Translations under genes and position numbers: made by a program
Shown here: positions 1-64,000 of the stretch, piece after piece
How the letters are laid out: each line of letters begins with the position of its first letter
Numbering within the stretch: the stretch's first letter is position 1
Origin: a virus
Direction: 5' to 3' (one strand)
Length of the DNA stretch: 64,000 nucleotides
IMG/VR virus record: IMGVR_UViG_3300025082_002887
Coordinates: 1 to 64,000 of that record
Notes under the pieces: generated by a model
Database searches by the model: none
The model's input: the letters and a program-made list of their open reading frames with translations, nothing else
What the model was told of the DNA's origin: nothing

Positions 1-20
1 GAGCGCGCTCACAGAAAGAA

Positions 21-1259
21 ATGGCAGCAGCTGCGGCGGAGTCTTCGCGGCGCGCCGAAGAAAAAGCGAGCAAAGCTGCAGAAGCGCGCATCAAGGCTCG
101 CGAACGTTTTTGTAAGAGAAAACCTCAAGTATGCGCTGATCAAGAAAAATTGGCGAATTTGCAAAAGATGCACACCCCAGAGAAACTTCCCGGAGTCATG
201 CTACCAGCAATGGCATATGGGATCCAGACGGACGAGGCACAGGATCAAGCTCTCATGATGCTGAGTATGGTCGAACCAACTGGTATCATGTCCTACGTCG
301 ACGTCCAAGATGCTTATATAAACATGGTAAATGACCGCACAGCCGCTAGCGCAGGATGGCTCATTGTTGCAATATTGTCCGCCATCCCAGGCCTGGGTAA
401 AACAATGGCCCCCATAAAAGCAGCGAAACTAGCTAGGATAAAAAAAGCAATTGCTAGGGCCGAAAAAATTGCAAGAAGATCAAAAAAAACCAAAGCCTTT
501 CCAAGTGTTCAAATTGAAAGAGCCATACCTGCGGCACGTGCGGAAATAGCAGAATTACAGGAATATACGGACATTTTCCAGCAACACATGGTTGATAATA
601 TACCAATCGATAAAGTAACGGCCCTAAGAATAATTGAAAAGTTTCCAAGCCTAAAAGTGACAAATAAAGCAGTATACAGGGGGATGAGAGTTGACGCTAA
701 TTTTATTAAGAAAAACTTTGGAGATGATGTTTTTCGCACGTGCTGTAGTGGGGATCCGGGTACGTATGTGTTAGAAGTTAACACTACACTCAAGCCAAGA
801 TCAAAGTCTGGTACCTCTTCGTGGAGTCTTGATCCCGGTGAGGGGGACCTCTGGGCGAAGGGGTACGTCAGGGACCCCAAAGACAAGCCGTATGAAATTC
901 TTTATATGGGCGGCGGGAAAAACAGCAAAGGTCTTAACATTACCAAAGCCGCGAAAGACATGGGACATCCCATGGCATCTCAAGATTTCGCAGAAGTCTC
1001 AATGATTGGCCCGGTTGGTGTTAAAAAAGTAGTAATAGTTAACAATGCCCCAAAGGGCGGCACGCGGCCGCGCTCTATTTATGCGGTGGAAAAGCAGGCT
1101 AAGCAGAAGCACAGAGTTCCGGGAGCGAAAGCAATCGACCTCCCAGCCGGCTTTTATCCTGCGGGCAGTAGAAAAGAGATATTAAAATTAATCGGAGTAC
1201 CTACCTCGCTAAAAGAAAGTATTGTAAAAAAACAACTAATTAGAGTGAGGATAGCATGA
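21..1259 (+). CDS. Putative effector: pre-toxin-like hydrophobic module plus C-terminal ADP-ribosyltransferase-like domain (probably 5'-truncated by the window)
   Basis: The frame is open upstream of ATG21 to the window edge. R-S-E-type ART motifs: AVYRGM, TSSWS, FAEV. The module EPTGIMSYVDVQDAY...AILSAIPGLGK is shared with the next ORF. Confidence 0.55.
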   Translation: MAAAAAESSRRAEEKASKAAEARIKARERFCKRKPQVCADQEKLANLQKMHTPEKLPGVMLPAMAYGIQTDEAQDQALMMLSMVEPTGIMSYVDVQDAYINMVNDRTAASAGWLIVAILSAIPGLGKTMAPIKAAKLARIKKAIARAEKIARRSKKTKAFPSVQIERAIPAARAEIAELQEYTDIFQQHMVDNIPIDKVTALRIIEKFPSLKVTNKAVYRGMRVDANFIKKNFGDDVFRTCCSGDPGTYVLEVNTTLKPRSKSGTSSWSLDPGEGDLWAKGYVRDPKDKPYEILYMGGGKNSKGLNITKAAKDMGHPMASQDFAEVSMIGPVGVKKVVIVNNAPKGGTRPRSIYAVEKQAKQKHRVPGAKAIDLPAGFYPAGSRKEILKLIGVPTSLKESIVKKQLIRVRIA

Positions 1260-2524
1260 AAATGAAACTCCTACTTGAAAATTGGCGAAAATTCTTGGAC
1301 GAAGAAAGAAAAGCACAAGAATTATTAAAAGAAGAGACCAGTTGTCCGCCCAACCAAATAGCCCTCCCAGACGGAACGTGTTTCCGTGACCCCTTGCACG
1401 TGGCGTCGCCTGACAGCATGCGGTCCGGGCCCGAAATTAAGGCCGTACGCGGCAGGGAGATGTCATCGAAGAAGGCGGCAGACAAGACAAAAGCAGCGCT
1501 AACTAGAGACAAAATGAAACGAGCGCACCATCGAATGTCTGGAGGGCCCTCCACGCCCGAAGCAAAAGAAGTCGCGCGAGTTGTAGCCAGTATGGGCGAT
1601 CCAACTGGTGTTTTGTCATACCCTGATGTAAAAGATGCCTACATGGACTATCAAAACAACCCATCAAAAGCTTCCATGGGCTGGCTCTTTGTTGCAATAG
1701 TAGCTGCGATTCCAATTGTTGGGTACACAGTGAAACCCCTTAAGGTTGCAAGATTAGCAAAGCTAACCAAAACGGTTAATAAGGCAGACGCCGCCTTTAC
1801 CGCCGCCGTCAAAGCCAAAAAACCGGGTGCGCTACAGGCGCAGAAGATGATGGCCGCACGCACCGGAAAGAGCGCCGAAGGAGCCCAAGTTGCGAGTAAA
1901 ACCGCCCGGATCAGCGGAGATCTCATGAAAGTTGAAAGAATCGAAGCAATGGTCATGGGCCACGGCCAATCATATGTAATCGTGAAAACAAAAGACGGGC
2001 CCATGGCGTTCTATAAATCTTCAGCGACTGCGTACTCGGATATGGGCAGCCCATGGATACCTATGTTTGGAGTGAATGGAGGCAATGATTTTATGAAACT
2101 AAGTGGCGCACATAAAGACGCTCTCGAATTCGTTGCGAAAGGTAAAAAGCTGAAAGGCAAATATGCCGTAGAAGGCTCTGAAATCAATAATATTGGGAAA
2201 GCGCTGGAGAAGCAAGGCGCGTTCAAGGGCGCGCCTCGGGGTTACAACAGCGTTTCACATTTTTTATCTGATAATATAAACTCCTTGCGGTCGGGAATGT
2301 CCATGGAACAAATAGTCGCACAATTAAACAGAGGTTTGAGAAAAATGGGCCGAGGGGAACTTAACCTACAAACCGTGGAGAATGTGGGGATAAATCTGCA
2401 TCTAAAACTCCATGGCGTCAACACAAAATTAACAGGTATGGCTGGATCTGGAATTCCGGGTGTCAATTCGGTGATTAATCAAAGCGACTTCATTGAAGCG
2501 CTAAATCTGGGAAGGGGAAGATGA
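1256..2524 (+). CDS. MKLLxENWRK-leader protein with pre-toxin-like module and unknown C-terminal domain
   Basis: GAGG SD and ATGA overlap. Leader MKMKLLLENWRKFLDE. DPTGVLSYPDVKDAY...AIVAAIPIVG is paralogous to ORF 21..1259, but the C-terminus (MAFYKSS...WIPMFG) is different. Confidence 0.6.
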   Translation: MKMKLLLENWRKFLDEERKAQELLKEETSCPPNQIALPDGTCFRDPLHVASPDSMRSGPEIKAVRGREMSSKKAADKTKAALTRDKMKRAHHRMSGGPSTPEAKEVARVVASMGDPTGVLSYPDVKDAYMDYQNNPSKASMGWLFVAIVAAIPIVGYTVKPLKVARLAKLTKTVNKADAAFTAAVKAKKPGALQAQKMMAARTGKSAEGAQVASKTARISGDLMKVERIEAMVMGHGQSYVIVKTKDGPMAFYKSSATAYSDMGSPWIPMFGVNGGNDFMKLSGAHKDALEFVAKGKKLKGKYAVEGSEINNIGKALEKQGAFKGAPRGYNSVSHFLSDNINSLRSGMSMEQIVAQLNRGLRKMGRGELNLQTVENVGINLHLKLHGVNTKLTGMAGSGIPGVNSVINQSDFIEALNLGRGR

Positions 2525-3951
2525 AACTTTTATTTGAAAATTGGCGGAAATATCTATTAATCGAGCGCTATTCAATTGAAGATGGAATGGAAGCGATTAA
2601 GCCCACCAACAAAAAAATGCGCAAGGTCTATAAAAGATACAACAATCAAACTTGGCATTGGGAAGTTGAGCGTGGCTGGATTGATCCTAAAGAAGAGCCA
2701 CCGCCTGCCGTACCAGAAGAAAAAATAAACAAGGCGGCATACGGATACAGAACGTATATATTTGAAGTAATACCGCAAGATATTGGGAGACGATACTCAG
2801 ATGGACGCACCGTGCCAGAAAATAAAAGAAAAGAAGTAGCCGATCAAAATCAAGGCCTTGCTGTCATGTGGATTCGTAAGCTTTCTATAAAGGATCCAAA
2901 GTTAGCTAGAGACATTATAGACGGTGAAATAACATATTCTGGCCGCGGACATGGCGACACCCCATATTCAGACATCATGCCCGACCTTGAAATTTACTTC
3001 CAAAACCTCGATTTAATGCCCAAAAGAAATTTAATAGAGCTTGAGTCATTTGATGAGTTACATCAAATGGTAGAAGAAGCAAAAGAAGAAATTTATGCTC
3101 GGCAAGAAAAGAAACAATATCTCGACGCAGAAGAAGGTACAAAAATTTTAAGCGGCAAAATGGTACCCAACGAAGAGACTGGAAAGTTAGAAAGGAGCCC
3201 GGGTAAAAATGGGTGGTTTATCGCAGAGATCCATAACAAGGGCGCCGCCTGTGAGCTAGGAAAAGGAACAGATTGGTGCACTGCAACAGACTTAGACTTT
3301 TTTGATGAATATTATGAACCTGATGATCCGCTGTTTTTCTTTGAAGGCTTCTGGACAGACCCCAGTACAAGATTTCAATTTCATTATGGGTCAGAATCAT
3401 TTATGGATGCGGGAGATAGGCCTGTAAATAAAGAAACATTCAAGACCCTTCACAGCTTGCTTATGCAAACAGAAGCACCAGAGAAATATCAAGTTGTACA
3501 AGACAAACAATATGAGATAATAGCCGGAGATTCAGACACGCCGGCAGAAGAGCTAAATAAAATAATTGAGCTATATTTGCAACGAAGGTCATCAGGATGG
3601 GGCTCAAATATAATCGAAAAAGTTGCAAAAAACGCTAAAACGCCATTAGAATCCCTTAAAAAACTATATCACTCAACTGACAATAAATATATTACTAGAA
3701 GTATTCAAGTTAACCCTGTTATTGATTTCGCGCTAGCAAAAGAGATTCTTATGTCAAACCCTAAAGACGAACTTATATATGCACGAGGGATAAAGCAAAT
3801 GACAGGTTATAAGCGTTGGGGTATATCGTTCGAAGAAGTTAATAAAATAATTAACGCCGTCGAAGCGGCCAGAAATTACGAGCCACGCCAAATCCCGCAA
3901 GAAGTTGCAAACCTATATGAACACAAACTCAAAATAAGGATAAAAAGATGA
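2521..3951 (+). CDS. MKLLFENWRK-leader protein with GTxWC (PcfJ-like) domain and short helical (LRV-like) repeats
   Basis: Leader MKLLFENWRKYLLIE. AACELGKGTDWCTA...RFQFH...FMDAGD. C-terminal TPAEELNKI / NAKTPLESLKKL repeats. Confidence 0.55.
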   Translation: MKLLFENWRKYLLIERYSIEDGMEAIKPTNKKMRKVYKRYNNQTWHWEVERGWIDPKEEPPPAVPEEKINKAAYGYRTYIFEVIPQDIGRRYSDGRTVPENKRKEVADQNQGLAVMWIRKLSIKDPKLARDIIDGEITYSGRGHGDTPYSDIMPDLEIYFQNLDLMPKRNLIELESFDELHQMVEEAKEEIYARQEKKQYLDAEEGTKILSGKMVPNEETGKLERSPGKNGWFIAEIHNKGAACELGKGTDWCTATDLDFFDEYYEPDDPLFFFEGFWTDPSTRFQFHYGSESFMDAGDRPVNKETFKTLHSLLMQTEAPEKYQVVQDKQYEIIAGDSDTPAEELNKIIELYLQRRSSGWGSNIIEKVAKNAKTPLESLKKLYHSTDNKYITRSIQVNPVIDFALAKEILMSNPKDELIYARGIKQMTGYKRWGISFEEVNKIINAVEAARNYEPRQIPQEVANLYEHKLKIRIKR

Positions 3952-5645
3952 AACTACTATTTGAAAATTGGCGAAAATTTATAAAAGAAGATATAACTGA
4001 TTTAGCTTCTCGCCGGCGCGGTAGTGAAAAAGAATTCGTACGCGTTTTTAATGAAGACCAACTTGGCCAACTTAATAATTCAATTGCTAAAATCGTAGAA
4101 ACAGCAAAACAAAAGCTTGGTGCTGAAGGTGATATTCCATATTTTGATCCAAACTCTTTAGAAAAAGTTGAATTAGCAGAGCCACTAAAAATGGTTGCAG
4201 AACAAACTGATGAAGAACTTGGCATCACACCTTTTCAATCCTCTCAGGCTTCTCCTGAGCGAATGGCCTTGAGAAAACAATACCATGGACCAGAAGGCGA
4301 ATTAGCCAAACATGGTCCGAGAGCAGTTAAAAATCTAGAAAAAGGCATTGGTCAAATGTCGCCAGAAGAATTCGAAGAAGCGGGATATGTTATTAAAGTT
4401 CCTCAAAGCGTTCTAGATGATTTTGCTCAATTAGTTGAAAGCACAAAAGAAACAGATGGACTATATGAAGAGGCAAAAGATTGGTATCACAATATTCGTG
4501 GACTCCTCGACAAAGAAACAGAAGACGACAGAGATTCCGCTTTGTTGGGATTATTAATTGCAACTTACTCTCCACGAGCTAAATTTGCTTTAAACTTGGC
4601 CGAAGCTGTTTTTATGTACAAGGCGGTTCAAAAGGATGCCTCTGAAAACCCAGAAGCGCTTAAAAATTATCTTGAAACATTCCCTGGTGCAGAAAAAAGA
4701 GAGCCCGGAGAATTTCGAGGATTTACTGGGGCTCACAAAGTTCCAAATTTTGCTCTCAATCTCGTAGCTCCTGATTTGGCTGGAAAAAGAGAGGAATTGG
4801 GAGACGTCGTTTATAACGATCTTTATGAATGGAATTCAACAATTGACACATGGATGATTGATGCGTTTTATCCTTCTCTCCGCAAAGCTTCTACAGCAAA
4901 AGAATGGGAAGCAATTAAAGGCAAACTAATGTCAAATGTTGTTTCTTATCGACATATGGCTGGATTAGTTGCCAAAGAAGCAAAAAAATTAAATTTAATT
5001 CCTCACCAATTGCAAGCACTTATTTGGGTAGCCTCACAAATACGACAAACTGGCGAAGCTGGTCTTGGCGTAACAACACAATTCGCTTTTGATCAGATTA
5101 GAGAGTCAATTAGAAATATTGCCGAGATCAACAATGACCTAGAGGCACTTAAAAATTTAGAAGAAGAAGATTGGCTAGGAACAATTATCGACACCATTGA
5201 TAGAAGCGGATTTGAAGAGGCTTCAAAATATACTCTGGGGATGAAAGATGAAAAAGGCAAAATAACAACTCCAGGAATCCGAAGCATCACCGCAAGTGGC
5301 AAAAAAGGCTCAGCGTTTGAATATTTTCCTGCACCAGAAAAAGTAGAAAAACCAAAAGGACCAGCAAAGCCAAAAGGGCCGCCAAAAGAAAAAGTAATGA
5401 AGCCGCATCAAGATCCTCAATACGAAGGCTTAAATACACACTATGTGATGAACAATGTTATTCAAATGCCAACTGGTAAATTTAATAATTTATACGATTC
5501 AGTTACCCTATATTTAGATCCTGAATTTTCTACCGACAAAGCAGTTGAACATATTTTAGGAAGGTTCGACCCAGAAGCAAAAGCTAGCAAAGATTACTTT
5601 ACTGAAAATTTAAAACACTTTAAAGTTACAATAGGAAAAAAATAA
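3948..5645 (+). CDS. MKLLFENWRK-leader protein with HhH-GPD DNA-glycosylase-like domain
   Basis: Leader MKLLFENWRKFIKE. Motifs DWYH, ATYSPR, HKVPNF, TIDTWM and QLQALIW follow the pattern of phage HhH-glycosylase-like proteins. Confidence 0.5.
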   Translation: MKLLFENWRKFIKEDITDLASRRRGSEKEFVRVFNEDQLGQLNNSIAKIVETAKQKLGAEGDIPYFDPNSLEKVELAEPLKMVAEQTDEELGITPFQSSQASPERMALRKQYHGPEGELAKHGPRAVKNLEKGIGQMSPEEFEEAGYVIKVPQSVLDDFAQLVESTKETDGLYEEAKDWYHNIRGLLDKETEDDRDSALLGLLIATYSPRAKFALNLAEAVFMYKAVQKDASENPEALKNYLETFPGAEKREPGEFRGFTGAHKVPNFALNLVAPDLAGKREELGDVVYNDLYEWNSTIDTWMIDAFYPSLRKASTAKEWEAIKGKLMSNVVSYRHMAGLVAKEAKKLNLIPHQLQALIWVASQIRQTGEAGLGVTTQFAFDQIRESIRNIAEINNDLEALKNLEEEDWLGTIIDTIDRSGFEEASKYTLGMKDEKGKITTPGIRSITASGKKGSAFEYFPAPEKVEKPKGPAKPKGPPKEKVMKPHQDPQYEGLNTHYVMNNVIQMPTGKFNNLYDSVTLYLDPEFSTDKAVEHILGRFDPEAKASKDYFTENLKHFKVTIGKK

Positions 5646-5652
5646 CTATTTA
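5645..5652 (+). promoter_or_regulatory. Candidate phage late promoter motif ACTATTTA
   Basis: Intergenic, 7 nt before ATG5660. Same or similar motif at 1235, 6089, 13610, 14756, 18805 and 55568. Confidence 0.5.
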
Positions 5653-5659
5653 ATATATA

Positions 5660-7588
5660 ATGCCTTGTACTATTAACAATAATACTTCCAATGACCTTTC
5701 TCAATTGGAAGATCTAACTCAAAAATTAGTTCCTTTTGCACAAAAGCAGATAGGCTTTAATCGACCACCCACAATTAATTTTGATGATGATGAGAAAAAT
5801 GCAGCCAATCCTCTCGGAAGGACTGCTCAATACGATCCTTCAAATATGGAAATTATTGTCTTTGTTACAGGGCGCCACACAAAAGATATTCTGCGCTCAA
5901 TTGCACACGAGCTAGTTCACCATGGCCAAAATCTAAGAGGAGAATTTAGCAAGCCCATATCCACTAAATTAGGCTATGCACAAAACGACGAGCATTTACG
6001 AGGAATGGAGCGCGAAGCGTACGAAACTGGTAATCTTTGTTTTCGAGATTGGGAAGACGGAATAAAACAGCAATTACCACTATATGAAACTATTTATAAA
6101 GAATCTCTTATAGGAGGAGACAATATGTCGATTAAAGACTGGAAAGATAAAGAGCTTAATAATCTTTTAATGGATAAATGGGGATATAAGCCACAACCTG
6201 AAAAGAAGATTGAGGAAGGAATTCCAACAACCGTAGTCAATGATTACGAAACTGGAGAAATTCATTTTGGCGAAGACGAGGATGATGAGGACGGCGATGA
6301 TGAGGACGAAGAGTCTAGTAGTCAATTACATTTAAACCCTCAAGACCCAGAATTTCGAGAAAAAGCCTCTTTATCAGAAAGTGTACAAAAATCATCTATG
6401 ATACATGAAGATCTCCCACCCAGCCTGAGAGGCCGCGGCGCCGGAGATGACGAAGCAACGAAACTTCGCGATAGCATTGCTGATATTAAGAGCGGTGGAG
6501 GAGACCAAGCAACGAAACTTCGCGATAGCATTGCTGATATTAAGAGCGGTGGAGGAGACCAAGCAACGAAACTTCGCGATAGCATTGCTGATATTAAGAG
6601 CGGGAACCAGGGTTCCCGGTCCGGGTCAGGGTGCCAATCATCAAGGTGTATGAAAGAAAGACTCGGACAGCTGCCCTCCGATCGGCCAGCCGCTGAACCT
6701 GAAGATGTTGCAGAAGAAAGAGACGTTGTGGATACAATAAAAGACATTGGCGGAGTTGCCCTTGACATTCTCGGCCTCGGCGGTCTTTTTGGCGAAGATG
6801 ATACGGCCGCCGAAGTCAAAGAAAAAGTATCAAAATTTGACCCAGAAACGGCACAAAGATTGAAAGATAAAATAGCTTCTATCAAAGTGGGACAGTCCTT
6901 GCCGGGGAAAGTCGGCAGACTACCCGACGCAGAATGGACAGAAGTCTCGGGACCCGGAGCAGATCCCGGAACGGGCACTGGTGCTGTTTCTTCCGGCGGG
7001 GCTGCACTTCATGTTGATTCTGGTGCCGGCTATTTAAATTTATGGAAAAAATTAACAGGCGTTGAACAAGGGGCTTTCCAAAATAATTGGAGAACTTTCC
7101 GTCAATATATGAGAATGGTTGTTGGCGCCGGTCAACAGGCTCGCCCAATGTTGAGAACTAGCGTAGATTACAGACCAATGCTAAGCCAAGCAATCAGTAT
7201 GAGTCAACGAGGAGCCCATGTGCCTTCTAAATTCAAAGGAGCATGGAAAAAGAAAAAGACTCCCAAACGAGTAGATATACGCGCACAGCCAGGACCTAAA
7301 TCTTATATTAGCCCATCCCCGTGGGATGCCACGCCCGAAAAAGAAATGGGAGAATTTAAAGGGATGGACTATGAAAATGCTGCAAGTGCCTACGAACAAG
7401 CTTTAGAACGAGCCAATCTCGCGGCTAAAACAGGAACAACAGTCCAAGGCCAAACTGCTGAATGGTGGCGAGAATTCGCCTCAAAAATTGCACAAGGCAC
7501 AGACCTTGAAGAAGAACAGCCTATTTCACAATTTGGAGAAGTGCCCGGCACCAAATCACAATGGCAAGCATGGCTAGGCCAGCCATAA
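5660..7588 (+). CDS. Zincin metallopeptidase domain fused to a long low-complexity/repeat region
   Basis: RSIAHELVHHGQ (HExxH) with a downstream EREAY glutamate, an acidic tract and a threefold 18-aa repeat. Probable internal start at 6125. Confidence 0.65.
   Translation: MPCTINNNTSNDLSQLEDLTQKLVPFAQKQIGFNRPPTINFDDDEKNAANPLGRTAQYDPSNMEIIVFVTGRHTKDILRSIAHELVHHGQNLRGEFSKPISTKLGYAQNDEHLRGMEREAYETGNLCFRDWEDGIKQQLPLYETIYKESLIGGDNMSIKDWKDKELNNLLMDKWGYKPQPEKKIEEGIPTTVVNDYETGEIHFGEDEDDEDGDDEDEESSSQLHLNPQDPEFREKASLSESVQKSSMIHEDLPPSLRGRGAGDDEATKLRDSIADIKSGGGDQATKLRDSIADIKSGGGDQATKLRDSIADIKSGNQGSRSGSGCQSSRCMKERLGQLPSDRPAAEPEDVAEERDVVDTIKDIGGVALDILGLGGLFGEDDTAAEVKEKVSKFDPETAQRLKDKIASIKVGQSLPGKVGRLPDAEWTEVSGPGADPGTGTGAVSSGGAALHVDSGAGYLNLWKKLTGVEQGAFQNNWRTFRQYMRMVVGAGQQARPMLRTSVDYRPMLSQAISMSQRGAHVPSKFKGAWKKKKTPKRVDIRAQPGPKSYISPSPWDATPEKEMGEFKGMDYENAASAYEQALERANLAAKTGTTVQGQTAEWWREFASKIAQGTDLEEEQPISQFGEVPGTKSQWQAWLGQP
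6453..6603 (+). repeat. In-frame 54-nt tandem repeat, ~2.8 identical copies (ATKLRDSIADIKSGGGDQ)
   Basis: The unit aagcaacgaaacttcgcgatagcattgctgatattaagagcggtggaggagacc starts at 6453, 6507 and 6561 (last copy partial). Confidence 0.95.
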
Positions 7589-7602
7589 CAAAGAAGGACT
7601 TT

Positions 7603-9411
7603 ATGATGAAAATCTTATTCAAAAAGTCTTCTGCGCTTCTTAAGGAAGCTGTCGCTTCTGCAAAAATTGCATCTCCCGAAAATATTAGTTATGGATATGT
7701 ATACGGAACAATAGACGGCACAGTTTTAAGCAGCCACAATGCTACAAATGTATATTATGGCGCATCTATGAATAAGTTTATGTTAGCTTTTATTAACTTA
7801 GCGCTATATTGGAGCGGCCGCGGCCAGCGCGCCGGCGGGTATGCCACTCTAACAAAAGATGAGCTGAAACAATATATTCATTATTCAAAAGGAAGTAAAG
7901 GTTCTAGTGAAATGAATCGCGCGCTATCGGGCCAAAGACGTAGGACCGATGGCAGACATGTTTCACGAAAAAGGGCTGCTGCTCTAGCCACCACAAAACA
8001 AGAAATCGATATCACTTTAAGAGACATGGGTATAAGTAGAAAACTATTGCCAGGAATACGGTACAGTGGCGCCACGAACAAACAAACTCCCATGGGCGTT
8101 TTTAAATTTTTGTCTTATTTAATAAAGTCTGGTGCTGATCCTGAAACTGATTACCACGAAGAGGCTAAGAAAATTCTAAATCTTATGAAAACCCCTTTTA
8201 CGGGCCATGATTCAAGATGGTTTCGAGAAAAATTAGCGCCTTGGTTGAGCGAAAATGGCGTACAAATTAATAATATTTATGGAAAAGGAGGCTGGAATCC
8301 GAAGGCCCCCGCGGGCATGGCTTTGGGCGTCGTCCTTAATGACGATAAAATTTTAGTTTTATATAGTAACGACTCCCGAGTAGAAAATAAAGCATGGGGG
8401 CGAAAACAAATCCACAATATTATATTAAATATTCTATCTGGAAAACCGCCAAAGGTTGACGCCATGGGCGCGCCCGCACAAAAGCCTGCGCCCGCGCCGG
8501 CGACAACTCAAGAACAACCACAGCTAAGTAGCGCGGGGCTTGTACAAATCCAAGGAAATGTTAGAGATCCAAATAAAGCATGGGGGACACAAACCACAGC
8601 AAATTGTATACAACAACTTGGATCATGGCCAATAGGTGATATTTCATTACCGGAAGGGGGAAAAATGCGGGGTCATGTGTCACATCGAAAGGGCGCTGAT
8701 TTTGACGCGGCACTCCCAACAAAAGGAGGCTATTCAATTGTTGGCGGCGCGGGAGGCGTTTGGGGAACCGACGCCAGAGGCAATATTTTTAGAGACATCA
8801 GCCCAGAAGAACTCGATGTGGCCAGCGCGCTCAATTTTTTGACTACAGTTCGTAATTGCGGTGCTGGAGTTTTTATAGATATAGGGCATATCAATAAAAT
8901 CAAAGAATATGCGAGACAAGTTCTATCTCCTGCGGATTTTTCTAAGGTATTTAGAAGAGTAGGTCTTGCTCGGCAAGGAGACACCCACCATCGCAGCCAT
9001 TTTCATGTAAGAGTAGGCGGCGGCGGAAAAATAGGAAGAGTGGCCATAAGAAAAAGACCACCTTCGGCTGCGGGAATGAAACCAACACAACAACCCTCAA
9101 CAGGAGGCAGATATTTACCCGGCTACGAATATTATCGCACACCCGACTTTGATTTCGAAACCTTCTATTCAGAACTAGATAAATATTTCCCAAATATATG
9201 CGGTCCAAAAGGTTGTGGAGCAAATGGTATACTATTTACTAGAGGACGAGATTTTAAATTTGGCCCTGAACATGCTGATGCACTCCGCATGTTAAAACAA
9301 GTACAAACTGGTAAACGCTTGACACAAGCAGAAATTGATAAATTACAAAGCGACGCCAGGGGAAGGAAATCAACGGGTACTAAATCACGAGTTTGGGTAG
9401 AGCCCTTGTGA
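7603..9411 (+). CDS. Peptidoglycan peptidase fusion: serine beta-lactamase/DD-peptidase fold plus MepA-like endopeptidase
   Basis: AAGGA SD favours start 7603 (track start 7561). SxxK (ASMNK) and KTG-like (YGKGGW) motifs. MepA-like IGDISLPEGG..GHVSHRKGADFD...HHRSHFHVR. Confidence 0.7.
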   Translation: MMKILFKKSSALLKEAVASAKIASPENISYGYVYGTIDGTVLSSHNATNVYYGASMNKFMLAFINLALYWSGRGQRAGGYATLTKDELKQYIHYSKGSKGSSEMNRALSGQRRRTDGRHVSRKRAAALATTKQEIDITLRDMGISRKLLPGIRYSGATNKQTPMGVFKFLSYLIKSGADPETDYHEEAKKILNLMKTPFTGHDSRWFREKLAPWLSENGVQINNIYGKGGWNPKAPAGMALGVVLNDDKILVLYSNDSRVENKAWGRKQIHNIILNILSGKPPKVDAMGAPAQKPAPAPATTQEQPQLSSAGLVQIQGNVRDPNKAWGTQTTANCIQQLGSWPIGDISLPEGGKMRGHVSHRKGADFDAALPTKGGYSIVGGAGGVWGTDARGNIFRDISPEELDVASALNFLTTVRNCGAGVFIDIGHINKIKEYARQVLSPADFSKVFRRVGLARQGDTHHRSHFHVRVGGGGKIGRVAIRKRPPSAAGMKPTQQPSTGGRYLPGYEYYRTPDFDFETFYSELDKYFPNICGPKGCGANGILFTRGRDFKFGPEHADALRMLKQVQTGKRLTQAEIDKLQSDARGRKSTGTKSRVWVEPL

Positions 9412-9445
9412 GATAATTAAAGTATTTTGTATTAAGGAGATAAAC

Positions 9446-10294
9446 ATGTCAGAAAAAACAGAGAAAGCATTAAAAGAGGTCTTTAAAGAATATTTGCTTA
9501 ACGAGGCGCCAGAATTATTGACCGAGATGCCGAAACCCAAAGACGCCACCAAAATGAGAAAGGTGTGGGATTGGATCAGACGTGTATTTGGCTCACAAAC
9601 GCACGCAAAAGCGGGGATCCCGAAGGGGAGTCGGCGAATCTTGCCTCCATGGGCGCGCACCCGGAAATGGAGGTTGATACTCGGCGCCGCTGAAGCGATT
9701 CAACAGTATCAGAGACACTGGAACACATATAATTACGAAGATTGGAAGAAATTCGATCCTATCGCATATGGGGAATGGATAATGTTGGAAATATTGGTGT
9801 ATTTCGAAATGGAAGGAGGCATCGCCAAATATGCCGCGTCACATCTAGATGAAAACGGCGAACCATTTAGTCCATTTACCAGAAATCCGGAGCGGGTGTC
9901 TTGGGGTATTCAAGACATCGCTGAAACGGCCAAGGAAATAAAAGATTGCAAAATGAATATTGGCCACTCCGTGGGGAAACAGGGAGATGTACAAAGATGC
10001 GAGAAACTGTTCCTCGAACTTGTCGCGAAAAAAAGGAAGCACGAACGTGCGGTCAAGCAGGCTTGGGACGACGCGGTCTCCGGCGGCACAGGACCAATAT
10101 ATAATGAGGACAACCCGGCCTATAAAATTCTAGACCCTTCGGATCCTGACTATAAAGAAGCGGAAGAATTAATTCGAAGAGACCACGAATGCGCCGCTAG
10201 CGCAAATAAAAACCCCGGATGCCCGCTAACCAAAAAAGAGGTCCAGCTAATGTGTACTTATATTTACGGTTCCGACGCGGACGAGTGCGGTTAA
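9446..10294 (+). CDS. Hypothetical protein with LxE-ending leader and Cys-rich C-terminus
   Basis: AAGGAG SD. N-terminus ALKEVFKEYLLNE..LLTE. No recognisable family. Confidence 0.6.
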   Translation: MSEKTEKALKEVFKEYLLNEAPELLTEMPKPKDATKMRKVWDWIRRVFGSQTHAKAGIPKGSRRILPPWARTRKWRLILGAAEAIQQYQRHWNTYNYEDWKKFDPIAYGEWIMLEILVYFEMEGGIAKYAASHLDENGEPFSPFTRNPERVSWGIQDIAETAKEIKDCKMNIGHSVGKQGDVQRCEKLFLELVAKKRKHERAVKQAWDDAVSGGTGPIYNEDNPAYKILDPSDPDYKEAEELIRRDHECAASANKNPGCPLTKKEVQLMCTYIYGSDADECG

Positions 10295-10323
10295 TAATAC
10301 TAGCTTAAACAAAGAGGGACACA

Positions 10324-13300
10324 ATGGGCACCGCAGGACACATGCAACATCCTTTTAACGTTCCACGCGTTAAAACGGGCCAAGACTTAATTAATTATTT
10401 TGAAAGAATCGTTGGCCACCTTTCTGAAAAAAACCCTGAAACTGGAGAAGCTACTAATATAGGTAGTGTTAAATTTGATGGTATCAATGTAAGCTTTAAG
10501 CTTGTAAACGATGAGACTACTCCTACCGGAAAAGACTTTAGAATGGATCGAGGAACTTCATACACCAAATCTGTTCTTGGTATGACAACAAAAGATGCGT
10601 ATGAGTTCTGGCCAGATGAATTACAAGATGATGGCACATACAAAAAACATGGCATGCCCCACGCGATCGAAGAACTTTTAAAAATATTCAACGAAGCCCT
10701 CCCGCAAATAAAACCAGAATTAGAAATTTTAGGAATGTGGGACGACCCCACTAAATATTTTAATACTGAATATATGAAAAAGGGCAAAACGAATGTTATT
10801 GAATATGCCGAAAAAATATTAGCTATACATAGTGTTAATCAGTTTTATGAAAAGAAAGCTCGCAAGTCATGGGTAGAATCGGGAAAATCTATGGACCGCC
10901 CGGGCACTCCAAGGCCAACCGATCCGGACACAGGAGAGCTAACAAAAGACGACAGCTTTGAAATCAATTATGATAAAGGCGCCCTGGCCCGAATTATAGA
11001 AAAAGTTAAGCCAATTGCAGAAAAATATAATATTAGTTTAGTTGGTGATGTACCGACAGAATTAATAACTGATATTGATTTTACCGAAACTTTGACTAGT
11101 CCATTTTCTATAAGAACAACAGAAAGTGAAACACAGACACGCACTCTTGAAGATTGGCTTTTAGATGCAATTAATCCATGGGACGCAAAAGTAACTAAAA
11201 AAGTAGTTCAACCAAATCCAGAGACTGGGGAAGAAGAAATAACTGGTAGAGAAATTCCAGCAATTGGTAAAGAAGTTTACGTAGCTATCGAAGTAGATAA
11301 GATACCATTAGATCAATATTTGTTACATCCCGAAAAAGACGTTATAATAGCCATTAACGGCGCCCTTTTCAACCACGCGACGCTCACCTTGGGAATGGAC
11401 GTTAAACGCGCTCTAGGTAGCTCTAAAGGCTCTCTAGAAGGGCATGAAGGAGTTGTACTCAGAGGACTAGAGGATCGGCCCTTAAAAGTGACAGGAGATT
11501 TCATTTTAAAGGGGAGAAGTGGAGAAATAAAGAAAAAAATAAGTGGCGATAAAAAAACGATCAAAGAAGAAATAAATTTAGAAAACGACGATACAGAAAA
11601 AACAAGAATTGCAATATATCCGGGACGATTTCAGCCAATGGGGCAACATCATGCCGAAGTATTTAAAGAACTTGAACTGGATGAGAGCTTTGATAAAGTT
11701 TATATAGCTACTACTGATAAAGTAGATTTCACTGAAATTGAGGGGGTGCCTAAATCTCCTTTTAATTTTGAAGAAAAGAAACAAATAATGATGATGCACG
11801 AGATTCCGGAAGAAAAGATTATTGAAGTTGTAAATCCTTATAACGCCGTTGAAATCTTACGCGATTATGACCCCGAAACAACATCTATTACATATTTTGT
11901 GGGCGCAAAAGATATGAGAGAAAATCCTCGATTTCAAAGAACGGAAGGTGTTACTGAGGGTGGTTATGAATGGAAAATCAAAGTTAAGGATCATGTTTCA
12001 ATTGATATTCCGGACATCGGAGAAATGTCTGGTACAAATATTAAAAAAGCGTTAAAAGACTCTGAACCAGAAACTTTCGAAACTATAATGGGGTGGTATG
12101 ACCCGATATTATATGATCTCATTAAAAATAGATTAAAACATTTGGAGGAATCCCAGCAGCCGCTGGGAATCTTTCTGCGGTTAATCGAAGAAGCGACAAA
12201 TAAAAAAGAAAACTTGTTGTTAGAGCAACAGACCAGCAGACAATTAATTGAGCCATCTCAAGTAGAACAATGGTATAGAAATAAAGGCCTTTTAGACGAG
12301 ACTCGGGCCAAGTCAATAACCGCATATAATAATTATTATAAAGAATATCTTTCTGAACACACAGGGAAAATTGATCTGGAAAGCTTACTAAGGATTTCCA
12401 ATGATTTAGCAACAAAAGTTAGAGATGCAATAGTTGCAAGTTATCAATCTCCAAAAAATACTTCTATAGATGAATTAATTTTGATTCAGCAAAAAAGGGC
12501 GCGCCTTGATACAAATAAGAAACGATTTCTAAATCTTCGTATAAATATGGTAAAGAAAAGACAAAACAATCAAACATTGTCCTCTCAACAACTTTTAGAA
12601 ATAGAACAACAATATAATAATTATTATCTTAGGATTATTGTGGGCGCCCTTTCCAGGCCAGTACATGTTATAATAGGATATGATTTATCTCTTTCTGCTA
12701 ATGTTGCATTGAGTATATATTCTTTTGAGCGACGCGGCGAGTACCATCCGGATTCAAAAATAGTATATTTAACTCCAATGAGAATAATAAAAACGGGCCT
12801 TTTAGATCAACGCCAAAGTACTCTCCCATCCGCCATCAGGCACGAATTAGATCATGCAGTTGAATATGCACTCCGAGACCTACCGAAAGAAAAGGGAGCA
12901 ATTGACATTGTAGAGATACAATCTTCATTGCTTGAACTGTGTTTATTATCAAAAGAAGAGATTTCTAAAAAAGGAAAAGAATATGCCGACTGGTATGACA
13001 AGCTTACGAGTCTAGATGAAGTAAGAGCCCGAATAAGAGAAATACAAGGTTTAACTGCCGCTATAAGTCGCGATCAAGCACAATCATTATGTCAAAAAAA
13101 ACAAGCAGATAGCTTTATTAATATATGGGATTTTTTAGATTGCAATTGTCGCCACCTTGCAGATGTTATTAATCAAGTTGCTGTATTAGAGCCTCCTCAA
13201 AAATCTATAAGTATGGTTTCTGAAAATATAATGAATATGATTGAAGAGGCAATTAATGAAGCAACCATCGAACGCATGTATGGCCGCGCCGCTCCCGGGA

Positions 13301-13644
13301 ATATGGTGAGCATAATTCAGCCCGGATCTGGTAAGAGAGATGAAAAAAGCGTTAAAGATGTTGCCGAAGCAATGATAGACGCAATTATTTCAGCGATGGA
13401 TGAAAAAGAACTTGATGAGAATTCAACAGCAGGCGGCGCCGGCGTGGGCCAAGCTGGAAATGTTGAAGGGGCCGCAGGCGCTTTTACTTTTGAAGTACCA
13501 GCTGAAACTACGCTATACACAACCGCGCCAGGGAAAAGAGATAAGAAGAAAAAAAAGAAAAAGAAGAAAAAGAAGAAAGAAAAACAAACGTTAATTCGTG
13601 AAGTTGAAGACTATTTATTTAGCATACTGGGAGTTGATCCATGA
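10324..13644 (+). CDS. Multidomain protein: ligase-like nucleotidyltransferase, cytidylyltransferase-like domain and HExxH peptidase
   Basis: VKFDGIN (KxDG) and HEGVVLRG..LKVTG; IAIYPGRFQPMGQHH..MSGTNIKKAL; IRHELDH; poly-Lys near the C-terminus. Confidence 0.65.
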   Translation: MGTAGHMQHPFNVPRVKTGQDLINYFERIVGHLSEKNPETGEATNIGSVKFDGINVSFKLVNDETTPTGKDFRMDRGTSYTKSVLGMTTKDAYEFWPDELQDDGTYKKHGMPHAIEELLKIFNEALPQIKPELEILGMWDDPTKYFNTEYMKKGKTNVIEYAEKILAIHSVNQFYEKKARKSWVESGKSMDRPGTPRPTDPDTGELTKDDSFEINYDKGALARIIEKVKPIAEKYNISLVGDVPTELITDIDFTETLTSPFSIRTTESETQTRTLEDWLLDAINPWDAKVTKKVVQPNPETGEEEITGREIPAIGKEVYVAIEVDKIPLDQYLLHPEKDVIIAINGALFNHATLTLGMDVKRALGSSKGSLEGHEGVVLRGLEDRPLKVTGDFILKGRSGEIKKKISGDKKTIKEEINLENDDTEKTRIAIYPGRFQPMGQHHAEVFKELELDESFDKVYIATTDKVDFTEIEGVPKSPFNFEEKKQIMMMHEIPEEKIIEVVNPYNAVEILRDYDPETTSITYFVGAKDMRENPRFQRTEGVTEGGYEWKIKVKDHVSIDIPDIGEMSGTNIKKALKDSEPETFETIMGWYDPILYDLIKNRLKHLEESQQPLGIFLRLIEEATNKKENLLLEQQTSRQLIEPSQVEQWYRNKGLLDETRAKSITAYNNYYKEYLSEHTGKIDLESLLRISNDLATKVRDAIVASYQSPKNTSIDELILIQQKRARLDTNKKRFLNLRINMVKKRQNNQTLSSQQLLEIEQQYNNYYLRIIVGALSRPVHVIIGYDLSLSANVALSIYSFERRGEYHPDSKIVYLTPMRIIKTGLLDQRQSTLPSAIRHELDHAVEYALRDLPKEKGAIDIVEIQSSLLELCLLSKEEISKKGKEYADWYDKLTSLDEVRARIREIQGLTAAISRDQAQSLCQKKQADSFINIWDFLDCNCRHLADVINQVAVLEPPQKSISMVSENIMNMIEEAINEATIERMYGRAAPGNMVSIIQPGSGKRDEKSVKDVAEAMIDAIISAMDEKELDENSTAGGAGVGQAGNVEGAAGAFTFEVPAETTLYTTAPGKRDKKKKKKKKKKKKEKQTLIREVEDYLFSILGVDP

Positions 13645-14435
13645 ATCAAGAAGAAAAAAGATTAAGATCATTAATTAGAAAAGGCATCGGTGTTGTAATG
13701 GAGCGCAAAAAAACACAAGAACATGAAGGCCAAAGACTGCGCAATATTATTAGTTATTTAGTCAAAGAAGTCAAAGGAACTGCCAAAGTTGCTAATAGAG
13801 TAATCCACAAAAATAGTGGGATCAACGCATTAGACGACCTTTTAAGAGATATTATTACACAAATTGAAGGCACTTATAAAACTCTTGCCACGGACGAGCT
13901 ACAGCGCAAATCATTTAGATATCATATGTTAATTAATTTTAAAAATATTCTTGCTCCTGTTAATGCAAATCGGTTTGCACCAGAAACAGGGCCAGCTTTG
14001 ACTGAACAAGAAGAAAAGGAACCAGAAATTAAAGTATCAATAGATGATGAACTAGAAGACGATGATATAAATGCCCCCCCAGACCCTGATAAATTTATTC
14101 CTTTAAGACCACAAGACGAAGAAAAAGCTAAGGAAGAAAAAGAAAAAGAAGAAGGTTTTGTTAAGCTTGATTCTTCTGATCCGGATGTACAACAGGGTGC
14201 GGCGTTTGCTGAAAAAGCTTTTAACAAAGTTTCGAAACAAATTATATCTACATATGAAGACTTAATTTCTTCGAAAGACGCGGCCGCATTCGAAGACTGG
14301 GGTCTTACTAACTTAAAACTTTATTTTGATATGTTTGAAGATGAAATGGCAGACGAAATTGGTAAAGAACCAGAAAGCCCTGATTACCCACCAAAAGAAG
14401 CACCAGTAGCACTAGAAGAAGTGTATGAAATATGA
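13641..14435 (+). CDS. Acidic hypothetical phage protein
   Basis: GGAG SD and ATGA overlap. Duplicated helical N-terminus (RLRSLIRK / RLRNIISYLVKE). Confidence 0.7.
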   Translation: MNQEEKRLRSLIRKGIGVVMERKKTQEHEGQRLRNIISYLVKEVKGTAKVANRVIHKNSGINALDDLLRDIITQIEGTYKTLATDELQRKSFRYHMLINFKNILAPVNANRFAPETGPALTEQEEKEPEIKVSIDDELEDDDINAPPDPDKFIPLRPQDEEKAKEEKEKEEGFVKLDSSDPDVQQGAAFAEKAFNKVSKQIISTYEDLISSKDAAAFEDWGLTNLKLYFDMFEDEMADEIGKEPESPDYPPKEAPVALEEVYEI

Positions 14436-14728
14436 AACTAACTAAATCAAAATTAAAGAAAATTATTAAGGAGGAGCTGAAAAACATTCTTTTGAATGAA
14501 GATGATGAAAAACGAACTCAATATCTTTGTATTGAATGGTTTGACGATGATCTGGATGACAAAGAAAAAGCTAGAATTAAAAGAGCATTTCGGTCTTCAA
14601 ATCCAGGAAAACCTCATGGAAGCGGCGATCTTTGGAATAACTATCTTAGCAAATGGGCCGGCTGTCCCCATAAACCGCCAAACCATAAAGTAACTGTAAA
14701 CACAGTTAAAACACCTCTTAAAGAATAA
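14432..14728 (+). CDS. Small protein with MKLTKSKLKKIIKEEL leader
   Basis: ATGA overlap. Amphipathic leader ending ILLNE. Confidence 0.65.
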   Translation: MKLTKSKLKKIIKEELKNILLNEDDEKRTQYLCIEWFDDDLDDKEKARIKRAFRSSNPGKPHGSGDLWNNYLSKWAGCPHKPPNHKVTVNTVKTPLKE

Positions 14729-14800
14729 TTTTAAAATTAAAACAATTAATTAATAACTAATTACTTAAATATTCTATCATATTTCAGAATTTAAATTAAG

Positions 14801-15160
14801 ATGGCTTGGAACAAAAAAAGAAAACTCTTTGGAAAAAATGCTTATTACAGCATATCCAAAAAATTACGAAAAGAAAGCAAATCTAGCGAAGAATTTGAGC
14901 TAATGCTCAATGGACTTTCTTTGGAAGATGTTATTGCCCTTAAACTAGAATTAGCTACGAGACCATTTGGTGGTAAATCTTTCGGAATTCCCATATGGCA
15001 CTCCATGAGAGAAATTGTGCAAGACGCTGTACTTAAAATGGCTTTATCCACTACTAGATCAAAAAAAGAAGCTGCGAGATTTTTAGGACTCATCCCTCAA
15101 GACTTCAGAAAACTAATGAAGAAATACAAGACTGAAAGCTTTTTTGAAGAAAAAGATTAA
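14801..15160 (+). CDS. Fis-type helix-turn-helix protein
   Basis: C-terminal VLKMALSTTRSKKEAARFLGLIPQDFRKLMKKY matches the Fis/HTH_8 pattern. Confidence 0.65.
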   Translation: MAWNKKRKLFGKNAYYSISKKLRKESKSSEEFELMLNGLSLEDVIALKLELATRPFGGKSFGIPIWHSMREIVQDAVLKMALSTTRSKKEAARFLGLIPQDFRKLMKKYKTESFFEEKD

Positions 15161-15166
15161 AAAAAC

Positions 15167-15195
15167 TTGACATATAATATATCATTATATATACT
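15167..15195 (+). promoter_or_regulatory. Sigma70-type promoter for the tmRNA
   Basis: TTGACA (15167-72), 17-nt spacer, TATACT (15190-95), about 20 nt before the mature tmRNA 5' end. Confidence 0.8.
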
Positions 15196-15214
15196 TATTA
15201 CAGATCTTTAACAT

Positions 15215-15587
15215 GGGGACGAAACGGTTTCGACGAAGAGCGAAGAAAATAGCACGCAAGACTGTGTGAGTAACACAGTAAAAATGCTCAAACTTTATAA
15301 ATGCCAACGATAACGTTGAATTTGATTACGCCTTAGCTGCATAATCGGAAGTTGTTAGTGACTTTCTTAAAGAACACTAGACATTTTCAATTTTAGGAAA
15401 AATTGATAGGAACTTAGTCATTTTGGTGACTATGTATATCTCGGTAGCCAACACCTTAAGTTGGTAAATGGATTCCCTGGTTTGACCAAGGTGGCTGGTA
15501 CTTCGGCGGTGAATGTACCAATTTCTTGTATATCGCGTTATTTTTGATTCTTTTCGGACTCGGGTTCGACTCCCGACGTCTCCACCA
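15215..15587 (+). ncRNA. ssrA: tmRNA (transfer-messenger RNA), tag peptide ANDNVEFDYALAA
   Basis: 5' GGGGACG pairs with 3' CGTCTCC-ACCA, including the G3-U alanine determinant. T-arm CGGG-TTCGACT-CCCG. Tag ORF at 15303..15344 ends ALAA-stop. Length 373 nt. Confidence 0.95.
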
Positions 15588-15607
15588 AAGACATAAAAGG
15601 AGAAATT

Positions 15608-15691
15608 ATGAGTGGACTAGTAGGTTATTTAGTTACGCTTGCTGCCGGCGCCGTTTTGGGCGTTGTGTTGGCTAAGAAAGGCGTAGTATAA
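15608..15691 (+). CDS. 27-aa single-pass membrane peptide (not in ORF track)
   Basis: AAAGGAGA SD. MSGLVGYLVTLAAGAVLGVVLAKKGVV. Its TAA overlaps the next ATG (TAATG). Confidence 0.7.
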   Translation: MSGLVGYLVTLAAGAVLGVVLAKKGVV

Positions 15692-15996
15692 TGGAAGAAA
15701 CTCTAAAAACAAAAGATTGGAAAACTGTTGGTACTTTTTCTACCTACAAAGAAGCAGATAGGCTTCGAAATGAATTGGTAGAAAAACACACATTAGTTAA
15801 AGTTAAGATGGGGGCCCCAGCGAGCAAACAGAATGTTTTTAGAGTTAAATGCTGGGACCCTCCTCCAATCAAAAAAGAAATAAAAAAAGAACGAAAACAG
15901 ATTAAAAAAGGTAAAAACAACAAAAGGCAGCTAAAGAATGAAAGCAGGAAGATACGCGCTGGACGAGACGAATCGCAAGATTTTTATCGGAAGTAA
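15691..15996 (+). CDS. Basic hypothetical protein
   Basis: Translationally coupled ORF. VGTFSTYKEADRLRNEL is weakly SPOR-like; Lys-rich tail. Confidence 0.6.
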   Translation: MEETLKTKDWKTVGTFSTYKEADRLRNELVEKHTLVKVKMGAPASKQNVFRVKCWDPPPIKKEIKKERKQIKKGKNNKRQLKNESRKIRAGRDESQDFYRK

Positions 15997-16144
15997 AGTA
16001 AAATACAAAAATCGTATTTTTCTCGTTGAAGACATTGAATATTTAGACTGGACCATTAAGCAATTTTTAACCCTTGTTGATAACAAAAACAAAAACAAAA
16101 AATTAAAGTTTATCTCACCTAAAGATGTAAAGGCAATACATTGA
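15938..16144 (+). CDS. Small hypothetical protein (beta-rich)
   Basis: Fits the operon and overlaps both neighbours; its stop overlaps the TTG start of the next gene. Confidence 0.55.
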   Translation: MKAGRYALDETNRKIFIGSKVKYKNRIFLVEDIEYLDWTIKQFLTLVDNKNKNKKLKFISPKDVKAIH

Positions 16145-17193
16145 AGAAAAATATATTAATTGTTGGTACTGGCACAATTGGCGAGCCCCTGATTGGCCTC
16201 CTGGCAGACTTCAGAAAAAAATTAAATATCGGGCAAGTAATTTTTCATAAAAGAACGCCCTTGATAGATGAAGTGGCGAAAGTCAACAGTCTAATAAAGA
16301 GAGGTGCCAAATTGGCTGTGAATGAAGATCTAATCTCTTCCTTCAAGGAGCTACGTCATAAAGTTTCATACAATTTCCAGGAAGCTCTAGAGAAAGCAGA
16401 TGTTGTAATCGATTGCACCCCCGCTGGTAACGAGCATAAAAAGAAGCATTACGTAAAATACCCAGGCAAAACTTTTATAGCGCAAGGTAGCGAAAAGGGC
16501 TTTGGAGTACCATATGCATATGGTATCAATGACGAGGTACTCGATAAGAAGCCCTCTTTCATTCAAGTTGTTAGTTGCAACACGCATAATATTGCCTCCA
16601 TTATAAACTCAATCGACCCGAGCATTGGTAGCATAGAGCGTGGAGATTTTGTTTGTATTCGGAGAGCTAATGACATAAGCCAAGAAGGAGGCTTTATACC
16701 CTCCCCACAGGTTGGAGTCCACAATTCTGAAAAGTTTGGTACCCACCACGCTAAGGATGCATACGATCTGTTTCGTACAAAGAATAAGTTTGTCAATATT
16801 TTTTCAAGTGCCCTCAAAGTTAATTCTCAATATATGCACATTATTCGCTTTAATTTGGTAGCCTATGGGCACATATCAAAAGAAAATTTAATTAATCGCT
16901 TTAGAGAGAACAAGTTTGTAGCGCTCACTCACAAAGAAGCGACAAACAGAGTGTTTTCTTTTGGTAGAGATCATGGATATTATGGACGAATATTTAATCA
17001 AACAGTAGTATCGATTCCATCTTTAACAGCAACTAGTCTCCCTGGAAAAACACAAGTCAGCGGATTTTGTTTTACACCTCAAGATGGGAATTCGCTACTT
17101 AGCAGCGTTGCAGCTGCTTTATATGGAATTTATGGAGAAGATTATCTTTCAAAGATGGCGATATTTGATGATTTTCTTTTTTCGGAGATTTAA
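16141..17193 (+). CDS. Type II (archaeal-type) glyceraldehyde-3-phosphate dehydrogenase-like protein
   Basis: Rossmann motif IVGTGTIG, ADVVIDCTP, FIAQGSEK, catalytic VVSCNTH, IRRAND, GTHHAKDA. TTG start. Confidence 0.75.
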   Translation: MKKNILIVGTGTIGEPLIGLLADFRKKLNIGQVIFHKRTPLIDEVAKVNSLIKRGAKLAVNEDLISSFKELRHKVSYNFQEALEKADVVIDCTPAGNEHKKKHYVKYPGKTFIAQGSEKGFGVPYAYGINDEVLDKKPSFIQVVSCNTHNIASIINSIDPSIGSIERGDFVCIRRANDISQEGGFIPSPQVGVHNSEKFGTHHAKDAYDLFRTKNKFVNIFSSALKVNSQYMHIIRFNLVAYGHISKENLINRFRENKFVALTHKEATNRVFSFGRDHGYYGRIFNQTVVSIPSLTATSLPGKTQVSGFCFTPQDGNSLLSSVAAALYGIYGEDYLSKMAIFDDFLFSEI

Positions 17194-17520
17194 ATGCAAT
17201 TTAATTACGGCTATGTTTGCGAACCAAACAATATATCAATAACAGTAGAAAACACCCCCACTTATAGTAAAGGAATAAAGATTATTTTTTATCTTGGCAA
17301 CAAAGAAGCATTTTCTACAATTCAATCACTTCCAACTTTTACTCCTGATAAAGATGATATTGATGATGTTGTCAGATCATATTGCAATTTAATAAAAGGC
17401 TGTACTAAAAAATATATACAAGGTCGCTTCCCAATAAATAAAGTTATGACGGTAATGTTAGTTAATCAATCTTTAAAAAAAGTGCGCACAAAAATTGGAA
17501 AAACAATTTGGACAAGCTAG
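17194..17520 (+). CDS. Hypothetical protein
   Basis: Abuts the preceding stop codon; no motif recognised. Confidence 0.55.
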   Translation: MQFNYGYVCEPNNISITVENTPTYSKGIKIIFYLGNKEAFSTIQSLPTFTPDKDDIDDVVRSYCNLIKGCTKKYIQGRFPINKVMTVMLVNQSLKKVRTKIGKTIWTS

Positions 17521-18264
17521 CTAGAGGTGGGAGTATCTACCATTATTATCTTCAATAAAATCCATTAATGATTCATAAGTTGGCCCTAAAGAAATTACGG
17601 GAAACCTTATAAGCAAAGAGTGAATCAACCCTACTAATTCAAATTTATCGTTTAAGACCATCGAACCAGAAGATCCCGGCGCAGCCGGTAACGTATACAC
17701 AGAAACACGATTGAGACCCCATTTATTTGTTGCTTCTCCGTTATGAAAGCCATCAATTATTGGTACCATCTGATAATCAAATATTCCAACCGGCGCGCCA
17801 ATATTATATATACGAGATCCGGGCAACGGCTTATAAGCTGCAATTTTAACTGGTGGCCTTCGAAGGTTTTTGGCAAACAACATGCATATGTCATTAGCAT
17901 TATCTCTTTCTAACGCCACAGCCTTATACTTTTTACCATCAATGTCAACTAATTTAAAGGTGGTGTAAAGGGCGGTAGGTTCAGAAGCGCAAACATGAGC
18001 GGCAGTTATAACTAAACTTCCATTATTGGTGTTTTTTATTACAAAGCCAGACCCGATATAACGAGCGGTTTCGCCAATTTTAATGCACCTTTTAAAGAGA
18101 CATATTTTACTTTCTTCCTTCACTGTTACGAACATAAAAGAATCGCGAGGTAAATTGTGTGCCGTTTCTTCGGCTGTATAGTGATAGGTGTTTTTATTGT
18201 GGTGGTGGGTATAGGTGCATGTTACTAAAAAAAGAACTAATAGAGACATTAGAATTTTTTTCAT
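17521..18264 (-). CDS. Trypsin-like (S1) serine protease, probable lipoprotein
   Basis: TAAHVC, NDICML and PGSSGS give the catalytic triad. Signal MKKILMSLLVLFLVTC is lipobox-like. Start 18264 gives an ATGA overlap with the upstream gene. Confidence 0.85.
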   Translation of the reverse strand: MKKILMSLLVLFLVTCTYTHHHNKNTYHYTAEETAHNLPRDSFMFVTVKEESKICLFKRCIKIGETARYIGSGFVIKNTNNGSLVITAAHVCASEPTALYTTFKLVDIDGKKYKAVALERDNANDICMLFAKNLRRPPVKIAAYKPLPGSRIYNIGAPVGIFDYQMVPIIDGFHNGEATNKWGLNRVSVYTLPAAPGSSGSMVLNDKFELVGLIHSLLIRFPVISLGPTYESLMDFIEDNNGRYSHL

Positions 18265-18731
18265 TTGGAAGCCAACTCCAGTTTCCATCGTATTTCAACC
18301 TTTTTTTTGCCATTCTTGTCTTTGGTTGTTTTTTCTTTGTATTCTGCTATTATATTTGATCCGTTGGTTGTCCATCTTGCAATTGTTTCTTGAGGGTTTA
18401 TTTCTTTATAGCGCCCCATTGCTACGTCAATTATGAACTGGATGCTGGCCTTTACCAAAGAAGCATCTTCTGTTTTATATCGCGTAATAACATGTGTTTT
18501 CTTTTCTTTATGAATTTTGTCCAACCACACAAGACATCTTGCGAATTTTGGTAAAATTTGTTTTTTGACCGAGGCCTCTTGTGAACTTACAACTTCATAT
18601 AGAAATCCCTTAATGGCATATATCTGATCGTTGTCCATGGGTGTACACCCCTTTTTGCATAGCACCACCTTAGCTTGCGCTAAAGCTGGAACGAGCAAAA
18701 GCATGAGTGTGGTCATCAATGCTTTTTTCAT
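18261..18731 (-). CDS. Secreted hypothetical protein
   Basis: AGGAGG SD. Sec signal MKKALMTTLMLLLVPALAQA. Confidence 0.75.
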   Translation of the reverse strand: MKKALMTTLMLLLVPALAQAKVVLCKKGCTPMDNDQIYAIKGFLYEVVSSQEASVKKQILPKFARCLVWLDKIHKEKKTHVITRYKTEDASLVKASIQFIIDVAMGRYKEINPQETIARWTTNGSNIIAEYKEKTTKDKNGKKKVEIRWKLELASK

Positions 18732-18804
18732 TTTTAAAGAACCTCCTAATAATAACTATGAGCGAAATAAAACAACAGTTCTTTTTCTTAATAAAATAAT
18801 CAAA

Positions 18805-18812
18805 ACTATTTA
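18805..18812 (+). promoter_or_regulatory. Candidate phage late promoter motif ACTATTTA upstream of phoH
   Basis: Lies in a divergent intergenic region; a related CATAGTTA on the minus strand (18753-18760) precedes the divergent operon. Confidence 0.45.
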
Positions 18813-18840
18813 TAATGTGCATTAAATACAAATCATTTAT

Positions 18841-20151
18841 ATGGCGAAAAAAACTTATATTCTAGATACAAGCGTCTACCTAACAGACGCAAACGCGCTA
18901 ACTGCTTACCAAAACAATGATATAATCATTCCATTTAAAGTTTTAGAGGAAGTAGATAAGCACAAGAAGCGACAAGATAGTGTCGGCTCTAACGCTCGAA
19001 AAACAATTCGAACGCTTGATTCCATAAGAGAGCGCGGTTCGCTCTATAAGGGGGTCCGGATCGCCAAAGGAAAGGGTATTGTGACGGTTAAGGGCGCCGA
19101 AAGTAATCTTTTGGACACATCTATAGCAGATAATGAAATAATTACAGTTGCACTAGAAGAAAAACAAAGAAATGAACAAAGAAAGGTGATCCTGGTTTCG
19201 CGCGACATTAATATGCGCGTAAAATGCGATGCGCTGAATCTTTTAACCGAAGACTACATTATTAATCAAGTAGTCAAAGATACCGATCATTTGTATACAG
19301 GCTTTAAGATGCACCTTGTTGATGATCAAATTATTGACCAGTTTTATAATGGAGAAAAAATTTATTTAGACAAAGAGGACGTGGCACTGCAACCGAATCA
19401 CTTTTTAATGCTAGTTTCCAACTCCAATGAAAAGAAAACTGCACTTGCAAGATTTTATAATTATTCAAAGCCCCTTAAAAGAATTAATGGGGAACATAAA
19501 CATGGCGTATGGAACGTACGAGCCCGCAACAAAGAACAAAGTTTCGCTCTTGATTTATTGATGGATCCTGATGTCCAAGTCGTCACTTTGGTCGGAAAAG
19601 CTGGTAGCGGCAAAACACTTTTATCTATAGCCGCCGGCTTAGCTCAGGCGGTGGAAGAAATCAAAGATACTACGTATAAGAGATTGATCGTGTCTCGCCC
19701 AATTCAGCCGTTAGGAAAAGATATTGGATATCTACCCGGAACAATGGAAGAAAAAATGGCGCCTTGGCTTAGTCCCATCCAAGACAACTTGAGATATTTA
19801 ATGGGGAATGATAAAGAAACCTTAAGAATGTATACGTCACAAGGTATAATAGAGATTGAAGCTTTGACTTATATAAGAGGGCGCTCAATTGCAGATGCTT
19901 TTATTATAATCGACGAAGCACAGAACTTGACAGCACATGAATTAAAGACTATAATTACAAGAGTGGGCGAGAACACAAAAGTTGTGCTAACTGGAGATAT
20001 CGATCAAATTGATAATGCGTATGTTGATGAAACATCAAATGGATTAGCATACGCAGTAGAAAAATTTAAGAGTCATGATCTATCGGGTCACATTACTTTA
20101 GTAAAGGGCGAAAGATCTAAAGTTGCCACATTAGCAGCAAAAATTCTTTAA
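18841..20151 (+). CDS. phoH: PIN-domain PhoH-family ATPase
   Basis: PIN: ILDTSV..EEVD..ADNEII..SRDINMR. PhoH: GKAGSGKT, IGYLPG, YIRGRS, IIDEAQN, GDIDQID. Confidence 0.93.
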   Translation: MAKKTYILDTSVYLTDANALTAYQNNDIIIPFKVLEEVDKHKKRQDSVGSNARKTIRTLDSIRERGSLYKGVRIAKGKGIVTVKGAESNLLDTSIADNEIITVALEEKQRNEQRKVILVSRDINMRVKCDALNLLTEDYIINQVVKDTDHLYTGFKMHLVDDQIIDQFYNGEKIYLDKEDVALQPNHFLMLVSNSNEKKTALARFYNYSKPLKRINGEHKHGVWNVRARNKEQSFALDLLMDPDVQVVTLVGKAGSGKTLLSIAAGLAQAVEEIKDTTYKRLIVSRPIQPLGKDIGYLPGTMEEKMAPWLSPIQDNLRYLMGNDKETLRMYTSQGIIEIEALTYIRGRSIADAFIIIDEAQNLTAHELKTIITRVGENTKVVLTGDIDQIDNAYVDETSNGLAYAVEKFKSHDLSGHITLVKGERSKVATLAAKIL

Positions 20152-20156
20152 AAAGC

Positions 20157-20185
20157 TTGACAAAATAAAATATTATATATATAAT
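20157..20185 (+). promoter_or_regulatory. Perfect-consensus sigma70 promoter
   Basis: TTGACA (20157-62), 17-nt spacer, TATAAT (20180-85), in the intergenic gap after phoH. Confidence 0.8.
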
Positions 20186-20195
20186 GGAGATAAAT

Positions 20196-20462
20196 ATGAG
20201 TACTGAAAATGAAAATCCGGAATTGCTGCAGTCAGTAGAAAAATCAAACGAGTTGAAAGAATGGCTTGTAAACTATGTAGGAAATAAATATAATCCAGAT
20301 TCCGATGAAGTGACTGTAGAAATGATTATTAAAACAATGGCTGAAGAATTTCCTGAATTTCTTTTAGTTTTAGCTGAAGAAAATTTTATACGAGGATATC
20401 AACAAGCATTAGCTGATATCGATGAAGGAGAAAATTTAATGCAAAAAGATGGAGTGGTTTAA
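20196..20462 (+). CDS. Hypothetical phage protein
   Basis: GGAGA before ATG20196 (track start 20184). AEEFPEFLLVLAEENFIRGYQQAL. Confidence 0.7.
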   Translation: MSTENENPELLQSVEKSNELKEWLVNYVGNKYNPDSDEVTVEMIIKTMAEEFPEFLLVLAEENFIRGYQQALADIDEGENLMQKDGVV

Positions 20463-20464
20463 TA

Positions 20465-21157
20465 GTGAATTATATTTCTGAAAGTGCTGAGAGAGCAAAA
20501 AAGAATAGTAGAGAAAAACATATATATGGAGACAAATTGGTTTATATAAAGGACCAACTGCCATATGGTTTTGATTTAAATTATGTGCTAGAAACAATAG
20601 AGAAATTAATCCCTCGAACGTTTTTTAGTAACATTGATTCAATTTATGTAGGAAAGTTTAAAATTTTAGATAATGGCGACCTTCCTTTCAATGCAAAATA
20701 TAAAGACAATGCTTTATATATCACGAATGATCAAGATAACGAAAATGATATGATGGATGACATTGTGCACGAAATTGCGCATGCCGTTGAAGAACAATTT
20801 GAAGAACAGCTTTATTCTGATGTCTCAATTGAAAACGAGTTTAGAGGAAAAAGAGAAACTTTATATCACCTTTTAGACCAAGAAGGATATGAGCCCCCCG
20901 GGAAACAATTTAATAATATCGAATACAACAAGTATTTTGACCATTATCTTTATAATATTGTAGGATATCCTACGCTAAACGCTTTAATCGCGGGCCTGTT
21001 TTATTCTCCATATGCTGTGACGTCTTATCGAGAATATTTTGCAAACGGTTTCGAGAACTATTTTTTAAGAGATCAAAACTATTTAAAGAAAGTAAGTCCG
21101 ATATTATATAATAAGATTGTCGACTTATTAGTTGACCAAACAGAAGAGGAATTATAG
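20465..21157 (+). CDS. Zincin-like metallopeptidase
   Basis: IVHEIAHAVE plus downstream REYFANGF. Confidence 0.65.
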   Translation: MNYISESAERAKKNSREKHIYGDKLVYIKDQLPYGFDLNYVLETIEKLIPRTFFSNIDSIYVGKFKILDNGDLPFNAKYKDNALYITNDQDNENDMMDDIVHEIAHAVEEQFEEQLYSDVSIENEFRGKRETLYHLLDQEGYEPPGKQFNNIEYNKYFDHYLYNIVGYPTLNALIAGLFYSPYAVTSYREYFANGFENYFLRDQNYLKKVSPILYNKIVDLLVDQTEEEL

Positions 21158-21160
21158 AAA

Positions 21161-21484
21161 ATGAATATTAAGTTTATCGATAAGAACACTGTAGAAATTA
21201 CAGCATCTTTAAAGTGGATCGCCACGCGCCCACCAGCGTCACAAAGGAAAATTATAAAAAAAGAAGAGTTTATTGCTAAGTTCAAAAAGAAACACCCTTC
21301 TTATACTGTAGAAAAAGTCGAAGGCCCCGATAAGATTTCCAACTTTAGAGAAGAAAGACAGTCTAAAGGGGCATGGGTGCTCACGGTATCGAAAATTGAA
21401 AAAAGCAAGCTTGCACCAAAAAAAGTAAAAAAAGTGATCACTAAACCGCAACAGCCACAAAAAGAAAAGAAACAAGGTGTTTAA
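21161..21484 (+). CDS. Basic hypothetical protein
   Basis: GAGGA SD; coupled to the next gene (TAATG). Confidence 0.65.
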   Translation: MNIKFIDKNTVEITASLKWIATRPPASQRKIIKKEEFIAKFKKKHPSYTVEKVEGPDKISNFREERQSKGAWVLTVSKIEKSKLAPKKVKKVITKPQQPQKEKKQGV

Positions 21485-22260
21485 TGCCCCACATATCTTT
21501 CTCAGAATTAAAATTATGGAATGAGTGCCCCTGGAAACACAAGCTCGTTTATTTAGATGGCATCAAGGCCTTTGAGGGCAATGAGCACACAGCTTTTGGT
21601 ACAGCAATTCATTCTGTTTGTGAACAACTGGTCGAGAATAATATTAAAAATGCAGCTGAATATTTTCAGGAACAATTTTTAAAAGAACTACAAGAATTAC
21701 CAAAAGATTATGAATTGAAAAAAGATCTTGTTACTAGTATGCGTATGCAGGGATGTATGTTGATTGGCCATATATTGCCATCATTAAAAGATTATTTTGG
21801 AAGTTATGAGTTGGTTTCTGTTGAAGAAAAACTATATGTGCCCATTGAAGGATATGACGATTATAATTTTAAAGGGTATATTGATTTGGTTTTGAAAACT
21901 TCTGATGAAAAATATCATATTATTGATTGGAAGACGTGTTCTTGGGGTTGGGATCCACGACGCAAAAGTGATAGAATGACAACATATCAATTAACACTAT
22001 ATAAGCACTTCTTTTGTATTGAACATGGTATAGACACGTCAATGGTAGACACACACTTCGCGCTGCTTAAAAGAACAGCCAAAAAAAATAATATAGAGTT
22101 ATTTAAAGTTACTAGTGGTAATAAAAAAACTGAAAATGCCCTTAAATTATTGAATAAATCTCTTTATAATTTAACTAATAAAAATTATATTAAAAATCGC
22201 GCGGCGTGCCAAGGAAGATTTGGCCCCTGCGAATTTTTAAAATCACAACATTGCAATTAA
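21484..22260 (+). CDS. PD-(D/E)XK nuclease, RecB/AddB/Cas4-like
   Basis: SFSELK..ECPW, FGTAIHS, GYIDLV, IIDWKT, QLTLY and three C-terminal cysteines (possible Fe-S ligands). Confidence 0.85.
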   Translation: MPHISFSELKLWNECPWKHKLVYLDGIKAFEGNEHTAFGTAIHSVCEQLVENNIKNAAEYFQEQFLKELQELPKDYELKKDLVTSMRMQGCMLIGHILPSLKDYFGSYELVSVEEKLYVPIEGYDDYNFKGYIDLVLKTSDEKYHIIDWKTCSWGWDPRRKSDRMTTYQLTLYKHFFCIEHGIDTSMVDTHFALLKRTAKKNNIELFKVTSGNKKTENALKLLNKSLYNLTNKNYIKNRAACQGRFGPCEFLKSQHCN

Positions 22261-22269
22261 GAGGCCCGC

Positions 22270-23538
22270 ATGAGCGAAAAAATTAAGATCATGACTATTA
22301 GTGATATGCCTTTTGCACCTTCTGGTGTGGGCACACAAACAAGATATATTATTGAGAATATGTTAAAAACTGGCAAATACAAATTTGTTAGCTTAGGGGG
22401 CGCTATGAAACACGCCTCGCACAAACCGATTACAACTGAAGAATGGGGCGAAGACTGGATTACTTTTCCAGTAGATGGATACGGCACACAAGAAATTGTA
22501 AGATCAATTCTTCGACAAGAAAAACCTGATATACTTTGGTTTATGACGGACCCAAGATTTTGGGGTTGGCTGTGGGAAATTGAAAACGAAATCCGCCCAC
22601 TGGTTCCAATGGTCTATTATCATGTTTGGGACAACTACCCCTACCCAGACTATAATAAAAAGTTTTATGAATCAAATGATTTGATCGCGACAATATCTAA
22701 AGTCACTGATGACGTTGTAAGAACTGTGGCGCCCTCAGTAAAATCAATTTACTTACCGCACGCTGTCAACACAGAAGCATTCAAAAAACACGATTCAGAA
22801 AAAGTTAAATCATTCGTTATGAACAGTTTTGGCGATAAATATGATCCGGATAAATTCATTTTCTTTTGGAACAATAGAAATGCACGCCGAAAACAAAGCG
22901 GCTCATTAATTTTTTGGTTTAAAAAGTTTTTAGATAAAGTGGGACACGACAAAGCTTCTTTAATAATGCATACCGATGTTAAAGATGCTCATGGGCAAAA
23001 CCTTGAAGAGATTGTTAACCATTTAGGAATAAACAATGGAGAAGTGATGTTCTCGCAGAAAAAAATAAATCCAGAAGTATTAGCATTATTATATAATATG
23101 GCTGATTGTACAATTAATATAGCAGATGCAGAAGGGTTTGGTTTATCTACTTTAGAATCATTGGCTTGCGAAACCCCCATTATTGTCAACATGACAGGAG
23201 GCCTACAGGAACAAGTAACAGATGGCGAAGAGTGGTTTGGAATTGGGGTAGAGCCTACATCCAAAGGAATAATCGGCTCACAGGAAATATCTTGGATTTA
23301 TGAGGACCGGCTTTCTGAAAAGGTGGTTGTTGATGCGATGTTAGAAATGTATAACAAGTCTAAAGAGGAAAGATCTGAATTGGGCAGGAAAGGGCGCAAT
23401 CACGTAATGACTAACTATAATTTTGATAATTTTATTAAAAAATGGGATGAAGTGTTTACAATGGTCCACGAAGAATATGGTTCGTGGGGCACGCGAAAAC
23501 CATATGATAATCGCTGGGTTTTAAAGGAGATCGCATGA
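22270..23538 (+). CDS. Glycosyltransferase, GT-B/GT4 family
   Basis: SGVGTQ, NRNARRK, AEGFGLSTLESLACETP. Confidence 0.88.
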   Translation: MSEKIKIMTISDMPFAPSGVGTQTRYIIENMLKTGKYKFVSLGGAMKHASHKPITTEEWGEDWITFPVDGYGTQEIVRSILRQEKPDILWFMTDPRFWGWLWEIENEIRPLVPMVYYHVWDNYPYPDYNKKFYESNDLIATISKVTDDVVRTVAPSVKSIYLPHAVNTEAFKKHDSEKVKSFVMNSFGDKYDPDKFIFFWNNRNARRKQSGSLIFWFKKFLDKVGHDKASLIMHTDVKDAHGQNLEEIVNHLGINNGEVMFSQKKINPEVLALLYNMADCTINIADAEGFGLSTLESLACETPIIVNMTGGLQEQVTDGEEWFGIGVEPTSKGIIGSQEISWIYEDRLSEKVVVDAMLEMYNKSKEERSELGRKGRNHVMTNYNFDNFIKKWDEVFTMVHEEYGSWGTRKPYDNRWVLKEIA

Positions 23539-24824
23539 AAAAGAAAATATTGGTTAGAGCACCTGTTTTAACGCGGTCAGGCTATGGGGAACATTCTCGA
23601 TTTGTCTTGCGTTCTCTTCGCACACAAGAAGACAAATTTGATATTTATGTGTTTCCTGTGAATTGGGGCAAGTGCGGCTGGATATACGACGATAATGAAG
23701 AGAGAAGGTGGCTGGACAAGCTTATTACCAAGACCGCTCATTATAACCAGGATAAAAATGCATTTTATGATATTAGTATTCAAGTCTCTATCCCAAATGA
23801 GTGGGAGCGCATAGCGCCCATTAATATTGGTGTTACCGCCGGAATTGAAACGAATCGTGTCGCCCCAGTGTGGCTCGAAAGAGCAAACATGATGGACAAA
23901 ATTATTACAATCTCTAGTCATTCAAAAAATGTATTTTTAAACACAGAATACGATGCAGTACACAAAGAAACAGGGCAAAAGCTTCAGCTACGCTGCAATA
24001 AGCCTGTAGAGGTTGTCCACTATCCCACAAAAGAATTTGAAGATCTTAATCTTAATTTAAAATTGGAAACTGATTTTAATTTCCTTGCAGTTGCCCAGTG
24101 GGGCCCCAGAAAAAATTTAGAAAACACAGTAAGATGGTTTGTTGAAGAGTTCATTGACCAGCCGGTGGGCCTTGTTGTTAAAACTTTTATGAAAGGTAAT
24201 TCCGTCATTGATCGCACACACATCGATGCGAAACTTACAAATATATTAGAAAAATATAAAAATAGAAAATGCAAAGTTTATTTATTGCACGGAGACATGA
24301 CAGATCAGGAGTTGCACTCCTTGTATAAACACCCGAAAATTAAAGCATTTGTTTCGCTTGCCCACGGAGAAGGTTTTGGACTTCCTCATTTTGAAGCCGC
24401 ATATTCAGGCCTCCCGGTGGTGGCGCCAGAATGGAGTGGGTATCTTGATTTTCTTTGTGCCCCGAGAAAGGATAAAAAAACTGGAAAAGAAAAAATTAAA
24501 CCATATTTTGCATGCGTAGACTGTGATTTACAGCCTGTACAAAAAGAGGCGCAATGGGATGGGGTTATACAAGCGGATTCAATGTGGTGTTTTCCGCAGC
24601 AAGGCTCATATAAAATGAAACTTCGCGAAGTACATAAAGATTATGGGCGATTTAAGAAACAGGCGGATTCGCTTAAAAAATGGATATTAGACAACTTTTC
24701 TGAAAAAAAACAATATGAAACATTTGCTAGCCACTTAAAAGAATATGCCCCCGTTCCGGGCGAGTTCGTATCTAACAATGAAATAGATGATTTATTTAAT
24801 AAATTAGCTAAACAGAGTGTATGA
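23535..24824 (+). CDS. Glycosyltransferase, GT-B/GT4 family
   Basis: SGYGEH, RKNLEN, GEGFGLPHFEAAYSGLPV. Confidence 0.88.
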   Translation: MKKKILVRAPVLTRSGYGEHSRFVLRSLRTQEDKFDIYVFPVNWGKCGWIYDDNEERRWLDKLITKTAHYNQDKNAFYDISIQVSIPNEWERIAPINIGVTAGIETNRVAPVWLERANMMDKIITISSHSKNVFLNTEYDAVHKETGQKLQLRCNKPVEVVHYPTKEFEDLNLNLKLETDFNFLAVAQWGPRKNLENTVRWFVEEFIDQPVGLVVKTFMKGNSVIDRTHIDAKLTNILEKYKNRKCKVYLLHGDMTDQELHSLYKHPKIKAFVSLAHGEGFGLPHFEAAYSGLPVVAPEWSGYLDFLCAPRKDKKTGKEKIKPYFACVDCDLQPVQKEAQWDGVIQADSMWCFPQQGSYKMKLREVHKDYGRFKKQADSLKKWILDNFSEKKQYETFASHLKEYAPVPGEFVSNNEIDDLFNKLAKQSV

Positions 24825-26437
24825 TCTTTTTTGTTTGCGACATGTTTGCCGAACAGTATGAGGGCGGCGCTGAATTAACTACAGAAGCTATAATTAAAAA
24901 GGGATTATTTCCAGTAAATAAAGTTATTTGCAGCGAAGCCAATCCCGCCATTATGGAAAAGTATAAAGATGCATTTTGGATATTCGGAAATTATAGAGAC
25001 CTATCAGAAGAGTGTCTTATGTATGCTGCGAAAAATCTTCACTATAGCGTTTTGGAATATGATTATAAATTTTGTTTCTATCGCTCTATTAAGAAACACG
25101 AATTTGCGGAAGGAGCTTGTACGTGTGTAACTTCAAGAAAAGGAAAGTTAGTATCCATTTTTTTGCACAATGCAAAAGCCACCTGGTGGATGTCTCAAAA
25201 ACAGATGGAAAAATATCAGAGTCTTTATCCATTTTTGAAAAAGAGCAATAATATAGTATTAAACTCTGTGTTCTCTGATGAAACTTTAGAGTACGTTGAA
25301 ACACTAGATACAGAAAATAAAAATGATACATGGTTGATATTGGATTCTCCTTCTTGGATAAAGGGGGCAAAGGAATCCATCAATTATGCTGAAAAAAATA
25401 ATTTAAAGTATGAACTAATCTGGGATATCCCGCACTCGAAACTTTTAGATAAGCTAGCGCAATCTAAAGGGATTATTTTTTTCCCCCAAGACTCTGATAC
25501 ATGTCCGAGGATGACAGTAGAAGCCCGACTACTTGGTTGCGAAATTATATCAAATGACAATATGCAGCATAAAGACGAGCCGTGGTTTAAAAACAAAAAT
25601 TCTACCATAAAACACTTAAGGCAGAGAACAAATATTTTTTGGAAAGAGATAGAAAATATCGCTGCCAAAAATCTAAATATTCCGCAAACAATTAGCGTTA
25701 TTAGTGATCTTAAGTTTAAAATTGTAGTTCCGTTTTTCAACTGCGAAAGGTGGATCAAAAAATGTATCAACAGCATGCAAAGTCAAAAATATAAAAATTT
25801 TGAATGTTTTTTGATAGATGATGCGTCAACGGACAATTCAGCAGGCATCGTAAAAAAAGAGATTGCAAATGATTCTAGATTTAATTTAATACAGAATAGA
25901 GAGAAGAAATATGCCCTCTCCAACATTGCCGGCGCAATAGAAGAATTCAATTGCAATGATGATGATGTAATTATTTTACTTGACGGAGATGACTGGTTCG
26001 CTTCTTCGCTAACTTTGAATAAACTTTGTGAGAGCTACGGTGACAAATTAATGACTTATGGAAGTTACGTTTTTAATCCTAGCGGTATAAGAGGTCCTGA
26101 ACCATCAGAATATTCAAATGAAGTGATTAAAACAAGTTCTTTTAGAAAAGATCAATGGAGAGCCTCTCATCTAAGAACTTTTAAATATGAACTATGGAAA
26201 CGTATTGATCATAATGATTTAAAAGATGAGAATGGTGATTATTATAAAATGACTTATGATCAAGCCATAATGTTTCCCTTGTTGGAAATGGCAGGAGATC
26301 GCTCCGCCTTTATACCAGAAATTTTACACGTCTACAACAAAGACAACCCATTAAGTGTCGACAAAAATAAAGCACAAGAACAATGCGCCCTGGCTCAAAA
26401 AATTCGTTCTAAAAAGACCTATAGCAAATTAGTATGA
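24821..26437 (+). CDS. Bifunctional glycosyltransferase (GT-B-like plus GT2)
   Basis: N-half GGAELT..WIKG..DTCPRMTVEARLLG. C-half IVVPFFN, IDDASTD, LLDGDD. Confidence 0.85.
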   Translation: MIFFVCDMFAEQYEGGAELTTEAIIKKGLFPVNKVICSEANPAIMEKYKDAFWIFGNYRDLSEECLMYAAKNLHYSVLEYDYKFCFYRSIKKHEFAEGACTCVTSRKGKLVSIFLHNAKATWWMSQKQMEKYQSLYPFLKKSNNIVLNSVFSDETLEYVETLDTENKNDTWLILDSPSWIKGAKESINYAEKNNLKYELIWDIPHSKLLDKLAQSKGIIFFPQDSDTCPRMTVEARLLGCEIISNDNMQHKDEPWFKNKNSTIKHLRQRTNIFWKEIENIAAKNLNIPQTISVISDLKFKIVVPFFNCERWIKKCINSMQSQKYKNFECFLIDDASTDNSAGIVKKEIANDSRFNLIQNREKKYALSNIAGAIEEFNCNDDDVIILLDGDDWFASSLTLNKLCESYGDKLMTYGSYVFNPSGIRGPEPSEYSNEVIKTSSFRKDQWRASHLRTFKYELWKRIDHNDLKDENGDYYKMTYDQAIMFPLLEMAGDRSAFIPEILHVYNKDNPLSVDKNKAQEQCALAQKIRSKKTYSKLV

Positions 26438-27345
26438 ATATACATTTAGAAAATGTTAATTTACAAAGCACATCCGGTCCAAATCACTTTGCTTCAAAGT
26501 TGATTAAATATTTAGACGCCACTTTTGATTACAATGAGAAACCAGGCGCGAGATTATGTTTTATAGAGTCTCATAGAAGCACGTTCGACGACATACCCTT
26601 ATTTCAAAGGCTGGATGGCATATATTTCAACACAGCACAAGATTACAAATCGCAGAATACAAACATAAAAAGAACTTATGACAATGCAGATGGTGTTATT
26701 TTCCAATCAAACTTCAATAAAGAGCTTATAACAAAGCATTTCGGAGAACATAAAAACTCCACTGTTATACATAATGGTGCTGATGTTGAGTATATTGATA
26801 AAGTTCCACCACTGGAAAATTCAAAATTAGATCAACATGAAAATGTTTGGTGTTGCGCTTCTTCCTGGAGGCCACATAAAAGATTGTCTGAGAATATAAA
26901 ATATTTTTTAGAACACTCTTCTGAAAAGGATTGCTTAGTAATTGCAGGCCCTAAAGATCAAGATATAATTAAAAATGATAGAATTTTTTATGTTGGAAAT
27001 GTAAGTATCCTTCCACTTATTTCTTTATATAAAAGATCTAAATATTTCATACATTTAGCATGGCTCGATCATTGTCCAAACGTTGTTGTAGATGCTCGCG
27101 CAGCAGATTGTCAAATTATTTGCACTTCTGCTGGAGGCACAAAAGAAATTGCTGGGCCGAATGCAATTGTGATTGAAGAAGATAAATGGGATTTTGAGCC
27201 AGTTGAATTATATAGCCCCCCCCCATTAGACTTTAGTAAAAAGATTAAAAATGATTGGGAAATAGATTATAATATGAGAGCAGTCGCAAAAAAATATAAG
27301 AATTTTCTAGAAGGTGTGATAAATGAGAAAAACAAGACATTATAA
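26434..27345 (+). CDS. Glycosyltransferase, GT4-like
   Basis: SGPNHF, VIHNG, DHCPNVVVDA, AGGTKEI. Confidence 0.82.
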   Translation: MNIHLENVNLQSTSGPNHFASKLIKYLDATFDYNEKPGARLCFIESHRSTFDDIPLFQRLDGIYFNTAQDYKSQNTNIKRTYDNADGVIFQSNFNKELITKHFGEHKNSTVIHNGADVEYIDKVPPLENSKLDQHENVWCCASSWRPHKRLSENIKYFLEHSSEKDCLVIAGPKDQDIIKNDRIFYVGNVSILPLISLYKRSKYFIHLAWLDHCPNVVVDARAADCQIICTSAGGTKEIAGPNAIVIEEDKWDFEPVELYSPPPLDFSKKIKNDWEIDYNMRAVAKKYKNFLEGVINEKNKTL

Positions 27346-28570
27346 CAATTATAAAGAATACCTAGATCATCAAAAAACCAAGACTCTTGACCCAGCGCGC
27401 CGAAAAAAATGGCTTAATGAAGAGTGGGAATTAAAATTAGATGGTTTTGGGCGGATGTTTGATCGACATATGGGTACTGTTTTACGGCCGGAAATGAAAG
27501 TTTTATGTGTTGGCGCCCGTACAGGTCAAGAAGTAGTCGCCCTTAGAGATAGAAATATTGATGCAGTTGGAATTGATATTGTTCCACACCCACCACACGT
27601 AATCCAAGGAGACATGCACAATCTAGATTTTCCAGATAATAGTTTTGATTTTGTCTTTTCTAATATATTTGATCATTCGTTGTATCCCGACAAGAAGATT
27701 TCAGAGATAGAAAGAGTATTGAAAACCAATGGACATGTTTTATTACAATTCCAAATTGATATTAGCCAAGATGAATATACAGAAGTTATCGTTAATCGTG
27801 TTGATCATGATGTATTGCCCTTGTTTGAAAAGTCATTTTGTATTGTTAAAGAAAATATTCCAAGAAACTTTGCAGGGATGAATTATGAAGTATTAATGAA
27901 AAAAGATGCGCTTATGTCTTCCTTGTATGATAAGGTTGGCAATGTGACAGAAATCACGTTACCAGAAGAATATAAAAAAATTTGGAATGATATAAATTTG
28001 CCAATTCAAACCAACAAAGGGCATGTACATAATATACAAGGACCCGAGCTTGATGAGTGTTTGAATAAATTATCCAAAAGGGCATATTATCTTGTCTCTA
28101 TAGCAGAACACTTCGGTGTTAAAAACATTGCTGAAGTCGGCACAGCACAAGGATGGCAATTTTACTCTTTCGCTCATTATGCACAAAAAGTTGGTGGCAA
28201 GGTTTATAGCTGCGATATTAAAGATGTTAGAAATGAACAATATAAAAATAAATATTTGAATTCATCTGTATTCTGTTTAGGGGATAGTAAACAACTAGCT
28301 AATAGATTAAAAGAAGATAATACAAAAATTGATTTATTCTATATTGATGGCGATCACATAGCAAAAGCTGTCTTAACGGACGTGATTAACCTCAGAGATT
28401 ATCAATCGGATCAATGCATATGGGTTTTTGATGATTATGATGCAAGATTTGGGTGCTTTAAAGAGATAGGAATGTTACAACAAATTAATAATAATTTTAA
28501 AGTTTATCGTGTTGGAGATGCAGCCAGCGGAAATCCAAACCATCAAGTTGTTATATTGGGGAAACTTTAA
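27323..28570 (+). CDS. Tandem class I SAM-dependent methyltransferases
   Basis: First domain VLCVGARTG..GDMHNL..FDFVFSN. Second domain IAEVGTAQG..DLFYIDGDH..VFDDY. Confidence 0.82.
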   Translation: MRKTRHYNNYKEYLDHQKTKTLDPARRKKWLNEEWELKLDGFGRMFDRHMGTVLRPEMKVLCVGARTGQEVVALRDRNIDAVGIDIVPHPPHVIQGDMHNLDFPDNSFDFVFSNIFDHSLYPDKKISEIERVLKTNGHVLLQFQIDISQDEYTEVIVNRVDHDVLPLFEKSFCIVKENIPRNFAGMNYEVLMKKDALMSSLYDKVGNVTEITLPEEYKKIWNDINLPIQTNKGHVHNIQGPELDECLNKLSKRAYYLVSIAEHFGVKNIAEVGTAQGWQFYSFAHYAQKVGGKVYSCDIKDVRNEQYKNKYLNSSVFCLGDSKQLANRLKEDNTKIDLFYIDGDHIAKAVLTDVINLRDYQSDQCIWVFDDYDARFGCFKEIGMLQQINNNFKVYRVGDAASGNPNHQVVILGKL

Positions 28571-28578
28571 GGAAAAAA

Positions 28579-29820
28579 ATGTTAAAAAGTTTAGAATTTA
28601 AATCATTTGAGTTTAACTCGCGCAAAGAAACATTAATCGGCATCGACGCAACTAGAAAGTACGTAATCAAGATACAGATTATAAAAAATAAAAACAAAGC
28701 CAACAGTATAGAACAAGAATACGAAGTGATGAAACATTTAAATAAGAATGGTTGCGTAACGTGCCCAGAAGCATATGAGTTGGGGACAGTACAAAAATCA
28801 GAAATTTATCCTAAAACAAGAGAAAACAATATTTTAGATTCTATTGATAAAACAAAATTTGAATATATTATTCAAGAGTATATCCCAGACAGCGGAACAC
28901 ACAAATTAGCAGATATAGTGTTAGCCCTTATTGAACAAAAAAAATTAGGAGTTTATCAAGGGGACGTAAAGCCAGATAATGTTAGATTTGATCCGAGTAA
29001 AAATATTTGTTATTTTATTGACTACGATCAGTCTATTTTTCTCAGTGATGAACAATCTAATCTAGATAATATTAGTTTTTTAAATTTTTGTTCTGAGTAT
29101 GATAAAGCCAAGTATGGCTTCGGCAATTGGCTTCGACATTTTTCTCGGTATACAGAGCGTAATGTAACATCTTTGTTTAGTAATAAGGCTTTCAATCTTG
29201 AAGCTACTACTGTTTTTAAAACTCAAAAGACTACTAATTCTGCAAGTGGCATATACCACTCTATTGATGAAAGAGACATTTTTATTAATGGCTCAAGGGC
29301 GCTGGATGTTCGTGCAAAACTATTGGATGAATGTACTTTTGATGCAAATGAAAGAGTTTTAGATATTGGTTGTAATGCGGGGCTGCTTAGCATGTATCTT
29401 CACGATAGGGGATGCCGAACAGTTGGAGTTGATAACGATCCTCATATTGTTGTTGCATCTAAAATTATTTCAAACATTCTTGGGAAAAACATTGAGTATT
29501 TTCATCTAGATTTAGATCGCACAGAACAGGTAGAAGACTTTGATACAATAATGTTGTTTTCAGTAATTCACCACACCAGAGACCTTGTTAAGAATGCTAG
29601 AAAAATAGCAAATTCATGTTCTAGGTTTTTTTTGGAAACCAGATTAATTGAGAGCGGTAAACAACCATATGGAGATATATGGGTAGACACGACAAGATGG
29701 TCTTTTGATACTGTTGATGAATTGGTTTCTTTTTGTGAAAGTATTTTTGAAGGCTTTAAGTTGAAAACTAACTTAGGAATGGCAGATAAAGATCGTTATA
29801 TATTAGAGTTTGTTAAGTGA
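28579..29820 (+). CDS. Kinase-like plus SAM methyltransferase fusion (WbdD-like, reversed domain order)
   Basis: Kinase-like YVIK..EYE..QGDVKPDNV..FIDYD. Methyltransferase RVLDIGCNAG..GVDND..LFSVIHH. Confidence 0.7.
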   Translation: MLKSLEFKSFEFNSRKETLIGIDATRKYVIKIQIIKNKNKANSIEQEYEVMKHLNKNGCVTCPEAYELGTVQKSEIYPKTRENNILDSIDKTKFEYIIQEYIPDSGTHKLADIVLALIEQKKLGVYQGDVKPDNVRFDPSKNICYFIDYDQSIFLSDEQSNLDNISFLNFCSEYDKAKYGFGNWLRHFSRYTERNVTSLFSNKAFNLEATTVFKTQKTTNSASGIYHSIDERDIFINGSRALDVRAKLLDECTFDANERVLDIGCNAGLLSMYLHDRGCRTVGVDNDPHIVVASKIISNILGKNIEYFHLDLDRTEQVEDFDTIMLFSVIHHTRDLVKNARKIANSCSRFFLETRLIESGKQPYGDIWVDTTRWSFDTVDELVSFCESIFEGFKLKTNLGMADKDRYILEFVK

Positions 29821-30440
29821 GAGATATAGCGATTAAGAAAATATGTAGTAAACTAATTGATAGATATCATATAAATTTAGATGATAAAACTGCACTAGAT
29901 TTTTTTGCCAGAGAAGGAGATTGGCAGACGTCTTATTATGCCAATAAAATAAAGAAAATTTATGCATGGGAAATCAACCCTAGGCACGAACAAAATTTAA
30001 AACAAAATTTACCTGAAAATGCTGATGTAACCATAGGAGATTCATTTGTATTGGCAAAACAAAACAATATCTTTTTTGATATGGTTGTTTTAGATAACCC
30101 ACAGGGATGTTATGGCAAAAATAAAATGTATTGCGAGCACTTTGAAGCATTAGAGCTTTCTCTTGATTTATTAAAAAACTCCGGCGCCCTACTGATTTTT
30201 AATGTTAAGGCACAACCATTTAATTATGCGGATAACAAACAATGGCAAAAAAGACGTAATGATTTTTATTCATTAGGGGATTGTTCTTGTCTTTCTAAAG
30301 AATTTATATTTAGTTTTTATGAAAATTATTTTAACATACGAGGATATGTAACTAAGTTTGCTTTTATAGAAACCCGACCACAAGAGCCTGGATTATATGC
30401 TTTTGTAACACAAATAGTAAGGATTGCTGATGATAATTGA
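29817..30440 (+). CDS. Putative class I methyltransferase
   Basis: ALDFFAREG, AWEIN, GDSF, DMVVLDNP. GTG start overlaps the previous stop. Confidence 0.6.
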   Translation: MRDIAIKKICSKLIDRYHINLDDKTALDFFAREGDWQTSYYANKIKKIYAWEINPRHEQNLKQNLPENADVTIGDSFVLAKQNNIFFDMVVLDNPQGCYGKNKMYCEHFEALELSLDLLKNSGALLIFNVKAQPFNYADNKQWQKRRNDFYSLGDCSCLSKEFIFSFYENYFNIRGYVTKFAFIETRPQEPGLYAFVTQIVRIADDN

Positions 30441-31557
30441 GAACATAACTAATGGTTTAAATACAACAAAAAAAGCTGCTTTATATTATAAGACAGAACC
30501 CTACTATACCAATGTGGATTCTTATGTACATACAAATAACTGGGAAATATTACAATCAATAAACATCTTAAACCGGCGAGGGTATTCCGTTGATTTGTTA
30601 GATCGGGGGATTCATAATTGGGCTCCTAAATTATCTTATGATATATTTCTTGGCCTAGGCGTAGGAAATACAGGAAGAAATTTTGTAAGGTGGGCCACCG
30701 CTTCCAGGGCCAAGCAAAAAGTTTTGTTATCGATGGGCCCTCAACCAGATGTTTCTAACAAACTGGTGCATATGCGATATGAGATGTTCAATAAAAGAAC
30801 TGGACAGCATGCCCCTCCGATGAGAACCGTTGAGGCAGTAACGGGCGATCAATTTATTGAAATTATAAACACCGCAGATTTTGTGTTTAACATTGGCGAA
30901 AAAAACACTCCAAGTTATAATAGTTTTGCCAAGTATGGAAAGCCCGTTTTGAATTTTTATCCGTCTGTAAGCCCTGCTGTACAGTTCCGCCCGGATTGGA
31001 TTGAAACAAGAGACCTTAATTCATTTTTGTGTTTTGCTGGAAATGGATTTATTTGTAAGGGCGTGGACCTTGTAGTGGAATCATTTTTGAACAATCCCAC
31101 AAAACAATTACATATATGTGGACCAAATACAGAAAAAGCCTTTTTTAATTATTATGGAGATCTTATCAACAAAGCACCCAACATTAAATATCATGGTTTT
31201 ATTACGCCCGGAGGAAAAGTATTTAATGAATTAGCCGCCAAGTGCTCGTTTGTCATTTTTCACTCCGCGGCCGAAGGTTGTTGCACCTCTGTTGCCACCG
31301 CAATTAAAGCCGGCCTGGTGCCAATCATTAATCCATGGACCGGCATTTGTATTAATAATCAAGATGGCATTGTATTAAGTGAAGATGGGATCTTGATTGA
31401 AAATATATCTGATGGGGTAAAAAAAGCTTCATCGATGAGCGACGCGGCCTATGAACAGATGTTGAGCCATACTTTAAAAAAATCTGAATTGTTTTCACAA
31501 CAATCCTTTATAAAAAGCTATGCAGCTGCGCTAGATACAGTGATAGGGGAGGAATAA
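30430..31557 (+). CDS. Glycosyltransferase, GT-B/GT4-like
   Basis: ICKGVDL, LHICG, SAAEGCCTSV. AAGGA precedes ATG30430. Confidence 0.75.
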   Translation: MIIENITNGLNTTKKAALYYKTEPYYTNVDSYVHTNNWEILQSINILNRRGYSVDLLDRGIHNWAPKLSYDIFLGLGVGNTGRNFVRWATASRAKQKVLLSMGPQPDVSNKLVHMRYEMFNKRTGQHAPPMRTVEAVTGDQFIEIINTADFVFNIGEKNTPSYNSFAKYGKPVLNFYPSVSPAVQFRPDWIETRDLNSFLCFAGNGFICKGVDLVVESFLNNPTKQLHICGPNTEKAFFNYYGDLINKAPNIKYHGFITPGGKVFNELAAKCSFVIFHSAAEGCCTSVATAIKAGLVPIINPWTGICINNQDGIVLSEDGILIENISDGVKKASSMSDAAYEQMLSHTLKKSELFSQQSFIKSYAAALDTVIGEE

Positions 31558-32525
31558 TGAAAATTGTTTTTAACACACAACAGCCGTATGCGCCATGTTC
31601 CATGTTTTACACGGCAGCGTTTCAGGGAATAGACGATTTAGTTTTTTATGATAATGATTTTGCTTCATATGATGTGGCATTATTTATGACATATGATCAT
31701 GAACAAATAAAACATGTTAAACGGAGGTTTCCTCAATTAAAAGTAGGCATAATTGATCCACGCAGCAGCAAAGTATATGATAGCACACAATATTGTGATT
31801 TTATTGTCATTGACAGCATTGAAATGGAAGATTTTTGGAGGATGTCTGGGAAGCCTATTTTTAGATACATTGAATACCCCAACATACCATATGTGAAGAA
31901 AGTGCATGAACAAAAAGATAAGATAATTATTGGCTACCATGGCAACCAAATTCATTTAGCATGCATGGCAGAAAATGTTACGCCCGCTTTATCGGCGCTC
32001 GGTAAAAAATACAACATAGAGCTTTTAGTTATGCACAATGGCTCTCCACCGCGCGGCAACGAAAATTGGATTCCAGATAACGTGTCAGTTCGCCACATTC
32101 CATGGAGTATGGAAAACTATATTCATGAATTAGGACATTCAGATATAGGCATTGTGCCCAACAATAAAATACATGATGTTTCAACAAAGTTATTAACTAA
32201 AACAAATAATAATTTTAACTATACTGATGATGATTATTCCTTAAGGTTTAAAATGCCGTCAAACCCGGGGAGGTACGTTATTTTTGGCAAATTAGGTATC
32301 CCCGTGGTTGCTGATTTCTACCCATCAGCGTTACAGTATTTAAAAAACGATGTCGGATTTGTAGCCCATAGTAAAGCCGGTTGGCACCATTGTTTGGAAC
32401 AGCTAATCATTTCTTATAATTTGCGACAAAAGATGGGCGACAAACTTCAAAGTTTAGTGCGAGAAGAGTTTGATTTTGAGTTGCAAAATAAGAAACTAAT
32501 TTCTTTTTTAAAAGCTAATGTATGA
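31557..32525 (+). CDS. Glycosyltransferase-like (GT-B)
   Basis: IGYHGN, DIGIVP, LGIPVVA and the cluster context. Confidence 0.65.
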   Translation: MKIVFNTQQPYAPCSMFYTAAFQGIDDLVFYDNDFASYDVALFMTYDHEQIKHVKRRFPQLKVGIIDPRSSKVYDSTQYCDFIVIDSIEMEDFWRMSGKPIFRYIEYPNIPYVKKVHEQKDKIIIGYHGNQIHLACMAENVTPALSALGKKYNIELLVMHNGSPPRGNENWIPDNVSVRHIPWSMENYIHELGHSDIGIVPNNKIHDVSTKLLTKTNNNFNYTDDDYSLRFKMPSNPGRYVIFGKLGIPVVADFYPSALQYLKNDVGFVAHSKAGWHHCLEQLIISYNLRQKMGDKLQSLVREEFDFELQNKKLISFLKANV

Positions 32526-33160
32526 TGATGAAAGATTTATATTTTTTTATTGCCCATTTAGATGATTTTGAAATATCGTGTTTGGGATACCTTTTTAAAA
32601 ATAAACACCAATACAATAATATTAATATTATTATATCTACGAATTGGGCACCCAAAAAAGAGATATGGAAAGAAAATCTTGAGCTGATAAAATCTAAATT
32701 AGACATTAATGTTGATTATATTAATTTGGATTACAATCAAAGAACACTGATGAGCAATTTTGACAATTTAAAAGACGACTTCTATAAACAAATAAATTTT
32801 AATAATAGATTTGATATTGTCACGCACGATAGTGAAGATTGCCACACGGATCATATAGCCTGCAACATAATCGCCACGGGCCTTTTTAAATACACGAATA
32901 AGTTTGTAACTATATATTCACCCAGCTCTAAAAATTTTAAGGCAAATTATTGGATTGGGTTGACTAAAAAAACATATCAATTCAAAAAAGAATGTATTGA
33001 TAAATATAATATTAATAATGAACAATCTTATACAAAATTGGGCTATTATATACAAAACGAAGATCATTATAATATTGGTAAATCCTATTATCTTGAAAAT
33101 TTTGTACATCAAGACTGCGATTATTATGAAACCTATAGAATACTTAAGTCTTTAGAGTGA
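32522..33160 (+). CDS. PIG-L/LmbE-family N-deacetylase
   Basis: AHLDDFE and THDSEDCHTDH metal-binding motifs. Confidence 0.75.
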   Translation: MMMKDLYFFIAHLDDFEISCLGYLFKNKHQYNNINIIISTNWAPKKEIWKENLELIKSKLDINVDYINLDYNQRTLMSNFDNLKDDFYKQINFNNRFDIVTHDSEDCHTDHIACNIIATGLFKYTNKFVTIYSPSSKNFKANYWIGLTKKTYQFKKECIDKYNINNEQSYTKLGYYIQNEDHYNIGKSYYLENFVHQDCDYYETYRILKSLE

Positions 33161-33861
33161 GAATAAGCATACATCAGCCGGAACATATGCCATGGCTTGG
33201 TTTTTTTAACAAAGCTATTAATTGTGATATTTTTGTGCTTTTAGATACCGTTCAGTTTGAGAAGGATTATTTTCAAAATCGAAATCAAATTATATCAAAT
33301 AATGCTAATGGTCGAGAGTGGCTCACCATCCCTGTAAAAAAAGGCAGACACACAGATTTAATTTGTGAAAAACAAACAGCATTTAATCGAAAGACCAAAA
33401 ATAAATATTTACAACAAATATATAGAGCCTATAGTTCTTATCCTTTTTATCGCGATATAATGTGCGACATTACAAGCATTATTAATTATGATGATGTATA
33501 TTTATCAAAGTTGAACATCAAGCTAATAAAATATTTTATTAATCTATTAAACATAAAATGTAAATTACAAGTATCATCTGATCTTCAGTTGAGGCCATGC
33601 GAACCAGGCGGCGTAATAAATTATAATATTTGCAAGAAGCTGGGTGCAACAACGTATTTGTCGGGAAAATCAGGTAAAAATTATTTAGACGAAACCCCGT
33701 ATTTAAAAGATAATATTTCTGTTAAATACCAAAATTTTAAACATCCAGAATATCTTCAACCTAGAGACAGTTTTATTTCTAACTTGAGTATTCTAGACTT
33801 GGTTTTTTCTTTAAGTGTTGACCAGTGTTGTGATATAATAAACGAAGCATACCAGATATAA
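33157..33861 (+). CDS. WbqC-family protein (putative glycyl/acyl transferase)
   Basis: IHQPEHMPWLGFF, QNRNQI, WLTIPV, YLSG, LSILDL. Confidence 0.88.
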   Translation: MRISIHQPEHMPWLGFFNKAINCDIFVLLDTVQFEKDYFQNRNQIISNNANGREWLTIPVKKGRHTDLICEKQTAFNRKTKNKYLQQIYRAYSSYPFYRDIMCDITSIINYDDVYLSKLNIKLIKYFINLLNIKCKLQVSSDLQLRPCEPGGVINYNICKKLGATTYLSGKSGKNYLDETPYLKDNISVKYQNFKHPEYLQPRDSFISNLSILDLVFSLSVDQCCDIINEAYQI

Positions 33862-33877
33862 ATTAACAGGAGTAAAC

Positions 33878-34537
33878 GTGTTAGATAAGAAGAAAGTGAG
33901 AGGATTAATATGTGGCCGCGGCAAATCATTAAAACACTATAATAAGCTTTTATCGACAAAATTTGATTTTACTTACCTGGTTAATGAATTTAATCGATTT
34001 ATTAGAGAAGATGAAAATTTATTGTTGTTTTTAAAAAGCAAGTCAGAAGAAGGTCACTTAACCCAACAAGTCAATATCGAAGCTGGGGGAGTTGACTCTT
34101 TTTTGTTAGAAAACATAGAAATAAAAGAAATAATAATGGCTAGGTTGGCATACAATGGTGAAAACTCAAAATGGCGCCCTCGTATAAATACAAACATTTT
34201 TAATCACTTTGGAAAAACCCTACAATTACAGCCGGATACAGTCGCTCCTTATATGAAATATATTGAAAACTCTTTAGGTATTGCAATATTGAATTTAATA
34301 GTTGACAAGGGTTGCGATGAAATATGTATTATAGGCTCGGACTTTTATGAGGCTGACTATTATCTTTCCCACCGCGGCCCTGATTGGTTTGAGGTTTCTA
34401 AGAAGAAAATACAGGATAAATTAAAAAAAGGGATTGATCAGTTGGTGGAAATATTCCCAGAGGTGAAGTTTAATATTTACACCTGTTCAACTTATAAAAA
34501 TAATTTTGCTAACTGTGATATCACAAAAATTGAGTAA
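33878..34537 (+). CDS. CstII/GT42- or Maf-like nonulosonic acid transferase
   Basis: LICGRGKSL, VNEF, NSLG and EICIIGSDFY parallel the CstII motifs GNGPS, CNQF, TSG and EIYLSGIDFY. Confidence 0.55.
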   Translation: MLDKKKVRGLICGRGKSLKHYNKLLSTKFDFTYLVNEFNRFIREDENLLLFLKSKSEEGHLTQQVNIEAGGVDSFLLENIEIKEIIMARLAYNGENSKWRPRINTNIFNHFGKTLQLQPDTVAPYMKYIENSLGIAILNLIVDKGCDEICIIGSDFYEADYYLSHRGPDWFEVSKKKIQDKLKKGIDQLVEIFPEVKFNIYTCSTYKNNFANCDITKIE

Positions 34538-34545
34538 ATTTTAAT

Positions 34546-36165
34546 ATGAGCACCAAAACAGATATCGGTATGAAAATAACTTTTATTAACATGCCTCTTC
34601 GCGAATCAGCTTCGCCCAATACTCCACCCGAAGGTCCAGGTATATTAGCAGCAATTGCACGCCGGCACGGAGCAGAGTCGTATATACTTGATTTAAATGC
34701 TTATCGGATTAAAGATATCATAGCTGAAAAAAGAGGGCTCCCGAATGGAAGACACTTAACATATGATGAGGCTGAGAATTTAATAGTTCAACATATTAAA
34801 AACGTGGGCGATCAAGACATAATTGCTTTTTCTGGCAAAATAACGACTTTAAGATGGCAAGAACAAATAGCAAAAATCATTAGAAACCATCAGCCAGATG
34901 CCTTTTTAGTAAGCGGGAATGGCCTAGCTACAGAAATCAAGACAGGCCTATTCAATTGGATTCCAGAATTAGATGCAATTGGAAGATCAGAAGGGGATGA
35001 TATTATTCTTTTAATTTTGCAAGATGCAAAAACTATAAAAGAAATGGGGATTAATAAGGCTTTACGATCCGGTAGACTAAGCACATCTTACATAGGGGAA
35101 CTTAATGGAAAACATAGGTTTTGCTATGAAGGTGATAGGCCTCGTAATCTAGATGTGATCCCATATGCAGCGTGGGATTTATTAGAGTCTGATCCATATG
35201 GTCATAATGTTTTAGAAGACTACATTAAAATACCGGTGTGGGGAATTGCTGCAAATAATAGCTCTGCCACCCCTTTTACTATGGAGAGAAGCTTAACTAC
35301 AGTTAGTAGTCGTGGCTGTCCGTATGCATGCGCATTTTGCTACCGCGGCTCTCAAGGCGAGCGAAATTATGGGATGAGATCTCCAGAGCACATTGCAAAA
35401 CAAATTAAAGAGTATGTTGATAATTACAATCTAGATTTTATAGGCTTTCCAGATGATAATTTTGCAGTAGATAAAAGAAGAATGGAAAGAATCCCAGAAG
35501 TTTTTAAGGAATACGGAATTAATCATATTAGGTGGGGCACACACACTCGTATGGATGAAGCAGATGAACGAATATTCGACATGGCACGAGGTGGGTGTGT
35601 ATATATTGGCTTTGGAGCAGAATCTGCTTCTCCTCACACTTTGAAGCTCATGAAAAAGGGCGGTTTTATATTAAAAAATGGCCTAACGCCAACAAAAATT
35701 AATGGAAAAATTTATGAGTTTCCAACAACCATGGTTAACGCCGTTAAAAACAGTAAAAAAGCTGGTGTACACGCAAACTGTACTTGGATCATGGCATACC
35801 CAGGAGAAGAGCTAAAACATTTAAAAACAAGCGTAGCATTTATTTTATGGCAACAGGAATTTTGGTCGAATAGAGAATCAGTGAATAGAAAAATGTTTAC
35901 AGCAACTGCATATCCCGGGACAGAAATGTGGAAAGTGGTTCGCCCACAATTAGAAAAGCATTTTAATATCAATTTTAATGTTATGGGAGAGCCCATTTGT
36001 GATGAAAATTTTCATCAATATGTTTTAGAATTAGATGATGCTACGAAAGTTTTAAATAATAAACATGGAAATCCTGTAAATTTTGGCAGGATGCCAATGG
36101 AAACTTTCCTACAGGCTAGAGACTATGTTAATTCTGATCAAATAGAAAAGATCTTAGACATGTAG
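34546..36165 (+). CDS. B12-binding radical SAM enzyme (class B methyltransferase-like)
   Basis: SRGCPYACAFC (CxxxCxxC), PDDNF, IGFGAES, AYPGTE, with an N-terminal cobalamin-domain-like region. Confidence 0.82.
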   Translation: MSTKTDIGMKITFINMPLRESASPNTPPEGPGILAAIARRHGAESYILDLNAYRIKDIIAEKRGLPNGRHLTYDEAENLIVQHIKNVGDQDIIAFSGKITTLRWQEQIAKIIRNHQPDAFLVSGNGLATEIKTGLFNWIPELDAIGRSEGDDIILLILQDAKTIKEMGINKALRSGRLSTSYIGELNGKHRFCYEGDRPRNLDVIPYAAWDLLESDPYGHNVLEDYIKIPVWGIAANNSSATPFTMERSLTTVSSRGCPYACAFCYRGSQGERNYGMRSPEHIAKQIKEYVDNYNLDFIGFPDDNFAVDKRRMERIPEVFKEYGINHIRWGTHTRMDEADERIFDMARGGCVYIGFGAESASPHTLKLMKKGGFILKNGLTPTKINGKIYEFPTTMVNAVKNSKKAGVHANCTWIMAYPGEELKHLKTSVAFILWQQEFWSNRESVNRKMFTATAYPGTEMWKVVRPQLEKHFNINFNVMGEPICDENFHQYVLELDDATKVLNNKHGNPVNFGRMPMETFLQARDYVNSDQIEKILDM

Positions 36166-36172
36166 GGAATAT

Positions 36173-36940
36173 ATGTCAAAAGCTATATTTATAACAGTTC
36201 GATCCGGATCATCCCGATTACCAAAAAAAGCGTTATTAAAAATTAATGATGCTGCAACAATAGAACATTTAATAAATCATGTAAGAAAATCACAAAAAGC
36301 TGATAAAATTGTTGTTTGTACTACTGTCTCTAAAAATGACGACGAAATTTGTGCTTTGGCAGAGAAGAGCGGAGTTAATTTTTTTAGAGGGAGCATTAAA
36401 GATAAATTAGATAGATGTTTAAAAGCTGCGTTGCATTATAATATAGAATATTTTGTTAATGTTGATGGAGATGATATCTTTTGCGAGCCGGAATTAATTG
36501 ATTTGGCTTTTGATCAGTATGAAGCTGACAATCATGATTTCATAAAGTCAAATGAAAAAGACCTTGTTTGCGGAGCTTTCACTTTTGGTATTAAAACAGA
36601 GGCGCTAAAAGAAATCTGTCGTATTAAAGATACTGATGATACTGAAGCTGCGTGGCTTTTATTTTCTGAAATTTCTTCTATTAAGACGTCAATGCTGGAC
36701 AATATACCCGAGATATATTGCCGTCCAGAAATAAGAGCAACCCTGGATTACTCAGAAGATCTAGAATTTTTTAAAGCTATAATTGATCATTTTCACGACC
36801 GAAACAAAAAACAATTTAGCTTGAGAGATATTATATCTTTTATAGATTCGAATCCTGACGTTCTGTTAATCAACAGACACAGGCATAAAGATTATTTAGA
36901 AAATCAAAAAAAATTATTAAAAAATATAGGAGTCCAATAG
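36173..36940 (+). CDS. Cytidylyltransferase (SpsF/NeuA/KdsB family)
   Basis: ITVRSGSSRLPKKAL, FFRGS, VDGDD, RATLDYSEDL. Confidence 0.88.
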   Translation: MSKAIFITVRSGSSRLPKKALLKINDAATIEHLINHVRKSQKADKIVVCTTVSKNDDEICALAEKSGVNFFRGSIKDKLDRCLKAALHYNIEYFVNVDGDDIFCEPELIDLAFDQYEADNHDFIKSNEKDLVCGAFTFGIKTEALKEICRIKDTDDTEAAWLLFSEISSIKTSMLDNIPEIYCRPEIRATLDYSEDLEFFKAIIDHFHDRNKKQFSLRDIISFIDSNPDVLLINRHRHKDYLENQKKLLKNIGVQ

Positions 36941-37957
36941 ATGTCCGAATTAAAAGAAAGAGTTACATATCATTCCGGTGAATGGGTACCGGAATCTAAA
37001 GCTGCGATTCATATATATGATTCTCAGTTTATGTATGGAGATGGTGTTTTTGAGATGGTTAGAACTTTTAAACATAAGTTCTTTTTGTTGGAAGAGCATA
37101 TCGACAGGCTTTATAGAAGCATGAAGTACATGCATATACCATTTAATAAAACAAAACAAGAAGCAATTGATTTATGTTTAGAATCATTTGATAGAAACAA
37201 GGCCCACTTTCCGGAAGGAGAAGAGTGTCGTGTGATGATTAATGTTTCTAGGGGTCCACTAGGCATATATAAAGAAGTATTTGAGCTATCCAAAAGTCAA
37301 GCTTGGAATGAACCAACTTGGATTGTGAATGTTTGGCCTCTTAGTAAAACTGCTGGAATATTAGGGCATTTTTATGAGACAGGCGCTAATGCGGTGATTC
37401 CATCACAAAGACAAATCCCCTCGCGCCTGTTGGAAAACAAAGTTAAAAATAGGAGTAGATTTCATTACCAAATGGCAAATATACAGGTTTCTTCTTTTGG
37501 CAAGGATGCTATGCCGTTGTTATTAGATGAGGATGGCTTTATAACTGAGAGCACAGGCGCAAACTTTTTAATGATAAAAGATGGAAAGTTGATTGCTCCG
37601 GAGCTAAGAAACATGCTCAGAGGCTCTAGTATGATGTATATTTTGGAAGTTTTAGCTCCTCAAATTGGTTTAGAAGTGGTTCATAAAAACTTTGAACCTT
37701 ATGATGTTATGAATTGTGATGAGGCTATGTTCACTGGAACTTTTGTTAATTTGCTCCCTTGTAATAGATTAAACGGAATATATCTTAATGCGGACATAAA
37801 AGAAAATCCAATTGGGCCGGTCACACAAAGAATTTGTGACGCATGGTCAAAAAATGTTGGGATTAATTTTATAGGACAAATAAAAGATTGGTCTAAAAAT
37901 GTTTCTTCAGTGGGCATATCAAGTGCAATGTTGGGGTCTGGAGGTGAAAATGAGTAA
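36941..37957 (+). CDS. PLP-dependent class IV aminotransferase (IlvE/Dat fold)
   Basis: YGDGVFE, HIDRL, KVKNRS, ITESTGANF, LRGSS. Confidence 0.88.
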   Translation: MSELKERVTYHSGEWVPESKAAIHIYDSQFMYGDGVFEMVRTFKHKFFLLEEHIDRLYRSMKYMHIPFNKTKQEAIDLCLESFDRNKAHFPEGEECRVMINVSRGPLGIYKEVFELSKSQAWNEPTWIVNVWPLSKTAGILGHFYETGANAVIPSQRQIPSRLLENKVKNRSRFHYQMANIQVSSFGKDAMPLLLDEDGFITESTGANFLMIKDGKLIAPELRNMLRGSSMMYILEVLAPQIGLEVVHKNFEPYDVMNCDEAMFTGTFVNLLPCNRLNGIYLNADIKENPIGPVTQRICDAWSKNVGINFIGQIKDWSKNVSSVGISSAMLGSGGENE

Positions 37958-38645
37958 GAGGATAATTATAACCGGCTCAGAGGGGCTTTTAGGAAAAGAG
38001 ATAAGTAGATATTTAGAATCTACTGGCCACTCTGTGATCGGGTGTGATTTACAGCTTGGTCACGATTTAACAGATGAAGAATTTGTAAAAGATTTTTTTA
38101 AGAAAAATAAAGCAGATTGTTTAGCAAATTTGTATGCTATTAATCCACATGTGAATTCAGAGGATTACTCTACAAACATGTTTGATATAACTTTAGATTC
38201 TTTAAATTCGTATTTACAGGTTAACCTTTTGAGTCTTTTTTCTGTTTGTAGAGAATATGCAAGAAATAATAAAAATGGCTCTATAATTAATTTTTCTTCG
38301 ACATATGGAATTGTATCGCCCAATCCTGCGCTTTATGAAGAGGGAAAAGAAAAACATATTGGCTATTGCGTTTCTAAATCTGGTGTGATACAATTAACTA
38401 GATATTTGGCTGTACACTTAGCACCAAATATCAGGGTAAACTGCGTAGCACCAGGAGGCGTTACTTTTGAACCCACTAACGAACATAGTAAAAAGTTTAT
38501 TGAACAATACAGAGAGAAAACACCTATGAAAAGAATGATGAATGTTGATGAATTAAATGGAATTATCGAATATTTATGTTCTGACAAATCCTCATATGCT
38601 ACTGGGACTACCTTTCATATTGACGGGGGCTGGACCATATGGTAG
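37950..38645 (+). CDS. Short-chain dehydrogenase/reductase
   Basis: ITGSEGLLG, YCVSK (YxxxK), IRVNCVAPGG, DGGW. GAGGTG SD supports start 37950. Confidence 0.9.
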   Translation: MSKRIIITGSEGLLGKEISRYLESTGHSVIGCDLQLGHDLTDEEFVKDFFKKNKADCLANLYAINPHVNSEDYSTNMFDITLDSLNSYLQVNLLSLFSVCREYARNNKNGSIINFSSTYGIVSPNPALYEEGKEKHIGYCVSKSGVIQLTRYLAVHLAPNIRVNCVAPGGVTFEPTNEHSKKFIEQYREKTPMKRMMNVDELNGIIEYLCSDKSSYATGTTFHIDGGWTIW

Positions 38646-39490
38646 ATTTTAGAAATTTAAATAAACATTATTTTATTGGTGAGATCGGCATTAATCATAA
38701 CGGCGATTTGCAAATAGCAAAAAAATTAATTGATGCGGTGCATGCATGTAACTGGGATTGCGCCAAATTCCAAAAAAGAAATCCCGATGTCTGCGTGCCA
38801 GAACATCAAAAAAACGTCTTAAGGGAAACACCATGGGGCACTTTAAAATATATTGACTATAAATACAGAGTTGAATTTGGTAAAGAAAAATATGATTATA
38901 TAAATTCTTATTGTGGCGAAAAACCAGTCGATTGGTCAGCTTCTGTTTGGGATTTAAATAGTTTAGATTTTCTGTTACAATATAATCTGCCTTTTATTAA
39001 AATCCCTTCTGCCATGGTGGCTAATGAGGTTTTAGTGGCAGAAACTGCAAAGTCTGGTAAACCTATTATAATGTCAACTGGTATGTGCAACATAGAAGAA
39101 GTGGACAGTGCTGTAAATAATGTATTGAAATATAACGATAATCTAGTTTTAATGCACACAAACTCTAGTTACCCGACACCCAAAGAGGAACTAAACTTAA
39201 GTTTAATACCTTTCTTAAAGGAACGTTACAATTGCACAGTAGGATACTCGGGGCATGAAGAGGATCTAGAACCAACAGTGATCGCTGCAGTACTGGGTGC
39301 TAAAGTTATTGAAAGGCATATAACATTGTCGCACGATATGTGGGGCACAGATCAAAAATCAAGTTTAGAAGTATTGGCAATGGATATATTACAAAAGAGA
39401 ATAAAAGATATCGACAAGATTGTGGGAAAACCAATCAAGGAAGTTACAAATAGTGAAGTCAATATTAGAAAGAAGTTGAGGGGATATTAA
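38639..39490 (+). CDS. neuB: N-acetylneuraminate (nonulosonate) synthase, short form without C-terminal SAF domain
   Basis: IGEIGINHNGD, AKFQKR, IKIPSA, MSTGM, GYSGHE, IERHIT. Confidence 0.92.
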   Translation: MVDFRNLNKHYFIGEIGINHNGDLQIAKKLIDAVHACNWDCAKFQKRNPDVCVPEHQKNVLRETPWGTLKYIDYKYRVEFGKEKYDYINSYCGEKPVDWSASVWDLNSLDFLLQYNLPFIKIPSAMVANEVLVAETAKSGKPIIMSTGMCNIEEVDSAVNNVLKYNDNLVLMHTNSSYPTPKEELNLSLIPFLKERYNCTVGYSGHEEDLEPTVIAAVLGAKVIERHITLSHDMWGTDQKSSLEVLAMDILQKRIKDIDKIVGKPIKEVTNSEVNIRKKLRGY

Positions 39491-39515
39491 TGAAAAGTAG
39501 TTATGATGTGATTAA

Positions 39516-39827
39516 ATGGTAATTTATGTAGATATTGATGAAACAATTTGTATAACACCAGGAGATGCGCATACGGCAAGAAATTATGAAAATGCAAAAC
39601 CTCTATTAAAAAACATTGAAAAATGTAATAAACTATATGAAGATGGTAATACAATTGTATATTGGACCGCCAGAGGGTGTACAACTGGTATAGATTGGTT
39701 TGACGTTACAGAAAAGCAATTAAATGAATGGGATGTTAAATATCACGATCTAAAATTGGGAAAGCCATTTTATGATTTATTTATTGATGATAAAGCAATA
39801 AATTCAAAAGATTTTTTTAAAAATTAG
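39516..39827 (+). CDS. Small HAD-superfamily phosphatase
   Basis: YVDIDETIC (DxD), WTARG, GKP, FIDDK. Confidence 0.82.
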   Translation: MVIYVDIDETICITPGDAHTARNYENAKPLLKNIEKCNKLYEDGNTIVYWTARGCTTGIDWFDVTEKQLNEWDVKYHDLKLGKPFYDLFIDDKAINSKDFFKN

Positions 39828-39838
39828 GAGGAAAATAG

Positions 39839-40723
39839 ATGGCTAAATGCTTAGTTACGGGTCATAAAGGATATATTGGCTCAAAAGTATATGCAAGATT
39901 AAAGGAATTAGGACACGAGGTACAAGGAATAGATCTTTTTGATGGTTATGATATATTAAAAGATTTAAAAGAATATAATGAACCAATGCGTGGTCGTTTC
40001 CATCCACATTATCATGAGTTCAAGCCAGAATATATTTTTCATTTAGCCTGCATCCCGCGTGTTGCTTATAGTGTTGAAAACCCTGCGCGTACAATGAAAA
40101 ACAATGTTCTAGCTACGACATATATCCTTAATTTTGCTAGAAAAAGAAATGTAAAGCGCGTTATTTATTCTGGATCGTCTTCAGTCGTTGGTAATGGATC
40201 CGGCCCGAGCAGCCCATATGGATTACAAAAATTAATTTCAGAGATGGAATGTAAATTGTATTCTGATTTATATGGATTAGATACTGTTTCTTTACGTTAC
40301 TTTAACGTATATTCTCCAGATCAAGAGGCAAGCGGCCCGTATGCAACGGCAATCGCAAATTGGATGCAATATATTAGAGATGGCAAAACTCCATATATAA
40401 CTGGTAACGGGGAACAAAAACGCGATATGGCACATTTAAATGATATAGTGTCGGCAAATATTTTTGCAATGGAACATAAAAAGGATTTCAATGGACAACA
40501 TTTTGATGTTGGGACAGGTAGCAATATTTCTTTAAATGAAATTAAGAATATTGTTTTAGATTATTTTCCAAATATAAAATTTGATTACACTGAAGAAAGA
40601 AAGGGCGATGTACTACACACACAAGCAAATATATTGCCTTTAAAAGAGTTAGGATGGCACGCTAAAGTGAACATCGTTGATGGCATTAACGAATGCTTTA
40701 AAATATTAAAAGAAAGGAGTTAG
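39839..40723 (+). CDS. NAD-dependent nucleotide-sugar epimerase/dehydratase
   Basis: VTGHKGYIG, HLAC, SPYGLQK, LRYFNVY, GNGEQKRD. Confidence 0.9.
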   Translation: MAKCLVTGHKGYIGSKVYARLKELGHEVQGIDLFDGYDILKDLKEYNEPMRGRFHPHYHEFKPEYIFHLACIPRVAYSVENPARTMKNNVLATTYILNFARKRNVKRVIYSGSSSVVGNGSGPSSPYGLQKLISEMECKLYSDLYGLDTVSLRYFNVYSPDQEASGPYATAIANWMQYIRDGKTPYITGNGEQKRDMAHLNDIVSANIFAMEHKKDFNGQHFDVGTGSNISLNEIKNIVLDYFPNIKFDYTEERKGDVLHTQANILPLKELGWHAKVNIVDGINECFKILKERS

Positions 40724-40725
40724 AA

Positions 40726-40974
40726 ATGACACAAGATAAAAATATGTCAATGTCAGACCAAGCAGTGGGGGCCGTTATGATGGCTCTCCAAAAAAGTTTA
40801 ATGGAACAAAGCGATATTGTTCCGGTGCTAAAAGGGTTTAAATTTAGATTATCCAAACAAGGTCTTGCCGTTTTGAACCCACCTATTGTTAAGTTCAATG
40901 AGGAAACCCAAAATAATTTTCAAGAAAGTTTAGATTTTGGAGACCAAGACCATTCTGAAGATTCAACTTCATAA
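40726..40974 (+). CDS. Hypothetical protein
   Basis: AGGAG SD; coupled to the next gene. Confidence 0.7.
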   Translation: MTQDKNMSMSDQAVGAVMMALQKSLMEQSDIVPVLKGFKFRLSKQGLAVLNPPIVKFNEETQNNFQESLDFGDQDHSEDSTS

Positions 40975-41228
40975 TGCCCATCTATATTTATGGTTGTGAT
41001 AATTGTGGAAGTGAAACAACAGTCAGCCATTCAATGACTGAAATAATAGAAGACTGCGAAGTATGCGAAATTTCTAGTTCTTTAACTAGAAGGCCTTCTA
41101 TGTTTTCCAATATCAAAAAGAAACCAGAACAAAAACAAAAAGTTGGTGACTATGTTGAAGGCTTTATAAAAGAGGCTGAACAAGATTTAAAACAACAAAA
41201 AAACAATTTGAGGAAAAAGAATGATTGA
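40974..41228 (+). CDS. FmdB-like zinc-ribbon protein
   Basis: MPIYIYGCDNCG...CEVC. Confidence 0.75.
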   Translation: MPIYIYGCDNCGSETTVSHSMTEIIEDCEVCEISSSLTRRPSMFSNIKKKPEQKQKVGDYVEGFIKEAEQDLKQQKNNLRKKND

Positions 41229-41523
41229 AATATTATTAGGAGTATCCATTTTAATTAATGGATTTTTGATATGGTATGTTGTTAAGTTAATAAAGAAATT
41301 TCTTAATATTTCTGAAGAGTTAGAAGGGCTTTTTATTCTCTTAGAAGAATATGCGGAGCATGTAGACTCTGTATACAATTTAGAAAGATTTTATGGCGAC
41401 ACGACATTGGAACATTTAATGAGACATTCTAAATCTATAGCTGAAATAGCCAAGAATTTTCGAGTTATTTATGATGTAAATTATGAGTTAGAAGAAGAGG
41501 AAGATGAGGAAGAGGAAGAATAA
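41221..41523 (+). CDS. Membrane-anchored protein with acidic tail
   Basis: N-terminal hydrophobic helix; C-terminal ELEEEEDEEEEE. Confidence 0.7.
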   Translation: MIEILLGVSILINGFLIWYVVKLIKKFLNISEELEGLFILLEEYAEHVDSVYNLERFYGDTTLEHLMRHSKSIAEIAKNFRVIYDVNYELEEEEDEEEEE

Positions 41524-41526
41524 TGT

Positions 41527-42222
41527 ATGGCCGGCAAAAGAAAAAAAAACCACTACTTTACTAAAGTTCATGAGCAAGCGATTATAGACTATTGCTCGTC
41601 CCATGACCAGAAAGAAAGAAACGAATTATATAATGAATTTATCGGCCCTGCCTTTAGTGAATTAGTAGACAAAATTGTTTATACATATAAATTTACTAAT
41701 CTCCCAAACTGTGATTATTTGAGAGAAGATTGCAAAAATTGGCTAATAACTGTATTAAATAAATATGATCCAAATCGCGGCTCTAAAGCCTTTTCTTATT
41801 TTAGTGTCATAACAAAGAATTGGTTCATTCACAAAGTAAAGAAAAATGTACAAAGAGCTAAAAGAGAAGTATTAATCGAGAGTTATTGCGCGCCATTAAG
41901 CCAACAACAAGATGCACGCCATCCACTAGTAGTTTATAATACATTTATTGAAGATAATATAAAAAATGAATTTTGGACTGCGTTTAAAGAACAAATACAT
42001 GATTGGGAAAAATTACCTGTTCGAAATAACGAAAAAAAAGTTATTCAAGCTGTTAAAATTCTTTTCGAAGAATCTGAAAATATAGAAATTTTTAATAAAA
42101 AAGCTATTTATTTATACATAAGAGAAATCACGGGCTTGAATACTAAACAAGTTGTTAGTAGCTTAAATAGAATTAGAGTTCGATACAGGGAGTTTAAAAC
42201 CAAATGGGACAAGGAAGATTAA
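41527..42222 (+). CDS. Phage sigma70-family sigma factor (candidate late sigma)
   Basis: Region-2-like KERNELY..LVDKIV..KYDPNRGSKAFSYFS, and a helical C-terminal region. Located just before the structural genes. Confidence 0.7.
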   Translation: MAGKRKKNHYFTKVHEQAIIDYCSSHDQKERNELYNEFIGPAFSELVDKIVYTYKFTNLPNCDYLREDCKNWLITVLNKYDPNRGSKAFSYFSVITKNWFIHKVKKNVQRAKREVLIESYCAPLSQQQDARHPLVVYNTFIEDNIKNEFWTAFKEQIHDWEKLPVRNNEKKVIQAVKILFEESENIEIFNKKAIYLYIREITGLNTKQVVSSLNRIRVRYREFKTKWDKED

Positions 42223-42509
42223 AAAACATCGATGAATATATTAATGAATCGCTTTCTAATATAAGAGATGATAGAGCCGTTACCTCCACTCTTTTGACAG
42301 AGTTATTAATAGAAATGAAGAAAGCCGGCGACCTTGAGACCCACAAACAGCTTGGTTTAATCGCGTCCAAATATGTTGAAACCCTCCAGCGATCCAACGA
42401 ACAGTTAGTTAAAATCACTGCCATATTAAACAAAAGACAGCAAGGTACACTTGAGCTAGATGAAGAAGACAAACAAGAACTTTTTGATTTGATTCAGGGA
42501 GAAAAATAA
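42204..42509 (+). CDS. Hypothetical helical protein
   Basis: ORF between the sigma and baseplate hub genes; exact start uncertain. Confidence 0.6.
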   Translation: MGQGRLKNIDEYINESLSNIRDDRAVTSTLLTELLIEMKKAGDLETHKQLGLIASKYVETLQRSNEQLVKITAILNKRQQGTLELDEEDKQELFDLIQGEK

Positions 42510-42512
42510 TAT

Positions 42513-45500
42513 ATGGCAGAATGTGATTATCAAGGCGATGAGGGGTGCGAAGCGCCAGCTATATTTAAGTTGCCGGCCGGGACGCTTAATCCTCAAATTA
42601 ATGAGGTCGACCTCAATCAAAGAAGTATAAATTTTCAAGAAGAAGGTGTTTATTCTGTCCTAGGCCAAACAGTAGATGAAGCTTTTACCCCAAATAAATT
42701 TAAAGGTCTCGGCCCTTTAAATGCTATATTATTGCGGATAGAAAATCCATATGGCGAAGGCGCTTCATGCACAGCCGAAGAGGTTGCTGCGAATGCCACC
42801 CATACTGGTGAAAAAGATCCATTAACAAAATATCGCGTACGCATACCGGAGATGTGTGTTGCTACTTTGCCGCCACCGAACAACTTAGAAGATCCTTGTG
42901 ATCAAGACAACCTTCGCATCGATGCCCACATACTTTGCGAAGCAAAAGACAGAGAAGTGATGAGCATACCAGTTAAACTTGGCCAAGTAGTCAGAGTTCA
43001 GTTCGCTTCTGGCGCCGGATTAACTAATCTTAAATACTTGGGCCCCGTCGATTCGAAGGGCACAGCGTGGGAAAAACTTGATGGACCACACAGCCCCCCC
43101 GCCGATTATGGGAAACGCTTAGAAGAATGTAAAAAAATATATCCCAACAGAGGGGCAACTGGTGACATAATTGGTATGGATACAAATTTGTGGAAAAAAA
43201 ATAGTGGGCGTACACCGCTTGTTTCGGGCATTGGTATACCCGATGGTCCTGTCATCCCCGGAGAAATACACAAAGAATGGGTTGTAAACCTGTTTAAAGA
43301 ACTAAAAAAAGAAGGTAAGTATAAAGGATTAATTTGGACTGGGGTATGCAAAAATAACGGACCAGAAGATAATCTAAATATGTTAACAAGCGCCGGAAAA
43401 AAATCTTCTATAGGCGATCCCGGGCGCTCAACTGTTATTTATATGCCAATTGGCACCGACCCCACAATCCCTCTAGAAATAATATATTGGTTCCATGATG
43501 AAGCCGGCTTTAAAAACGATAAAGAAGAATGGGATGTGCTTTGGCAATCATTGTCGGGGATGATTAAAAAAAAGAGATCTTTAAATAATGCGAGGCGCAA
43601 TTTTATTTTAGTTATACCAGAGATGTTATGGTCTAAACAAAACACTACAGTAGCCGGTATGCGAAGAAATGAAACCACGCCAGTTTCAATAAAGTTTGGC
43701 CAATTAGATGTCGCCTCTTCATCGGGCTTCGTTGGTGAAACTCGCCTGCGCCATGCGGGATACACAGACCGTCAATGGGCCGCCTGGGGCTTCTCCGCAG
43801 GCTCGCATGATACCATCAACGCCTCGTCATTCGATCGGCCGTATCCGCCGCTAGCTTTCGTGTCATTAGAAGCCGGAGAAGCAAACCCTGCTTTGGCTGC
43901 TCCCACTGCCGGCAATATGAAACTTCTTCATGAGGAAGTATTGGGCCTATTACAAAAATATTTCAACGTCACCAAGGACAACGCCACACAAATAACATTG
44001 GTAGCCGATCACAAAGGAGGCATTGCTATATCTAATTTAGCACGTCTTAACCAATTAGAAGAGTTAAATCCATCAAAAATAGTTTTAATACACGCAGATT
44101 ATAGCAGCATCGGGCAATTACCAACCCAAGGGCTAGCGTTCGCGAAGAACTCCCAGATTCCAGACGGTATAGTTTTTAATTATTTTCATGACAATGATGC
44201 ATTTGAGATTTTAAAACACATTAATGCAAACACTCGATTAGAAATACATGTATCGCGCACCTCCGGGAAAAATCCCCTGCCGCGCCAAGCGGCCCGGGCC
44301 TTTATAGGGGCACTTTCCACAATGCTGCCCACTCCACCCGGGTGGTGGGCGCCCGACCCGCTCCCGGTCCACACCTTCGACGACCGCGTGCAAAAATTAA
44401 AAGAGCTTTATCATTACGCTGGTTTGGACCATTGGAGAGGAAAAACCACTGACGGGAATTATAATCCAAACCCCGCCCTGTTTAATGCTTATAAAGCTGG
44501 CTATTCCTTAATAAATCGCACCGGGCCCGCCGCCAATATAATTCGATTGGAGCCTCCCTTTAATAATATTGTATATAAAAGCTGGGGCGCATCTGCAAAG
44601 GGAGCTTTGGCGTGGCTCCCAGCAGATAACAACGTATCGCAACCTGAAGCACTGGTACAAGAATCCAAAAAACTTGCAGGCACTTTTGATATCGAGTCCG
44701 ATGTACCCAACAGCGTAAAAGAGGCCTTTAGAAAGTTTAGCGGAAGAGCGATATTATACAGATCAGAACTGGTCGGCACTACAAAAAATGTTGCAATACT
44801 AGAACCCAGCGGTGCTAGCATTTATAATAATTACGAACTTATCTATTATTTACATGGGGATATAGGCCAGAATGGCGCCGCAAAAACATATACAGACGCA
44901 TTAGGGAATCAATTTGCAACAATGGTTGGCGACGACCGAAATGTAATTATTGTGTTAATGGATCTTGATAATCCATCATCTAACACGGGCCTTTGGCAAA
45001 ATGGCGGCTTTAATCGGTTTCATGAGGAAATTTTATCCAAAATTAAAGAAAAGTGGTCTGGCCAAAAAAAGGGAGTTAATGATGATGGAAGTATATCATA
45101 TGACACTCCAGTCCACCCCCAACCCGGATTCTTTACAATCAAAGCCAATCACGGCGGATCTCGGATTCTTAACAGTATTGTTAAAAGCTTGGATAGTTCT
45201 CTTAGAGCGCCATCACCAGGCGCCCTCCGGAGGATAGATTTATTTGATGCAAATTACGGCCCAGAAATAGGAATAATCAAACAACTAAAAAGTTGGGGTG
45301 CTTCGACGCTAGGTACTAATTTTGAAATTCAAATGGTAGTAACGCCCACTACGATTGGGAAGCCCGGCCAGCAAGGCCAGCCGGCCAACAAACAAGCTGA
45401 AAAATATCAATCAGAACCAGGAGTATGGATTATTCCGGCTTCGGTTGATCACGGTGTGCTGCCCTATGTGTATTTTTCTGCCCCAAGTAAATTAGACACT

Positions 45501-46529
45501 GGTATACCAAAGATCCCTGTTCCAAACACACCAGATGCTTTACCTTTAACTCCTCCTGGTATGAAACCCAAGGCCCCCATACCACTTGTGTATAACAAAG
45601 ATGGTCATGCATATGCTGAACAAGGCGCCCCGTATTATGGAAAAAGATTACCAGAATATGATATGCAATTAACAGCATTTTTTAAAGGCAGATTAGAATA
45701 CCACACACCATCGACAGAAGAAGTTGGAAAAATAGAAGTGTGTTTAGCGGATTCGCGCCGAACGAACAACACTACAAAAACTTCTACATCATCTACTTCT
45801 GCTGATACTCAAGATTGTAAAACAAACCCGCTTGGATTAATAGATTATAAAACATCTGATTTTACTAGTATTGCTATAGAACCAACAAAAAGAAATTTTT
45901 CTTGGGGGGCCAAAGAATTTGGTAAATATTTAAAAGATCTTGATGCTTCTATGTGGGCAAGAACTAGCCCCGCCACTAAGTGGATTATTAAAGACTTATC
46001 TCCTAAAAATGCTAATGGCGTTGATAAAGTAGGGGGCCACGCTTCGCACAGAGAGGGAATAGACGCAGATTTTAATTTACCAAAAATAGATACTACTGGC
46101 GAAGCACCAATTCCAGTAGGACTAACAACATCAGAAATTTTAAAGGCACAAGAATTAGATGTAGATAAAATGTTGGCTTTTATAATGCTTTCAAAGATGC
46201 ATGGCGCAAAAGTTTTTTTCTTAGATAAAAAGTTTTTTAAACCTTTAAGAGAAAGGGCAAATTTTATTGCAACGGATGGTATCACGGCAACAACTAAAGG
46301 TAAAACTTTAGTTATAGATAATGCACTCAGAAGCTTTTTTAGAGAACATCTATATGAAAAACCAAAAATGGTTAAAGAAATAATGAATTCACTTATACAC
46401 AAGCCGGGGCATCAAAACCGAGTACACGTAAGGATCCAGCGCAAATGGGGGTCTCACGAAACAAGAGATTATCCTGGCTGGGCAATTAGGCGCCTTAAAA
46501 AAATGGGCTGTAATTATAAAGAATTATAA
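42513..46529 (+). CDS. Baseplate hub (gp5-like OB fold) with two alpha/beta-hydrolase-like domains and a C-terminal MepA-like peptidase
   Basis: KYRVRIPE..PVKLGQVVRVQF. IIYWFHD and LIYYLHG domains. IKDLS..GGHASHREGIDADF..GHQNRVHVR. Position in the baseplate module. Confidence 0.6.
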   Translation: MAECDYQGDEGCEAPAIFKLPAGTLNPQINEVDLNQRSINFQEEGVYSVLGQTVDEAFTPNKFKGLGPLNAILLRIENPYGEGASCTAEEVAANATHTGEKDPLTKYRVRIPEMCVATLPPPNNLEDPCDQDNLRIDAHILCEAKDREVMSIPVKLGQVVRVQFASGAGLTNLKYLGPVDSKGTAWEKLDGPHSPPADYGKRLEECKKIYPNRGATGDIIGMDTNLWKKNSGRTPLVSGIGIPDGPVIPGEIHKEWVVNLFKELKKEGKYKGLIWTGVCKNNGPEDNLNMLTSAGKKSSIGDPGRSTVIYMPIGTDPTIPLEIIYWFHDEAGFKNDKEEWDVLWQSLSGMIKKKRSLNNARRNFILVIPEMLWSKQNTTVAGMRRNETTPVSIKFGQLDVASSSGFVGETRLRHAGYTDRQWAAWGFSAGSHDTINASSFDRPYPPLAFVSLEAGEANPALAAPTAGNMKLLHEEVLGLLQKYFNVTKDNATQITLVADHKGGIAISNLARLNQLEELNPSKIVLIHADYSSIGQLPTQGLAFAKNSQIPDGIVFNYFHDNDAFEILKHINANTRLEIHVSRTSGKNPLPRQAARAFIGALSTMLPTPPGWWAPDPLPVHTFDDRVQKLKELYHYAGLDHWRGKTTDGNYNPNPALFNAYKAGYSLINRTGPAANIIRLEPPFNNIVYKSWGASAKGALAWLPADNNVSQPEALVQESKKLAGTFDIESDVPNSVKEAFRKFSGRAILYRSELVGTTKNVAILEPSGASIYNNYELIYYLHGDIGQNGAAKTYTDALGNQFATMVGDDRNVIIVLMDLDNPSSNTGLWQNGGFNRFHEEILSKIKEKWSGQKKGVNDDGSISYDTPVHPQPGFFTIKANHGGSRILNSIVKSLDSSLRAPSPGALRRIDLFDANYGPEIGIIKQLKSWGASTLGTNFEIQMVVTPTTIGKPGQQGQPANKQAEKYQSEPGVWIIPASVDHGVLPYVYFSAPSKLDTGIPKIPVPNTPDALPLTPPGMKPKAPIPLVYNKDGHAYAEQGAPYYGKRLPEYDMQLTAFFKGRLEYHTPSTEEVGKIEVCLADSRRTNNTTKTSTSSTSADTQDCKTNPLGLIDYKTSDFTSIAIEPTKRNFSWGAKEFGKYLKDLDASMWARTSPATKWIIKDLSPKNANGVDKVGGHASHREGIDADFNLPKIDTTGEAPIPVGLTTSEILKAQELDVDKMLAFIMLSKMHGAKVFFLDKKFFKPLRERANFIATDGITATTKGKTLVIDNALRSFFREHLYEKPKMVKEIMNSLIHKPGHQNRVHVRIQRKWGSHETRDYPGWAIRRLKKMGCNYKEL

Positions 46530-46557
46530 AGAATTAATAGTTATATAGAGGGAAATA

Positions 46558-47541
46558 ATGTCAGCAAATACTGTAAAACCGAGCGATCCAAAAAGAAAGG
46601 CTCCCGGGGGCAACTTACCAAAAGAAAGGATGCTCCGACAATCTGGGATTGATGGAGATCCAAATCCACAAAAAGTACCTAAATTAAATGTGCCTCCCTC
46701 CGGAGAGGTAGTATATTTTGGCCCTTATGGATCGCACATCGCGCTGGGCGGGGATCGTTTAAACCCGCGCAAAGGCTTCAAATATGGCGGAGGGAAAGCC
46801 ATGGCCGGCGTTACTGCCTGTGCCCATGTTGATATTGTCGCCGGCCTTGATTCTTTTGACACGTATAAGAATAGAATACCCACAGTACCAGTTAACCCGG
46901 ATGCATTTCGTGATGCTGCACGAGTTTATATTTCTCAAAATTGTGATGTAGACGATCAATTCACTTGCGCAGATGGCAGTATAGGAAATATAAAAAATAA
47001 ATCGGCTGCAGTCATCAAAGCTGATGGAGTTAGGATAATTGGACGAGAAGGGATTAAAATTATAACTGGAACCGACTCAGCTAATTCACGCGGCAAAACT
47101 ATAAATAGTGTTCCTCCTATCGATTTAATTGCTGGAAACGCCCCTCCTGAAATGATGCAACCCATTCCAAGGGGCATGAATTTAAGAGACGCGCTACAAA
47201 CAATAGTTGATAGAATCAATCAATTGAGTGGAATTGTTGATAATTTTTTCACCGAACAGCAAGCCTTTAATAGCGTGTTGGCATGGCACGACCACCCAGA
47301 TTTCATATCAATGGCAATTTCTGGGATTGCCACAAGCGGCACAAGTACAAAAGCTTTTTTTAATGGCAATACTTATTTTAATATGGATGTAGCGATCCAG
47401 GGATTGAAAAACCAGGCTGCCGGCATCAGAATTAAAAAAGATTTTCTACTTCACAAATGTGCGATGAGTGGTTTAGTTGTAGAATATTTAAGACCAAGCG
47501 GCCTCAAATGGATTAATAGTCGCCAAGTTAATACCAGCTAA
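46558..47541 (+). CDS. Putative baseplate spike (gp5 C-terminal/beta-helix-like)
   Basis: Short beta-strand repeats (AARVYISQ, AAVIKADGVRIIGREGIKII) and a WHDHP HxH motif; follows the hub gene. Confidence 0.5.
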   Translation: MSANTVKPSDPKRKAPGGNLPKERMLRQSGIDGDPNPQKVPKLNVPPSGEVVYFGPYGSHIALGGDRLNPRKGFKYGGGKAMAGVTACAHVDIVAGLDSFDTYKNRIPTVPVNPDAFRDAARVYISQNCDVDDQFTCADGSIGNIKNKSAAVIKADGVRIIGREGIKIITGTDSANSRGKTINSVPPIDLIAGNAPPEMMQPIPRGMNLRDALQTIVDRINQLSGIVDNFFTEQQAFNSVLAWHDHPDFISMAISGIATSGTSTKAFFNGNTYFNMDVAIQGLKNQAAGIRIKKDFLLHKCAMSGLVVEYLRPSGLKWINSRQVNTS

Positions 47542-47558
47542 ACAAATGAGAAACTAAT

Positions 47559-50500
47559 ATGCCTAATAATATACCTTTAACAGAAGAACAAAAAACACAA
47601 CTGTACCGCTCACTTTATACACTGTATCAAAACTTAAAAGATTCACCCGAGAAAGGTACGAATAATATTTCATTTGTTGCTTGGACCGCCCCTAAAGGAG
47701 TCCCCGGATCCGCCGGCTATATAGCCGGTTTCTATTCTCCCACACAAACTGAGTTTGTAGACACGCTAACCGCACAATACAAAGAATCCTCACAAACAAT
47801 ACAACAATTTATTGTTGATACATACAAATATTATGGCTACGGACCAAAAATCAAGATTAAAGAAGAAGGAGCCGACACAACTGCAGAAAAATGGCATTTA
47901 CAAACAAAAACTTTTTTGTCAAAAGATAAAAAATATTATATTGTTCCAGTAGTATATAAGAAAATAGTTGACAACCCAGCGATAAAACAATTTTTTACAA
48001 ACCCTTCTGATACTCTTTCTAAAGACAGTAAACTACAGATTTATGGCAATAAGGAAGAGCCCGGTCATGGAATTCTTGGTGATGCTCCTGCTTCTAAAAT
48101 ATTTCGAAATTCTGCAAAAGTATGGGCTCTGGAAAAGCTAGCCAGCGATTTAGCAAAAAGTATTAATCAAGACCATAGAAAAGAAGCGGAAACTATGGGC
48201 TTTCTACCTGTTGATTCTAAAAACGTTGATAATAATAATGCTGAAATGGCAGAAGCATGGTATATTGATGCGCGCCCACCTGAATACCAAAATCTATTTT
48301 TAAAAATAATGTTTGATAAAGGCTGGGTCGATGCAATCCCTCCACAACTTAGTCCTTGTGTGGACTTGCCATCATCTCGCACTGTTATGATATTTATAAA
48401 ATCATTTCAACAAGATCTAAATAATTTAGAACAAATATTATGGAAATTTAATGATCGTATTATATCTTCTAAAGTTCAAATGCCTTTTGATGCGGCGTGT
48501 ACCGCTGGAAAAGTACCAAAGATTCCTGAACTTATAAACTATCTCCTAAGATTAAATGGAAAGCCTGAAATTGATGACAAGTCCAACGCCGCCCTTCAAT
48601 TTGGTTTTACCGAGGAATTAGAATTACAATATATTGCTTACAGCGAAGAACCTGAATGTTTGTGTGACGACACAAACATTAATGCATACATTTTACAAAA
48701 AGGCATCGAAGATCTTAAGAAAACTCCTCCTTTCGACTCTCCAACTAACAATGGTTTTTTATTTTATTTGCCTGAAATTATGAGAAAATATGTTCCATAC
48801 CTGAACGGGCCAAAAAGTAAGTTTCTTTTTTCAGCTCAAGAGTCGTGGATACGTTTTGCTAATTCTTTTGTCTATCCAAAGCCTGAAATAGTACATGACA
48901 CATCAGAATCTGCGGCGGATCATTTTGCAAAACAAATGGCAGCAATCGAAAAAGTAACAAAATCAGGCTTTAACGTCTTAAAAGACGCTGCGTATCTTCA
49001 AGACCCCACAATGATCATGAATTCAGATATAAGAAATTTAATTCAAGGGGCAACGAGTTCTCAAGTTGTATTTGCTGGTGATGATGTAATGATGAAGGCC
49101 ATTAAATCAGATATACTTAATTTAACATCATTATATGGGCGCCTTCTTCACAAAGTACCAATAACAGAATTAGTTAAACTTGCTGTAGCAGCTATTGTTA
49201 AATGCACCAGCGATAGCGCGCTTAAGAAAAAATTATGTAGAACTCTTATAAAAACGATGCCAAGGATTGAGATTGAAACAAAAATATATCCATGTTTGCG
49301 CGATGGCGGCCATGAAGGTGCCATCGCTTCATTACAAAGTGCTATTGGAGGAAGAGAAAGTAAAGTTTATGAACAGGCAAGGGCACGCCATCCAGAAAAA
49401 TTTCCCGCTTCTGAAGGAATGAAAACAGAAGCCGAGATGGCAGCCGTAAATGATTTTTATTGTAATGACCCGGCACTTCAAAATGCGCTCGGTCGTTCTC
49501 CCGATGACATGTCTGAAGAATTGCTTGCTTGGCTAGAGGGCGAATATGCATCGGCCGTTTGCGATTGTATATTAACAGTTTACGGACCCGTACAAAAAAT
49601 AATTCAATTTGTAGAAGAAGCAAAAGACGAAGTTAGCGATGTTGTAGACATCCTTGGTAAAAATAAAGCTCAATCTGCAGAAGGCCAATCAACTTTTTCA
49701 TTTGACAGATATATAGCTCCTTGCAAAAAAACCGAAGACAGGATCCAGTCCTTCGGGGACGAACTTCAAAAAGGTCTAGAAAAGATGGTTCTTGATATAA
49801 TGTTAGCGGCCGTTTTAGTAGTATTAAACCAAGTTAAAAGTTCAATAATGGGAGGGCTCCTAAGAGATGTATGTAATGCAGCAAAAAGTCCCTGGAAATT
49901 ATTAGATATCACCGATGAAATAATGAATTCTCCTCTTCATGTAGATACGACTTTTCTTGATCTTAAGAAAAAGATTGGAAATATTGGAAAACTGGCCGGC
50001 CTTAGTGCCGATATAAACGATTTAATAGACGGAATTAATGCTCTTTCTAGTGAGTTCAGCCCAAGCGAAATGAAACGTCTTTTTTTCACCGAGTGTGGTG
50101 ATAACTCTTTTGATGCCGGGTTTCAATCAGTTGCCGATTCGATGGCCAAGAACCACAATGTTACCATTGAGGGACAGAACCCCGAGGTGGCCACCAATAA
50201 TATATTTAACGACCATACTCCCACAGGCGCCGCGCTTACAGCACAAGAATCAATGACGTTAACAAACCTAGAAGACCCAGAAGCGGCACCATTAAATATT
50301 CCTCCGGCATGCCCGGCCGCCCCCGTAAATAGCCCGGGCCCCTATCACGATTTATTATCGGGCATAGGCGGACTAATGAGTCCTGATGTGTTTGATGAAG
50401 CAATAGATGCTTGGGAAAGAGCTAAATCAGAGTTTGTTGACTTATGTGATCCGGACACGCCAAATGTTCTGGGGGACAATGTTTCCGAAGGTGATATTAG

Positions 50501-53500
50501 AAAATTAGCAGAATATGATCAAAACAAGATGCTTGATGAAATTACAACAATGTTGCCATTGTTGGATCCTAGTAAACTAGAAGATATGATGCCTCCATTA
50601 TTTTGCGGCCCATGTGATCCTGGAAAAGTTGGCCAAGAGCCTTTAATGCCAAGCCAAACACATCCATCACAATTATTCTTGCTTGATCGCATGAACAAAA
50701 ATCTTTTTAAAATGGTTAATAAGATGTTTAATAACAATATAAGCGCTTATAAGCCAATTATAATGGACGTTAGAGAAGATGCTAAACAATACCCAGAAAT
50801 ATACAAAGAGTTGGCAGAAAAACATATGCCCACTAAAAAAGAACTAAAAAAAATGACAGATGTTGAAAAGTCAGAGGCTTTTTCAGATGCTCACAAACTT
50901 ATACAAACAGAAATGATGTCGCGCTTCGCCGCTGAAGATGGCGATGGGACGAGCCAAAAAGATAAATTTGTTGCAAAAGCACTTTTGGATGCTCTTGAAT
51001 CGGCCGCGGCCCAGTCTGAGGTTAACCCAAACCAAAATATAATTATCAATCCTGAATCCCGCGTATTCTCATACGATATCCCTGATAGTGCGAATCAAAT
51101 ATTAATGATAATAAATTTTTCAAACAGCGCATCGACATATGGTTCTATAACAACAGAATCACGACAAATAAAGATTGCTGTTCAAAATAAATTTAGTAAA
51201 ACCATTGAATACGAATGGCCTAATCCTAAAAGTACCGAACTCCACCAAATAAAAGATTTTAACGAATTAGATTTAACTATGGAATTTTTTAGGCACCTCG
51301 GTGAAAAAATACCCGCGATGAATTCTTTACTAGGATTGGAGGTTGTAACCCAGACAATAACGGGGGGAAAACAAGCATCGGTTCTTACACAACACTATCC
51401 TTTGATTGTAAATCTAATATTTGAAACTGTTTTTACTCAAGCAGCACAACATGATTTGTTTAGAAGTAATATATTTTATCAAGTGCCATTGACGGATGAA
51501 GAAGTAAAAAAGAGATGCAAAGAGGGCCCCGGCAAAAAGCCTCTTTTAGATACGGCAAAGCTTGCTGATGATGTTTCCAAAGCACGCGAAGCGCTAGAAT
51601 GTGTTATAGGAATGTTTGAAACTCCAGACGCAACCCAGGTTGCACAAATGTTTGGTCTTTATAAGTTAATAATCAAAGTTTGTATAATAGAAGAATTCTT
51701 AAAAAATATATTTATCTTTGGTTTCGTTAGAATAGCTGATATTTTAGAATCAGACATATACATGCCAATATTATTAAAAAATATTGTTGGTGTTATACAA
51801 TCATCAGTTAACGGAGACAACTATGATAACTTATTAGATTACTCAGCAAAAATTATAAATGGGCGAGAAATTTTAGGAGAAGAATTTAAAAGCGTAGGCC
51901 CCGCCGACGAATGGGCAACAGGGCCTTTCGGTCCAATGAAAAAAATGAAAACACCAGAAGAGTGTTTAATGATAATAATTAGAGAAACCGCGCGAGAAGT
52001 TAACGACATTTTAGATGATCGTATACAAGGCCTTTTAGATCCAGGCTGGACTAAAAAGTTTTTTGCATATGATAGTGTAGACGACCCCGAAACTCAATCT
52101 GTATTAGAAAGTAGACTTTTAGAGTATGCAATTTTATCGCCAGATTATTGGTCTCCAAACGTATATCCCCGCCCCCATCACGGCCTCTCACCTACTTTAG
52201 GAAAGTTAGATGCAATGAACCCTATATTGGAGACCGAACCCGACCGCGGGCTGACCGTGTACAGCGACGCCAACGGTGCCACAATCTTCAAAGGTGGGTG
52301 GCCCACCGCCCCCACAAACGTAACCCAGTTTGAAACGGACCGCGCATTCAACGCAGTATCTTATTGGCCGACTATTGGGAATCAACCATGGGGCGGCGGA
52401 CTATTTCTGCAACCTTATATGAAAATTACATCTAAACTATCTGGCCCGTCAGGACCCGGCTCCTTTTGGACAAAATTCAAAAAGGCCTATGAGTTAAAAA
52501 AAGAATTCGAAACAAATCCAACCTCGGCCGCATTCGCCGCACAGTATACAAAATCTTCTGATCCAAACAATGTAGGAGAAAATGCAGTTGCGTTGTTGAT
52601 AAGCAAAATGGATGACAATAGTCTGACACAGGATGCGCGCGCTCTATTATTCAATTCGTTCTTTAAAACATTTTTCGACCCAACTTACCTCCCAGATGCG
52701 AAAGCTAAAATGCCGTTTACACGATTAGTTTCTTCGCAAGTAACCTCGGCTGAAACCGCCGACACTAGCTATGAACCATATTATTATTGGGACGACAACC
52801 TAGATAACGCCATTCAGGGCGCCCAAGAAAGATATCATTGGCTTAATAGAGGTATAATATCGACGGACTTTGCTCTTGACGTAGCTCAGCGAGCCGAGCA
52901 AAAAGCACAGAACCTCGCCCTCGCGGAAGAAATAGCACTTCAGGCAGCATATGCAAATATGATATCAGGAATCGTACTCGCCCCCGGGGAATCCTTGTCC
53001 TCCCGTAAAAAAGAGATTCATAGTTACATCTATTCTAACAGGAAGCATTTTTATCCTCCCCACATTAACCCTTCCAACAGCTTTGGAAACTTAAACGCTG
53101 TTCCTGCAAAGGCGTTCCCAGAAGGCATGATGTTGTCTACCATTAATTTACTTGGGCTGGCCAAAGATATGTCCCCAATTACTAATCTAAAACCATCGAC
53201 GACAACCAGTGCCTTCTTCGACAGTGTTCGCAATTTTTTAGGCACAAACGGCGCCGGCTCTTTACAAACAACTGATCAATATCCCATCGACAAGGACGGC
53301 GCCGGCGGGTTCGAGTCCCCTGTACATGATTATACTGAAGCTGTAGCGTTCTGGTCTAGAGTAAGAGATATAATTTTTGATAGTCCTTATGATCTCTGGT
53401 TTGATTTCACATTAGGGATGAGATTAAATTTGGTGTTTCCTATAGATAGCGAAGAGGCTCAACAAGGTATTTTTGAAGCGGCGCAATTTCAAATGGACAA

Positions 53501-55529
53501 GGAAGACTTTGCTAAATACAAAAAAGAAAAAATGTTTATTTGGGAGAAAAGCGTGGACGAGAGGTTTCTTTGCCTTCCCTTGGAAAGTGTAGAGCATGAC
53601 TTAACTTACATTGAAAACGAAATATGGAATGGCTGGGGCCCCGTTTATACAGCTTTAAATGATATTAATACATGGACGTCTCCGCTCTTCGGCACACAAA
53701 GTACTCTGGGCATAGTCACCACTCCCGGCGATTCTGGCGCGCCGTCTTTGTGGTCTATCACAAGAGCCATGTCTGCTGGCCTATACCAAGACAAAGATAA
53801 AGTTTTAGGATTGTTAAAAAAAGAATTAATGCAAAAAATGTTAGCTCCCGGGCCCGAACAAGAGCCTAATAAATTTTTGAATGAAATTCTGCCGGTTAAA
53901 GAATTAGTAGTAACAACTGCTTTGATGTTTCGATATTATATGGAAGGCGCCTACCCTTCTTTGAACCAATTATTTGATCCAACTAAAAAAACTCTTAATA
54001 GATATATAAAACAATTAGCAGCAACCATTGATGGAGACTATCAATACGTAGATGACCTTACCGAAGAATCCGACCCGAACGCAGATTTAGGCACATCCCC
54101 GACCGCAGAAGAGATAGTAAAGAAATTTTTCATGCTGGTGGTCCAGATGGCAGCTAATATGACAGATCCAACATGGAAAACGCCATGGTTTTTACCAGGC
54201 CCAATAACACCATGGGGAATTATCGCAAAATTATTAAATACTAAGTGGTCAGAGGACGAAACCGCTGGGGATTCAGACCTTCTTAAGCTTCTAGAAGAGT
54301 GCCCCGCCATACCGGTATCGTACGGCGAATCAGAGGAAGAGGCTGTAGAAGAAATATTATTACCGACTGCGCCAATGATTGACCCAGTAATACAAGAGCA
54401 GCTTAACAAATGGGCTCAAGATAAAGCAGACGGCTTTCCACCTCCAACATACGATGGGTTTGTCTTCTCGCCGTTCCCTTATTCGGAAGGCATACAGTTC
54501 CGCTATCGCGACGGCGTAGTTAAAAATAATAAAACGCTCCTTAAACTCCCCTTCTGGGAAAATAAGTGGCGCCACCCAATATACGTACCATATGTTTATT
54601 TGACAGACGAAGCGAAAAAGCGCCAATGGGAATTTTTTCAAGCGCGCCATTTTGGATTCCCAGCGCCCCCACCGTTTTATAATAAATTCAATGTTTTGAG
54701 TTGGGCCGTGGCCACGGACGACATTACAATCGATCAAAGCAACAACGCTACATACCCAAACCTCGCATCGACGACCCACCCGCGCTATAAAAAAAGCTGG
54801 GACGGGATCCTCCGCGGCGTTAAAAACGCTGATTTTGCAGAGATGGCCGCCGGAACGATTCAACCAGCCTCTTGGGCACAAGTTTGTTCTTGGTATAATC
54901 CATGCGTTTCCGACACCCCGCGGAGCGGGCTAGCATACACTGATGAATGCAGTTGGCCCAACGTACAACACCCTCCGCGAAGAAATTTCCCTGCATGGGG
55001 CGGCTCTGTGACCTCTCTCGGAGTCTCCAACCCCGAGCTTGTTCCATTTGTACATGGAAAGAACCTCACATGGAACCCAGCCCCCGGCGCCGTTGTGTGG
55101 GTGAGCCCCACGGATCCGGATAAGGTCATGTTCGCACCCCCGGCCCAGCCTTTAACAAACACCCAGACACACCCAGAGACAGGCGGAGTCGTGCCTTACA
55201 CTGAAACCGGCTATAATCAAGCCTGGTATTATTATTTGTATGGCTATGCCGGCGGTACATATGATACATTCGGACACAAAGGAGAAAACTATAAATACAC
55301 GGACAACTGGTGGCAATGGCCCAACTTGTTCGGGCCCCCAAATTGGTCGCCCACATGGAAAGGCCCCGACATTCATACACAGATATATGTTAGCTGGTAT
55401 CAAAGTCAGATAGTTGAGTATCAAATAGTGAAAGAAGGCGCTGTTGAACATCTTAAAGGATTAGCACAAGAAGTGATCGATACAGGGTACATCACTGCGG
55501 GCATGGCGGCTACTTGGAAAAACTTCTAA
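47559..55529 (+). CDS. Very large (2656 aa) putative virion/baseplate protein
   Basis: Uninterrupted ORF between the spike-like gene and gp25; no family recognised. Confidence 0.6.
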   Translation: MPNNIPLTEEQKTQLYRSLYTLYQNLKDSPEKGTNNISFVAWTAPKGVPGSAGYIAGFYSPTQTEFVDTLTAQYKESSQTIQQFIVDTYKYYGYGPKIKIKEEGADTTAEKWHLQTKTFLSKDKKYYIVPVVYKKIVDNPAIKQFFTNPSDTLSKDSKLQIYGNKEEPGHGILGDAPASKIFRNSAKVWALEKLASDLAKSINQDHRKEAETMGFLPVDSKNVDNNNAEMAEAWYIDARPPEYQNLFLKIMFDKGWVDAIPPQLSPCVDLPSSRTVMIFIKSFQQDLNNLEQILWKFNDRIISSKVQMPFDAACTAGKVPKIPELINYLLRLNGKPEIDDKSNAALQFGFTEELELQYIAYSEEPECLCDDTNINAYILQKGIEDLKKTPPFDSPTNNGFLFYLPEIMRKYVPYLNGPKSKFLFSAQESWIRFANSFVYPKPEIVHDTSESAADHFAKQMAAIEKVTKSGFNVLKDAAYLQDPTMIMNSDIRNLIQGATSSQVVFAGDDVMMKAIKSDILNLTSLYGRLLHKVPITELVKLAVAAIVKCTSDSALKKKLCRTLIKTMPRIEIETKIYPCLRDGGHEGAIASLQSAIGGRESKVYEQARARHPEKFPASEGMKTEAEMAAVNDFYCNDPALQNALGRSPDDMSEELLAWLEGEYASAVCDCILTVYGPVQKIIQFVEEAKDEVSDVVDILGKNKAQSAEGQSTFSFDRYIAPCKKTEDRIQSFGDELQKGLEKMVLDIMLAAVLVVLNQVKSSIMGGLLRDVCNAAKSPWKLLDITDEIMNSPLHVDTTFLDLKKKIGNIGKLAGLSADINDLIDGINALSSEFSPSEMKRLFFTECGDNSFDAGFQSVADSMAKNHNVTIEGQNPEVATNNIFNDHTPTGAALTAQESMTLTNLEDPEAAPLNIPPACPAAPVNSPGPYHDLLSGIGGLMSPDVFDEAIDAWERAKSEFVDLCDPDTPNVLGDNVSEGDIRKLAEYDQNKMLDEITTMLPLLDPSKLEDMMPPLFCGPCDPGKVGQEPLMPSQTHPSQLFLLDRMNKNLFKMVNKMFNNNISAYKPIIMDVREDAKQYPEIYKELAEKHMPTKKELKKMTDVEKSEAFSDAHKLIQTEMMSRFAAEDGDGTSQKDKFVAKALLDALESAAAQSEVNPNQNIIINPESRVFSYDIPDSANQILMIINFSNSASTYGSITTESRQIKIAVQNKFSKTIEYEWPNPKSTELHQIKDFNELDLTMEFFRHLGEKIPAMNSLLGLEVVTQTITGGKQASVLTQHYPLIVNLIFETVFTQAAQHDLFRSNIFYQVPLTDEEVKKRCKEGPGKKPLLDTAKLADDVSKAREALECVIGMFETPDATQVAQMFGLYKLIIKVCIIEEFLKNIFIFGFVRIADILESDIYMPILLKNIVGVIQSSVNGDNYDNLLDYSAKIINGREILGEEFKSVGPADEWATGPFGPMKKMKTPEECLMIIIRETAREVNDILDDRIQGLLDPGWTKKFFAYDSVDDPETQSVLESRLLEYAILSPDYWSPNVYPRPHHGLSPTLGKLDAMNPILETEPDRGLTVYSDANGATIFKGGWPTAPTNVTQFETDRAFNAVSYWPTIGNQPWGGGLFLQPYMKITSKLSGPSGPGSFWTKFKKAYELKKEFETNPTSAAFAAQYTKSSDPNNVGENAVALLISKMDDNSLTQDARALLFNSFFKTFFDPTYLPDAKAKMPFTRLVSSQVTSAETADTSYEPYYYWDDNLDNAIQGAQERYHWLNRGIISTDFALDVAQRAEQKAQNLALAEEIALQAAYANMISGIVLAPGESLSSRKKEIHSYIYSNRKHFYPPHINPSNSFGNLNAVPAKAFPEGMMLSTINLLGLAKDMSPITNLKPSTTTSAFFDSVRNFLGTNGAGSLQTTDQYPIDKDGAGGFESPVHDYTEAVAFWSRVRDIIFDSPYDLWFDFTLGMRLNLVFPIDSEEAQQGIFEAAQFQMDKEDFAKYKKEKMFIWEKSVDERFLCLPLESVEHDLTYIENEIWNGWGPVYTALNDINTWTSPLFGTQSTLGIVTTPGDSGAPSLWSITRAMSAGLYQDKDKVLGLLKKELMQKMLAPGPEQEPNKFLNEILPVKELVVTTALMFRYYMEGAYPSLNQLFDPTKKTLNRYIKQLAATIDGDYQYVDDLTEESDPNADLGTSPTAEEIVKKFFMLVVQMAANMTDPTWKTPWFLPGPITPWGIIAKLLNTKWSEDETAGDSDLLKLLEECPAIPVSYGESEEEAVEEILLPTAPMIDPVIQEQLNKWAQDKADGFPPPTYDGFVFSPFPYSEGIQFRYRDGVVKNNKTLLKLPFWENKWRHPIYVPYVYLTDEAKKRQWEFFQARHFGFPAPPPFYNKFNVLSWAVATDDITIDQSNNATYPNLASTTHPRYKKSWDGILRGVKNADFAEMAAGTIQPASWAQVCSWYNPCVSDTPRSGLAYTDECSWPNVQHPPRRNFPAWGGSVTSLGVSNPELVPFVHGKNLTWNPAPGAVVWVSPTDPDKVMFAPPAQPLTNTQTHPETGGVVPYTETGYNQAWYYYLYGYAGGTYDTFGHKGENYKYTDNWWQWPNLFGPPNWSPTWKGPDIHTQIYVSWYQSQIVEYQIVKEGAVEHLKGLAQEVIDTGYITAGMAATWKNF

Positions 55530-55567
55530 GCAGAATAAAAAGAAGAAGAGAAATAATTGATGTAATT

Positions 55568-55575
55568 GCTATTTA
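55568..55575 (+). promoter_or_regulatory. Candidate phage late promoter motif GCTATTTA upstream of gp25
   Basis: Intergenic, 22 nt before ATG55598. Confidence 0.5.
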
Positions 55576-55597
55576 TTATAAAAAGGGGTAAAAAAAA

Positions 55598-56008
55598 ATG
55601 GCAGTTGGATTTTCTCCAAAATTACCTTTGCAACCTGATTCTGTAGACGGGTTTTACAAATTAAATAAAACTTTAGGAGAAGTTGTTAAGCAAAATTTAA
55701 AAATGATTATATTGACAACGCCTGGCGAACGCATGATGCACCCAGAGTTTGGCGTCGGTGCCAGAAATTTTTTATTTGAGACAACAGACTCAACCTTCCA
55801 GGGTCTTACTGCTAAAATAAATGAACAAGTACGAAAATATTTACCCTTTATTGATATTGTAGATATTGGTTTAACAGACGAGAATCTAGAAAAAACAGAT
55901 AATTTTAATTATAAATCAACACACTATATGAGATTACAGCTAGTATATTATATTCCAAATTTAAACTTAAGTGATACTTTAAGAATCGTTGTTTCTACGA
56001 GCCCTTAA
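55598..56008 (+). CDS. Baseplate wedge protein gp25/GPW-like
   Basis: VKQNLKMIILTTPGERMMHPEFGVG..FLFE..YLP. Confidence 0.9.
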   Translation: MAVGFSPKLPLQPDSVDGFYKLNKTLGEVVKQNLKMIILTTPGERMMHPEFGVGARNFLFETTDSTFQGLTAKINEQVRKYLPFIDIVDIGLTDENLEKTDNFNYKSTHYMRLQLVYYIPNLNLSDTLRIVVSTSP

Positions 56009-56028
56009 ATAACAAGGAAAGATAAAAG

Positions 56029-57816
56029 ATGCCAAAAATAAAACCTTCTATAAATTATACAAGCCGTGATTTTGAATCAATTAGAACGGACTTAGAAACT
56101 TATGTAAAAAGATATTATCCTGATAATTTTAAAGATTTTACCGAGGCGTCTTTCGGCGCCCTGATGCTAGATACAGTTTCATATGTTGGAGACATGCTAT
56201 CTTTTTATGTAGATTACCAAGCGAACGAATCATATTTAGCGACCGCTAATGAATTTCAAAATATATTAAAATTAGGTTCAGAACTTGGATATAAATATAA
56301 ACCTTTCCCATCATCTTTTGGAGTGTGCAATTTTTATATAACAGTCCCCGCCGAAACGAATTCGCCCGCACCAGATGATAGTTACAAACCAATTTTGAAA
56401 AAAGGCTCAACCTTTTATTCTAGTGCAAATGTTATTTATACCTTACTGGAAGATGTAAATTTTGCAAAGAGCGCTAATCCAATCGTAGTCGCGAGCCAAT
56501 CAGAAACAGGGGCCCCCACTACATATGCCGTACGTTCGGCCGGCCAAGTAGTTTCTGGCGAACTAGCAGTCCAAGAGCAACCAATTGGTGAATTTCAAAG
56601 ATTTTTGAGAATTGCAGTAAAAGGACAAAATATTAGCGAGATAGTTCAAGTTTTTGACGACAATGGAAATCAATATTATGAAGTTGACTATCTTACACAA
56701 AATGTAATATATGTCCCCGTTTTGAACAAAGGCGACGACTCAAGCACGGTGCCTTATATAATAAAACCAGTAGCAGTATCGCGTCGATTTATGGTTGACA
56801 GTACTCCAAATGGCGTCTACCTACAGTTTGGGTATGGAAGCGAAGAGGCGCCAGTTTCGCTTAAAGACCCTTCTGAGGTAATTTTGCAGCTTCATGGCAA
56901 AGATTATACCTCTGATACTTCGTTTGATCCATCCATTTTGAATGAGACAGACAAACTAGGCGTCGTCCCGGCGGATACTATTTTAACAATAATCTATAGG
57001 ATCAACACTAATGAAAATACTAATTCAGCAGCCAACACGATAAGAAGGGTCGGAACCGCCGATTTCCAATTCACCGCGCCAGAAACTTTAGATAGCAACA
57101 AAAGAAGCTCCGTAATTAATAGTTTAGCAGTTTTAAATGAAGAACCAGTAATTGGCGATATAAGCGTAGTGACTGGCGAAGAGATTAAACAACGAGCAGT
57201 TGGAAATTTCGCAGCACAATATAGGGCCGTAACAAAACAAGATTATATTAGTATGGCTTACAACATGCCTTCTAAATACGGAAAATTTAAAAGATGCGCT
57301 ATAGAGCTAGATTCTGATTCTTATAACCAACGAAATCTTAATTTGTATGTTATTTCTGAAGATACAGACGGCACTTTAATAACGAGCAATGGTGCTCTTA
57401 AAGGTAATTTGAAGACCTGGGTCAACCAATATAAAATGATTAACGATACTGTTGATATATTAGATGCCAAAATCGCCAACATAGGCATTGAATTTAAGGC
57501 GCTTGCATTCTCTGGCGTAAATAAATATGACCTTTTGAACGAAGCAGCAACGGTCTTACGAAGCGCTTTTGATAAAGCGTTTTATATTGGTGAACCTCTT
57601 TTGATAACGGATGTATACCAGACTTTAAAATCAGTACCTGATTTAATGGATGTTATCGATGTCGATATTGTGATAAAAACAGGAGCCACATATGCAGATT
57701 CACCGATAAGTATCGAAAATGTAATATCTGCAGATGGAAGATATGTCGTGCCTCCATCGGATACAATTTTTGAGATTAAGTTTCCAAAATCAGACATATT
57801 AGGAACAATATTATAA
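56029..57816 (+). CDS. Baseplate wedge subunit (T4 gp6/baseplate J-like)
   Basis: YTSRDFESIR, YVGDMLSFYVDYQANE, LQFGYG, AQYRAVTKQDY. Confidence 0.85.
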   Translation: MPKIKPSINYTSRDFESIRTDLETYVKRYYPDNFKDFTEASFGALMLDTVSYVGDMLSFYVDYQANESYLATANEFQNILKLGSELGYKYKPFPSSFGVCNFYITVPAETNSPAPDDSYKPILKKGSTFYSSANVIYTLLEDVNFAKSANPIVVASQSETGAPTTYAVRSAGQVVSGELAVQEQPIGEFQRFLRIAVKGQNISEIVQVFDDNGNQYYEVDYLTQNVIYVPVLNKGDDSSTVPYIIKPVAVSRRFMVDSTPNGVYLQFGYGSEEAPVSLKDPSEVILQLHGKDYTSDTSFDPSILNETDKLGVVPADTILTIIYRINTNENTNSAANTIRRVGTADFQFTAPETLDSNKRSSVINSLAVLNEEPVIGDISVVTGEEIKQRAVGNFAAQYRAVTKQDYISMAYNMPSKYGKFKRCAIELDSDSYNQRNLNLYVISEDTDGTLITSNGALKGNLKTWVNQYKMINDTVDILDAKIANIGIEFKALAFSGVNKYDLLNEAATVLRSAFDKAFYIGEPLLITDVYQTLKSVPDLMDVIDVDIVIKTGATYADSPISIENVISADGRYVVPPSDTIFEIKFPKSDILGTIL

Positions 57817-59345
57817 TGGCTATTAAAAGATATAAAGCAGATGCAGACACAACAATAACAAACGCTTTTAAAGCAAACTTAACAACTCGCGGCGTGAGCG
57901 GCAATATGGGGCAATCAGATATACTTGAAGTGTTTTCAATTTATGCCCAAGAATCTTCTGCATCATCGGAATTGGAAAGAATTTTAATTAAATTTCCTGC
58001 TACCGGCACTGCGGCTGGGTACATTTCTTATGATAGAACACAAGGAAATATACCAGCCTCCGGGAGTGTTTCATTCTATTTAAGAATGTTTAACGCAGAG
58101 CACTCACAAACCACCCCTAAAAATTTTAATTTAATTGTTTCTGCGATTTCTCGTTCCTGGGCGGAGGGGCTCGGGTTGGATATGGAAGAATATACTGATG
58201 AAGGCGCCGCCAATTGGATGTCAGGAAATATTTCAGCTAGTGTCGATGACGATGGATCTTGGACGACGCCAGGTGGTGATTATTTAACAGACGTTTCTTC
58301 TTCTTTTACTGCATCTTTTGACACAGGATTCGAAGATGTAGAATTAGATATTACTCCATTGGTTGAACAGTGGATTAATAGTGCAGGTAATGAAGCAGTC
58401 TTAGGTTCTAAATCAAATTATGGCGTCGGAGTCAGACTGTCACCGACAGAAGATAGCGCGACTGATTCTTATTACACTAAAAAATTCTTTGCAAGAGGAT
58501 CACAATTTTTCTTTAAGCGCCCCTATATCGAAGCGCGTTGGGATTCTTCCACCAAGGATAATCGAGGAAGTTTTTATTATAGTAGCTCATTAGCGCCAGC
58601 GGCCGATAATTTGAATACAATTTATCTCTATAATTATGTGCGTGGGCAATTAAAAAACATTCCAAGCATTGGATCCGGCTCCATTTATGTTAGTGTTTAT
58701 TCTGGCTCCTCTGACAATTCTACACCGTCTGGTTCGAAATTACAATTAAGCGTCGGAGGAGACGTCGCCTCAACGAACCTTTTTAACATTACCGGAGGGA
58801 ATGTATCTACGGGCCTTTATTCAGCATCGTTTGCTTTTACGGGTTCGACCTCTTTGTCAGGCGTATTTGATGTTTGGCATAGCGGCAGTACAGAATATTT
58901 TACAGGAACAATTACTCCAGCAAGCTTAACGCAAAACTGGCCCGGGCAGTCTCACAACCCAAATCAACAGTATGTATCTAAAATTACAAATTTAAAATCT
59001 TTTTATTCGAGTCAAAATACAACTGCCAGATTACGTTTATATACTAGAAAGAAAGATTGGAATCCAAATATTTATAGTGTGGCTTCTTCAGAAGCTCCTA
59101 TTGACTTGGTAGAAGATGCCTATTATCGAGTATATCGCGTAAATGATAATTTGAGCGCGATATCTTATGGAACTGGAAGCGACAACAGCACGCGGTTATC
59201 ATACGATAATAATGGAAGCTACTTTGATATAAATATGTCTCTTTTAGAGCCAGACTATACGTATGCAGTCAAATTTGTTTACTATCTTAATAATCAATAT
59301 GTAGAACAGCCAGAAGAATTTAAGTTTAGAGTAGAGAAGGTATGA
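57816..59345 (+). CDS. Virion structural protein with DNRLRE-like beta-sandwich domain
   Basis: ADTTI, RILIKF, LDITPLVEQW, NYG, RPYIE. Ser/Gly-rich; baseplate context. Confidence 0.6.
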   Translation: MAIKRYKADADTTITNAFKANLTTRGVSGNMGQSDILEVFSIYAQESSASSELERILIKFPATGTAAGYISYDRTQGNIPASGSVSFYLRMFNAEHSQTTPKNFNLIVSAISRSWAEGLGLDMEEYTDEGAANWMSGNISASVDDDGSWTTPGGDYLTDVSSSFTASFDTGFEDVELDITPLVEQWINSAGNEAVLGSKSNYGVGVRLSPTEDSATDSYYTKKFFARGSQFFFKRPYIEARWDSSTKDNRGSFYYSSSLAPAADNLNTIYLYNYVRGQLKNIPSIGSGSIYVSVYSGSSDNSTPSGSKLQLSVGGDVASTNLFNITGGNVSTGLYSASFAFTGSTSLSGVFDVWHSGSTEYFTGTITPASLTQNWPGQSHNPNQQYVSKITNLKSFYSSQNTTARLRLYTRKKDWNPNIYSVASSEAPIDLVEDAYYRVYRVNDNLSAISYGTGSDNSTRLSYDNNGSYFDINMSLLEPDYTYAVKFVYYLNNQYVEQPEEFKFRVEKV

Positions 59346-62300
59346 GCAAAGATTATAAAGAACTTTTTGGCCAAAAAGATGTTATTCTAACAAATGCGGA
59401 CAGAGAAGTTTTAGGGTCAGAACTAGAATCTGTCGAGTACATGACAGAATATTTCAACAAGAAACAAAGATTTGTCCCTCCTGTCGACTTCACCAAGCCT
59501 AAAAATTTCGCCCGGTTTGGCTCAGCAGAAAAATACTATATTGATGCAATTGATAGAATTTATAAAACTTATCCGTATGATGGCTCACTAAAAGAACGAG
59601 TTCAGTGGGAGTTAAGTTCATCTTATTTTGACCTCCACGTTTTTGAAAACGGATACCCCCGTACAAATGGTTACGTACTTTTTTCTCCGGAAGGCTGGGG
59701 AACGAGAGTTGGCTCACAAGTCAATAACTTTGGTCTCTCGGATGCAGTTGAATATGTTCAAATTAAAGGCGGCCCCAATACTTCTCAGCGGAGTCAAGGC
59801 AAAGATATTCAGGACACAACAGGAGATTATAAAGATGGCTATGCTAATGTATGGGACCCCGTAAAAAATCGAACTTCTAACTTAGCTTTGGATCTTGACG
59901 AGGGCGTCACAGTTGAATTTTGGTTAAAAAAAGCAGCTGCGCTCGGCATCGGAGAATCAGTACTAGAAACAATATTTGATGCATGGAACGACGACGATTC
60001 CGCCGCCGCCTACGGTAGGCTCCAAATTCTCCACATTACGGCCGCCCCCAGCCTCATCGGAGTTTATTTCAGTTCGGGGTCTGTATACAATACTATGACA
60101 TCGCCTGCGTATTACTTGTCATTGGATGACCAGTGGCATCATTATGCAATTAGTTTGAAAAATGATGGTTCTAATTTAATCACTAAATTTTATAAAGATG
60201 GTGCATGCGTAAAGGAAGAAGCAGATACGACACTGAATGAAATTACTGGTTCTCTAATTGCGAATATTGGTGCTGCTCGACGCCCCTCGATAGTGCGCAT
60301 GGAAACCGCAACCTTATCACCCGCCCAAAAAATTGATGGGTACGGCAAACTTTCTGGTTCTATAGATGAATTTAGATTTTGGAAAACAGAAAGAACATCC
60401 CAACAGATCGGTCGCCAAATGATCGAACCGGTCGGTGGCGGCGCAAATACTGATGATGCGAATACTGATTTAGGTGTATATTATAAATTTAACGAAGGAA
60501 TCACTTCAGTTGCCTCAACTGATAATATTGTCTTAGATTATTCTGGTAGAATTAGTAATGGTAGCTTTGTAGGATATAGCACCTCTAGTAGAAACACCAA
60601 CTCAGCAATAGTTGAATCAGGAAAAGCATCAGAAGAGTTTAAAGATCCAATTCTTTATGATTTTCACCCAGATGTTATATCTTTTCGAGACACAAAAAAA
60701 TCTGAAGGACAAATTTATGATTATTCAAATAATTCATCCATTTATCATACACTTCCAACGTGGATATTAGAAGAAGACGAGCTTAAAGAATACTCTCCAT
60801 TAAGAAATTTAACTCAGATTATTGGCAGCTACTTTGATTCGTTAGCAAATCAAATTTGGACTCTTCCAAAATTAAAACATAAAAACTATTTAAGCTCAAG
60901 TTATAAAGCATATCCCTTTTCTGATAAGCTATTGGAATCAGTTGGGTTTTCATATTTTCCAGAATTATTTTCTGACGCGTCAGCCCTAGCTCAGTTCAGG
61001 AATAGAGACGATAACTTACTTTTTAAACAGAAATTATATGACGTAAAAAATCGCATATATCAAAATATCTACAATAATATTGTTTATATATATAAAACAA
61101 AGGGCACCGAAAAGTCTTTTAGAAACCTTATTCGTTGTTTTGGCTTCGATGATGAAATTTATAAAATAAATTTATATGGGAATAGAGTAACTTATCAATT
61201 AAAAGACAACTACTCATCCGTGGCAGAGTTTAAAAAGTATATTAATTTTGCGCTAACAGGCACACAAGAAGCAACCGTTTTTCCAGTTTCATCGAGCAGG
61301 AATCCAAACTCTACTTCATATATTTCTGGTACAGATAACAATGAATGTAGTTTTACATCATTCACAATGGAAACAGAAGTCGCCTTTCCTAGACGACACA
61401 GCCTCGCAGCTGCTAATACTGTAGTAGAATCCAGCAAAGGACCAAGCAAGTCTTTTAGAGCATATATACCTTTTAAAACCGCTTCTCTTTTTGGTACACA
61501 TCAAGTTAATGGCACAACAGAAAATGATTTAACATGGGCGTCAACTGATTATGCTAATTTTCAGGTGTCCGCTGTTAGAGATGAAGAATACTCGAAAAGA
61601 TGCCAATTCAAATTAACAGGCGTCGGCGCCTCTGTTATGCCAACCTTAACAAGCAGCTATTTCGATACAGTATTTGATGATACGCGCTGGACTTTTTCTG
61701 TAGCCTTAAGGCCGTCTTTGGAAGCAGATCTGCCATCCGGATCAATCCACTCTCCTTTTATAGTAGAATTTTATGGCGTAGAAAAAGTATTAGATATTAC
61801 TAACAACGAATTTTTCTTGACCTCTTCAATTGATTCAACTAGCGCTCAGCGGTTTATGAATAATCCAAAGAGTGTTTATATCGGCGCACACCTAGAGAAC
61901 TTTTCTGGAACACTGCAACAACGATCTGATGGAAATATTTCATCGACGCGAGTTTGGTTAACACATTTGCCAACCGGCACAATAAAACAGCACGCACAAG
62001 ACGTAAAGAACTACGGAACGTCAAGCCCATATAAAAGTGCGTATTTATATCAAACTTCAATGACCGGCACCCGCGTACCGGAAATTCATACGCTAGTATT
62101 AAATTGGACTTTTGACACAGTAACTGGATCTGATTCTGGCGGAGCATTTATTGGAGAAGATTTTTCTTCCGGCTCAGTTAGTTTACAAAACCGATATAAT
62201 TGGATTGGAAACATTGTAGGAAAACAATATTTACCAAAAGGTTACAATTTCCCAACTAATTTTTCTAGCTCTATTAATAAAAAGTATGTTTATTCTGCAA

Positions 62301-64000
62301 AAAAACAATTACCAGAGTTTGTAAACAGTTCAAACATGGTAAATATTTTGTCTGATGATGACATATTTTTTAATAAAGTTGATTTAGCGCGACCAACGAA
62401 TTATTATATGTATATTGAAAAAAGTATGTATCAAACCATATCGGAAGAAATGGTAAGAATGTTTTCTTCAATAAAAGATTTTAATAACCTGATTGGAGAG
62501 CCGGCAAATAAATATCGAAGCAGTTATAAGCATATGGAAAAGCTTCGACAACTCTTCTTTGAAAGGGTCGGCAATACACCAGATCTAGATAAATATATTG
62601 ATTTTTATAAATGGGTCGATCACACTTTAGATGTATTACTTGGCTATCTGGTACCGGCGTCAGCAGACATTAGCGATCAATATGGCAGCAATATTCGTAC
62701 GCTAGTAGAAAGTCACGTTTTAGAAAGAAACAAATATAAATGGCAATTCCCCACATTAGAAGATAAAGGATCAGACCCGGAAGGAAATATACTTGGCATT
62801 AATGAACTCCTTTATAATTGGGAATATGGCCATACACCCCTCGATCCTTTCAATTCGAAAAGTATCGCCTTTAATGGGATGACCGGTCATTCACTATTGG
62901 CCGCCCCAGCACCCGCTTCTGATTTGCTCTTCGGCGCCGATGGGGATCCCGCCAATGAACCCAAGTTTTCTTTATGTGCGTGGGTTAAGCCAGCCACGTC
63001 TCTCAGCACGAACTTTGGGGTTATAGGCCACGGCGCCTATTCCGCAACCAACGCCGGCTATGCTTTAGATATATCCACAGCACATAAAGTTCGAATGTCT
63101 ATCCGCGATGAAGACACCAATGCGAGCAACCTGTTGACTGCAATAGAAAATGCCGTTAGTTTGACACCTGGCGAATGGAACCACATTTGTGCAACTTATG
63201 ATGGTTCTTCCGCCGCCACTGGAATAACTATTTATGTTAATGGAGAGTCTAAGACAACGACAAAAACCACTGGCGGTTCCTATTCTGCGATGCACAATAT
63301 CAACTCCGATGTTACTATTGGGCGGAAATATTCAAATTTCACCTATGATAGCCAGGCCGAAGGTAATATTGATGAAGTTGCCGCCTTCGGCAAAGAGTTG
63401 TCAGCCACTGAAGTTACCGAGCTTTACCATTCGCGACATGCGTACGATCTAAACACCTTTTCTGCCCGGACCAGTTTAGTTTCATGGTGGAGAATGGGGG
63501 ATAAAGCCTCCGGAACATCCCCAAACTATACAATTCCTGATCTAGTTGGCTCTAACAACGCCACAATGACCAACTTTTCAGGCACCATAGACAGTGGGGT
63601 AGTCGACGATCATGCACCCTCTGTTCGGGACCAAATTCAAAAGTGCCTATGGTGGCGCCAGAGGGCAGAAAGAGATACTCCAGCCATCTCTTCATCCGCT
63701 AACGGCGTTAATTCTGATAAGCAGGCAATGCTTGATTCCATCAACAACGAGACAAACGCTAAGAACTATATGCTATATGATAGTGCAACTAGCACAACGT
63801 ATTCTGGTTCTACATTTGCAATTCGCCGATTAGCCAAACCATACAAATTTACAGTTGATGAGTCTCGTACGACCAAGGGCGGTACAAATTATTATCCCAA
63901 TAAAAAAGTTGATATTATTAAGTCTGAAATATTATTTGGGCAGCCAGCCTCTGACAATCCAGTCGCGCGGCTATCATTGCCACTTTCCGAACTCGAAGCT
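59342..64000 (+). CDS. Large tail/baseplate protein with LamG (ConA-like) domains, 3'-truncated (>=1553 aa, absent from ORF track)
   Basis: ATGA overlap at 59342 (MSKDYKELFG...). The same frame gives QWHHYAI..SGSIDEFRFW, IYKTKGTEKSFRNLIRCFG and EWNHICATYDG..GNIDEV, and is open at the window end. Frame checked at spot positions. Confidence 0.82.
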   Translation, partial: MSKDYKELFGQKDVILTNADREVLGSELESVEYMTEYFNKKQRFVPPVDFTKPKNFARFGSAEKYYIDAIDRIYKTYPYDGSLKERVQWELSSSYFDLHVFENGYPRTNGYVLFSPEGWGTRVGSQVNNFGLSDAVEYVQIKGGPNTSQRSQGKDIQDTTGDYKDGYANVWDPVKNRTSNLALDLDEGVTVEFWLKKAAALGIGESVLETIFDAWNDDDSAAAYGRLQILHITAAPSLIGVYFSSGSVYNTMTSPAYYLSLDDQWHHYAISLKNDGSNLITKFYKDGACVKEEADTTLNEITGSLIANIGAARRPSIVRMETATLSPAQKIDGYGKLSGSIDEFRFWKTERTSQQIGRQMIEPVGGGANTDDANTDLGVYYKFNEGITSVASTDNIVLDYSGRISNGSFVGYSTSSRNTNSAIVESGKASEEFKDPILYDFHPDVISFRDTKKSEGQIYDYSNNSSIYHTLPTWILEEDELKEYSPLRNLTQIIGSYFDSLANQIWTLPKLKHKNYLSSSYKAYPFSDKLLESVGFSYFPELFSDASALAQFRNRDDNLLFKQKLYDVKNRIYQNIYNNIVYIYKTKGTEKSFRNLIRCFGFDDEIYKINLYGNRVTYQLKDNYSSVAEFKKYINFALTGTQEATVFPVSSSRNPNSTSYISGTDNNECSFTSFTMETEVAFPRRHSLAAANTVVESSKGPSKSFRAYIPFKTASLFGTHQVNGTTENDLTWASTDYANFQVSAVRDEEYSKRCQFKLTGVGASVMPTLTSSYFDTVFDDTRWTFSVALRPSLEADLPSGSIHSPFIVEFYGVEKVLDITNNEFFLTSSIDSTSAQRFMNNPKSVYIGAHLENFSGTLQQRSDGNISSTRVWLTHLPTGTIKQHAQDVKNYGTSSPYKSAYLYQTSMTGTRVPEIHTLVLNWTFDTVTGSDSGGAFIGEDFSSGSVSLQNRYNWIGNIVGKQYLPKGYNFPTNFSSSINKKYVYSAKKQLPEFVNSSNMVNILSDDDIFFNKVDLARPTNYYMYIEKSMYQTISEEMVRMFSSIKDFNNLIGEPANKYRSSYKHMEKLRQLFFERVGNTPDLDKYIDFYKWVDHTLDVLLGYLVPASADISDQYGSNIRTLVESHVLERNKYKWQFPTLEDKGSDPEGNILGINELLYNWEYGHTPLDPFNSKSIAFNGMTGHSLLAAPAPASDLLFGADGDPANEPKFSLCAWVKPATSLSTNFGVIGHGAYSATNAGYALDISTAHKVRMSIRDEDTNASNLLTAIENAVSLTPGEWNHICATYDGSSAATGITIYVNGESKTTTKTTGGSYSAMHNINSDVTIGRKYSNFTYDSQAEGNIDEVAAFGKELSATEVTELYHSRHAYDLNTFSARTSLVSWWRMGDKASGTSPNYTIPDLVGSNNATMTNFSGTIDSGVVDDHAPSVRDQIQKCLWWRQRAERDTPAISSSANGVNSDKQAMLDSINNETNAKNYMLYDSATSTTYSGSTFAIRRLAKPYKFTVDESRTTKGGTNYYPNKKVDIIKSEILFGQPASDNPVARLSLPLSELEA

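Follow-up and report, generated by a model that had tools for sequence, protein, structure and literature searches.

Two adjacent genes of an uncultured marine T4-like phage predicted to encode ejected cargo proteins with a recombining delivery region

The first two genes of the window encode proteins, P0001 and P0002, that are best explained as cargo proteins packaged in the virion and then ejected, with a delivery region that recombines. Judging from sequence, we put the probability of this reading at roughly 0.6. The window, i.e. the whole 64,000-nucleotide stretch that was analysed, is a piece of a large, uncultured marine T4-like myovirus. Each protein would consist of four parts: a leader, a module that we call DPTG, an Ala/Lys-rich linker and a swappable payload. 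We favor a cargo reading over one as bacterial polymorphic toxins because the module heads dozens of end domains in phage proteins. An immunity gene would not be needed, because the target would be a host about to be taken over by the phage. The initial annotation had seen in the two genes host-directed effectors that are possibly kept inactive until processing or ejection, and this part of it agrees with our best reading.

Gene layout, shared region and leader

Both ORFs, and the peptides quoted for them in the initial annotation, were located in the sequence as described there. ORF 21..1259 is present but incomplete: base 1 of the contig is also base 1 of the window, so the contig end removes the 5' part of the gene. 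In a 97%-identical contig the full P0001 gene codes for 461 residues (L003:130-1515). This protein and P0016 are the full-length orthologues, and both open with the N-terminus MKLLLENWREFLKE. The features discussed below are the following, all on the plus strand.

3..1259, +, P0001 gene, 5'-truncated at the contig end; at full length leader, spacer, module, linker and tip A
231..458, +, DPTG module copy 1, P0001 residues 71-146 (BLASTP; module HMM, E 1.3e-35)
573..1256, +, tip A, candidate R-S-E ADP-ribosyltransferase-like domain (invariant columns in alignments A2 and A3)
1256..2524, +, P0002 gene with leader, spacer, module, linker and tip B; likely true start at 1262
1262..1303, +, leader MKLLLENWRKFLDE with the (L/I)xE motif at its end
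1556..1783, +, DPTG module copy 2, P0002 residues 101-176 (module HMM, E 8.7e-37)
1928..2521, +, tip B, conserved domain predicted from sequence (52 invariant columns in alignment A1)
2521..3951, +, P0003, next gene of the array; leader present, module absent, body unrelated
3948..5645, +, P0004, next gene of the array; leader present, module absent, weak match to DUF7178 / phrog_3842

The true start of P0002 is most likely the second ATG, at 1262 (MKLLLENW...), because the homologue P0007 and the neighboring leaders begin that way. P0001, with its stop codon TGA at 1257-1259, and P0002 would therefore lie 2 nt apart and not overlap. The architecture of P0002 was retained in its homologues P0007-P0014. 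The absence of an immunity gene had been explained by an ATGA overlap between the two genes. The absence stands: there is no ORF between P0001 and P0002 and no space for one under either start of P0002, nor is there a small same-strand ORF at the abutting or overlapping junctions at 1256-1262, 2521 and 3948. The overlap itself probably does not hold for this first pair, but ATGA overlaps do exist at 2521 and 3948.

The IMG/VR contig carries the phage markers gp25, gp6-like baseplate and PhoH genes. It spans about 48% of the genome, a portion in which no head protease, capsid or portal gene was found and in which PF03420 (gp21-type prohead protease) had no match. The T4 late-promoter motif TATAAATA has no clear link to the gene array: none of its 16 matches in the window fell inside the 5 kb covered by P0001, P0002 and their leader-bearing neighbors.

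BLASTP aligned residues 64-178 of P0001 with residues 94-208 of P0002 as a single gapless segment of 115 residues (39% identity, 66% positives, E 4e-22), and no further alignment was returned outside it. The C-terminal ~230 residues are unrelated, since only this one segment aligns. The shared pre-tip region followed by unrelated C-termini, as first proposed, is thereby confirmed. Beyond what had been listed, the N-terminal leader is also common to both proteins.

This leader, MKLL(F/L)ENWR...(L/I)xE, opens the four consecutive genes P0001-P0004 and is common to them at the DNA as well as at the protein level. It is carried by 48 of the 159 module proteins recovered. An [LI]xE ending was present at residues 14-18 in 47 of 50 ENWR-leader proteins, compared to a background of 6%; such sites were not depleted in the bodies of the proteins. 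Nothing relevant to the leader motif or to DPTG came up in literature searches. With its ~14-18 residues (MKLLFENWR..(L/I)xE), the leader is most likely similar in its action to the T4 capsid-targeting sequence (CTS): it would load the protein into the prohead and, most likely, be removed afterwards by the head protease. The module would stay on the mature protein after this removal.

The DPTG module and its partners

The module comprises ~70 residues, with a DPTG turn, a weakly hydrophobic Gly/Ala-rich helix running to ALPxxGK and a strongly basic helix. Copy 1 in P0001 follows the order helix, EPTG turn, helix, weakly hydrophobic helix to AIPGLGK and start of the basic helix. The mean Kyte-Doolittle hydropathy in the best 19-residue window was 1.73 for copy 1 and 2.05 for copy 2. 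The basic helix ahead of a variable tip was thus correctly recognized in the initial annotation; what had been taken for a hydrophobic hairpin turned out to be one helix, with a second hydrophobic segment in only 9 of 159 module proteins.

Exactly two copies were detected by the module HMM in the whole 84.7-kb contig (in profile A4 the P0002 module is the first sequence). On the evidence of sequence comparison, the module is a previously undescribed element, absent from Pfam and PHROG families, PT-TG included. No family of either collection covers it, and P0001 and P0002 had no matches there. The HMM matched 380 protein clusters at E ≤ 1e-3 and 73 at E ≤ 1e-10, i.e. hundreds of phage proteins. 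Module-bearing proteins were 91-2214 aa long, and the place of the module ranged from their N-terminus to past residue 1100; it started at residue 39-130 in those with a leader and as deep as residue 1166 in others. None of the cluster members had an informative name. A tblastn search with P0002, P0016 and P0029 against 50,697 GenBank phage records gave no match, a related-locus search in IMG/VR with P0002, A1 and A2 gave no relatives, and profile searches of the PDB with A1, A3 and A6 gave nothing meaningful. The module was also looked for without success in three gp45 homologues (PhiCrAssBcn23, DAC15 and cr85_1) and in Flavobacterium phage immuto, Microcystis phage Mel-JY01 and Cellulophaga phage phi4:1.

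The partners of the module varied widely. With a strict cut, chosen since the shared linker can join different tips, the tips of 111 module proteins fell into 43 clusters and those of 43 ENWR-leader proteins into 14. It had been suggested to collect homologues and ask whether their tips vary. They do: with 380 clusters and sharp mosaic junctions, the module precedes at least 43 unrelated C-terminal families, and it is not always fused to the same C-terminus. Co-occurring domains were counted in 103 module hits. The commonest identifiable payloads were cell-wall hydrolases and virion domains. The domain crAss_CARG1 occurred in 7 of the 103 proteins, as a separate domain; muramidase, tail lysozyme, glucosaminidase, YkuD and LysM occurred in one protein each, as did ART-PolyVal. 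Among PHROG matches in the same set, L-Ala-D-Glu peptidase was found 6 times and endolysin families at least 7 times, and there were further matches to transglycosylase, tail protein and tape measure families.

Exchange was not restricted to the tips. The first ~160 residues were 68-76% identical between proteins with different tips (the L006 ORF and P0011-13, P0083 and P0009, P0017 and P0007), compared to 25-44% in orthologues with the same tip. At the syntenic locus of L004 and L006 the tips were 93% identical and the N-regions 41%. N-regions were exchanged as often as tips, and the junctions were sharp and located at the end of the linker. The Ala/Lys-rich, helical linker is the recombination junction in front of the swappable C-terminal payload, as seen in the mosaic alignments.

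A conserved N-region with variable tips and sharp junctions, a TG-containing motif ahead of the tips and an ART-like tip, a common toxin type, are what one would expect of true bacterial-type polymorphic toxins, with the module as a PT-TG pre-toxin domain that brings C-terminal toxins to competing cells and immunity encoded elsewhere. The initial annotation had used the polymorphic-toxin frame and had likened the module to PT-TG. Several observations speak against this reading. The PT-TG family PF14449 found nothing in P0001 and P0002 at E ≤ 0.1, nothing among the 103 module proteins at E ≤ 1e-3 and nothing on the contig at E ≤ 10, and we detected no bacterial secretion or trafficking domain and no immunity ORF. 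The genes lie in a phage genome, in a coupled array of genes bearing a phage-type leader, and among the domains of their relatives are virion-associated ones (crAss cargo protein 1, lysins, tail protein). In L004 and L006 the tip is constant and the N-region varies, whereas polymorphic toxins vary the other way round, and the commonest identifiable payloads, named above, do not suit such toxins either. The polymorphic-toxin reading in the bacterial sense is largely refuted, and we consider it very improbable.

For the ejected cargo proteins that we propose instead, the module would most likely be the part by which the protein engages the host envelope or inserts into it. We model this role on proposals for the N-terminal hydrophobic helix of crassvirus gp45 and for the ejection proteins of T7 and P22. 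The hydrophobic helix had a median hydropathy of 1.52 (mean Kyte-Doolittle, best 17-residue window), and 1.6 was reached by 45% of modules, which makes it borderline as a membrane span. The side before the helix had a net charge of −0.9 and the side after it one of +4.0, with the higher charge after the helix in 95% of proteins.

In SAR or signal-anchor endolysins the hydrophobic helix lies right at the N-terminus and is preceded by positive charge, and the catalytic domain is exported. The module differs from them in its internal position and in its charge distribution. This bears on the possibility that the proteins are not packaged and that the module is a membrane anchor of infection-stage proteins, such as tethered lysins, superinfection-exclusion factors or envelope-remodeling enzymes, the leader being a translation or regulatory element of the gene family. 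A single hydrophobic helix with a basic flank would fit, and so would the many module proteins that match endolysin or L-Ala-D-Glu peptidase PHROGs, since lysin-type payloads also suit an anchored, unpackaged protein. However, the positive charge follows the helix, opposite to SAR or signal-anchor endolysins, and a C-terminal catalytic domain would therefore stay cytoplasmic, on the wrong side for a lysin. The position of the module, at residue 39-130 or deep within proteins of up to 2214 aa, its occurrence with the portal-binding CARG1 and with tail-protein and tape-measure families, and the (L/I)xE motif of the leader argue against an anchor as well. We regard this explanation as quite unlikely.

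A packaged protein could also use the module differently, as a docking element in the virion (portal, tail channel or inner body) that sets the order of ejection, with the hydrophobic helix buried in a helical bundle or oligomer. The invariant residues of the module are turn formers (DPTG, P..GK), and AF2 and VIA gave only a small three-helix arrangement for it; the AF2 models were poor, with pLDDT of 38 for P0001 and 52 for P0002. Together with the borderline hydrophobicity and the co-occurrence with CARG1, this would be in line with docking, as would crAss001 gp45, in which helical segments are bound to the tail barrel and one domain to the portal (PMC10172136). In contrast, 95% of proteins show a charge asymmetry of about +4 after the helix, as membrane-flanking regions typically do, frequent fusion to peptidoglycan hydrolases points to enzymes that must work in the envelope, and the module occurs in myovirus-like and crAss-like proteins despite their differing portals and tails. 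Docking thus seems unlikely to us, and engagement of the host envelope by an ejected protein remains our preferred role for the module.

Candidate payloads and their implications

Tip A of P0001 is probably an ADP-ribosyltransferase-like enzyme acting on host molecules, because it keeps an R / S-x-S / E triad and because a NUDIX domain is fused to it in one relative (L004, C-terminal, E 7e-13). The motifs VYRG (218-221), TSSWS (265-269) and AEV (324, with E325) follow each other in the ART-like order and at ART-like spacings of 47 and 59 residues, and are followed by a conserved GFYPAGSR tail. R220, S266-S269 and E325 were invariant in alignment A3, and the forms [VI][YF]RG, TSSWS and (Q/F/W)AE[VI] were conserved across tip A relatives. 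By hhalign, tip A matched sister tips of the pattern [FY]RG...S[WFY][ST]...ExEVL with 92% probability (E 6e-7); these sister tips have the full ExE motif. Structural look-alikes of the sister tip P0026 in the Atlas were ART families, with TM scores of only 0.44-0.52. The AF2 model of P0001, at the pLDDT given above, was unusable for the fold. The ART HMMs PF03496, PF01129, PF18760, PF15962 and PF21641 had no match on the contig at E ≤ 10; run with the same tool as a positive control, PF03496 recovered T4 Alt (4e-38). By hhalign, neither tip A nor tip B matched the single sequence of T4 Alt.

Tip B of P0002 is predicted to be a conserved payload domain that also occurs in gp038 of Cellulophaga phage phi4:1, a proteomically verified virion protein. 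Its core motifs are YVIVKT.DGP..FYKSS...W.P.FG and KGKYAVEGSEI, and AF2 modeled the region with pLDDT of 60-89. The tip B HMM matched gp038 at residues 1704-1744 (E 4e-4, 16.7 bits), over ~40 residues only, and the best of 2000 shuffles reached 7.0 bits. Hhalign gave 91% for the same comparison, and gp038 was also found independently among the Foldseek BFVD matches. In GenBank, gp038 is annotated on the basis of MS/MS as a structural protein. A tip B motif in such a virion protein is a further point against the unpackaged membrane anchor considered above. Longer fused forms of tip B were looked for, and none turned up.

To our knowledge, the way in which phage proteins, as opposed to DNA, leave the capsid and enter or cross the host envelope is poorly understood, and hardly anything is known beyond T4, T7, P22, N4 and one crassvirus. 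The module is a conserved, easily recognizable element of ~70 residues between a putative head-loading tag and many payloads, in hundreds of proteins of uncultured phages. We tentatively propose that it may be a portable envelope-translocation or ejection domain of marine T4-like and crAss-like phages, marking the part of the packaged cargo that has to act on the host membrane or periplasm. Together with leader and linker it would then form a recombining delivery cassette, an immunity-free, host-aimed 'polymorphic effector' system comparable to bacterial polymorphic toxins; we hold this wider proposal to be possible rather than probable. If the module does engage the envelope, it would help to predict ejected proteins in metagenomes from sequence, and would offer a defined junction for cargo fusions and a testable bridge between T4-like and crAss-like delivery. 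The two tips also define new families of payload. One of them, probably an ADP-ribosyltransferase and at times fused to NUDIX, would widen the known range of NAD-based host takeover in marine phages.

Comparison with known systems

PT-TG (PF14449) polymorphic toxins follow the same logic as the proteins described here, with a trafficking region, a pre-tip module, a variable tip and a fixed recombination junction. Unlike them, P0001 and P0002 are phage-encoded and have neither a secretion-system domain (LXG, RHS, TPS, PAAR and the like; Pfam) nor an immunity gene.

For the polyvalent proteins of Iyer et al. (2017), packaging and injection together with the DNA were predicted, and their domains include ART, NUDIX, peptidase and lysin-type ones (PMC5512222). 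The ART-PolyVal domain in one module protein and the joining of tip A and NUDIX in the L004 orthologue are reminiscent of these proteins. However, P0001 and P0002 have one payload each, compared to 2-15 in polyvalent proteins, and PMC5512222 contains neither the leader nor the DPTG module and, by a term search, does not mention a transmembrane or pre-toxin element.

The ejection proteins of podoviruses (T7 gp14/gp15/gp16; P22 gp7/gp20/gp16) are stored in the capsid, have hydrophobic segments, exit before the DNA and act in the envelope (PMC10172136). We found no sequence or fold similarity between them and the proteins described here, and the virus is myovirus-like, with a contractile-tail baseplate, unlike podoviruses. 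The lysin payloads of the module have a parallel in T7 gp16, which carries a transglycosylase.

PhiCrAss001 gp45 (PF25725, crAss_CARG1) is packaged, and its N-terminal hydrophobic helix, which is followed by a portal-binding domain, was proposed to enter the host membrane (PMC10172136). In P0031 and P0044 the hydrophobic helix of the module precedes CARG1 by ~100-170 residues, an order shared with the predicted TM helix of gp45, whereas in P0041 the order of module and CARG1 is reversed (three proteins mapped). Unlike crassvirus cargo protein 1, P0001 and P0002 have no CARG1, and the gp45 homologues of the cultured and reference crassviruses examined have no DPTG module.

For T4, the CTS is all that the internal proteins have in common (PMC3012670), and Alt is a packaged, injected ADP-ribosyltransferase (PMC5512222). 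The leader described here is unrelated in sequence to the T4 MKTYQEFIAE, tip A has no match to the Alt family PF03496, and the ~70-residue module and the linker between tag and payload have no counterpart in T4. For the proteins described here, packaging and cleavage are predictions. P0001-P0004 resemble T4 IPI, IPII, IPIII and Alt in carrying a short N-terminal tag with an (L/I)xE end on otherwise unrelated proteins. Like the T4 proteins, they would bring host-directed payloads without immunity genes.

The gene array and its source

The parent contig is linear, 84.7 kb long and about 48% complete (IMG/VR); the window is its first 64 kb. Almost every gene lies on the + strand. By its gene content, comprising a gp25-type baseplate wedge, very large tail and fibre proteins, PhoH, a long glycan-synthesis block and a gp6-like wedge protein (closest cultured relatives Microcystis phage Mel-JY01 and Flavobacterium phage immuto, ~31% identity), the source is a large marine myovirus and a distant relative of T4. 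The following features at the left end concern us here:

3-1259, +, P0001 (ORF), continuing past the left end of the contig
573-1256, +, tip A, C-terminal payload of P0001
1256-2524, +, P0002, with ENWR leader
1928-2521, +, tip B, C-terminal payload of P0002
2521-3951, +, P0003, with ENWR leader
3948-5645, +, P0004, with ENWR leader

The N-terminal ENWR leader, MKLL(F/L)ENWR...(L/I)xE, is common to all four genes, and its DNA is near-identical across them as well. Contig L003 (97% identical) and protein P0016 gave the full-length form of P0001, which has 461 aa and starts MKLLLENWREFLKE. P0002 has two in-frame ATGs, at 1256 and 1262; the second is probably the true start, since the homologue P0007 and the neighbouring genes begin MKLL.... 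The ATGA overlap that the initial annotation described between P0001 and P0002 would then be a 2-nt gap; the two junctions that follow do overlap by ATGA. Its observation that immunity genes are missing held for the whole P0001-P0004 array.

The DPTG module and its partners

P0001 and P0002 do share a module of about 70 residues, as had been noticed: residues 64-178 and 94-208 align ungapped with 39% identity (BLASTP, E 4e-22), and outside this stretch BLASTP found no further alignment between the two. In the module, two helices flank an invariant (D/E)PTG turn; then come a weakly hydrophobic helix, rich in Gly and Ala and terminating in AxPxxGK, and a basic one rich in Lys and Ala. The consensus reads DPTG(I)SSYPDV..A...f..nPS..N.G.l.La.lGALPviGK...p.K..K. 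Conservation is 91-96% at D, P, T and G, 100% at a later P and 96% at a later G. Instead of the hydrophobic hairpin initially proposed we found a single helix, a second hydrophobic segment occurring in only 9 of 159 module proteins. Its mean Kyte-Doolittle hydropathy over the best 19 residues was 1.73 in P0001 and 2.05 in P0002; across module proteins the median for the best 17 residues was 1.52. Net charge was −0.9 before this helix and +4.0 after it, and was higher after than before in 95% of proteins. AF2 structure models were weak for both P0001 and P0002.

No Pfam or PHROG family covers the module, and P0001 and P0002 had no match in either. The proposed PT-TG identity was not confirmed: PF14449 matched neither on the contig (E<=10) nor in 103 module proteins, among which the most frequent annotated family had only 7 members. 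A 76-column profile built from five copies (two from the window, the others from the related contigs L004, L005 and L006) and searched against 1.84 billion representative proteins matched 380 clusters at E<=1e-3, 73 of them at E<=1e-10. An HMM search of the whole contig returned the copies in P0001 and P0002 only. Module proteins are 91 to 2214 aa long, with module starts ranging from the N-terminus to past residue 1100.

The ENWR leader opens about one third of these proteins; a few, among them the metagenomic P0022, P0120, P0128 and P0135, open with a MKLTQQKLQQIIKEE-like second leader instead, and the rest have other N-termini. The two leaders thus seem interchangeable ahead of the module, as far as N-terminal sequences tell. 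The second leader also occurs on the contig itself:

14432-14728 (window), ORF with MKLTKSKLKQIIKEE-like second leader
82093-82578 and 82496-83002 (contig, beyond the window), two ORFs with MKLTKSKLKQIIKEE-like second leader

Another window ORF, 10324-13644 (1106 aa, beginning MGTAGHMQHPF...), lacks the module and has a homologous gene in L004 at 13602-14330; the metagenomic P0151 (948 aa) is homologous to its N-terminus and carries the module at residues 489-546.

With a conservative cut 60 residues past the module end, 111 C-terminal regions fell into 43 unrelated clusters, and the 43 ENWR-leader proteins among them into 14, so the module is not bound to one C-terminus and the tips vary, as anticipated. 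With variable tips on one side and neither PT-TG match nor immunity ORF on the other, we regard a strict-sense bacterial polymorphic-toxin system as very unlikely. By PHROG, module proteins matched L-Ala-D-Glu peptidase (6), several endolysin families (together at least 7), "tail protein" (2), a transglycosylase and a tape-measure family. Of the 103 module proteins, one each carried a muramidase, tail lysozyme, glucosaminidase, YkuD, LysM or ART-PolyVal domain.

The crassvirus cargo-protein-1 portal-binding domain (CARG1, PF25725) occurred in 7 of the 103, always separate and 100-170 residues from the module. Mass spectrometry detected cargo protein 1 of PhiCrAss001, gp45, in virions; inside the capsid its CARG1 domain is bound to the portal, and insertion of its N-terminal predicted transmembrane helix into the host membrane at ejection was proposed (PMC10172136). 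The module proteins P0031 and P0044 likewise have a hydrophobic helix, that of the module, ahead of CARG1, whereas in P0041 the order is reversed. The module was not found in gp45 homologues of three reference crassviruses. Given its co-occurrence with a portal-bound domain, the module might purely dock cargo inside the virion; with so many lysin partners, we consider this unlikely.

Cassette exchange and the two payloads

Homologues were scarce, 10 for P0002 and 3 for P0001 in a collection of 5.8 billion proteins. They retain the order leader, module, linker and same tip, yet their N-regions do not track the tips. Proteins with different tips can have closely similar N-regions: a tip A ORF of L006 and the tip B proteins P0011-13 (68-70% identity, ~135 aa), P0083 (tip A) and P0009 (tip B; 76%, 130 aa), and P0017 (tip A) and P0007 (tip B; 76%, 45 aa). 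Same-tip orthologues, by contrast, reach only 25-44% in the N-region versus 48-66% in the tip. L004 and L006, syntenic with the same upstream genes, have tips 93% and N-regions 41% identical, and P0018, P0019 and P0020 combine one common N-region with three different tips. In pairwise alignments identity drops abruptly from high to none where the Ala/Lys-rich linker ends, ~160 residues in; delivery region and payload are therefore cassettes that have been exchanged in either direction. In the window pair the N-regions have diverged to 39%.

All tip A orthologues contain [VI][YF]RG, TSSWS and (Q/F/W)AE[VI]xM[IM]G, spaced 47 and 59 residues, with R220, the serines and E325 invariant. Sister tips on the same kind of N-region have [FY]RG, S[WFY][ST] and a full ExE[VI]L motif; hhalign related tip A to this family with 92% probability (E 6e-7), the serine and glutamate motifs being aligned. 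The ESM Atlas look-alikes of one sister tip, both by features and by structure, were mostly ADP-ribosyltransferase (ART) families (Tse2, Scabin/pertussis S1, NarE, Lart1, PF01129; cosine 0.87-0.90, TM 0.44-0.52), a lead and not a test. The L004 orthologue is extended at its C-terminus by a NUDIX domain (E 7e-13), a fold often used to handle ADP-ribose. Five ART Pfam profiles had no match on the contig (control with the same tool, PF03496 against T4 Alt, 4e-38), PDB profile searches were empty, and the AF2 model of P0001 was unusable (pLDDT 38). We would give even odds to tip A being an ART-like enzyme.

The L004 orthologue (2957-4876, 639 aa) also has, at residue 42, a partial second DPTG motif. 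L004 (137-1834) and L006 (3-1700) encode, upstream of their tip A gene, a Cys-rich protein of ~565 aa that combines repeated units of CDGxxD type with a vWA-like C-terminal half; after it comes a small lipoprotein-like protein bearing a HELVH motif.

Tip B is well conserved (52 invariant columns) and had no family, PDB or fold match. In Cellulophaga phage phi4:1 its HMM matched a single ORF, the 1957-aa gp038, over residues 1704-1744 (E 4e-4; 16.7 bits versus at best 7.0 among 2000 shuffles; hhalign 91%). The match is short, with the common motif ..IPFYKSS.GT....W.PFFG near the C-terminus of gp038. Foldseek against BFVD independently gave gp038 (probability 0.75, 97 columns, 24% identity). GenBank lists gp038 as a structural protein "based on experimental MS/MS proteomics analysis". 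Judged by this short match, the tip B core occurs in a particle-borne protein. In phi4:1 (NC_021788, 20597-41970) the giant MS-verified virion proteins gp035-gp040, without Pfam domains, stand in a row adjoining a tail protein.

Near the N-terminus of P0005 (window 5660-7588) lies a zincin-like motif, HELVHH; the protein also contains three tandem repeats of 19 residues (GGGDQATKLRDSIADIKS) and has a homologue in L004 at 12285-13598. Two large proteins (window 7561-9411 and 42513-46529) gave weak, sub-threshold matches to the LAS-type murein endopeptidase Peptidase_M74 and may be wall hydrolases associated with the virion.

Proposed packaging and delivery, and known systems

In 47 of 50 ENWR leaders [LI]xE ends at residue 14-18, versus 6% of random windows from the same proteins. 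This is the cleavage motif of the T4 head protease. A gp21-type protease was not found on the contig, which covers about half of the genome, and [LI]xE sites were not depleted in protein bodies. The leader would bring the proteins into the prohead and then be trimmed at (L/I)xE; the mature protein would keep the module. P0002 and P0016 have no second [LI]xE before residue 200. The hydrophobic helix of the module might instead serve as a membrane anchor on proteins that are not packaged; given the position of [LI]xE in the leaders, we find this distinctly unlikely.

We favor a role at ejection, where the latent hydrophobic helix would engage the host envelope, with the basic flank on one side, and thereby put payloads such as lysins into the wall compartment or help others across. 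Both the CARG1 link and the frequency of lysin payloads agree with such a role.

At the C-terminus, many leader proteins have a short tail in which basic and hydrophobic residues alternate, as in IRVRIA (1230-1256), KIRIKR (3922-3948) and KVTIGKK (5613-5642) in the window and WRKIIL, ILISIKR and KIFVRR in relatives. The strict pattern is rare and this is an impression only; the tail may be a C-terminal tag.

Tagged, packaged phage cargo is already known from T4, whose internal proteins are a diverse set with only a capsid-targeting sequence in common (PMC3012670), and whose ADP-ribosyltransferase Alt is packaged and injected (PMC5512222). Going by sequence comparison, what is new here is a distinct, widespread and unannotated DPTG module common to T4-like and crass-like cargo proteins, a two-way cassette exchange documented at a fixed junction, and two payload families, tip A and tip B, the latter linked to a proteomically verified virion protein.
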